64,000 bases of DNA, from the NCBI GenBank assembly GCA_951406725.2, contig OX597839.1:12834001-12898000 (forward strand), read 5' to 3'. Position numbers and translations under genes: made by a program. Of this stretch, positions 1 through 64,000 are shown piece by piece; positions within the stretch are counted from its first letter, which is position 1; the number at the start of each line of letters is the position of its first letter. The notes below the pieces were generated by a model, which saw nothing but the letters and a program-made list of their open reading frames with translations, was not told the DNA's origin and made no database searches. This DNA is from Octopus vulgaris (Eukaryota).

Positions 1-1470
1 AGGTACAATAAGCACTAAAAATATGCAGACAATAGACTCCCTCAAATGTTTGGGTGGATCATTAGAAGTAGTAGTATATGCATAACAGAGTGTAAATGAT
101 TTAAGGGGAAAACTGGGTATAAGAGGCATCATATGTTGTGTGCAAGAGAGAAGACTGTGCTGATTTGGTCATGTGATGCCTATGGATTAGGATAGCTGCA
201 TAAAGAAGTGCTGAGCTCTAAATGTGGAGGAACATATGGAAGGAGTAGACCCAGGGAGACATGGAATGATGTGGTGAGAAAAAATGGTGAAGATGATATA
301 TATTTAATACACACAATGTATGTTTTTATGTGCTACTATTAGTTTCACATGCTGAGGATTTGCCAGTCAGTGTTTTATAACATGTCTGGTGTCCTAACAC
401 AATCATCAGACAGTGCCAACATGGCATAAGTGTCTGATGACTGTGCTGGGACACTGGATGTGTTATAAAACACTGATTGGCATGTTCTCAGTACATGAAA
501 CTAATAGTAGCACACAGAAACATATATTATGTTTTTAGTAAATATTATTTATCTCTCCCTGGATGGAGTACTTTTTTTGTTGATCTTACCATTCTGAAAC
601 AGTACAGTATATGTGGTCAGTTGAGGATGGGGGACAAGAGAGAGATGTATGGAATTGGGAGCAGATGATAAGTGAGCATGGCATCAGCAACACTTACATT
701 ATTTGGAAAATGCAATGGAAAGAGTACAGTGAAATTGTCATGGAGAGTGGAATGTCCAGCATTTAAGATAGAGTGTGAAATTTGATGGCGATTTGACTGT
801 TATTTCTAAACAAAAAAGTAAATATGAAACATTTCAATATAAATTCTTAAGAATCATGGAAATATTTTTGCAGAGTCTAATACAAAACTGACTGAGAATC
901 AACTCAACAAAATATCCAAATACTTAGGGAATAAATGGAAGCGTGTTGGTAAGTATAAAATATACATTGCTTTAGATGTTTTGCTTCTATCATATCTTTA
1001 TTTTTTACTTGCTTCAGCCATTATGTTGTTGCCATGCTGGAGCAGCACATCGAAAAATTTTTAGTCGGATGAATCCAATACTTTCTTTTCTTTTTTTTTT
1101 CTTTAAGCCCGGTGCTTATTCTATCAGTCACTTTTGCTGAACTGCTAAGTTACAGAGATGCAAACACACCAACCCTGGATGACAAGCAGTGGTGGAAACA
1201 TGCACACACACGTGTGACAGGCTTCTTTCAGTTTCCATCTACCAAATCCACTCACAAGGTTTTGGTTGGGCTGGGGCTATAGTAGAAGACACTTGGCCAA
1301 GGTCCCATGCAGTGGGAATGAACCTGGAATCATGCAGTTGGGAAACAAATCTTCTTGCCACCCAGCCACCCCTACGCCTATCTAACTACAAAATAATGTT
1401 TAGTGAGTGATACGATACTTAATGTGATGAAGAAAAAATTTCAGTTAAAGTTGTTCTTGCTAGGAGGAGA
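1..1470 (+). repeat. Segmental duplication, near-identical to 55744-57212 (period ~55.7 kb)
   Basis: Direct read-through identity, including the RTE end, exon 4 and a SINE. Confidence 0.95.
874..948 (+). CDS. IMD-like gene copy B', exon 4 (N-terminal part of death domain; upstream exons lie left of the window)
   Basis: tttttgcag|AG...GTTG|gtaagt; 75-nt phase 1/1 exon encoding SNTKLTENQLNKISKYLGNKWKRV(G); matches the death-domain helix 1-2 pattern L..I...LG..WK..GR.L. Confidence 0.85.
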
Positions 1471-1584
1471 AGAAAAGAATCTTCACCCTTTTGCTACCAT
1501 ACTTTTGTTGGAACACTTCTTTTGTTGTAATTAATGTTGAAAATAATGAATTTATGAATATAACTGTTTTGAGATTAAGCTAGT

Positions 1585-1960
1585 CATCATCATCATCATC
1601 ATTTAACGTCTGCTTTCCATGCTAGCATGGGTTGGACGATTTGACTGAGCGCTGGTGAACCAGATGGCTCTACCAGGCTCCAATCTTGATCTGGCAGAGT
1701 TTCTACAGCTGGATGCCCTTCCTAACGCCAACCACTCCGAGAGTGTAGTATGTGCTTTTATGTGCCACCGGCACGGGGGCCAGTCAGGCGGTACTGGCAA
1801 CGACCTCGCACGAATCTTTTTACACATGCCACCGGCTCAGGTGCCAGTAAGGTGACGCTGGTAACGATTACACTCGAATGGTGCCTTTTATGTGCCACTG
1901 GCACTGAAGCCGGTTAGCTACTCTGTCAGCGATCACACTCGTATGGTGCTCTTTGCCAGT
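1585..1960 (-). mobile_element. RTE-tail-sharing short retroposon with (CAT)n end; other copies ~3920-4160, 10330-10560, 23804-24063(+), 31948-32325, 34280-34520, 62597-62855(+)
   Basis: catcatcatttaacgtctgctttccatgctagcatgggttggacg...; same 3' end as the RTE at 9790-10035. Confidence 0.8.
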
Positions 1961-2217
1961 CATTGAACTTGATTTTGATTTTGATTTAAATTAACATAAA
2001 ATTTGGATTCAAGATTTTAATTTAAATCACTTTAAAAACAAGAAATTTGTATCATAGAACCAAAGTCAGTAATAAAAATTTAGTGTTAACAGTTGACAAC
2101 TGTTTCAGGCCACCATTTTTCCCTATCGTAAATTTTTTCATTATGTATCCCTTTTAATTTATAAATCATTTACTATTATTATTGTTGTTGTCAATGATAT
2201 AATATTTTTATTTTCAG

Positions 2218-2423
2218 GTCGAAATTTAGACATTCAAGATGTTTTCCTGGGTAATATTCAATCTGACAACCCAGGGAATACTGTAGAACAGTGTTTTCAA
2301 ATGTTGAACAAATGGTCGGAAATATCTGAGCCAGGGATGTGTACAACAGGCAAATTAGCTAAGGCTCTCATTGATGCTGAGTGTTATGGTGTGATTCCAT
2401 ATTTACCATTAGATGAGGAGTGA
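2218..2423 (+). CDS. IMD-like gene copy B', terminal exon 5 (rest of death domain + stop)
   Basis: Polypyrimidine tract ttttattttcag|; in frame with exon 4: (G)RNLDIQDVFLGNIQSDNPGNTVEQCFQMLNKWSEISEPGMCTTGKLAKALIDAECYGVIPYLPLDEE*; death-domain hallmarks EQ.FQML.KW and T.GKL..AL. Confidence 0.85.
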
Positions 2424-3127
2424 TTAGCAGAAAAAAATTTATCCACCATGGTATATGTTTTGAATAAGAAGAGCATTATTATATCATGTAATTTCTAAAT
2501 ATCTATTGATATGACATATATTGAAGTACCAAAATATTTTAAGAAGAGCATTATTATATCATGTAATTTCTAAATATCTATTGATATGACATATATTGAA
2601 GTACCAAAATATTTTAAGTGGTTTGGGCCTGCATCTATGGGTCTTAATCCTCTCTACATACATATGTTATTCAAAATATGAACAATAATAAACCATAAAA
2701 TAAATTTTTATTTTTCAAGATGAAACAAAATTAACAATAAGATGGAAATTGTTTGTTTTTGTATACTTCTATTTTCTTTATTTTGGAAAAGTTTTCTCCT
2801 ACTTTTTTTAATTGCAAAGTCTTTGATCATATCCCTAAAATTAATTTTATGTAACACGTCTGCTTCTCTAATAAATAAGGTATCCTCAATATTATTTTAC
2901 CAAGTTTAAAATGATTTCTTTTTTGCCATAAACCATTTACCAATTCTCTGATTCCCTGCTTCCCTTGATGCCCTAAGCATGTATTTATTTTGTATAATGA
3001 TTAATCCAGTGTTGTATGTAGGTATTCAGGATGTTCATCAGTTTTTAGCTGAAAACTTTACTGTTTTAAGGTGGTCTAAATAAAAATCCCCTATAACATT
3101 TCCATGTTAATTTATATTCTAAACAAA

Positions 3128-3578
3128 AGGTGGCGAGCTGGTAGAAACATTAGCATGCCAGGTGAAATGCTTAGCAGTATTTCGTCTGTCTCTAAGTTCT
3201 GAGTTCAAATTCCGCCAAGGTTGATTTTTGCCTTTCATCCTTTCGGGGTCGATAAATTAAGTACCAGTTGCATATTGGAGTCAATCTAATCGACCAGCCT
3301 CTTTCCAAAGATTTTGGGCCTTGTGCCTAGAGTAGAAAAGAATTTATTTTCTAAACTTGCTTAATAATGGTTTCAAATTTTAGCTCAAGGTCAATGAGTC
3401 AGTGGGAGGGAGTAAGTCAATTACATCAACCCCAGTGCTCAACTAGCACTTTATTGACCCCAAAAGGATGAAAGGTAAAGCTGACCTCAGCAGGTTTTGA
3501 ACTCAGTATGTAAAGAGAGATGAAATGCCACTAAGCGTTTTGTCTGGCATGCTAACAATTCTGCTAGCTTGCCATCTT
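3128..3578. mobile_element. Two copies of a second tRNA-derived SINE family in inverted (tail-to-tail) orientation; duplicated at ~33493-33942
   Basis: ggcgagctggtagaa...gttcaaattcc...gcctttcatcctttcggggtcgataaattaagtacc (3128-3345,+) and its reverse complement (3367-3578,-). Confidence 0.8.
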
Positions 3579-4234
3579 GCACTTGCTTATTAATGACGAA
3601 ATATATCTTAATAGATTCTTTGTTATTTTCAACATAAATTAAAGCAAAAACATTGTATTTCAACAGTATTATGGTAACAGAAGGGTTAATACATAAATTC
3701 GTCAGTCATTTAATTGTGAGAGGACAGACTACTTCTGCCCGAAATTCATTCAACTCGCAGAGCCAGAATCATCATCATCATCATCATCAATATCATCATC
3801 ATCTTCATCACCACCACCACCGTCACCGCCGCCACCACCACCACCACCACCATTATTATCATCATCATCATCACCATCATCACCATCATCACTATTATCA
3901 CCACCACCACCATTATTATCATCATCATCATCGTTTAACGTCCGTTTTCCACGCTTGCATGGGTTGGACGGTTCGACCGTGGTCCGGGAAGCCAGGAGGC
4001 TGCACCAGGCTCCGGTCTGATCTGGCAGTGTTTCTACAGCTGGATGCCCTTCCTAACGCCAACCACTTTGTGAGTGTAGTGGGTGCTTTTTACGTGCCAC
4101 CAGCACATGAGCCAGAGGTGGCTGGCAAACGGCCATGATCGATTGGTGTTTTTTACATGTCATACTTTTACTAATTACAGGGTGACAGCAATAAGCAGTG
4201 GCGTGTATAAATAGAAGGTTATTAGTATATGATT

Positions 4235-6145
4235 TAATAGAGTAATCCTATGCCTGTTGAGTGGATTGGAGGGTTAATGTGAAAGGAAGTATATGACTTA
4301 ATAGAGTAATCCTATTGACTCATATGGCCAGTTTCCAGGTTTCTCTGACCTATATATATTTTCTCCTGGATGGGATGGGACGGTGGTCCATCACAGGATT
4401 TCTCATTATTGCCTGTTGAGTGGATTGGAGGGTTAATGTGAAAGGAAGTATATGACTTAATAGAGTAATCCTATTGACTCATATGGCCAGTTTCCAGGTT
4501 TCTCTGACCTATATATATTTTCTCCTGGATGGGATTGGACGGTGGTCCATCACAGGATTTCTCATTATTGCCTGTTGATTGGAATTGGAGGGTTAATGTG
4601 AAAGGAAGTATATGACTTAATAGAGTAATCCTATTGACTCATATGGCCAGTTTCCAGGTTTATCTGACCTATATATATTTTCTCCTGGATGGGATGGGAC
4701 GGTGGTCCATCACAGGATTTCTCATTATTGCCTGTTAGTGGATTGGAGGGTTAATGTGAAAGGAAGTATATGAAGAGTAATCCTATTGACTCATATGGCC
4801 AGTTTCCAGGTTTCTCTGACCTATATATATTTTCTCCTGGATGGGATGGGACGGTGGTGAATCACAGGATTTCTTATTATTGCCTGTTGAGTAGATTGGA
4901 GAGTTAATGTGAAAGGAAGTATATGACTTAATAGAGTAATCCTATTGACTCATATGGCCAGTTTCCAGGTTTATCTGACCTATATATATTTTCTCCTGGA
5001 TGGGATGGGACGGTGGTCCATCACGAATTTCTCATTATTGCCAGCTGAGTGGAATTGGAGGGTTAATGTGAAAGGAAGTATATGACTTAATAGAGTAATC
5101 CTATTGACTCATATGGCCAGTTTCCAGGTTTCTCTGTCCCATATATATATTTTCTCCTGGATGGGTTGGGACGGTGGTCCATCACGAATTTCTCATTATT
5201 GCCAGCTGAGTGGAATTGGAGGGTTAATGTGAAAGGAAGTATATGACTTAATAGAGTAATCCTATTGACTCATATGGCCAGTTTCCAGGTTTCTCTGACC
5301 TTTATATATTTTCTCCTGGATGGGATGGGGCGGTGGTCCATCACAGGATTTCTCATTATTGCCTGTTGAGTAGATTGGAGGGTTAATGTGAAAGGAAGTA
5401 TATGACTTAATAGAGTAATCCTATTGACTCATATGGCCAGTTTCCAGGTTTATCTGACCTATATATATTTTCTCTGGATGGGATGGGACGGTGGTCCATC
5501 ACGAATTTCTCATTATTGCCAGCTGAGTGGAATTGGAGGGTTAATCTGACCCATATATATATTTTCTCCTGGATGGGTGGGACGGTGGTCCATCACGAAT
5601 TTCTCATTATTGCCTGCTGAGTGGAATTGGAGGGTTAATGTGAAAGGAAGTATATGACTTAATAGAGTAATCCTATTGACTCATATGGCCAGTTTCCAGG
5701 TTTCTCTGTCCCATATATATATTTTCTCCTGGATGGGTTGGGACGGTGGTCCATCACGAATTTCTCATTATTGCCGCTGAGTGGAATTGGAGGGTTAATG
5801 TGAAAGGAAGTATATGACTTAATAGAGTAATCCTATTGACTCATATGGCCAGTTTCCAGGTTTCTCTGACCTTTATATATTTTCTCCTGGATGGGATGGG
5901 GCGGTGGTCCATCACAGGATTTCTCATTATTGCCTGTTGAGTAGATTGGAGGGTTAATGTGAAAGGAAGTATATGACTTAATAGAGTAATCCTATTGACT
6001 AGTATGGCCAGTTTCCAGGTTTATCTGACCTATATATATTTTCTCCTGGATGGGATGGGATGGTGGTACATCGCAGGATTTCTCATTATTGCCTGCTGAG
6101 TGGATTGGAGGGTTAATGTGAAAGGAAGTATATGACTTAATAGAG
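4235..6145 (+). repeat. ~159-bp tandem repeat, ~12 units
   Basis: Unit gcctgttgagtggattggagggttaatgtgaaaggaag...tttctcattatt recurs at 4252, 4411, 4570, 4730 etc. Confidence 0.95.
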
Positions 6146-6863
6146 CTGTTGCTGTTTAGTTATGTATTTAGGAGTGGTTGTAATTTACTTAGGGAATTTA
6201 TGATATCTGAGGGGCAGCTGATGATGGAGAGATTTTGGATTATTCCAGCAGTTGTTGGAACTGTAGAAGCAACAGCAACTGTTAGTACAACGGCTACAGA
6301 AGAAAACAGAAAATATATCAAAACGATGTGTTATAATACTATTCCACAGCCATACCAACAATCCAGGGATCGAAACCACAATCTTACAATCACGAGTCCA
6401 ACACTTTAACTACTTAGCCACATGCCTCCACACTGCATCTTATGAAGTTCTCCATGTAATATCTATGTACCTTTAGTGCCATTTTCTGTATGACGTATCT
6501 ATGTTTAAGTCATTTAGCTTATGTGCTTGTCCACATCACTTATAATCATTTCAGTATCACTAATTATTATCTTGATTCTTTCTATTTTCAGTCCCCAGAG
6601 TGGTTATTAAAAAACAAATGTTCTCCACCATGGTGTATGTTTTGAATAAGAAGAGCATTACTACATCATTTAATATCTAAATATCTGCTTATATCAGTAT
6701 TAATATCTGCTTATACCAATATTAATATGATCTTTATTTAAGCACTAAAATCTTTTAAGTGCTTAGGGCCTCTATAGGTCTTAATCCAGCCCTGTCTACA
6801 TATATATGTAGTTCAAAATATAAAGAAAAATAAACCATGAAATAAATTTTTATTTTTCAAAAT

Positions 6864-8845
6864 TGTTGTGGAAGGATCCTGAACACCTCCATGTGACAAA
6901 AAAACGGACTAACGGATTTTCAATAAATAAAGAACTGTGAGAACTATCAGAAAGTTGATAGCATTGATTGTCCATATTGGTTACTGTGTTAGTTTAATAT
7001 CATAGCTAGGTTTGGAGTAGTACGGAGTGCATTCTGTGTTAACGTAATAATTCTGTGATAGGTTATTCTAGATAACCATATCCAAGTAATTATTTGGGTA
7101 ATACTATTCTTACACACATGTCATAATATTTTTGGTGATGAGGATATTCGAACCCATGCTGGACAGGTTATTGTTTGAACATGGAAGATTTACTAGCTCT
7201 GGTAATTCAATTACAGAAACAGCAGCAATACCAGCAGTTGTTGGAATTGCAGAAGCAACAGCAACTGTTAGTACAATGGCTACAGAAGAAAACAGAAAAT
7301 ATATCAAAAGGATGTGTTATAATACTATTCCACAGTCATACCAACAATCCAATAATACTAATCCATGTATACAAAAACAGCCATACCAATAATCCAACAT
7401 ATCCCCATCATCAGCTGCCCATCAGATATCATTATGGTTTTAACACCTGGGCAGTACCATTCAATCTGGCAGTGTCAACAGCACTAAAATAAGTGTTGTT
7501 TGGGAACAAGTAAACCAAAGAAACCACAACTTTCAAACACATTTACCCAATGTACAAACATATCGATAAATACATTCCATAAGTAAATTACAACCACTCC
7601 TAATTACATAACTAAACAGCGACAGCTCTGTTAAGTCATACAAAAATTGTAATCCCAACCGTCTTCTGTAGTATAATATAAAGGTAAAAGCTTAATGACA
7701 ACTTATTTCAATCAATCAATATATAGGCAGAATGTGTAGTTCATTCTGACATGGTCGCAAACTCCATCTGAGAGTTTGTATATAACCCAGAGGAGGGTAC
7801 TACTTTTCCTTCTTACTTTAGAGGGTATGAAGAAATTTTTAAAGATGAGTGCTCTGACTAGCAAGACGATAAATCAAACCTGACTTTTGTTGAGATAGTT
7901 GGCATCAGCCAAGCATGAGAAATATTGAAATTACATATTACCAAAGAGACCAGGTAAAGTCTGTTTTGAAGAAAATGTGAATATTCTGTCTAAGATTTTC
8001 AGCGAAAAAGCTCTTTATTTAATATGCATTGGCAATGCATGAATATTACAGAAAAATAAGATGAATATTTTATTACATATACTGGAATTGTTAATAGGGA
8101 AAGAGAATGTGAGAGATTTAAAAGTAATGAGCTATATGTTTAAATATTTAATTTTCGTGAAAAGTTTAATAGCAAAGAAAATGTGGAAATTCGGAACCAA
8201 ATTCTGACTAAATTAGAGCAGAATCAGAAGCTAATATTACAAGATATATCTAAAATATCTGAGGAATGCCGATCACATATACAATTGGTGTGACCAAAGG
8301 TAAGTAATGAAAAGGAGAATATTAACCCATGTTTTAGATGTGGAGAATTACACTACAAATTTGACTGTCCTTATAAAAATTGAAAATGCTTCAAGTGTAG
8401 TAAGATAGGCCATAAAAAATCACACTGTTAAACAAAATCTAGAAAATGGTTCAACAGAAAAACATCACGTAAACTGTTTATCAGTGACAAGAAATAAAGA
8501 TGAGACTTAAAAGAAATTTATGTATGTAAAATTTAATAATACAAATGTAAAATTACAGTTAGATACAGGTAGGGACATTATTTTAATTAATGAAAATACA
8601 TGGAAAAAAAATCAGGAAACCTTTACTACAGAAAACCTCAAAGCTTGCTCATGGAGTCTTGAGGATTAAATTAATTTTTGAAGGTGAAATTATTTGCAAT
8701 GTTACATTTCATTGTAAAACTATAAAAGCAAAAGCTTATGTATTACAAAATACAAGCATTCATTTTGAAATTGACTGGTTGGAACTGTTCAACTTTTAGC
8801 ATGCCCTGCAAGCCCATAACAGCTATTTGCAATAAAGAAGAAGTT
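6864..8845 (+). mobile_element. Decayed Ty3/Gypsy (Mag-like) LTR retrotransposon 5' half: putative LTR, PBS, gag, protease; copy at 36181-38160
   Basis: TG start at 6864; PBS-like tggtgatgagga at 7133; gag FVYNPEEGTTFPSYFRGYEEIF (7775); twin CCHC knuckles CFRCGELHYKFDC / CFKCSKIGHKKSHC (8330-8428); protease LQLDTG (8562); stops and frameshifts. Confidence 0.85.
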
Positions 8846-10035
8846 TCAGGTGTGGAAGCAAGTCAGTCTAGCAAAATCTAAAGTCTTAGTAAATAGGAAG
8901 GCAGACAAATCACAATTCCCTTCAGGTAGATGGCCCTGTTTGATCTGAAGAAAAGGCATAGTTAGAAACTCCATAAGATGTACCCGATGTAAGTTATGGA
9001 CACCTAAAAGGTATAGCAATATCAAAGAAAGGTTAACGGGGAATATAGGTTTTGTGTGTGGCAGATGCACAGGAGCAATAAACACCTAAGATGTACAGAA
9101 AATAGATTCCATCACATGCCAGGGGGAAAAACTAGAAATAGTTGATAGCTTCTGTTACCTAGTTGACCAAGTCAGTAGTTGGGGTGGATGCTCTGAGAGT
9201 GTAGCTGCTACAATAAGAATAGCCTGGGCAAAGTTCAGAGAGTTCCTACATCTGCTGGTAACAAAGAGCCTCTTGCTCAGAGTGAAAGGTAGACTGTATG
9301 ATGCATGTGTGTGACCAACCATGTTATACAGGGCTGTGACTGTTGAGGACATGCACAGGCTTGAAAGAAATGAAGCTAGTATGCTCTGCTGGATGTGTAA
9401 TGTCAGTGTGCATACATGACAGAGTGTAAGCGCTCTGAGAAAAAAGTTGGACATAAAAAGCATGAGATGTGGTGTGCAAGAGAGACAACTGTGCTGGTAT
9501 GGTCATGTGTTGCATATGGATGCGGAGGGCTGCATGAAGAAGAGTCACACCCTAACTGTGGAAGAGGTAGACCCAGGAAGACATGGGATGAAGTGGTGAA
9601 GCATGACCTTTGAATGTTGGGCCTTACAGAGTCAATGACAAGTAACCGAGACTTTTGGTGATATGCTGTGCTTGAGAAGATCTGGCAAGCTTGTGAGATC
9701 ATAACCATGGCCAATGCCAGTGTTGTACAACCAGCCTGTTTAAAAGTACCCTTTATTCGTCAGGCAATATACTGTGCTTGTAAAGATTTGTTGAAAGACG
9801 TGAAATTGTTGCCGTGACAGATGCCAGTGCCTCCTGACTAGCACCCGTGCCAATGGCATGTAAAAGACATCCTCTACACTCTTTGAGTGGTTGATGTTAG
9901 GAAGGGTATCCAACTGTAGAAACCTTGCCAGAATAGAGTGGAGCCTGGTGCAGTCTCCCGGCTTGCCAGTCTTCAGTCAAACCATCCAACCCATACTAGC
10001 ATAGAAAATGGACGTTAAGCGATGATGATGATGAT
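8846..10035 (+). mobile_element. 5'-truncated RTE-clade LINE 3' end with 3' UTR and (GAT)n tail; copy at ~38162-39350
   Basis: Degenerate RIAWAKFREFL...VKGRLYDACV...WYGHVL...GRGRPRKTW; homologous to 55550-56040. Confidence 0.85.
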
Positions 10036-10749
10036 ATATATAAGCATAAACATACATATAAAGGTCTTCTTTCAGTTTCCATCTACCAAATCTACTCACA
10101 AGGATTTGGTTGGTCCTATGTTATAGTAGAAGTCTATATTAATATAAATACATACACACAAACACACACACACATATACATATATATATGTATGTATGTA
10201 TATATATGTGTGTATATATATAGATATATATGTATATGTATGTATATATATATGTGTGCATATTTATATATATGTGTGCATATTTATATATATGTGTGTG
10301 TGTATATATACACACACGCATATATATATATATCATCAACATCATTCAACATCCACTCTCCATGCTGGCACGGTTTGATTGGAGTTGATATGCTGGAGAG
10401 CTGCAAGAGGTTCCACTTTGATTTGGCATGGCGTCTAAGGCTGGATGCCCTTCTTAATGCTAACCACTCCAGGAGTTTAATTGGTACTTTTATGTGCCAC
10501 CACCACAGATGCTATTTACAGACACCAGCAACGATCACAATCACAATTCAGAGGTGCTATATACAGGTCACCAGCAACGACGGGTGCCATTCCATTTTGT
10601 TTTTTTGTAGTTTTTTGGTGGCCGAGTGTTAAAGTAAATATCAACCTTTTATATTTTTGGTATATATTTTAGCCTGTGTCCAGAAATCTGGAAAATCCAG
10701 AATTCTGGACCATTTCTGGTCACAAGATTGCTGGATATGAGGTTCAGTG

Positions 10750-11705
10750 CCTGTATATATATACGTGAGCAAATAGATATCTTTGTGAGTTTGTTGTACA
10801 TTGGTATGTCCACTGATACTGACTGTCACTCGATCATGACCTTTATCAATATATTTGCTAGTATATTTATCTGATTTTACAGATGCACATATCTCTACAT
10901 TAAAATGACCTCCTTTTTTGACTAAAAAGAAGTGAGGAATATGGTACTACTGAACGATTATCTAATTCAATATTCGACTTTGTAAATGTAAAAACCATTA
11001 TTTCGACATCGCTAAAGTGGATAGCCATTATACCTGTGTAATGTATTTTCCTGAAAGTCTTTAGGGAAATGTTCCTAACATTTCCCATCAACCATACATG
11101 TTGCATTGGATTTATCTCTCCCACATGAACCATCTAGCATGTTGTTGGTGACATGTCGAAACAGAATTGGCTGTGTTTGTGGATTGGAAGTTCTGCATAA
11201 ACGAATTTATCATAATGTTCTGGATCTTTTTTTAATACGAACAACATATGACAATGGAGTAGCACATGCTTTTGAAACTCTATAGTCCACATGTACCCTG
11301 CAACCTCTCCCACATGTACCCTACAACCTCTTCCATGTATTCTTTAATCTCTTCCACATGTACCCTACAACCTCTTCCACGTGTATTCTGTAACCTCTCC
11401 CACATGTACCCTGCAACCTCTCCCACATGTACCCTACAACCTCTTCCACGTGTATTCTGTAACATCTCCCACATGTACCCTGCAACCTCTCCCACATGCA
11501 CCCTACAACCTCTCCCACATGTACCCTGCAACCTCTCCCACATGTACCCTGCAATCACTCCAACATGTTCTCTGCAACCTCTCCCAAAACATTCTTCTCC
11601 AAAACATCATGCAAGAGTTCCCAAACTTTCATATTAAATATTCTGACAGTTAACTCTGGTCTATCTGCTAGTGTCTGTCCTGGATAAACTTCATCTGTGA
11701 TACTG
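10750..11705 (-). mobile_element. Decayed Helitron Rep (HUH endonuclease) fragment; copies at ~40075-41165 and 57313-58125
   Basis: Minus-strand peptides PGQTLADRPELTVRIF, GYMWTIEFQKHVLLHCHML (Rep motif II, cf. YTIEFQKRGLPHAH), DKFVYAELP, LDNRSVVPYS, NVEICASVKSDKYTSKYIDKGHDRV (motif III); frameshifted. Confidence 0.85.
11287..11585 (+). repeat. 23-bp minisatellite (cacatgtaccctgcaacctctcc)n, ~13 units; ~19 units at 40612-41050, ~17 units at 57616-58008
   Basis: Direct periodicity of 23 nt. Confidence 0.95.
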
Positions 11706-12337
11706 GTCGAGCGACAAAAATTCTGACACGAAATGAAAATTAAATTACGGCGATGTACTTACGTAGAAAGTAATTTGATCTGAGATCATATGCTGAAACA
11801 ATATCAGTTGCAGCGTGGAAGATGATTATCAGCCATTTAAGAAAATAAACAGGGAGAGAATGACAAAAATTTGTAGAGTTCAGCAGTCCAACATGGTGAA
11901 CATATGTATGTATGTATTTGTGTGTCTGTGTCCCCACCACCATTGCTTGTCAACAGATGTTGGTGTGTTTACATCCCTGTAACTTAGCAGTTCGGCAAAA
12001 GAGTCTGATAGAATAAGTACTAGGCTTACAAAGAATAACTCCTGGGGTTGATTTGTTCAACTGAAGGCAAGGCTCCAGCATGGCTGCAGTGAACTGACTG
12101 AAACAGGTAAATGAATAATTGTGTGCATGCATGAGAGAGAGAAACTGATGACCTAAATACAATTATGTAATTGAAATCGTCTATTGTATCAGTGACTGCC
12201 ACTACTACCCACTCCCACTCTGTCATTCACTTTTTTTCCTCACCTGCGTGAACAGCTACATATATAAGCTATATATTGTATTTCTTGTGCTGTAGCTTCT
12301 TGTTGAACGTCATTCACAGAAAATAGTTGGGACCACC

Positions 12338-12363
12338 ATGGATGAATCCAGAGAAATGCATCG
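12338..12363 (+). CDS. Paralog A exon 1 (MDESREMH + 2 nt)
   Basis: ACCACCATGG start context, donor CG|gttagt; identical in three copies (12338, 41800, 58760); phase 2 matches exon 2. Confidence 0.7.
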
Positions 12364-15300
12364 GTTAGTTAACTTTTCAAATAAGTTTTAGTTTTAAATA
12401 ACCTCATTCTTTTTGTTAGTTTATATTCTGTGCCTGTTAGATCTCTATCGAATCCTGAAACTTTCTTATCTTAAAATGAACTATCTTAATACTGTACTGC
12501 CAACCAGGAAGTACCAGCACTCCATATAACTTATAACTTTTTGATTTTTTTGGAATTTTCTGAAAATTTTAGTGATCTTGTGTTCTATACATGGGAATTC
12601 ATATGTGTTCTATACACAGGAATTCATATGTGTTCTATACACAGGAATCCAAATGATTATGAAAACTTAATACTGTACTGCCAACCAGGAAGTACCAGCA
12701 CTCCATAAAACCTCTTATAACTTTTTGATTTTTTGGAATTTTCAGAAAATTTTTGTGTGTTTGTGTTCTATACATAGGAATTCTTATGTTTATGAAAACT
12801 AAAACATTAGGTGTGTGCGTTTAAGGCAATATAACTTTATTTTAGCACAGCTCACTAATACCTCATATCTTCCTTGCACTGACATTTATTGATGTTTTTC
12901 AACGTTTTTCTCCCCATAAACACATTTAATGGAATGATGATGCACTCAAGGGTGGTTAATTGCTGGAATTTATTAATAAGAAAAAAAATTGAAAAAGATG
13001 GAACTTTTAGGAGTAGAGTTAAAAAAAATTAAGAAAAGAAAATTTTTTCTATACACAGGAATCCAAATGATTATGAAAACTTAATACTGTACTGCCAACC
13101 AGGAAGTACCAGCACTCCATAAAACCTCTTATAACTTTTTGATTTTTTGGAATTTTCAGAAAATTTTTGTGTGTTTGTGTTCTATACATAGGAATTCTTA
13201 TGTTTATGAAAACTAAAACATTTGGTGTGTGCGTTTAAGGCAATATAACTTTATTTTAGCACAGCTCACTAATACCTCATATCTTCCTTGCACTGACATT
13301 TATTGATGTTTTTCAACGTTTTTCTCCCCATAAACACATTTAATGGAATGATGATGCACTCAAGGGTGGTTAATTGCTGGAATTTATTAATAAGAAAAAA
13401 AATTGAAAAAGATGGAACTTTTAGGAGTAGAGTTAAAAAAAAATTAAGAAAAGAAAATTTTTTCTATACACAGGAATCCAAATGATTATGAAAACTTAAT
13501 ACTGTACTGCCAACCAGGAAGTACCAGCACTCCATAAAACCTCTTATAACTTTTTGATTTTTTGGAATTTTCAGAAAATTTTTGTGTGTTTGTGTTCTAT
13601 ACATAGGAATTCTTATGTTTATGAAAACTAAAACATTTGGTGTGTGCGTTTAAGGCAATATAACTTTATTTTAGCACAGCTCACTAATACCTCATATCTT
13701 CCTTGCACTGACATTTATTGATGTTTTTCAACGTTTTTCTCCCCATAAACACATTTAATGGAATGATGATGCACTCAAGGGTGGTTAATTGCTGGAATTT
13801 ATTAATAAGAAAAAAATTGAAAAAGATGGAACTTTTAGGAGTAGAGTTAAAAAAATAAAGAAAAGAAAATTTTTTCTATACACAGGAATCCAAATGATTA
13901 TGAAAACTTAATACTGTACTGCCAACCAGGAAGTACCAGCACTCCATAAAACCTCTTATAACTTTTTGATTTTTTGGAATTTTCAGAAAATTTTTGTGTG
14001 TTTGTGTTCTATACATAGGAATTCTTATGTTTATGAAAACTAAAACATTTGGTGTGTGCGTTTAAGGCAATATAACTTTATTTTAGCACAGCTCACTAAT
14101 ACCTCATATCTTCCTTGCACTGACATTTATTGATGTTTTTCAACGTTTTTCTCCCCATAAACACATTTAATGGAATGATGATGCACTCAAGGGTGGTTAA
14201 TTGCTGGAATTTATTAATAAGAAAAAAAATTGAAAAAGATGGAACTTTTAGGGGTAGAGTTAAAAAAAATTAAGAAAAGAAAATTTTTTCTATACACAGG
14301 AATCCAAATGATTATGAAAACTTAATACTGTACTGCCAACCAGGAAGTACCAGCACTCCATAAAACCTCTTATAACTTTTTGATTTTTGGAATTTTCAGA
14401 AAATTTTTGTGTGTTTGTGTTCTATACATAGGAATTCTTATGTTTATGAAAACTAAAACATTTGGTGTGTGCGTTTAAGGCAATATAACTTTATTTTAGC
14501 ACAGCTCACTAATACCTCATATCTTCCTTGCACTGACATTTATTGATGTTTTTCAACGTTTTTCTCCCCATAAACACATTTAATGGAATGATGATGCACT
14601 CAAGGGTGGTTAATTGCTGGAATTTATTAATAAGAAAAAAAATTGAAAAAGATGGAACTTTTAGGAGTAGAGTTAAAAAAAATTAAGAAAAGAAAATTTT
14701 TTCTATACACAGGAATCCAAATGATTATGAAAACTTAATACTGTACTGCCAACCAGGAAGTACCAGCACTCCATAAAACCTCTTATAACTTTTTGATTTT
14801 TTGGAATTTTCAGAAAATTTTTGTGTGTTTGTGTTCTATACATAGGAATTCTTATGTTTATGAAAACTAAAACATTTGGTGTGTGCGTTTAAGGCAATAT
14901 AACTTTATTTTAGCACAGCTCACTAATACCTCATATCTTCCTTGCACTGACATTTATTGATGTTTTTCAACGTTTTTCTCCCCATAAACACATTTAATGG
15001 AATGATGATGCACTCAAGGGTGGTTAATTGCTGGAATTTATTAATAAGAAAAAAAATTGAAAAAGATGGAACTTTTAGGAGTAAAGTTAAAAAAAATTAA
15101 GTAAAGAAAATTTTTTCTATACACAGGAATCCAAATGATTATGAAAACTTAATACTGTACTGCCAACCAGGAAGTACCAGCACTCCATAAAACCTCTTAT
15201 AACTTTTTGATTTTTTGGAATTTTCAGAAAATTTTTGTGTGTTTGTGTTCTATACATAGGAATTCTTATGTTTATGAAAACTAAAACATTTGGTGTGTGC

Positions 15301-18300
15301 GTTTAAGGCAATATAACTTTATTTTAGCACAGCTCACTAATACCTCATATCTTCCTTGCACTGACATTTATTGATGTTTTTCAACGTTTTTCTCCCCATA
15401 AACACATTTAATGGAATGATGATGCACTCAAGGGTGGTTAATTGCTGGAATTTATTAATAAGAAAAAAAATTGAAAAAGATGGAACTTTTAGGAGTAGAG
15501 TTAAAAAAAATTAAGAAAAGAAAATTTTTTCTATACACAGGAATCCAAATGATTATGAAAACTTAATACTGTACTGCCAACCAGGAAGTACCAGCACTCC
15601 ATAAAACCTCTTATAACTTTTTGATTTTTTGGAATTTTCAGAAAATTTTTGTGTGTTTGTGTTCTATACATAGGAATTCTTATGTTTATGAAAACTAAAA
15701 CATTTGGTGTGTGCGTTTAAGGCAATATAACTTTATTTTAGCACAGCTCACTAATACCTCATATCTTCCTTGCACTGACATTTATTGATGTTTTTCAACG
15801 TTTTTCTCCCCATAAACACATTTAATGGAATGATGATGCACTCAAGGGTGGTTAATTGCTGGAATTTATTAATAAGAAAAAAAAATTGAAAAAGATGGAA
15901 CTTTTAGGAGTAGAGTTAAAAAAAATTAAGAAAAGAAAATTTTTTCTATACACAGGAATCCAAATGATTATGAAAACTTAATACTGTACTGCCAACCAGG
16001 AAGTACCAGCACTCCATAAAACCTCTTATAACTTTTTGATTTTTTGGAATTTTCAGAAAATTTTTGTGTGTTTGTGTTCTATACATAGGAATTCTTATGT
16101 TTATGAAAACTAAAACATTTGGTGTGTGCGTTTAAGGCAATATAACTTTATTTTAGCACAGCTCACTAATACCTCATATCTTCCTTGCACTGACATTTAT
16201 TGATGTTTTTCAACGTTTTTCTCCCCATAAACACATTTAATGGAATGATGATGCACTCAAGGGTGGTTAATTGCTGGAATTTATTAATAAGAAAAAAAAA
16301 TTGAAAAAGATGGAACTTTTAGGAGTAGAGTTAAAAAAAATTAAGAAAAGAAAATTTTTTCTATACACAGGAATCCAAATGATTATGAAAACTTAATACT
16401 GTACTGCCAACCAGGAAGTACCAGCACTCCATAAAACCTCTTATAACTTTTTGATTTTTTGGAATTTTCAGAAAATTTTTGTGTGTTTGTGTTCTATACA
16501 TAGGAATTCTTATGTTTATGAAAACTAAAACATTTGGTGTGTGCGTTTAAGGCAATATAACTTTATTTTAGCACAGCTCACTAATACCTCATATCTTCCT
16601 TGCACTGACATTTATTGATGTTTTTCAACGTTTTTCTCCCCATAAACACATTTAATGGAATGATGATGCACTCAAGGGTGGTTAATTGCTGGAATTTATT
16701 AATAAGAAAAAAAATTGAAAAAGATGGAACTTTTAGGAGTAGAGTTAAAAAAAATTAAGAAAAGAAAATTTTTTCTATACACAGGAATCCAAATGATTAT
16801 GAAAACTTAATACTGTACTGCCAACCAGGAAGTACCAGCACTCCATAAAACCTCTTATAACTTTTTGATTTTTTGGAATTTTCAGAAAATTTTTGTGTGT
16901 TTGTGTTCTATACATAGGAATTCTTATGTTTATGAAAACTAAAACATTTGGTGTGTGCGTTTAAGGCAATATAACTTTATTTTAGCACAGCTCACTAATA
17001 CCTCATATCTTCCTTGCACTGACATTTATTGATGTTTTTCAACGTTTTTCTCCCCATAAACACATTTAATGGAATGATGATGCACTCAAGGGTGGTTAAT
17101 TGCTGGAATTTATTAATAAGAAAAAAAATTGAAAAAGATGGAACTTTTAGGAGTAGAGTTAAAAAAAATTAAGTAAAGAAAATTTTTTCTATACACAGGA
17201 ATCCAAATGATTATGAAAACTTAATACTGTACTGCCAACCAGGAAGTACCAGCACTCCATAAAACCTCTTATAACTTTTTGATTTTTTGGAATTTTCAGA
17301 AAATTTTTGTGTGTTTGTGTTCTATACATAGGAATTCTTATGTTTATGAAAACTAAAACATTTGGTGTGTGCGTTTAAGGCAATATAACTTTATTTTAGC
17401 ACAGCTCACTAATACCTCATATCTTCCTTGCACTGACATTTATTGATGTTTTTCAACGTTTTTCTCCCCATAAACACATTTAATGGAATGATGATGCACT
17501 CAAGGGTGGTTAATTGCTGGAATTTATTAATAAGAAAAAAAATTGAAAAAGATGGAACTTTTAGGAGTAGAGTTAAAAAAAATTAAGAAAAGAAAATTTT
17601 TTCTATACACAGGAATCCAAATGATTATGAAAACTTAATACTGTACTGCCAACCAGGAAGTACCAGCACTCCATAAAACCTCTTATAACTTTTTGATTTT
17701 TTGGAATTTTCAGAAAATTTTTGTGTGTTTGTGTTCTATACATAGGAATTCTTATGTTTATGAAAACTAAAACATTTGGTGTGTGCGTTTAAGGCAATAT
17801 AACTTTATTTTAGCACAGCTCACTAATACCTCATATCTTCCTTGCACTGACATTTATTGATGTTTTTCAACGTTTTTCTCCCCATAAACACATTTAATGG
17901 AATGATGATGCACTCAAGGGTGGTTAATTGCTGGAATTTATTAATAAGAAAAAAAATTGAAAAAAGATGGAACTTTTAGGAGTAGAGTTAAAAAAAATTA
18001 AGAAAAGAAAATTTTTTCTATACACAGGAATCCAAATGATTATGAAAACTTAATACTGTACTGCCAACCAGGAAGTACCAGCACTCCATAAAACCTCTTA
18101 TAACTTTTTGATTTTTGGAATTTTCAGAAAATTTTTGTGTGTTTGTGTTCTATACATAGGAATTCTTATGTTTATGAAAACTAAAACATTTGGTGTGTGC
18201 GTTTAAGGCAATATAACTTTATTTTAGCACAGCTCACTAATACCTCATATCTTCCTTGCACTGACATTTATTGATGTTTTTCAACGTTTTTCTCCCCATA

Positions 18301-21300
18301 AACACATTTAATGGAATGATGATGCACTCAAGGGTGGTTAATTGCTGGAATTTATTAATAAGAAAAAAAATTGAAAAAGATGGAACTTTTAGGAGTAGAG
18401 TTAAAAAAAATTAAGAAAAGAAAATTTTTCTATACACAGGAATCCAAATGATTATGAAAACTTAATACTGTACTGCCAACCAGGAAGTACCAGCACTCCA
18501 TAAAACCTCTTATAACTTTTTGATTTTTTGGAATTTTCAGAAAATTTTTGTGTGTTTGTGTTCTATACATAGGAATTCTTATGTTTATGAAAACTAAAAC
18601 ATTTGGTGTGTGCGTTTAAGGCAATATAACTTTATTTTAGCACAGCTCACTAATACCTCATATCTTCCTTGCACTGACATTTATTGATGTTTTTCAACGT
18701 TTTTCTCCCCATAAACACATTTAATGGAATGATGATGCACTCAAGGGTGGTTAATTGCTGGAATTTATTAATAAGAAAAAAAATTGAAAAAGATGGAACT
18801 TTTAGGAGTAGAGTTAAAAAAAATTAAGAAAAGAAAATTTTTTCTATACACAGGAATCCAAATGATTATGAAAACTTAATACTGTACTGCCAACCAGGAA
18901 GTACCAGCACTCCATAAAACCTCTTATAACTTTTTGATCTTTTGGAATTTTCAGAAAATTTTTGTGTGTTTGTGTTCTATACATAGGAATTCTTATGTTT
19001 ATGAAAACTAAAACATTTGGTGTGTGCGTTTAAGGCAATATAACTTTATTTTAGCACAGCTCACTAATACCTCATATCTTCCTTGCACTGACATTTATTG
19101 ATGTTTTTCAACGTTTTTCTCCCCATAAACACATTTAATGGAATGATGATGCACTCAAGGGTGGTTAATTGCTGGAATTTATTAATAAGAAAAAAAATTG
19201 AAAAAGATGGAACTTTTAGGAGTAGAGTTAAAAAAAATTAAGAAAAGAAAATTTTTTCTATACACAGGAATCCAAATGATTATGAAAACTTAATACTGTA
19301 CTGCCAACCAGGAAGTACCAGCACTCCATAAAACCTCTTATAACTTTTTGATTTTTGGAATTTTCAGAAAATTTTTGTGTGTTTGTGTTCTATACATAGG
19401 AATTCTTATGTTTATGAAAACTAAAACATTAGGTGTGTGCGTTTAAGGCAATATAACTTTATTTTAGCACAGCTCACTAATACCTCATATCTTCCTTGCA
19501 CTGACATTTATTGATGTTTTTCAACGTTTTTCTCCCCATAAACACATTTAATGGAATGATGATGCACTCAAGGGTGGTTAATTGCTGGAATTTATTAATA
19601 AGAAAAAAAATTGAAAAAGATGGAACTTTTAGGAGTAGAGTTAAAAAAAATTAAGAAAAGAAAATTTTTTCTATACACAGGAATCCAAATGATTATGAAA
19701 ACTTAATACTGTACTGCCAACCAGGAAGTACCAGCACTCCATAAAACCTCTTATAACTTTTTGATTTTTTGGAATTTTCAGAAAATTTTTGTGTGTTTGT
19801 GTTCTATACATAGGAATTCTTATGTTTATGAAAACTAAAACATTTGGTGTGTGCGTTTAAGGCAATATAACTTTATTTTAGCACAGCTCACTAATACCTC
19901 ATATCTTCCTTGCACTGACATTTATTGATGTTTTTCAACGTTTTTCTCCCCATAAACACATTTAATGGAATGATGATGCACTCAAGGGTGGTTAATTGCT
20001 GGAATTTATTAATAAGAAAAAAAATTGAAAAAGATGGAACTTTTAGGAGTAAAGTTAAAAAAAATTAAGTAAAGAAAATTTTTTCTATACACAGGAATCC
20101 AAATGATTATGAAAACTTAATACTGTACTGCCAACCAGGAAGTACCAGCACTCCATAAAACCTCTTATAACTTTTTGATTTTTTGGAATTTTCAGAAAAT
20201 TTTTGTGTGTTTGTGTTCTATACATAGGAATTCTTATGTTTATGAAAACTAAAACATTTGGTGTGTGCGTTTAAGGCAATATAACTTTATTTTAGCACAG
20301 CTCACTAATACCTCATATCTTCCTTGCACTGACATTTATTGATGTTTTTCAACGTTTTTCTCCCCATAAACACATTTAATGGAATGATGATGCACTCAAG
20401 GGTGGTTAATTGCTGGAATTTATTAATAAGAAAAAAAATTGAAAAAGATGGAACTTTTAGGAGTAGAGTTAAAAAAAATTAAGAAAAGAAAATTTTTTCT
20501 ATACACAGGAATCCAAATGATTATGAAAACTTAATACTGTACTGCCAACCAGGAAGTACCAGCACTCCATAAAACCTCTTATAACTTTTTGATTTTTTGG
20601 AATTTTCAGAAAATTTTTGTGTGTTTGTGTTCTATACATAGGAATTCTTATGTTTATGAAAACTAAAACATTTGGTGTGTGCGTTTAAGGCAATATAACT
20701 TTAATTTAGCACAGCTCACTAATACCTCATATCTTCCTTGCACTGACATTTATTGATGTTTTTCAACGTTTTTCTCCCCATAAACACATTTAATGGAATG
20801 ATGATGCACTCAAGGGTGGTTAATTGCTGGAATTTATTAATAAGAAAAAAAATTGAAAAAGATGGAACTTTTAGGAGTAGAGTTAAAAAAAATTAAGAAA
20901 AGAAAATTTTTTCTATACACAGGAATCCAAATGATTATGAAAACTTAATACTGTACTGCCAACCAGGAAGTACCAGCACTCCATAAAACCTCTTATAACT
21001 TTTTGATTTTTTGGAATTTTCAGAAAATTTTTGTGTGTTTGTGTTCTATACATAGGAATTCTTATGTTTATGAAAACTAAAACATTTGGTGTGTGCGTTT
21101 AAGGCAATATAACTTTATTTTAGCACAGCTCACTAATACCTCATATCTTCCTTGCACTGACATTTATTGATGTTTTTCAACGTTTTTCTCCCCATAAACA
21201 CATTTAATGGAATGATGATGCACTCAAGGGTGGTTAATTGCTGGAATTTATTAATAAGAAAAAAAATTGAAAAAGATGGAACTTTTAGGAGTAAAGTTAA

Positions 21301-23466
21301 AAAAAATTAAGAAAAGAAAATTTTTTCTATACACAGGAATCCAAATGATTATGAAAACTTAATACTGTACTGCCAACCAGGAAGTACCAGCACTCCATAA
21401 AACCTCTTATAACTTTTTGATTTTTTGGAATTTTCAGAAAATTTTTGTGTGTTTGTGTTCTATACATAGGAATTCTTATGTTTATGAAAACTAAAACATT
21501 TGGTGTGTGCGTTTAAGGCAATATAACTTTATTTTAGCACAGCTCACTAATACCTCATATCTTCCTTGCACTGACATTTATTGATGTTTTTCAACGTTTT
21601 TCTCCCCATAAACACATTTAATGGAATGATGATGCACTCAAGGGTGGTTAATTGCTGGAATTTATTAATAAGAAAAAAAATTGAAAAAGATGGAACTTTT
21701 AGGAGTAGAGTTAAAAAAAATTAAGAAAAGAAAATTTTTTCTATACACAGGAATCCAAATGATTATGAAAACTTAATACTGTACTGCCAACCAGGAAGTA
21801 CCAGCACTCCATAAAACCTCTTATAACTTTTTGATTTTTTGGAATTTTCAGAAAATTTTTGTGTGTTTGTGTTCTATACATAGGAATTCTTATGTTTATG
21901 AAAACTAAAACATTTGGTGTGTGCGTTTAAGGCAATATAACTTTATTTTAGCACAGCTCACTAATACCTCATATCTTCCTTGCACTGACATTTATTGATG
22001 TTTTTCAACGTTTTTCTCCCCATAAACACATTTAATGGAATGATGATGCACTCAAGGGTGGTTAATTGCTGGAATTTATTAATAAGAAAAAAAATTGAAA
22101 AAGATGGAACTTTTAGGAGTAGAGTTAAAAAAAATTAAGAAAAGAAAATTTTTTCTATACACAGGAATCCAAATGATTATGAAAACTTAATACTGTACTG
22201 CCAACCAGGAAGTACCAGCACTCCATAAAACCTCTTATAACTTTTTGATTTTTTGGAATTTTCAGAAAATTTTTGTGTGTTTGTGTTCTATACATAGGAA
22301 TTCTTATGTTTATGAAAACTAAAACATTTGGTGTGTGCGTTTAAGGCAATATAACTTTATTTTAGCACAGCTCACTAATACCTCATATCTTCCTTGCACT
22401 GACATTTATTGATGTTTTTCAACGTTTTTCTCCCCATAAACACATTTAATGGAATGATGATGCACTCAAGGGTGGTTAATTGCTGGAATTTATTAATAAG
22501 AAAAAAAATTGAAAAAGATGGAACTTTTAGGAGTAAAGTTAAAAAAAATTAAGAAAAGAAAATTTTTTCTATACACAGGAATCCAAATGATTATGAAAAC
22601 TTAATACTGTACTGCCAACCAGGAAGTACCAGCACTCCATAAAACCTCTTATAACTTTTTGATTTTTTGGAATTTTCAGAAAATTTTTGTGTGTTTGTGT
22701 TCTATACATAGGAATTCTTATGTTTATGAAAACTAAAACATTTGGTGTGTGCGTTTAAGGCAATATAACTTTATTTTAGCACAGCTCACTAATACCTCAT
22801 GTCTTCCTTGCATTGATGTTTTTCAACGTTTTTCTCCCCATAAACACATTTAATGGAATGATGATGCACTCAAGGGTGGTTAATTGCTGGAATTTATTAA
22901 TAAGAAAAAAAATTGAAAAAGTTTCAACTTTTAGGAGTAGAGTTAAAAAAAATTAAGAAAAGAAAATTTTTTTACATAATCATATATGGAGGCATGGCTG
23001 TGTGGTGAGAAGCATAGTTCGCAACCACATGGTTCTGGGTTCAGTCCCATTACATGGCACCTCAAGTAAGTGTTTTCTATTATATTCTCAGGCCAACCAA
23101 AGACTCAAGAATGGATTTGGTAGATGGAAACTGAAAGAAGCCCACATATATATGGCTATTTATATACATGTATATATAAATGTAGCCATGTGTGTGTGTC
23201 TTTATGTCTATGATTGTCCACCCGTCATCACTTGACAACTGGTATTGGTGTGATTATGTCACTGTAACTTTGCAGTCCAGCAAAAGTGACTGATAGAATA
23301 AATGCCAGGCTTAAAAATAAGCACTGGAATTGATTTGTGACCCCTTCAAGGTGATACTGTAGTATAGGCTCAATCAAATGACTGAAACAACTAGAAAAAA
23401 TAAGGAACAAATTCATCATTCCATTAAAAGTCCCATCATTATACGTTGGGGCCCACACTGTAAGCA

Positions 23467-23507
<41 letters not shown>

Positions 23508-26500
23508 CAATAAGAAAATGGAGGGGATCAATAGGTGGTTCATCAACTTTTAGACACTATATTATAAATAAAGAAGTTAACATAACACAATGTGATGAAC
23601 CACCTCTTGATCCCCTCTATTTTCTAATTGCTCTATAAATTAATGGTAAAATATCTCTTTACCTTCACCCATTTAGTACACTAGGTAAAGTAATTGCAAT
23701 GCAATAAAAAACACTTGTGTATTAATAATTGGGTATTCTACCAACAGTATATTGGATAAATTTTATCCCTTAGTGGGTTGCATTCATAACCTCTAACTTT
23801 CTTGGAGTTGTGGCACATAAAAAGCACCATCCGATCGTGGCCGTTTGCCAGACTCGTCTGGCACCTGTGCCGGTGGCACGTAAAAAGCACCCACTACACT
23901 CATGGAGTGGTTGGTGTTAGGAAGGGCAACCAGCCGTAGAAACATTGCCAGATCAGACTGGGCCTGGTGCAGCCTTCTGGCTTCCCAGACCCCAGTTGCA
24001 CCGTCCAACCCATGCCAGCATGGAAAGCGGACGCTAAACGATGATGATGATGATGATGATGATATATATTTATATATATAGGGTACAAGTAGGGGCTCAT
24101 CAAGGATCATTCTTCAGCCCCCTCTTGTTTATCATAGTCCTTCAGGCAATAACAAAGGAATTTAGTACAGGCTGCCCCAGGGAGCCATGTTTGAGAAGAC
24201 CTGCCAAGAAAAGTGGAATCGTAGTTATGGCTGATGCTGGTGTCATGTAACAGGCCCCTGTACCAGTGACATGTAAAAAGCACCCTTCACAGAGAGTGTT
24301 AATCTCTAACTGTGGAGGGAGCCTGTGGAAGAGGTTGACTAAGACCTTTTGTGATACACTGTTATTCAGAAAACTGAGACCTTTGGTGATATGCTATGCT
24401 TCAGAAGACCTGTCAAGCCAAATGAAATCATAGCTGTGGCCAATGCCTATTTTTTACATAATGAATTTGCCTACCAATATATATTGTTCTACTTTGCATA
24501 AAACTTTAGCTATATTGGTATTTCTGGCTCTCATTTTTTAAGTATTCTTGTGTGTCAATATTTTAACAAAATGATGGTGCCTTTTCGTAATTAATGTTAC
24601 TTTGTAAATTAAAATCAAATAATTCTTAATATTCAAATTTTAAATAAAAATTTTCTTCTTCTGTACTTTATCAGATGAAATAAGTTGTCCTGGACTTTTC
24701 CAGGTGTAATAACTTGTCCTGTAATTTTCCACATTTATAATCTTAAGAATATTATTTCTCTTGCTCGCATTTTTCCATGTAATCCATGTTTTTTCCAGGC
24801 TATCCTATTATGCTAATTAATAATGTGTCAAATGCATCAATTAGCAGTATTGTTGATAATTCTTGATAATTCTCATCGGAGCATGCTGGCTTCATTTCTT
24901 GCGCGGTTATGCATGTCCTCAGCAGTCACGGCCCATGTTTCACTGCTATGTAGCATGGCTGTTTGTACGCATGCGTCGCACAGTCTACCTTTTACTCTGA
25001 GTAAAAGGCCCTTTGTCACCAGCAGGGGTAAGAGCTCTCTGAACTTAGCTCAGTCTATTCTTATTCTAGTAGCTACACTTTCAACAAACCCTCCCCTGCT
25101 ACTGACTTGGTCACCTAGGTAATGGAAGCTATCAACTACTTCTAGTTTTTCTCCCTGGAATGTAGCAGAAGTTATTCTCTGCACATTTTCAATGTTATTT
25201 ATAGCGCCTGAGCATCTGCCACATACAAAAACTATCCTCCCAGTTAGCCTTCCTCTATATATATATACATACATACATATACATATATACATATATATAT
25301 ATATCTGTAAATGTAATATGTGACAATTATTCAGTAGCCATGATAAAACTCTGAGTTTTGGATGCCGAAGTGGAAACCCACGCCGCCATCTTCTCAGTTA
25401 TATGGCCATCGGAAAAATGCTATGAAAAATGACCATTATACCAAGGGAAATTACTGTGTAATTGACCGTTATTAAGACAAAAGAGCTACTTGAATGACCA
25501 CTAAGTGAGGGAAGGGAGTAAGAGTAAGGGGATAAAAAGTTCATAGTATTCACGTAAGCACACATGTTCATACCTATACATGTGCGCCCACACACCCACG
25601 TGTGTGCACCTAAAAGTATACATTCATCTAAGGTATGTGTAGGTATGAATATGTGGAAAAAATATGTGGCTTATTTAAATTTAAGTGACTTCCCTTCATG
25701 TAAAAGTGGCTCCTTCCATATTTCAACAAATAATGGATAAAATGCTGGTGGACTGTGATTTTAATATATCCTATTCAGATAATATCCTAATAAAAAGTGA
25801 GTGACATAAACAACATAGAAAATATGTTATACTTAGTAGAAGGAAGAAAATGAGTATACAAGAGACACATAAATCAACTAAAAGATTCGTTGAGTGTGAA
25901 CCCAAGAGAATGGAAGAACCAATGGAATGGTTATATGACATTTTTCAAGTGCCAATGCCAATACAAATAACCCAGATGCACAAGAAAAAGAAAATATATA
26001 TAGTTCCAGGAAGTGGATGCCAAACGAAAAATATATTAAACTTGTAACTGTATGGAAAAAACCCCACTTAAGTTGGATGATGTAAAAGTTATTGTTAATA
26101 AAAAGAAATGAAATTACACTCCTTAAGAAAAAAAAACTTAAAATTGAGATGTTATGGGGATAATAATAATAATGGAACACCCCTCCCTTGAGACAAGTGG
26201 TATGTGCTAGTCATTACAAATACTGTGACATAAGAAGTTGGAGAAGTCAATCATAGATAGTCAAGTCTTACTTGTCTAACTAATTATACTGCTATCCCAG
26301 AGTGGATGGTACAACAGTCTGACATTGGATTACAACAGGATCAATAAAATAAGTACCAATTGAACACTGTGGTTGATTTAATCGACTTCGTCCTTTTCCC
26401 AAAACTGATGACCTTATGCCAAAATTTGAAACCAATATAAAGAATAAATTAATTTGATAAATAATATCAGTTCAATTTTACTCTGTAAAACAAAAACTTA

Positions 26501-27622
26501 TGAATCTGTTGTTCAACACTGAAAAATGACTATGACAAAGACTTCACCTTTCAACTAAGAAAATGTATTTTGTATGTAGTTTATTTTAAGATATTTTTGT
26601 TTCTTCTCACTCTCCATAACTACATTTCCTGACCACTCCTTTTCCACCTCCAACTGTGTAATATATTTACACATAAATGTATACATGTATGTTTGTGGAA
26701 TGAACTCATAATGGATATTTTATTTATCTTTCATTTCCATTCCAGCAAAGACAAAACTTTACCAGCCAACACTTATAAAACCAATTCAAAAACTGTAACG
26801 TCCAGCAGTAACTCTGATGCATTACTCAGTAGTGAAGATGTAAAAGGAAACAATAATGCAGTACCCAAGCCTACAGGAGAAGGTAATGATAAAATAAGAG
26901 AAATACCCAAATCTAATGAAACTAACGCACTACCTCCACTTTGTAACAATTTCAGCAAGAATACTTGCATTGTGCTTCCTGTTAGAGGAGCTAGTAGCTC
27001 TTATGCTCAAGAAGCAGCATGCCTTCCTATTGAGGAATCTAAAACAAAATCCCTTTCCATTAATTCCCCAAACAACCAGCTAAACTCTGCAAATGTACCC
27101 CAAATGTTTCCACAAGGCTGTAAGCACCATTCTTTTTTATATTTTCTTAGATAACCTCACCATCATTACTTTATTATCATTGCTTAATAATCATTACTCA
27201 TTATTTTGCCATCACTACTTTCCCATCATTTCTTTATTATCATTACTTTCTCATTAAAAAAAAAAATTTTATGTGCCCTTTTCAACCCTAGCCAGGTTCA
27301 TGGGCCCGTTTTCCTAGTTTCTGTGGTGTATGTGTTCCCCCTAGCTGGATGGGATGCCAGTCCATTGCAGCCTTACTCAAGAAGCAGGAAGAAAGAGTGA
27401 GAGAAAGTTGGGGTAAAAGAGAACAACAGGGGTCACTACCAGCCCTGCAGGAGCCTTGCATCCTTTTGTTTATTGAAGACCAGCAGTCACTCATGCATAC
27501 CAGCCTCCCCTCTCCATGTCAGCGGAATTTTAACTCAGAACATGAAGACAGACAAAATACTGCTAAGCATTTTGCCCAACATGCTAATGGTTCTGTCAGC
27601 TCACCTCCTTAAAACTGTTTTA

Positions 27623-27653
<31 letters not shown>

Positions 27654-27872
27654 TCTTGCAAACAACTTGCACATGCAAGTGCTACCAGTTAAAAGCTCCG
27701 TATACCAGAAGCTAGCAAGTGTATGAGGTCATCAGGAGAGAATGCGTGCAATTTCAGGGCCTACCTTTCGACGGCATCAATGCACACCGGCCCCCTGACT
27801 GATATGAGGCCCTGCTTGCTAGATCAGCTGGTTATGAAGTTAAACTCAATATACTTCTAGCCATCGCTCATC

Positions 27873-27911
<39 letters not shown>

Positions 27912-28815
27912 AATTATTATAATAATAATAATAATTATAATGATAATAGTAATAAAGATGATGATGATTTCAAATTTTGGCTCAAGGCCAGCATTTTAGG
28001 TGGAAGGGATGAATTGATTACATTGACCATAGTGTTTAACTGGTACTTACTTCATCAACTCTGAAAGGATGAAAGGCAAAGTCATAATCAGCACACACAC
28101 ACAGGGGACAATTACCCCCTCTCCAATATATTAGGAAGTTTTAAATGAACATCCTTTAAATGAACATCCTTAGGGGTAATTTTCGTTGGGGTGGGGGTGT
28201 AAATGTCTTACACTCAATATATACGACAGGCTTCTTTAAGTTTCCATCTATCAAATCCACTCAGTTGTGGTTTGCCTAAGGATATATTAGAAGACACTTG
28301 GTCCAAGATGTCACTTTGAGAAGCAAACTTTTTAACACACATGTATCTATGTATTATATTCTCAAAAATTTATGATCTTGATGCTATGTTATAAATTTTA
28401 TAGTTATTCCAGCAACTATTAGAAATGGAAAGAATGTTGCAGTTGGGGGTGACTCTAATGTTACAAATACGAAAACCGCAGAACCTGAGAAGAAAAAATG
28501 TGAGACTGATAAAGATGAAGTGAAATTCAGCAAGTATCTCAGTAAGTAAAAGTAGTTTCCATTTGTTTACTCTTTTTACTCTTTTACTTGTTTCAGTCAT
28601 TTGATTGCAGATCAAAGCAAGATGAAATGTTTTGCTCAAGAATACATCAAAACACTTGATCCAGGAATGAAACCCACAATCTGGCAATTGTGAGTGGGAA
28701 ACCCTATCACTGGACCTCACACACACACACACACATGTATATATGTGTGTATGTATATATATATATGCACACACACACACACACACACTCACACTTTTGT
28801 ATATTCATATATATG

Positions 28816-28850
<35 letters not shown>

Positions 28851-28851
28851 A

Positions 28852-28920
<69 letters not shown>

Positions 28921-28930
28921 CAATCAATCA

Positions 28931-28966
<36 letters not shown>

Positions 28967-28973
28967 CTCTATC

Positions 28974-29052
<79 letters not shown>

Positions 29053-29141
29053 CTATCAATTTATCTATCTGTCTCTCTCTCTCTATATATATATATCTAT
29101 CTATCTATCTATCTATCAATCTATCTATATATCTATCTATC

Positions 29142-29178
<37 letters not shown>

Positions 29179-29264
29179 TCATCATCATCATCGTTTAACA
29201 TCCGCTTTCCATGCTAGCATGGGTTGGACGGTTCAACTGGGGTCAGGGAAGCCCGAAGATATCA

Positions 29265-29298
<34 letters not shown>

Positions 29299-32200
29299 AA
29301 ATACATATATTGGGTTATCCCTGTAAAAAATGCATTTTTTATACTTCTTTTATTTTCCAAAATTAAGAAAAGTTCTTTTCTAATCTAAATTCTACTCTCC
29401 TTCATTTTCTACAATGCTCTTCTGTTTATCTGGTAGACTTGCAAGGCCCCTCTTCCAAAATTCTCTTGTCTGTGATGAAAAATACTCCTCCAGTATTGTT
29501 CTGACCTTCTCTACAGAATTCATATTTATTTCGTCCAAATGATTTTGAAGACTGTGGAATAAATGATGGGACAATGTCCAGCAAATATGGTGGGTGAGGC
29601 AAAAAAGGTTCATTCATGAGATGTGACAGCAAAGAAGATGTGACGCAGCACGTGATTAGACTTGGAAAGCTTGTGAGCAACCCATTGACCCAATTTGCTT
29701 ACTTTTCCGATGGCACACAGGTGTCGATGAATCCAAGCTTTTCTGCTAGTTCCTCAACACTTACAATAGGATTTTGTTCCACCAGGATTTGCAGGATGTC
29801 CTAGTTGAGCTCCACAGATCTTCCAGGACGAGGCTCATCTTCTAGTCTGTAGTTTCCAGCTTGTGTATATATTAAATAAGATTTATCTCTCCCCAGATAG
29901 AGTACTTTTTTGTAGATCTTACCAACCTGAAACAATACACTCTATGTGGTCAGTTGATGGTGGAGGACAAGAGAGAGACTTATGGAATTGGGAGAAGATG
30001 ATAAGTGAGCATGGCATCAGCAACACTTACATTATTTGGAAAATGTAATGGAAAGAGTACAGTGAAATTGCCTTGAAGAGTGGAATGTCTAAAGTTTCCA
30101 AAAATGGATAGTCCCGTGGGGTGTTTACAAAAATACTTATAGAGTTACAATTATGTAAAATATTGTCATGCTGCTTAGAAAAATAACATAACAGGGAATC
30201 TCTTTTACGATATAAATTAAATCAAAATTTCAACTAAATATATAACTAATATAACTATTCGTTGAAATTTAAATTATAATAAATTTATTGCAAAAACTTA
30301 TGTTGCAAATTGTAGGTGAAACACCCCAATACAATAACAGAGAAAAGTTTCAGTCATCAAAAATAGCCACAATATATTTCTTATGAGTTGAAATGGAAAG
30401 CAAAATCAATGTGAGCTGATTATGAAGGCAATGCTGAAAAGTTCCATAAGGCCAGGCTGGAGGTTGAACATTTTGAGCTCTTTTACAGGTCTTAGAAAAA
30501 CTGTCACACTGTTGCAATAAATGTGTGAATCTGAGAGAAGATGTTGAATAACATCATAAATAAACTGATTCTCCAGTAATTTTTTTTTTTACTCAAAGCC
30601 AGGAACTTTTCAGTATTCCCTAATATATAGCCAGTACTGTTCACTCAGATTCCCCACCAGTTGATGTCAAAGCGACATCTGCCTCCCACAACAACTGAGC
30701 TACAGTGGCACAACACAACATGTTACACACCCTCACTTAGTCAGAAAGGTAGTGGGAAGGAGCAAAATAAAACAAGTTGCCAACTAAGGATTGCAAGCAT
30801 TTAAAAAATTGGGGGATGACAAAACACCCCATGTGACTAACACAGGATTAAGATAGAGTGTGAAATTTGATGGTGATTTGGCTGTTATTTCTAAACAAAA
30901 AAGTAAATATGAAACATTTCAATAGGGTTGCTGAACCATCGAACAAACTGCCGGCATCAGTTGTTAGTTGTCGGAGCACTGCATCCTTCAAAACTTCCAT
31001 GCTTCCTGAGATTCGCCAACACTACACTTGATTTTCTCCCCTCCATACACACACAAGCATGTATCTGACTCATACATTGTTCGCTTTCCAGACATTTCTA
31101 CATTACTGCATGTACTTTATATGCACTTTCTGACAAGTTGTGTTGCACCTGAGCACTGTATACAATTAATTTCATTATTATTATTATAAATTCTTAAGAA
31201 TCATGGAAATATTTTTGCAGAGTCTAATACAAAACTGACTCAGAAACACCTCAACAAAATAGCCGCATACCTAGGGAATAAATGGAAGTCTGTTGGTAAG
31301 TATAAAATATACATTGCTTTAGATGTTTTGCTTCTATCATATCTTGATGTGTTTTTTACTTGCTTCAGCCATTATGTTGTTGCCATGCTGGGGCAGCACC
31401 TCAAAGAATTTTTAGTCGGATGAATCCAATACTTTATTTTCTTTTTTTTTAAGCCCAGTGCTTATTCTATCAGTCACTTTTGCTGAACTGCTAAGTTACA
31501 AAGATGCAAACACACCAACCCTGGATGTCAAGCAGTGGTGGAAACATACACAGACACAAACATGCACACACACGTGTGACAGGCTTCTTTCAGTTTCCAT
31601 CTACCAAATGCACTCACAAGGTTTTGGTTGGGCTGGGGCTATAGTAGAAGACACTTGGCCAAGGTCCCATGCAGTGGGAATGAACCTGGAATCATGCAGT
31701 TGGGAAGCAAATCTTCTTGCCACCCAGCCACCCCTATGCCTATCTAACTACAAAATAATGTTTAGTGAGTGCTACGATACTTAATGTGATGAAGAAAAAA
31801 ATTTCAGTTAAAGTTGTTCTTGCTAGGAGGAGAAGAAAAGAATCTTCACCCTGTTGCTACCATACTTTTGTTGGAACACTTCTTTTGTTGTAATTAATGT
31901 TGAAAATAATGAATTTATGAATATAACTGTTTTGAGATTAAGCTAGTCATCATCATCATCATCATTTAACGTCTGCTTTCCATGCTAGCATGGGTTGGAC
32001 GATTTGACTGAGCGCTGGTGAACCAGATGGCTCTACCAGGCTCCAATCTTGATCTGGCAGAGTTTCTACAGCTGGATGCCCTTCCTAACACCAACCACTC
32101 CGAGAGTGTAGTATGTGCTTTTATGTGCCACCGGCACGGGGGCCAGTCAGGCGGTACTGGCAACGACCTCGCTCGAATCTTTTTACACATGCCACCGGCT

Positions 32201-32786
32201 CAGGTGCCAGTAAGGTGACGCTGGTAACGATTACACTCGAATGGTGCCTTTTATGTGCCACTGGCACTGAAGCCGGTTAGCTACTCTGTCAGCGATCACA
32301 CTCGTATGGTGCTCTTTGCCAGTCATTGAACTTGATTTTGATTTTGATTTAAATTAACATAAAATTTGGATTCAAGATTTTAATTTAAATCACTTTAAAA
32401 ACAAGAAATTTGTATCATAGAACCAAAGTCAGTATTAAAAATTTAGTGTTAACAGTTGACAACTGTTTCAGGCCACCATTTTTCCCTATCGTAAATTTTT
32501 TCATTATGTATCCCTTGAAATTTATAAATCATTTACTATTATTATTGTTGTTGTCAATGATATAATATTTTTATTTTCAGGTCGAAATTTAGACATTCAA
32601 GATGTTTTCCTGGGTAATATTGAATCTGACAACCCACAGAAAACTGAAGAAGAGTGTTTTCAAATGTTGAAGAAATGGTCGGAAATATCTGAGCCAGGGA
32701 TGTGTACAACAGGCAAATTAGCTAAGGCTCTCATTGATGCTGAGTGTTATGGTGTGATTCCATATTTACCATTAGATGAGGAGTGA
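12338..32786 (+). CDS. Paralog A: complete spliced IMD-like adaptor (IBM-like repeats + RHIM-like motif + death domain), 269 aa; join(12338..12363,26746..27119,28413..28541,31221..31295,32581..32786)
   Basis: Kozak-type gaccaccATGg. All four introns are GT-AG with matching phases (2,1,1,1), giving an uninterrupted 810-nt CDS MDESREMHRKDKTLPAN...STIRNGKNVAVGGDSNVTN...LTQKHLNKIAAYLGNKWKSVGRNL...PLDEE*. Same exon set and phases recur in paralog B. Confidence 0.8.
12486..22975 (+). repeat. 414-bp satellite/VNTR in intron 1 of paralog A, ~25 near-identical units plus a partial leader
   Basis: Unit acttaatactgtactgccaaccaggaagtacc... recurs every ~414 bp from 12665 to 22599. Confidence 0.98.
24870..25255 (-). 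mobile_element. RTE LINE fragment; copy at ~63650-64000
   Basis: LEVVDSFHYLGDQVS...VATRIR; same family as 8846-9700. Confidence 0.8.
25337..25406 (-). ncRNA. Decayed hammerhead-like motif next to a (TA)n tract
   Basis: Minus strand GCCAUAUAA CUGAGAA GAUG...CAUC CAAA ACUCAGAGU U UUAUCAUGGC; all three stems present, two core substitutions. Confidence 0.4.
26746..27119 (+). CDS. Paralog A exon 2 (low-complexity region with degenerate IBM-like repeats)
   Basis: ttccattccag|C AAA GAC...GGC T|gtaagc; lies inside ORF 26693..27154; homologous to exon at 48055. Confidence 0.8.
28413..28541 (+). CDS. Paralog A exon 3 (RHIM-like TIRNGKNVAVGGDSNVTN)
   Basis: ttattccag|CA ACT ATT...TAT CTC A|gtaagt; 129 nt, phase 1/1; homologous to exon at 51506 (both end KFSKY[L/F]). 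Confidence 0.8.
29309..29862 (-). mobile_element. Internally deleted mariner transposase remnant
   Basis: LEDEPRPGRS...GKVSKLGQWVAHKL (WVPHEL-like), LPHPPY..D..PS (YSPDL region), HLFHSLQNHL, FWKRGLASLP..K.IVENEGE. Confidence 0.85.
30109..30839. mobile_element. MITE-like element with ~18-bp TIRs containing a nested mariner-type MITE (30421-30625)
   Basis: tagtcccgtggggtgttt ... aaacaccccatgtgacta; nested tgctgaaaagttcc ... ggaacttttcagta; absent from the B-type intron. Confidence 0.6.
30925..31186 (+). mobile_element. 5'-truncated CR1-like LINE 3' end with (ATT)n tail, A-specific insertion
   Basis: VAEPSNKLPASVVSCRSTASFK resembles the CR1 C-terminal WN.LP..VV...S...FK; empty site ttcaatataaattc at 833-846. 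Confidence 0.65.
31221..31295 (+). CDS. Paralog A exon 4 (death domain N-part, SNTKLTQKHLNKIAAYLGNKWKSVG)
   Basis: tttttgcag|...GTTG|gtaagt; 75 nt; paralogous to 874-948. Confidence 0.85.
32581..32786 (+). CDS. Paralog A exon 5 (death domain C-part + stop)
   Basis: ttattttcag|GT CGA AAT TTA...GAG GAG TGA; paralogous to 2218-2423. Confidence 0.85.
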
Positions 32787-34130
32787 TTAGCAGAAAAAAA
32801 TTTATCCACCATGGTATATGTTTTGAATAAGAAGAGCATTATTATATCATGTAATTTCTAAATATCTATTGTTATGACATATATTGAAGTACCAAAATAT
32901 TTTAAGAAGAGCATTATTATATCATGTAATTTCTAAATATCTATTGATATGACATATATTGAAGTACCAAAATATTTTAAGTGGTTTGGGCCTGCATCTA
33001 TGGGTCTTAATCCTCTCTACATACATATGTTATTCAAAATATGAACAATAATAAACCATAAAATAAATTTTTATTTTTCAAGATGAAACAAAATTAACAA
33101 TAAGATGGAAATTGTTTGTTTTTGTATACTTCTATTTTCTTTATTTTGGAAAAGTTTTCTCCTACTTTTTTTTAATTGCAAAGTCTTTGATCATATCCCT
33201 AAAATTAATTTTATGTAACACGTCTGCTTCTCTAATAAATAAGGTATCCTCAATATTATTTTACCAAGTTTAAAATGATTTCTTTTTTGCCATAAACCAT
33301 TTACCAATTCTCTGATTCCCTGCTTCCCTTGATGCCCTAAGCATGTATTTATTTTGTATAATGATTAATCCAGTGTTGTATGTAGGTATTCAGGATGTTC
33401 ATCAGTTTTTAGCTGAAAACTTTACTGTTTTAAGGTGGTCTAAATAAAAATCCCCTATAACATTTCCATGTTAATTTATATTCTAAACAAAAGTTGGCGA
33501 GCTGGTAGAAACATTAGCATGCCAGGTGAAATGCTTAGCAGTATTTCGTCTGTCTCTAAGTTCTGAGTTCAAATTCCGCCAAGGTTGATTTTTGCCTTTC
33601 ATCCTTTCGGGGTCGATAAATTAAGTACCAGTTGCATATTGGAGTCAATCTAATCGACCAGCCTCTTTCCAAAGATTTTGGGCCTTGTGCCTAGAGTAGA
33701 AAAGAATTTATTTTCTAAACTTGCTTAATAATGGTTTCAAATTTTAGCTCAAGGTCAATGAGTCAGTGGGAGGGAGTAAGTCAATTACATCAACCCCAGT
33801 GCTCAACTAGCACTTTATTGACCCCAAAAGGATGAAAGGTAAAGCTGACCTCAGCAGGTTTTGAACTCAGTATGTAAAGAGAGATGAAATGCCACTAAGC
33901 GTTTTGTCTGGCATGCTAACAATTCTGCTAGCTTGCCATCTTGCACTTGCTTATTAATGACGAAATATATCTTAATAGATTCTTTGTTATTTTCAACATA
34001 AATTAAAGCAAAAACATTGTATTTCAACAGTATTATGGTAACAGAAGGGTTAATACATAAATTCATCAGTCATTTAATTGTGAGAGGACAGACTACTTCT
34101 GCCCGAAATTCATTCAACTCGCAGAGCCAG

Positions 34131-34161
<31 letters not shown>

Positions 34162-34594
34162 TTCATCACCACCACCACCGTCACCGCCGCCACCGCCACC
34201 ACCACCACCATTATTATCATCATCATCATCACCATCATCACCATCATCACTATTATCACCACCACCACCATTATTATCATCATCATCATCGTTTAACGTC
34301 CGTTTTCCACGCTTGCATGGGTTGGACGGTTCGACCGTGGTCCGGGAAGCCAGGAGGCTGCACCAGGCTCCGGTCTGATCTGGCAGTGTTTCTACAGCTG
34401 GATGCCCTTCCTAACGCCAACCACTTTGTGAGTGTAGTGGGTGCTTTTTACGTGCTACCAGCACATGAGCCAGAGGTGGCTGGCAAACGGCCATGATCGA
34501 TTGGTGTTTTTTACATGTCATACTTTTACTAATTACAGGGTGACAGCAATAAGCAGTGGCGTGTATAAATAGAAGGTTATTAGTATATGATTTA

Positions 34595-35463
34595 ATAGAG
34601 TAATCCTATTGCCTGTTGAGTGGATTGGAGGGTTAATGTGAAAGGAAGTATATGACTTAATAGAGTAATCCTATTGACTCATATGGCCAGTTTCCAGGTT
34701 TCTCTGTCCCATATATATATTTTCTCCTGGATGGGTTGGGACGGTGGTCCATCAAAGGATTTCTCATTATTGCCTGCTGAGTGGATTGGAGGGTTAATGT
34801 GAAAGGAAGTATTTGACTTAATAGAGTAATCCTATTGACTCATATGGCCAGTTTCCAGGTTTCTCTGACCTATATATATTTTCTCCTGGATGGGATGGGA
34901 CGGTGGTCCATCACAGGATTTCTCATTATTGCCAGCTGAGTGGAATTGGAGGGTTAATGTGAAAGGAAGTATATGACTTAATAGAGTAATCCTATTGACT
35001 CATATGGCCAGTTTCCAGGTTTATCTGACCTATATATATTTTCTCCTGGATGGGATGGGACGGTGGTCCATCACGAATTTCTCATTATTGCCAGCTGAGT
35101 GGAATTGGAGGGTTAATGTGAAAGGAAGTATATGACTTAATAGAGTAATCCTATTGACTCATATGGCCAGTTTCCAGGTTTCTCTGACCTTTATATATTT
35201 TCTCCTGGATGGGATGGGGCGGTGGTCCATCACAGGATTTCTCATTATTGCCTGTTGAGTAGATTGGAGGGTTAATGTGAAAGGAAGTATATGACTTAAT
35301 AGAGTAATCCTATTGACTAGTATGGCCAGTTTCCAGGTTTATCTGACCTATATATATTTTCTCCTGGATGGGATGGGATGGTGGTACATCGCAGGATTTC
35401 TCATTATTGCCTGCTGAGTGGATTGGAGGGTTAATGTGAAAGGAAGTATATGACTTAATAGAG
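34595..35463 (+). repeat. Same ~159-bp tandem repeat, ~5 units
   Basis: Units at 34611, 34772, 34931, 35090, 35250, 35409. Confidence 0.95.
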
Positions 35464-38400
35464 CTGTTGCTGTTTAGTTATGTATTTAGGAGTGGTTGTA
35501 ATTTACTTAGGGAATTTATGATATCTGAGGGGCAGCTGATGATGGAGAGATTTTGGATTATTCCAGCAGTTGTTGGAACTGTAGAAGCAACAGCAACTGT
35601 TAGTACAACGGCTACAGAAGAAAACAGAAAATATATCAAAACGATGTGTTATAATAGTATTCCACAGCCATACCAACAATCCAGGGATCGAAACCACAAT
35701 CTTACAATCACGAGTCAACACTTTAACTACTTAGCCACATGCCTCCACACTGCATCTTATGAAGTTCTCCATGTAATATCTATGTACCTTTAGTGCTATT
35801 TTCTGTATGACGTATCTATGTTTAGGTCATTTAGCTTATGTGCTTGTCCACATCACTTATAATCATTTCAGTATCACTAATTATTATCTTGATTCTTTCT
35901 ATTTTCAGTCCCCAGAGTGGTTATTAAAAAACGAATGTTCTCCACCATGGTGTATGTTTTGAATAAGAAGAGCATTACTACATCATTTAATATCTAAATA
36001 TCTGCTTATATCAGTATTAATATCTGCTTATACCAATATTAATATGATCTTTATTTAAGCACTAAAATCTTTTAAGTGCTCAGGGCCTCTATAGGTCTTA
36101 ATCCAGCCCTGTCTACATATATATGTAGTTCAAAATATAAAGAAAAATAAACCATGAAATAAATTTTTATTTTTCAAAATTGTTGTGGAAGGATCCTGAA
36201 CACCTCCATGTGACAAAAAAACGGACTAACGGATTTTCAATAAATAAAGAACTGTGAGAACTATCAGAAAGTTGATAGCATTGATTGTCCATATTGGTTA
36301 CTGTGTTAGTTTAATATCATAGCTAGGTTTGGAGTAGTACGGAGTACATTCTGTGTTAACGTAATAATTCTGTGATAGGTTATTCTAGATAACCATATCC
36401 AAGTAATTATTTGGGTAATACTATTCTTACACACATGTCATAATATTTTTGGTGATGAGGATATTCGAACCCATGCTGGACAGGTTATTGTTTGAACATG
36501 GAAGATTTACTAGCTCTGGTAATTCAATTACAGAAACAGCAGCAATACCAGCAGTTGTTGGAATTGCAGAAGCAACAGCAACTGTTTGTACAATGGCTAC
36601 AGAAGAAAACAGAAAATATATCAAAAGGATGTGTTATAATACTATTCCACAGTCATACCAACAATCCAATAATACTAATCCATGTATACAAAAACAGCCA
36701 TACCAATAATCCAACATATCCCCATCATCAGCTGCCCATCAGATATCATTATGGTTTTAACACCTGGGCAGTACCATTCAATCTGGCAGTGTCAACAGCA
36801 CTAAAATAAGTGTTGTTTGGGAACAAGTAAACCAAAGAAACCACAACTTTCAAACACATTTACCCAATGTACAAACATATCGATAAATACATTCCATAAG
36901 TAAATTACAACCACTCCTAATTACATAACTAAACAGCGACAGCTCTGTTAAGTCATACAAAAATTGTAATCCCAACCGTCTTCTGTAGTATAATATAAAG
37001 GTAAAAGCTTAATGACAACTTATTTCAATCAATCAATATATAGGCAGAATGTGTAGTTCATTCTGACATGGTCGCAAACTCCATCTGAGAGTTTGTATAT
37101 AACCCAGAGGAGGGTACTACTTTTCCTTCTTACTTTAGAGGGTATGAAGAAATTTTTAAAGATGAGTGCTCTGACTAGCAAGACGATAAATCAAACCTGA
37201 CTTTCGTTGAGATAGTTGGCATCAGCCAAGCATGAGAAATATTGAAATTACATATTACCAAAGAGATCAGGTAAAGTCTGTTTTGAAGAAAATGTGAATA
37301 TTCTGTCTAAGATTTTCAGCGAAAAAGCTCTTTATTTAATATGCATTGGCAATGCATGAATATTACAGAAAAATAAGATGAATATTTTATTACATATACT
37401 GGAATTGTTAATAGGGATAGAGAATGTGAGAGATTTAAAAGTAATGAGCTATATGTTTAAATATTTAATTTTCGTGAAAAGTTTAATAGCAAAGAAAATG
37501 TGGAAATTCGGAACCAAATTCTGACTAAATTAGAGCAGAATCAGAAGCTAATATTACAAGATATATCTAAAATATCTGAGGAATGCCGATCACATATACA
37601 ATTGGTGTGACCAAAGGTAAGTAATGAAAAGGAGAATATTAACCCATGTTTTAGATGTGGAGAATTACACTACAAATTTGACTGTCCTTATAAAAATTGA
37701 AAATGCTTCAAGTGTAGTAAGATAGGTCATAAAAAATCACACTGTTAAACAAAATCTAGAAAATGGTTCAACAGAAAAAAATCACGTAAACTGTTTATCA
37801 GTGACAAGAAATAAAGATGAGACTTAAAAGAAATTTATGTATGTAAAATTTAATAATACAAATGTAAAATTACAGTTAGACACAGGTAGGGACATTATTT
37901 TAATTAATGAAAACACATGGAAAAAAAATCAGGAAACCTTCACTACAGAAAACCTCAAAGCTTGCTCGTGGAGTCTTGAGGATTAAATTAATTTTTGAAG
38001 GTGAAATTATTTGCAATGTTACATTTCATTGTAAAACTATAAAAGCAAAAGCTTATGTATTACAAAATACAAGCATTCATTTTGAAATTGACTGGTTGGA
38101 ACTGTTCAACTTTAGCATGCCCTGCAACCCCATAACAGCTATTTGCAATAAAGAAGAAGTTTCAGGTGTGGAAGCAAGTCAGTCTAGCAAAATCTAAAGT
38201 CTTAGTAAATAGGAAGGCAGACAAATCACAATTCCCTTCAGGTAGATGGCCCTGTTTGATCTGAAGAAAAGGCATAGTTAGAAACTCCATAAGATGTACC
38301 CGATGTAAGTTATGGACACCTAAAAGGTATAGCAATATCAAAGAAAGGTTAACGGGGAATATAGGTTTTGTGTGTGGCAGATGCACAGGAGCAATAAACA

Positions 38401-41400
38401 CCTAAGATGTACAGAAAATAGATTCCATCACATGCCAGGGGGAAAAACTAGAAATAGTTGATAGCTTCTGTTACCTAGTTGACCAAGTCAGTAGTTGGGG
38501 TGGATGCTCTGAGAGTGTAGCTGCTACAATAAGAATAGCCTGGGCAAAGTTCAGAGAGTTCCTACATCTGCTGGTAACAAAGAGCCTCTTGCTCAGAGTG
38601 AAAGGTAGACTGTATGATGCATGTGTGTGACCAACCATGTTATACAGGGCTGTGACTGTTGAGGACATGCACAGGCTTGAAAGAAATGAAGCTAGTATGC
38701 TCTGCTGGATGTGTAATGTCAGTGTGCATACATGACAGAGTGTAAGCGCTCTGAGAAAAAAGTTGGACATAAAAAGCATGAGATGTGGTGTGCAAGAGAG
38801 ACAACTGTGCTGGTATGGTCATGTGTTGCATATGGATGCGGAGGGCTGCATGAAGAAGAGTCACACCCTAACTGTGGAAGAGGTAGACCCAGGAAGACAT
38901 GGGATGAAGTGGTGAAGCATGACCTTTGAATGTTGGGCCTTACAGGGTCAATGACAAGTAACCGAGACTTTTGGTGATATGCTGTGCTTGAGAAGATCTG
39001 GCAAGCTTGTGAGATCATAACCATGGCCAATGCCAGTGTTGTACAACCAGCCTGTTTAAAAGTACCCTTTATTCGTCAGGCAATATACTGTGCTTGTAAA
39101 GATTTGTTGAAAGACGTGAAATTGTTGCCGTGACAGATGCCAGTGCCTCCTGACTAGCACCCGTGCCAATGGCATGTAAAAGACATCCTCTACACTCTTT
39201 GAGTGGTTGATGTTAGGAAGGGTATCCAACTGTAGAAACCTTGCCAGAATAGAGTGGAGCCTGGTGCAGTCTCCCGGCTTGCCAGTCTTCAGTCAAACCA
39301 TCCAACCCATACTAGCATAGAAAATGGACGTTAAGCGATGATGATGATGATATATATAAGCATAAACATACATATAAAGGTCTTCTTTCAGTTTCCATCT
39401 ACCAAATCTACTCACAAGGATTTGGTTGGTCCTATGTTATAGTAGAAGTCTATATTAATATAAATACATACACACAAACACACACACACATATACATATA
39501 TATATGTATGTATGTATATATATGTGTGTATATATATAGATATATATGTATATGTATGTATATATATATGTGTGCATATTTATATATATGTGTGCATATT
39601 TATATATATGTGTGTGTGTATATATACACACACGCATATATATATATATCATCAACATCATTCAACATCCACTCTCCATGCTGGCACGGGTTAGACAGTT
39701 TGATTGGAGTTGATATGCTGGAGAGCTGCAAGAGGTTCCACTTTGATTTGGCATGGCGTCTAAGGCTGGATGCCCTTCTTAATGCTAACCACTCCAGGAG
39801 TTTAATTGGTACTTTTATGTGCCACCACCACAGATGCTATTTACAGACACCAGCAACGATCACAATCACAATTCAGAGGTGCTATATACAGGTCACCAGC
39901 AACGATGGGTGCCATTCCACTTTGTTTTTTTGTAGTTTTTTGGTGGCCGAGTGTTAAAGTAAATATCAACCTTTTATATTTTTGGTATATATTTTAGCCT
40001 GTGTCCAGAAATCTGGAAAATCCAGAATTCTGGACCATCTCTGGTCACAAGATTGCTGGATATGAGGTTCAGTGCCTGTATATATATACGTGAGCAAATA
40101 GATATCTTTGTGAGTTTGTTGTACATTGGTATGTCCACTGATACTGACTGTCACTCGATCATGACCTTTATCAATATATTTGCTAGTATATTTATCTGAT
40201 TTTACAGATGCACATATCTCTACATTAAAATGACCTCCTTTTTTGACTAAAAAGAAGTGAGGAATATGGTACTACTGAACGATTATCTAATTCAATATTC
40301 GACTTTGTAAATGTAAAAACCATTATTTCGACATCGCTAAAGTGGATAGCCATTATACCTGTGTAATGTATTTTCCTGAAAGTCTTTAGGGAAATGTTCC
40401 TAACATTTCCCATCAACCATACATGTTGCATTGGATTTATCTCTCCCACATGAACCATCTAGCATGTTGTTGGTGACATGTCGAAACAGAATTGGCTGTG
40501 TTTGTGGATTGGAAGTTCTGCATAAACGAATTTATCATAATGTTCTGGATCTCTTTTTAATACGAACAACATATGACAATGGAGTAGCACATGCTTTTGA
40601 AACTCTATAGTCCACATGTACCCTGCAACCTCTCCCACATGTACCCTACAACCTCTTCCACATGTATTCTGTAATCTCTTCCACATGTACCCTACAACCT
40701 CTTCCACGTGTATTCTGTAACCTCTCCCACATGTACCCTGCAACCTCTCCCACATGTACCCTGCAACCTCTTCCACGTGTATTCTGTAACCTCTTCCACA
40801 TGTACCCTACAACTTCTCCCACATGTACCCTGCAACTTCTCCCACATGTACCCTGCAACCTCTCCCACATGTACCCTACAACCTCTTCCACGTGTATTCT
40901 GTAACCTCTTCCACATGTACCCTACAACTTCTCCCACATGTACTCTGCAACCTCTCCCACATGTACCCTGCAACCTCTCCCACATGCACCCTGCAACCTC
41001 TCCCACATGTACCCTGCAATCACTCCCACATGTTCTCTGCAACCTCTCCCAAAACATTCTTCTCCAAAACATCATGCAAGAGTTCCCAAACTTTCATATT
41101 AAATATTCTGACAGTTAACTCTGGTCTGTCTGCTAGTGTTTGTCCTGGATAAACTTCATCTGTGATACTGGTCGAGCGACAAAAATTCTGACACGAAATG
41201 AAAATTAAATTACGGCGATGTACTTACGTAGAAAGTAATTTGATCTGAGATCATATGCTGAAACAATATCAGTTGCAGCGTGGAAGATGATTATCAGCCA
41301 TTTAAGAAAATGAACAGGGAGAGAATGACAAAAATTTGTAGAGTTCAGCAGTCCAACATGGTGAACATATGTATGTATTTGTGTGTCTGTGTCCCCACCA

Positions 41401-41799
41401 CCATCGCTTGTCAACAGATGTTGGTGTGTTTACATCCCTGTAACTTAGCAGTTCGGCAAAAGAGTCTGATAGAATAAGTACTAGGCTTACAAAGAATAAC
41501 TCCTGGGGTTGATTTGTTCAACTAAAGGCAATGCTCCAGCATGGCTGCAGTGAACTGACTGAAACAGGTAAATGAATAATTGTGTGCATGCATGAGAGAG
41601 AGAGAAACTGATGACCTAAATACAATTATGTAATTGAAATCGTCTATTGTATCAGTGACTGCCACTACTACCCACTCCCACTCTGTCATTCACTTTTTTC
41701 CTCACCTGCGTGAACAGCTACATATATAAGCTATATATTGTGTTTCTTGTGCTGTAGCTTCTTGTTGAACGTCATTCACAGAAAATAGTTGGGACCACC

Positions 41800-56691
<14,892 letters not shown>

Positions 56692-57212
56692 GTAAGTATA
56701 AAATATACATTGCTTTAGATGTTTTGCTTCTATCATATCTTTATTTTTTACTTGCTTCAGCCATTATGTTGTTGCCATGCTGGAGCAGCACATCGAAAAA
56801 TTTTTAGTCGGATGAATCCAATACTTTCTTTTCTTTTTTTTTTTCTTTAAGCCCGGTGCTTATTCTATCAGTCACTTTTGCTGAACTGCTAAGTTACAGA
56901 GATGCAAACACACCAACCCTGGATGACAAGCAGTGGTGGAAACATGCACACACACGTGTGACAGGCTTCTTTCAGTTTCCATCTACCAAATCCACTCACA
57001 AGGTTTTGGTTGGGCTGGGGCTATAGTAGAAGACACTTGGCCAAGGTCCCATGCAGTGGGAATGAACCTGGAATCATGCAGTTGGGAAACAAATCTTCTT
57101 GCCACCCAGCCACCCCTACGCCTATCTAACTACAAAATAATGTTTAGTGAGTGATACGATACTTAATGTGATGAAGAAAAAATTTCAGTTAAAGTTGTTC
57201 TTGCTAGGAGGA

Positions 57213-57312
57213 NNNNNNNNNNNNNNNNNNNNNNNNNNNNNNNNNNNNNNNNNNNNNNNNNNNNNNNNNNNNNNNNNNNNNNNNNNNNNNNNNNNNNNNN
57301 NNNNNNNNNNNN
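57213..57312. other. Assembly gap (100 N); by homology ~9.5 kb (equivalent to 1471-10982, including exon 5 of B) is missing
   Basis: Left flank matches up to 1470, right flank resumes at 10983. Confidence 0.95.
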
Positions 57313-58759
57313 AAATGTAAAAACCATTATTTCGACATCGCTAAAGTGGATAGCCATTATACCTGTGTAATGTATTTTCCTGAAAGTCTTTAGGGAAATG
57401 TTCCTAACACTTCCCATCAACCATACATGTTGCATTGGATTTATCTCTCCCACATGAACCATCTAGCATGTTGTTGGTGACATGTCGAAACAGAATTGGC
57501 TGTGTTTGTGGATTGGAAGTTCTGCATAAACGAATTTATCATAATGTTCTGGATCTCTTTTTAATACGAACAACATATGACAATGGAGTAGCACATGCTT
57601 TTGAAACTCTATAGTCCACATGTACCCTGCAACCTCTCCCACATGTACCCTACAACCTCTTCCACATGTATTCTGTAATCTCTTCCACATGTACCCTACA
57701 ACCTCTTCCACATGTATTCTGTAACCTCTCCCACATGTACCCTGCAACCTCTCCCACATGTACCCTGCAACCTCTTCCACGTGTATTCTGTAACCTCTTC
57801 CACATGTACCCTACAACTTCTCCCACATGTACCCTGCAACCTCTCCCACATGTACCCTGCAACCTCTCCCACATGTACCCTACAACTTCTCCCACATGTA
57901 CTCTGCAACCTCTCCCACATGTACCCTGCAACCTCTCCCACATGCACCCTGCAACCTCTCCCACATGTACCCTGCAATCACTCCCACATGTTCTCTGCAA
58001 CCTCTCCCAAAACATTTTTCTCCAAAACATCATGCAAGAGTTCCCAAACTTTCATATTAAATATTCTGTCAGTTAACTCTGGTCTGTCTGCTAGTGTCTG
58101 TCCTGGATAAACTTCATCTGTGATACTGGTCGAGCGACAAAAATTCTGACACGAAATGAAAATTAAATTACGGCGATGTACTTACGTAGAAAGTAATTTG
58201 ATCTGAGATCATATGCTGAAACAATATCAGTTGCAGCGTGGAAGATGATTATCAGCCATTTAAGAAAATAAACAGGGAGAGAATGATAAAAATTTGTAGA
58301 GTTCAGCAGTCCAACATGGTGAACATATGTATGTATCTGTGTGTCTGTGTCCCCACCACCATCGCTTGTCAACAGATGTTGGTGTGTTTACATCCCTGTA
58401 ACTTAGCAGTTTGGCAAAAGAGTCTGATAGAATAAGTACTAGGCTTACAAAGAATAACTCCTGGGGTTGATTTGTTCAACTAAAGGCAATGCTCCAGCAT
58501 GGCTGCAGTGAACTGACTGAAACAGGTAAATGAATAATTGTGTGCATGCATGAGAGAGAGAGAAACTGATGACCTAAATACAATTATGTAATTGAAATCA
58601 TCTCTTGTATCAGTGACTGCCACTACTACCCACTCCCACTCTGTCATTCACTTTTTTTTCCTCACCTGCGTGAACAGCTACATATATAAGCTATATATTG
58701 TATTTCTTGTGCTGTAGCTTCTTGTTGAACGTCATTCACAGAAAATAGTTGGGACCACC

Positions 58760-58785
58760 ATGGATGAATCCAGAGAAATGCATCG
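58760..58785 (+). CDS. Exon 1 of a further A-type copy (A'); gene continues beyond the window
   Basis: Identical to 12338-12363; downstream intron matches A-specific sequence (62597-64000 vs 23804-25220). Confidence 0.7.
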
Positions 58786-58906
58786 GTTAGTTAACTTTTC
58801 AAATAAGTTTTAGTTTTAAATAACCTCATTCTTTTTGTTAGTTTATATTCTGTGCCTGTTAGATCTCTATCGAATCCTGAAACTTTCTTATCTTAAAATG
58901 AACTAT

Positions 58907-61130
58907 CTTAATACTGTACTGCCAACCAGGAAGTACCAGCACTCCATATAACTTATAACTTTTTGATTTTTTTGGAATTTTCTGAAAATTTTAGTGATCT
59001 TGTGTTCTATACATGGGAATTCATATGTGTTCTATACACAGGAATTCATATGTGTTCTATACACAGGAATCCAAATGATTATGAAAACTTAATACTGTAC
59101 TGCCAACCAGGAAGTACCAGCACTCCATAAAACCTCTTATAACTTTTTGATTTTTTGGAATTTTCAGAAAATTTTTGTGTGTTTGTGTTCTATACATAGG
59201 AATTCTTATGTTTATGAAAACTAAAACATTTGGTGTGTGCGTTTAAGGCAATATAACTTTATTTTAGCACAGCTCACTAATACCTCATATCTTCCTTGCA
59301 CTGACATTTATTGATGTTTTTCAACGTTTTTCTCCCCATAAACACATTTAATGGAATGATGATGCACTCAAGGGTGGTTAATTGCTGGAATTTATTAATA
59401 AGAAAAAAAAATTGAAAAAGATGGAACTTTTAGGAGTAGAGTTAAAAAAAATTAAGAAAAGAAAATTTTTTCTATACACAGGAATCCAAATGATTATGAA
59501 AACTTAATACTGTACTGCCAACCAGGAAGTACCAGCACTCCATAAAACCTCTTATAACTTTTTGATTTTTTGGAATTTTCAGAAAATTTTTGTGTGTTTG
59601 TGTTCTATACATAGGAATTCTTATGTTTATGAAAACTAAAACATTTGGTGTGTGCGTTTAAGGCAATATAACTTTATTTTAGCACAGCTCACTAATACCT
59701 CATATCTTCCTTGCACTGACATTTATTGATGTTTTTCAACGTTTTTCTCCCCATAAACACATTTAATGGAATGATGATGCACTCAAGGGTGGTTAATTGC
59801 TGGAATTTATTAATAAGAAAAAAAATTGAAAAAGATGGAACTTTTAGGAGTAGAGTTAAAAAAAATTAAGAAAAGAAAATTTTTTCTATACACAGGAATC
59901 CAAATGATTATGAAAACTTAATACTGTACTGCCAACCAGGAAGTACCAGCACTCCATAAAACCTCTTATAACTTTTTGATTTTTTGGAATTTTCAGAAAA
60001 TTTTTGTGTGTTTGTGTTCTATACATAGGAATTCTTATGTTTATGAAAACTAAAACATTTGGTATGTGCGTTTAAGGCAATATAACTTTATTTTAGCACA
60101 GCTCACTAATACCTCATATCTTCCTTGCACTGACATTTATTGATGTTTTTCAACGTTTTTCTCCCCATAAACACATTTAATGGAATGATGATGCACTCAA
60201 GGGTGGTTAATTGCTGGAATTTATTAATAAGAAAAAAAATTGAAAAAGATGGAACTTTTAGGAGTAGAGTTAAAAAAAATTAAGAAAAGAAAATTTTTTC
60301 TATACACAGGAATCCAAATGATTATGAAAACTTAATACTGTACTGCCAACCAGGAAGTACCAGCACTCCATAAAACCTCTTATAACTTTTTGATTTTTTG
60401 GAATTTTCAGAAAATTTTTGTGTGTTTGTGTTCTATACATAGGAATTCTTATGTTTATGAAAACTAAAACATTTGGTGTGTGCGTTTAAGGCAATATAAC
60501 TTTATTTTAGCACAGCTCACTAATACCTCATATCTTCCTTGCACTGACATTTATTGATGTTTTTCAACGTTTTTCTCCCCATAAACACATTTAATGGAAT
60601 GATGATGCACTCAAGGGTGGTTAATTGCTGGAATTTATTAATAAGAAAAAAAATTGAAAAAGATGGAACTTTTAGGAGTAGAGTTAAAAAAAATTAAGAA
60701 AAGAAAATTTTTTCTATACACAGGAATCCAAATGATTATGAAAACTTAATACTGTACTGCCAACCAGGAAGTACCAGCACTCCATAAAACCTCTTATAAC
60801 TTTTTGATTTTTTGGAATTTTCAGAAAATTTTTGTGTGTTTGTGTTCTATACATAGGAATTCTTATGTTTATGAAAACTAAAACATTTGGTGTGTGCGTT
60901 TAAGGCAATATAACTTTATTTTAGCACAGCTCACTAATACCTCATATCTTCCTTGCACTGACATTTATTGATGTTTTTCAACGTTTTTCTCCCCATAAAC
61001 ACATTTAATGGAATGATGATGCACTCAAGGGTGGTTAATTGCTGGAATTTATTAATAAGAAAAAAAATTGAAAAAGTTTCAACTTTTAGGAGTAGAGTTA
61101 AAAAAAATTAAGAAAAGAAAATTTTTTTAC
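58907..61130 (+). repeat. 414-bp repeat family, leader + 5 units (copy A' intron 1)
   Basis: Units at ~59088, 59503, 59917, 60331, 60745. Confidence 0.95.
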
Positions 61131-61646
61131 ATAATCATATATGGAGGCATGGCTGTGTGGTGAGAAGCATAGTTCGCAACCACATGGTTCTGGGTTCAGT
61201 CCCATTACATGGCACCTCAAGTAAGTGTTTTCTATTATATTCTCAGGCCAACCAAAGACTCAAGAATGGATTTGGTAGATGGAAACTGAAAGAAGCCCAC
61301 ATATATATGGCTATTTATATACATGTATATATAAATGTAGCCATGTGTGTGTGTCTTTATGTCTATGATTGTCCACCCGTCATCACTTGACAACTGGTAT
61401 TGGTGTGATTATGTCACTGTAACTTTGCAGTCCAGCAAAAGTGACTGATAGAATAAATGCCAGGCTTAAAAATAAGCACTGGAATTGATTTGTGACCCCT
61501 TCAAGGTGATACTGTAGTATGGGCTCAATCAAATGACTGAAACAACTAAAAAAAATAAGGAACAAATTCATCATTCCATTAAAAGTCCCATCATTATACG
61601 TTGGGGCCCACACTGTAAGCAGATGTATATATATATATATATATAT

Positions 61647-62268
61647 ATTATATAAAAGGGCTTAGTAAAATAAATTACTTCGCCGCATACTGAACTCATT
61701 AGAAATAGCAGCTAAAAAACTTTTTAAAGCTATTTCTAATACTTAAAGAAAATCTCTCTCATATATAGCGTTTGCCTAATTCAACTCACAAAAGTTTGGG
61801 GGTAAGGACATTAAAAAATCAAATGCTAAGGTTATTTGAGTACGTACGTTTCAAGATTAGTCAAAACAACACTTCTATCTTCAGCTCAGAAATTCCTTGG
61901 TTTGGATTTGGAAATCCAAACCAAGGAATTTCTGAGCTGAAGATAGAAGTGTTGTTTTGACTAATCTTGAAACGTACGTACTCAAATAACCTTAGCATTT
62001 GATTTTTTAATGTCCTTACCCCCAAACTTTTGTGAGTTGAATTAGGCAAACGCTATATATGAGAGAGATTTTCTTTAAGTATTAGAAATAGCTTTAAAAA
62101 AGTTTTTTAGCTGCTATTTCTAATGAGTTCAGTATGCGGCGAAGTAATTTATTTTACTAAGCCCTTTTATATAATGTAATAATTTGAATTCGCCTTAAAT
62201 GGTCCCTTTGCATACTGAACACTTGGTGAAATTGATTAATAATTAATTAATTTTACCCTCAATTGTTG

Positions 62269-62270
<2 letters not shown>
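61647..62270. mobile_element. Foldback insertion in (TA)n: ~530-bp near-perfect palindrome plus ~95-nt tail; probable non-coding PLE-derived element
   Basis: Arms 61647-61909 / 61912-62175 with a 2-nt loop and one homopolymer indel; absent at the homologous sites 23470-23505 and 43000-43030. Confidence 0.85.
61932..61985 (+). ncRNA. Minimal type I hammerhead ribozyme (mirror copy on - strand at 61836-61889)
   Basis: UGAG CUGAAGA U AGAAGU...ACUAAUCUU GAAA CGUACG UA CUCA: canonical core, palindromic stem III, GUA cleavage triplet, stem I UGAG/CUCA. Confidence 0.75.
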
Positions 62271-62300
<30 letters not shown>

Positions 62301-64000
62301 CAATAAGAAAATGGAGGGGATCAATAGGTGGTTCATCAACTTTTAGACACTATATTATAAATAAAGAAGTTAACATAACACAATGTGATGAACCACCTCT
62401 TGATCCCCTCTATTTTCTAATTGCTCTATAAATTAATGGTAAAATATCTCTTTACCTTCACCCATTTAGTACACTAGGTAAAGTAATTGCAATGCAATAA
62501 AAAACACTTGTGTATTAATAATTGGGTATTCTACCAACAGTATATTGGATAAATTTTATCCCTTAGTGGGTTGCATTCATAACCTCTAACTTTCTTGGAG
62601 TTGTGGCACATAAAAAGCACCATCCGATCGTGGCCGTTTGCCAGACTCGTCTGGCACCTGTGCCGGTGGCACGTAAAAAGCACCCACTACACTCATGGAG
62701 TGGTTGGTGTTAGGAAGGGCAACCAGCCGTAGAAACATTGCCAGATCAGACTGGGCCTGGTGCAGCCTTCTGGCTTCCCAGACCCCAGTTGCACCGTCCA
62801 ACCCATGCCAGCATGGAAAGCGGATGCTAAACGATGATGATGATGATGATGATGATATATATTTATATATATAGGGTATAAGTAGGGGCTCATCAAGGAT
62901 CATTCTTCAGCCCCCTCTTGTTTATCATAGTCCTTCAGGCAATAACAAAGGAATTTAGTACAGGCTGCCCCAGGGAGCCATGTTTGAGAAGACATTCCAA
63001 GAAAAGTGGAATCGTAGTTGTGGCTGATGCTGGTGTCATGTAACAGGCCCCTGTACCAGTGACATGTAAAAAGCACCCTTCACAAAGAGTGTTAATCTCT
63101 AACTGTGGAGGGAGCCTGTGGAAGAGGTTGACTAAGACCTTTTGTGATACACTGTTATTCAGAAAACTGAGACCTTTGGTGATATGCTATGCTTCAGAAG
63201 ACCTGTCAAGCCAAATGAAATCATAGCTGTGGCCAATGCCTATTTTTTACATTATATATATTGTTCTACTTTGCATAAAACTTTAGCTATATTGGTATTT
63301 CTGGCTCTCATTTTTTAAGTATTCTTGTGTGTCAATATTTTAACAAAATGATGGTGCCTTTTCGTAATTAATGTTACTTTGTAAATTAAAATCAAATAAT
63401 TCTTAATATTCAAATTTTAAATAAAAATTTTCTTCTTCTGTACTTTATCAGATGAAATAAGTTGTCCTGGACTTTTCCAGGTGTAATAACTTGTCCTGTA
63501 ATTTTCCACATTTATAATCTTAAGAATATTATTTCTCTTGCTCGCATTTTTCCATGTAATCCATGTTTTTTCCAGGCTATTCTATTATGCTAATTAATAA
63601 TGTGTCAAATGCATCAATTAGCAGTATTGTTGATAATTCTTGATAATTCTCATCGGAGCATGCTGGCTTCATTTCTTGCGAGGTTATGCATGTCCTCAGC
63701 AGTCACGGCCCATGTTTCACTGCTATGTAGCATGGCTGTTTGTACGCATGCGTCGCACAGTCTACCTTTTACTCTGAGTAAAAGGCCCTTTGTCACCAGC
63801 AGGGGTAAGAGCTCTCTGAACTTAGCTCAGTCTATTCTTATTCTAGTAGCTACACTTTCAACAAACCCTCCCCTGCTACTGACTTGGTCACCTAGGTAAT
63901 GGAAGCTATCAACTACTTCTAGTTTTTCTCCCTGGAATGTAGCAGAAGTTATTCTCTGCACATTTTCAATGTTATTTATAGCGCCTGAGCATCTGCCACA

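What the first reader, a model, noticed from the sequence alone, without database searches (positions are those of the whole stretch)
26746..26945. Paralog A lacks the P1 Asp or the IBM at the aligned modules: possible cleavage-resistant decoy or partner
Aligned by eye with B: ETD|AVPL vs KDK|TLPA, DDD|SIPK vs NNN|AVPK, KTD|AVPR vs ETN|ALPP, KIR|AIPK vs KIR|EIPK. The AVPI module is absent. Only SNSD|ALLS keeps an Asp, and it is followed by a non-canonical IBM. So no module in A combines Asp with a canonical AVP. Inference: A and B may form an inhibitor/activator or sensor/helper pair, or A may respond to Asn-specific proteases such as legumain.
Basis: partly seen in the sequence, partly recalled or inferred. 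Interest (0 to 1): 0.72.

Follow-up and report, generated by a model that had tools for sequence, protein, structure and literature searches.

The report
Octopus immune adaptor lacking activation switch
An octopus carries tandem copies of a gene for a predicted immune-signalling adaptor, and this copy (or its near-identical twin) is spliced into a short form without the predicted cut-and-dock motifs that its sister copies keep, so it likely works as a built-in brake, a role nobody has tested.

Summary
The window lies in a six-unit tandem array of a small Octopus vulgaris gene with IMD/kinase-less RIPK1 architecture: disordered N-terminus, RHIM-like motif, death domain. B carries four A[VIT]P motifs (0.11 expected), two after Asp, all kept in O. 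bimaculoides. A has none after Asp, through a 6-nt and a 39-nt deletion. Contigs of 4 of 4 runs (3 studies) join it to the next exon, so KIR|EIPK and ETN|ALPP lie in the intron of that transcript. B keeps the long exon. The Asn/legumain idea fails: N|AVPK is N|VVPK in paralog C and in O. sinensis. A's RHIM-like motif scores poorly, while its death domain is open and changing fast among copies (exon 6: 11 of 11 changes non-synonymous). Best reading: A is a death-domain competitor that cannot be caspase-switched to bind IAPs, like the engineered ImdD30A (0.42). Rivals: an IAP-independent or pro-death adaptor, or a decaying duplicate. No binding or cleavage is shown, IMD orthology is unresolved, and copy number may be inflated by assembly.

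The parts
7822..7953 (+). Upstream exon of unit A (5' exon; in-frame ATG at 7915 used by the O. sinensis model)
   Evidence: tblastn of P0002, 13 of 13 residues identical; AG/GT ends seen; junction not checked with RNA
12296..12363 (+). Exon 2 of A; ATG at 12338 in ACCACCATGG context gives MDESREMH
   Evidence: the RNA contigs carry 22-48 upstream letters that were not shown, so the junction is inferred
12633..22972 (.). About 25 copies of a 414-bp repeat inside intron 2 of A; no long open frame
   Evidence: self-blast, six-frame translation of one unit
26746..26882 (+). Exon 3 of A as spliced in RNA contigs: KDKTLPA...SNSDALLS...NNNAVPKPTGE; no Asp followed by A[VIT]P
   Evidence: contigs 26745-26880 joined to 28402 (GT..AG, cut +2) in 4 of 4 runs; donor GAAG|GTAATG
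26883..27119 (+). Still-open extension homologous to the 3' half of B exon 3 (KIREIPK, ETNALPP); intronic in the joined contigs, exonic in the GenBank model CAI9741232.1
28404..28541 (+). Exon 4 of A with a weak RHIM-like stretch NGKNVAVGGDSNV (28424-28462)
   Evidence: RNA joints; PWM score -3.6 bits, reached in 44 of 1000 shuffles; coordinates
31221..31295 (+). Exon 5 of A, first part of the death domain
   Evidence: joints 28541-31221 and 31294-32580 in 4 of 4 runs
32581..32786 (+). Exon 6 of A, rest of the death domain and stop
   Evidence: Pfam Death on P0001, E 2.4e-7, 31.2 bits, over cut-off; closest solved sequences to P0002 are RIPK1 death domains
41758..41825 (+). Exon 2 of B (unit U4), A-type sequence
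48055..48533 (+). Exon 3 of B: DETD|AVPL 48059-48082, ETK|AVPI 48170-48190, DDD|SIPK 48212-48232, KIR|AIPK 48254-48274, SKTD|AVPR 48293-48316
   Evidence: contigs over 48053/4-48533 in 3 of 4 runs and 48053-48509 in the fourth; joint 48533-51506 in 4 of 4 runs; coordinates
51506..51628 (+). Exon 4 of B; with the end of exon 3 it forms the RHIM-like [16 protein letters not shown]
   Evidence: PWM 20.6 bits, reached in 0 of 1000 shuffles
56617..56691 (+). Exon 5 of B; its exon 6 would fall in the assembly gap
   Evidence: joint 51628-56617 in 3 of 4 runs
57213..57312 (.). 100-N assembly gap between units U4 (B) and U5 (A')
874..2423 (+). Exons 5 (874-948) and 6 (2218-2423) of unit U2, a B-type copy whose exon 3, upstream of the window, has a 1-nt deletion as assembled
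58718..58785 (+). Exon 2 of unit U5 (A'), whose exon 3 and extension are 374 of 374 identical to A and lie just past the window

Best explanation
A is a spliced, shortened paralog of an octopus gene with IMD/kinase-less RIPK1 architecture; it has lost the predicted caspase-cut/IAP-binding motifs and keeps an open death domain, so it likely acts as a brake on its sister adaptor. Shown: gene structure, deletions, the donor at 26882, the open death domain, and conservation of B's motifs in O. bimaculoides. Inferred from Drosophila IMD: B binds FADD through its death domain, a caspase-8-like enzyme cuts it at DETD|A or SKTD|A, the new AVP N-terminus binds an IAP, and ubiquitin chains drive NF-kB. 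Inferred for A: it would occupy FADD or B death domains but could not expose an IBM, so it would dilute or cap the complex, as the engineered ImdD30A does.
For: Architecture: Pfam Death over cut-off; RIPK1 death domains are the top solved relatives; named IMD proteins of Schistocerca (LTTD|AVPI) and Penaeus (IKTD|SAPL) are among the hits. Insect IMDs conserve D/A at LETDA, LTTDA, LKSDA (PMC6626034, passages). B's motifs are non-random and all five are kept in O. bimaculoides P0008. An unnamed relative in the same death-domain clade, P0018, has three D|AxP repeats plus RHIM-like motif and death domain, which favours loss in A. A-type transcripts are spliced through to the death domain in 4 of 4 runs. 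The short form also appears in the O. sinensis model P0002. An A-type death domain exists in O. bimaculoides (P0003; clade support 87/82), so the A lineage has likely persisted. FADD, a tandem-DED caspase-8-like locus and 26 BIR matches are in the genome. ImdD30A is a dominant inhibitor (PMC9023782, passages).
Against: No functional data. Purifying selection on A's death domain is not shown: U1 vs A omega 0.62, CI 0.34-1.09. The kept N-terminal part evolves at omega 1.38, CI 0.63-4.24 against B. A's RHIM-like motif scores -3.6 bits against 20.6 for B, so it may not join a RHIM fibril, unlike ImdD30A. The young A-type death domains are changing quickly, which fits changing partners as well as a fixed brake. 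The RNA cannot tell A from A' in exon 3, and the exon-4 letter at 28470 is that of A' in 4 of 4 runs, so expression of unit U3 itself is not shown. The cephalopod death domains do not group with arthropod IMD in the free tree.
Confidence: 0.42

Rival explanations
1. A is an active adaptor that signals without IAPs. It would recruit FADD and caspase-8 but escape IAP ubiquitination, tilting output to cell death, or it would be ubiquitinated by the related ankyrin-RING-death-domain ligases instead.
For: Open, spliced death domain. An expanded octopus ANK-RING-DD family falls in the same death-domain clade (100/92) and shares the exon-6 start. That non-ubiquitinated RIPK1 favours death is recalled knowledge, not from a call.
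Against: Weak RHIM-like motif in A; nothing links the RING family to this gene beyond domain kinship; the direct insect precedent for a non-cleavable IMD is inhibition.
Confidence: 0.23
2. A is a decaying duplicate in an unstable tandem array: still transcribed, but its lost motifs and new donor reflect relaxed selection and it has no role of its own.
For: omega near 1 in the N-terminus and extension (1.38 and 1.14); a frameshifted neighbour U2 and chimeric U2/U4 show turnover; weak RHIM; U2-U3 and U4-U5 are 98-99% alike across an N gap, so some copies may be haplotypes.
Against: All deletions and the new donor keep the frame. A-type death domains occur in three Octopus species. Exon 6 shows an excess of amino-acid change over flanking DNA, 11 of 159 sites against 14 of 969, Fisher p=2.3e-4, which plain decay does not predict.
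Confidence: 0.2
3. A-type copies are diversifying baits or sensors: their death domains vary to catch pathogen effectors that target the B death domain, with B as the signalling helper.
For: 23 non-synonymous against 1 synonymous change over exons 5-6 of four copies, binomial p=0.022; intron 5 differs at 29 of 1226 sites; exon 6 alone 11 against 0.
Against: 5 of the 11 exon-6 minor alleles equal the U1 letter, so gene conversion may explain part; 0 synonymous of 11 alone has p=0.076; no effector is known.
Confidence: 0.12
4. A senses Asn-specific proteases such as legumain, which would cut at NNN|AVPK and expose an IBM.
For: One N|AVPK remains in the spliced form; chance 0.011 (short form) to 0.043 (long form) by shuffling, chosen after the fact.
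Against: C and O. sinensis P0002 have N|VVPK; ETN|ALPP is spliced out; Asn makes up 11% of the region; legumain is primarily endolysosomal (PMC9788469, start of abstract).
Confidence: 0.03

Closest known systems
Arthropod IMD (Drosophila IMD; Schistocerca AFK75938.1, Penaeus BAH86597.1, Tenebrio TmIMD)
   Same: Kinase-less, 200-300 aa; N-terminal Asp|Ala-x-Pro site, RHIM-like motif, C-terminal death domain (B; PMC6626034 and PMC9496462 passages).
   Different: B has two D|AVP sites, one D|SIP and two further A[VI]P motifs where the insect proteins described have one site. A has none. The octopus death domains form a cephalopod clade apart from arthropod IMD, though a joint clade is not rejected (AU p=0.077).
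RIPK1 and invertebrate RIPK1-like kinases (Owenia CAH1778590.1, Mercenaria XP_053401645.1)
   Same: RHIM followed by a death domain; best solved-structure sequence matches are RIPK1 death domains, E 7.6e-7. Databases name the octopus proteins RIPK1-like.
   Different: No kinase domain in any octopus model and none among the frames of 90 aa or more printed for 65 kb upstream of the array (read by eye); vertebrate RIPK1 was not seen to carry tandem IBM-like motifs.
Engineered ImdD30A and the natural inhibitor Pirk
   Same: A non-cleavable IMD is a dominant inhibitor (PMC9023782 passages); Pirk is a cRHIM-bearing negative regulator (PMC9496462, PMC4262963 passages).
   Different: ImdD30A is a laboratory point mutant with an intact cRHIM; Pirk works through its cRHIM. 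A is a natural paralog with a death domain and a weak RHIM-like motif, and its activity is untested.

Membership tests
IMD-like adaptor (copy B/U1) | C-terminal death domain, no kinase | tested here: met
   Pfam Death E 3e-10 on P0008, no kinase family; U1 model P0006 starts at exon 2
IMD-like adaptor (copy B/U1) | N-terminal Asp followed by an IBM-like A-x-P | tested here: met
   DETD|AVPL and SKTD|AVP[RQ], conserved in O. bimaculoides; P=0.0001 by shuffle. Sequence only; cleavage not tested.
IMD-like adaptor (copy B/U1) | RHIM/cRHIM before the death domain | tested here: inconclusive
   Own PWM from 30 hand-picked windows: 20.6 bits, 0 of 1000 shuffles; Pfam RHIM not hit at E<=0.05
IMD-like adaptor (copy B/U1) | Orthology to arthropod IMD | tested here: inconclusive
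   Not one clade in the free tree of 55 rows x 105 columns; not rejected, AU p=0.077
IMD-like adaptor (copy B/U1) | Cut by caspase-8/DREDD, binds IAP, signals to NF-kB downstream of a receptor | not testable with these tools
   Partners exist in the genome; activity needs experiments
IMD-like adaptor (copy A) | N-terminal Asp followed by an IBM-like A-x-P | tested here: not met
   0 DA[VIT]P and 0 D[AS][VIT]P in the N-terminal region of short and long forms
IMD-like adaptor (copy A) | RHIM/cRHIM | tested here: inconclusive
   -3.6 bits, 44 of 1000 shuffles; O. sinensis A-type 1.6 bits, 18 of 1000; training windows ranged -15.3 to 33.3 left-one-out
IMD-like adaptor (copy A) | Intact death domain | tested here: met
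   Pfam Death 31.2 bits over cut-off 22.6; spliced in 4 of 4 runs
RIPK1 kinase | N-terminal kinase domain | tested here: not met
   No Pkinase hit on P0001, P0002, P0008
Dominant-negative decoy adaptor | Lowers pathway output when co-expressed and binds the shared partner | not testable with these tools
   Needs reporter and co-precipitation assays

The most novel reading that the evidence does not exclude
Octopuses have an IMD-type caspase/IAP switch adaptor with several cut-and-dock sites, and have evolved from it a natural switchless inhibitor family, made by in-frame deletions and a new splice donor, whose death domains diversify under positive selection: an endogenous equivalent of ImdD30A that tunes a mollusc IMD-like pathway.
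Probability: 0.3. Interest if true: 0.72.

Novelty: new variant of a known kind. Interest (0 to 1): 0.48.

Why it matters
A 2023 paper states that the Imd adaptor had not been found in molluscs (PMC9835746, passages); I recall bivalve 'IMD-like' reports but could not find them in the library. The octopus B/U1 protein has the full IMD motif set and is filed only as 'RIPK1-like' or 'uncharacterized'. It makes the question of an IMD-type caspase/IAP switch in cephalopods directly testable. If A is a brake, it is a natural version of a laboratory inhibitor mutant and shows how deletions plus one splice donor turn an activator into a regulator. The GenBank model of A (CAI9741232.1) includes 79 codons that the joined contigs skip, and a different first exon.

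Tried and rejected
Run search: no holder on record as RNA was listed; the runs laid are RNA by the tool's guess, and contig depths were not used to rank genes. Complex prediction of A's death domain with octopus FADD's death domain: no answer, score 0.00, controls not folded, alignment not used; not counted either way. ESM Atlas: top three clusters were arthropod death-domain proteins at 0.88-0.89, under the 0.9 mark, a lead only. The death-domain dN/dS was out of frame and is discarded; it was redone. A search for a kinase-bearing RIPK1 in the genome gave 13 kinase matches; I opened 1 of 13 (a Ror-like receptor kinase by my reading), so whether octopus has a separate RIPK1 is open. The 414-bp array has no long frame. 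The first exon of P0001 (MEDLLALVIQLQKQ, 7181-7267) was set aside because the A contigs start at 26745, sharing only the G of the acceptor, which fits exon 2's end CATCG; this is indirect. Paquette 2010 was not held. PMC12137711, PMC9334734, PMC3308963, PMC8995041 (term look-ups) gave nothing on mollusc IMD. Searches listed no paper on these octopus genes or on a natural IBM-less IMD paralog (listings only; subscription journals are not held; no supplements read).

Full report
Setting. The window is G000:C26:12834001-12898000. A protein 100% identical over the 100-aa query is annotated in Octopus vulgaris as RIPK1-like (P0001, CAI9741232.1). Exon-3 and death-domain searches and mapping over 264 kb show six tandem units. 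In window coordinates of exon 3 they are: U1 (B-type, about -35300, divergent death domain), U2 (B-type, -7676, 1-nt deletion as assembled), U3 = A (26746), U4 = B (48055, last exon in the N gap at 57213-57312), U5 = A' (65523, exon 3 identical to A) and U6 = C (84788). U2 and U4 are chimeras: A-type upstream region and exon 2, then exons 3-4 99% identical to U1; U2 ends in an A-type exon 6. U2-U3 and U4-U5 are 98-99% alike across the gap, so true copy number is uncertain.

The observation. In B, A[VIT]P occurs 4 times against 0.11 expected (0 of 20000 shuffles) and DA[VIT]P twice (P=0.0001); O. bimaculoides P0008 keeps all five motifs. The motifs look like decayed repeats of one unit, so the P values overstate independence. 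A lost the Asp-Ala of the first site by a 6-nt deletion and the AVPI module by a 39-nt deletion, both in frame.

Contigs of 4 of 4 runs from 3 studies join 26882 (GAAG|GTAATG) to 28404, then 28541 to 31221 and exon 5 to exon 6. In 3 of 4 runs the mean depth of bin 26810-27150 equals what the spliced contig alone gives; run X1 has some extra cover, so a long or unspliced form exists there. B has no GT at the aligned place and uses the long exon 48055-48533 (joint in 4 of 4 runs). The O. sinensis A-type model P0002 also runs PKPTGE straight into exon 4; I did not see its DNA. The predicted A protein is 193 aa: 54 polar residues, a RHIM-like stretch and a death domain. Caveat: exon 3 is identical in A and A', and the exon-4 letter read at 28470 is that of A' in all four runs. 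The transcript seen may come from A' or from another allele of A. Both share the donor.

What family. phmmer of P0005 over 1.84 billion representatives gave 222 hits, 150 listed. Of the 147 proteins P0009-P0155, 12 carry D-[AS]-[VITA]-P, 10 of them within the first 60 residues. These include named IMD proteins of Schistocerca and Penaeus. Insect IMDs conserve LETDA, LTTDA or LKSDA at the caspase/IBM junction (PMC6626034, passages); B has DETDA and SKTDA. A PWM from 30 hand-picked RHIM/cRHIM windows scores B 20.6 bits, P0018 12.9, O. bimaculoides B 10.6, Argonauta 8.1, O. sinensis A 1.6, C 0.9 and A -3.6. Pfam's RHIM model hits none of the three octopus proteins scanned. In a 55-row death-domain tree the octopus proteins group with Argonauta P0009, unnamed P0018 and octopus-type ANK-RING-DD proteins (100/92), apart from arthropod IMD; a joint clade with IMD is not rejected (AU p=0.077). 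So B works like IMD by anatomy; membership by descent is unresolved.

Polarity and age. B-type proteins of three species form a clade (98/91) and A-type another (87/82) that includes O. bimaculoides P0003, so the split likely predates these species. P0003 starts inside exon 4 and Argonauta P0009 is partial, so neither shows the N-terminus. P0018 has three D|AxP repeats (KID|AMPV, KTD|ANPI, KPD|AMPI). With IMD's conserved D|A, loss in A is the simpler reading; this is inference.

The Asn idea. N|AVPK is private to A/A' (N|VVPK in C and P0002), the second Asn site is intronic, and legumain is primarily endolysosomal (PMC9788469, start of abstract). I give it 0.03.

Selection. A's death domain against U1: omega 0.62 (CI 0.34-1.09); kept N-terminus against B 1.38 (0.63-4.24); A/C extension 1.14 (0.56-2.62). 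None differs clearly from 1. Among the four A-type death domains there are 23 non-synonymous and 1 synonymous change (p=0.022) against 29 of 1226 sites in intron 5. In exon 6 alone it is 11 and 0, or 11 of 159 non-synonymous sites against 14 of 969 flanking sites (Fisher p=2.3e-4); 5 of the 11 minor alleles equal U1, so conversion may contribute.

Mechanism. In Drosophila, IMD's death domain binds FADD, DREDD cuts IMD, and the exposed IBM recruits DIAP2 for K63 ubiquitination (PMC9496462, PMC5316886, PMC6626034, passages). IBMs need an exposed N-terminal Ala or Ser (PMC7290580, passages). The octopus genome has a FADD-like DED-plus-death-domain frame, a tandem-DED locus and 26 BIR matches. B would follow this scheme with spare sites. 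A could enter through its death domain but could not be switched, like ImdD30A, a dominant inhibitor (PMC9023782, passages). I put this at 0.42, against an IAP-independent or pro-death adaptor (0.23), decay (0.20), diversifying bait (0.12) and Asn sensing (0.03). Every functional step is inferred.

Novelty. The kind (IMD/RIPK1-like adaptor, decoy paralog) is known. The multi-site octopus form and its switchless, alternatively spliced paralogs were not found in the paper searches (listings only), and one paper says Imd was not found in molluscs (PMC9835746, passages). Three look-ups in the scan's own notes (near, words, sequence) showed nothing on this locus. Verdict: new variant of a known kind, interest 0.48.

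Noticed in passing
window 874-2423, 31221-32786 and L017/L019 (death-domain exons of U2, A, A', C): Death-domain exons differ almost only at amino-acid-changing sites (23 against 1; exon 6: 11 against 0) while introns differ at about 2%; possible positive selection, partly gene conversion.
   Followed up: partly
L033-L047 (G000 C29, C31 and others): Dozens of related death-domain exons with the same exon start; the C29/C31 copies best match octopus ankyrin-RING-death-domain proteins that share a clade with this gene's death domain.
   Followed up: partly
L015 (G000:C26 about 12826325-12826802): Unit U2 has a 1-nt deletion in exon 3 that shifts the frame before the RHIM-like motif and death domain; pseudogene or assembly error not resolved.
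   Followed up: partly
window 46559-57212: The window's B copy is 99% identical to U1 over 10.7 kb but sits behind an A-type upstream region and exon 2; both U1-type and U4-type exon 4 occur in contigs of 4 of 4 runs.
   Followed up: partly
window 12633-22972 and 59055-61127: A 414-bp repeat has about 25 copies in intron 2 of A, at least 5 in A' and 1 in B; copies are over 99% alike.
   Followed up: no
window 28402-28412: A has two in-frame acceptors 9 nt apart; A' has lost the second and B and C lack the first.
   Followed up: partly
P0018 (unnamed record): A relative with three longer repeats each carrying D|AxP, then RHIM-like motif and death domain; multiple switch sites may be a wider trait of this clade.
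   Followed up: partly
L018 (unit C, G000:C26 about 12918788-12919167): C keeps IETD|ALPV, an Asp in a caspase-8-like context (recalled specificity) followed by A-L-P, in the extension and has GC, not GT, at the aligned donor; if it uses the long exon it may still be cleavable.
   Followed up: no
L049:1489-2043 (G000:C26 about 2421500): Single-exon FADD-like gene (DED plus death domain) on the same chromosome.
   Followed up: partly
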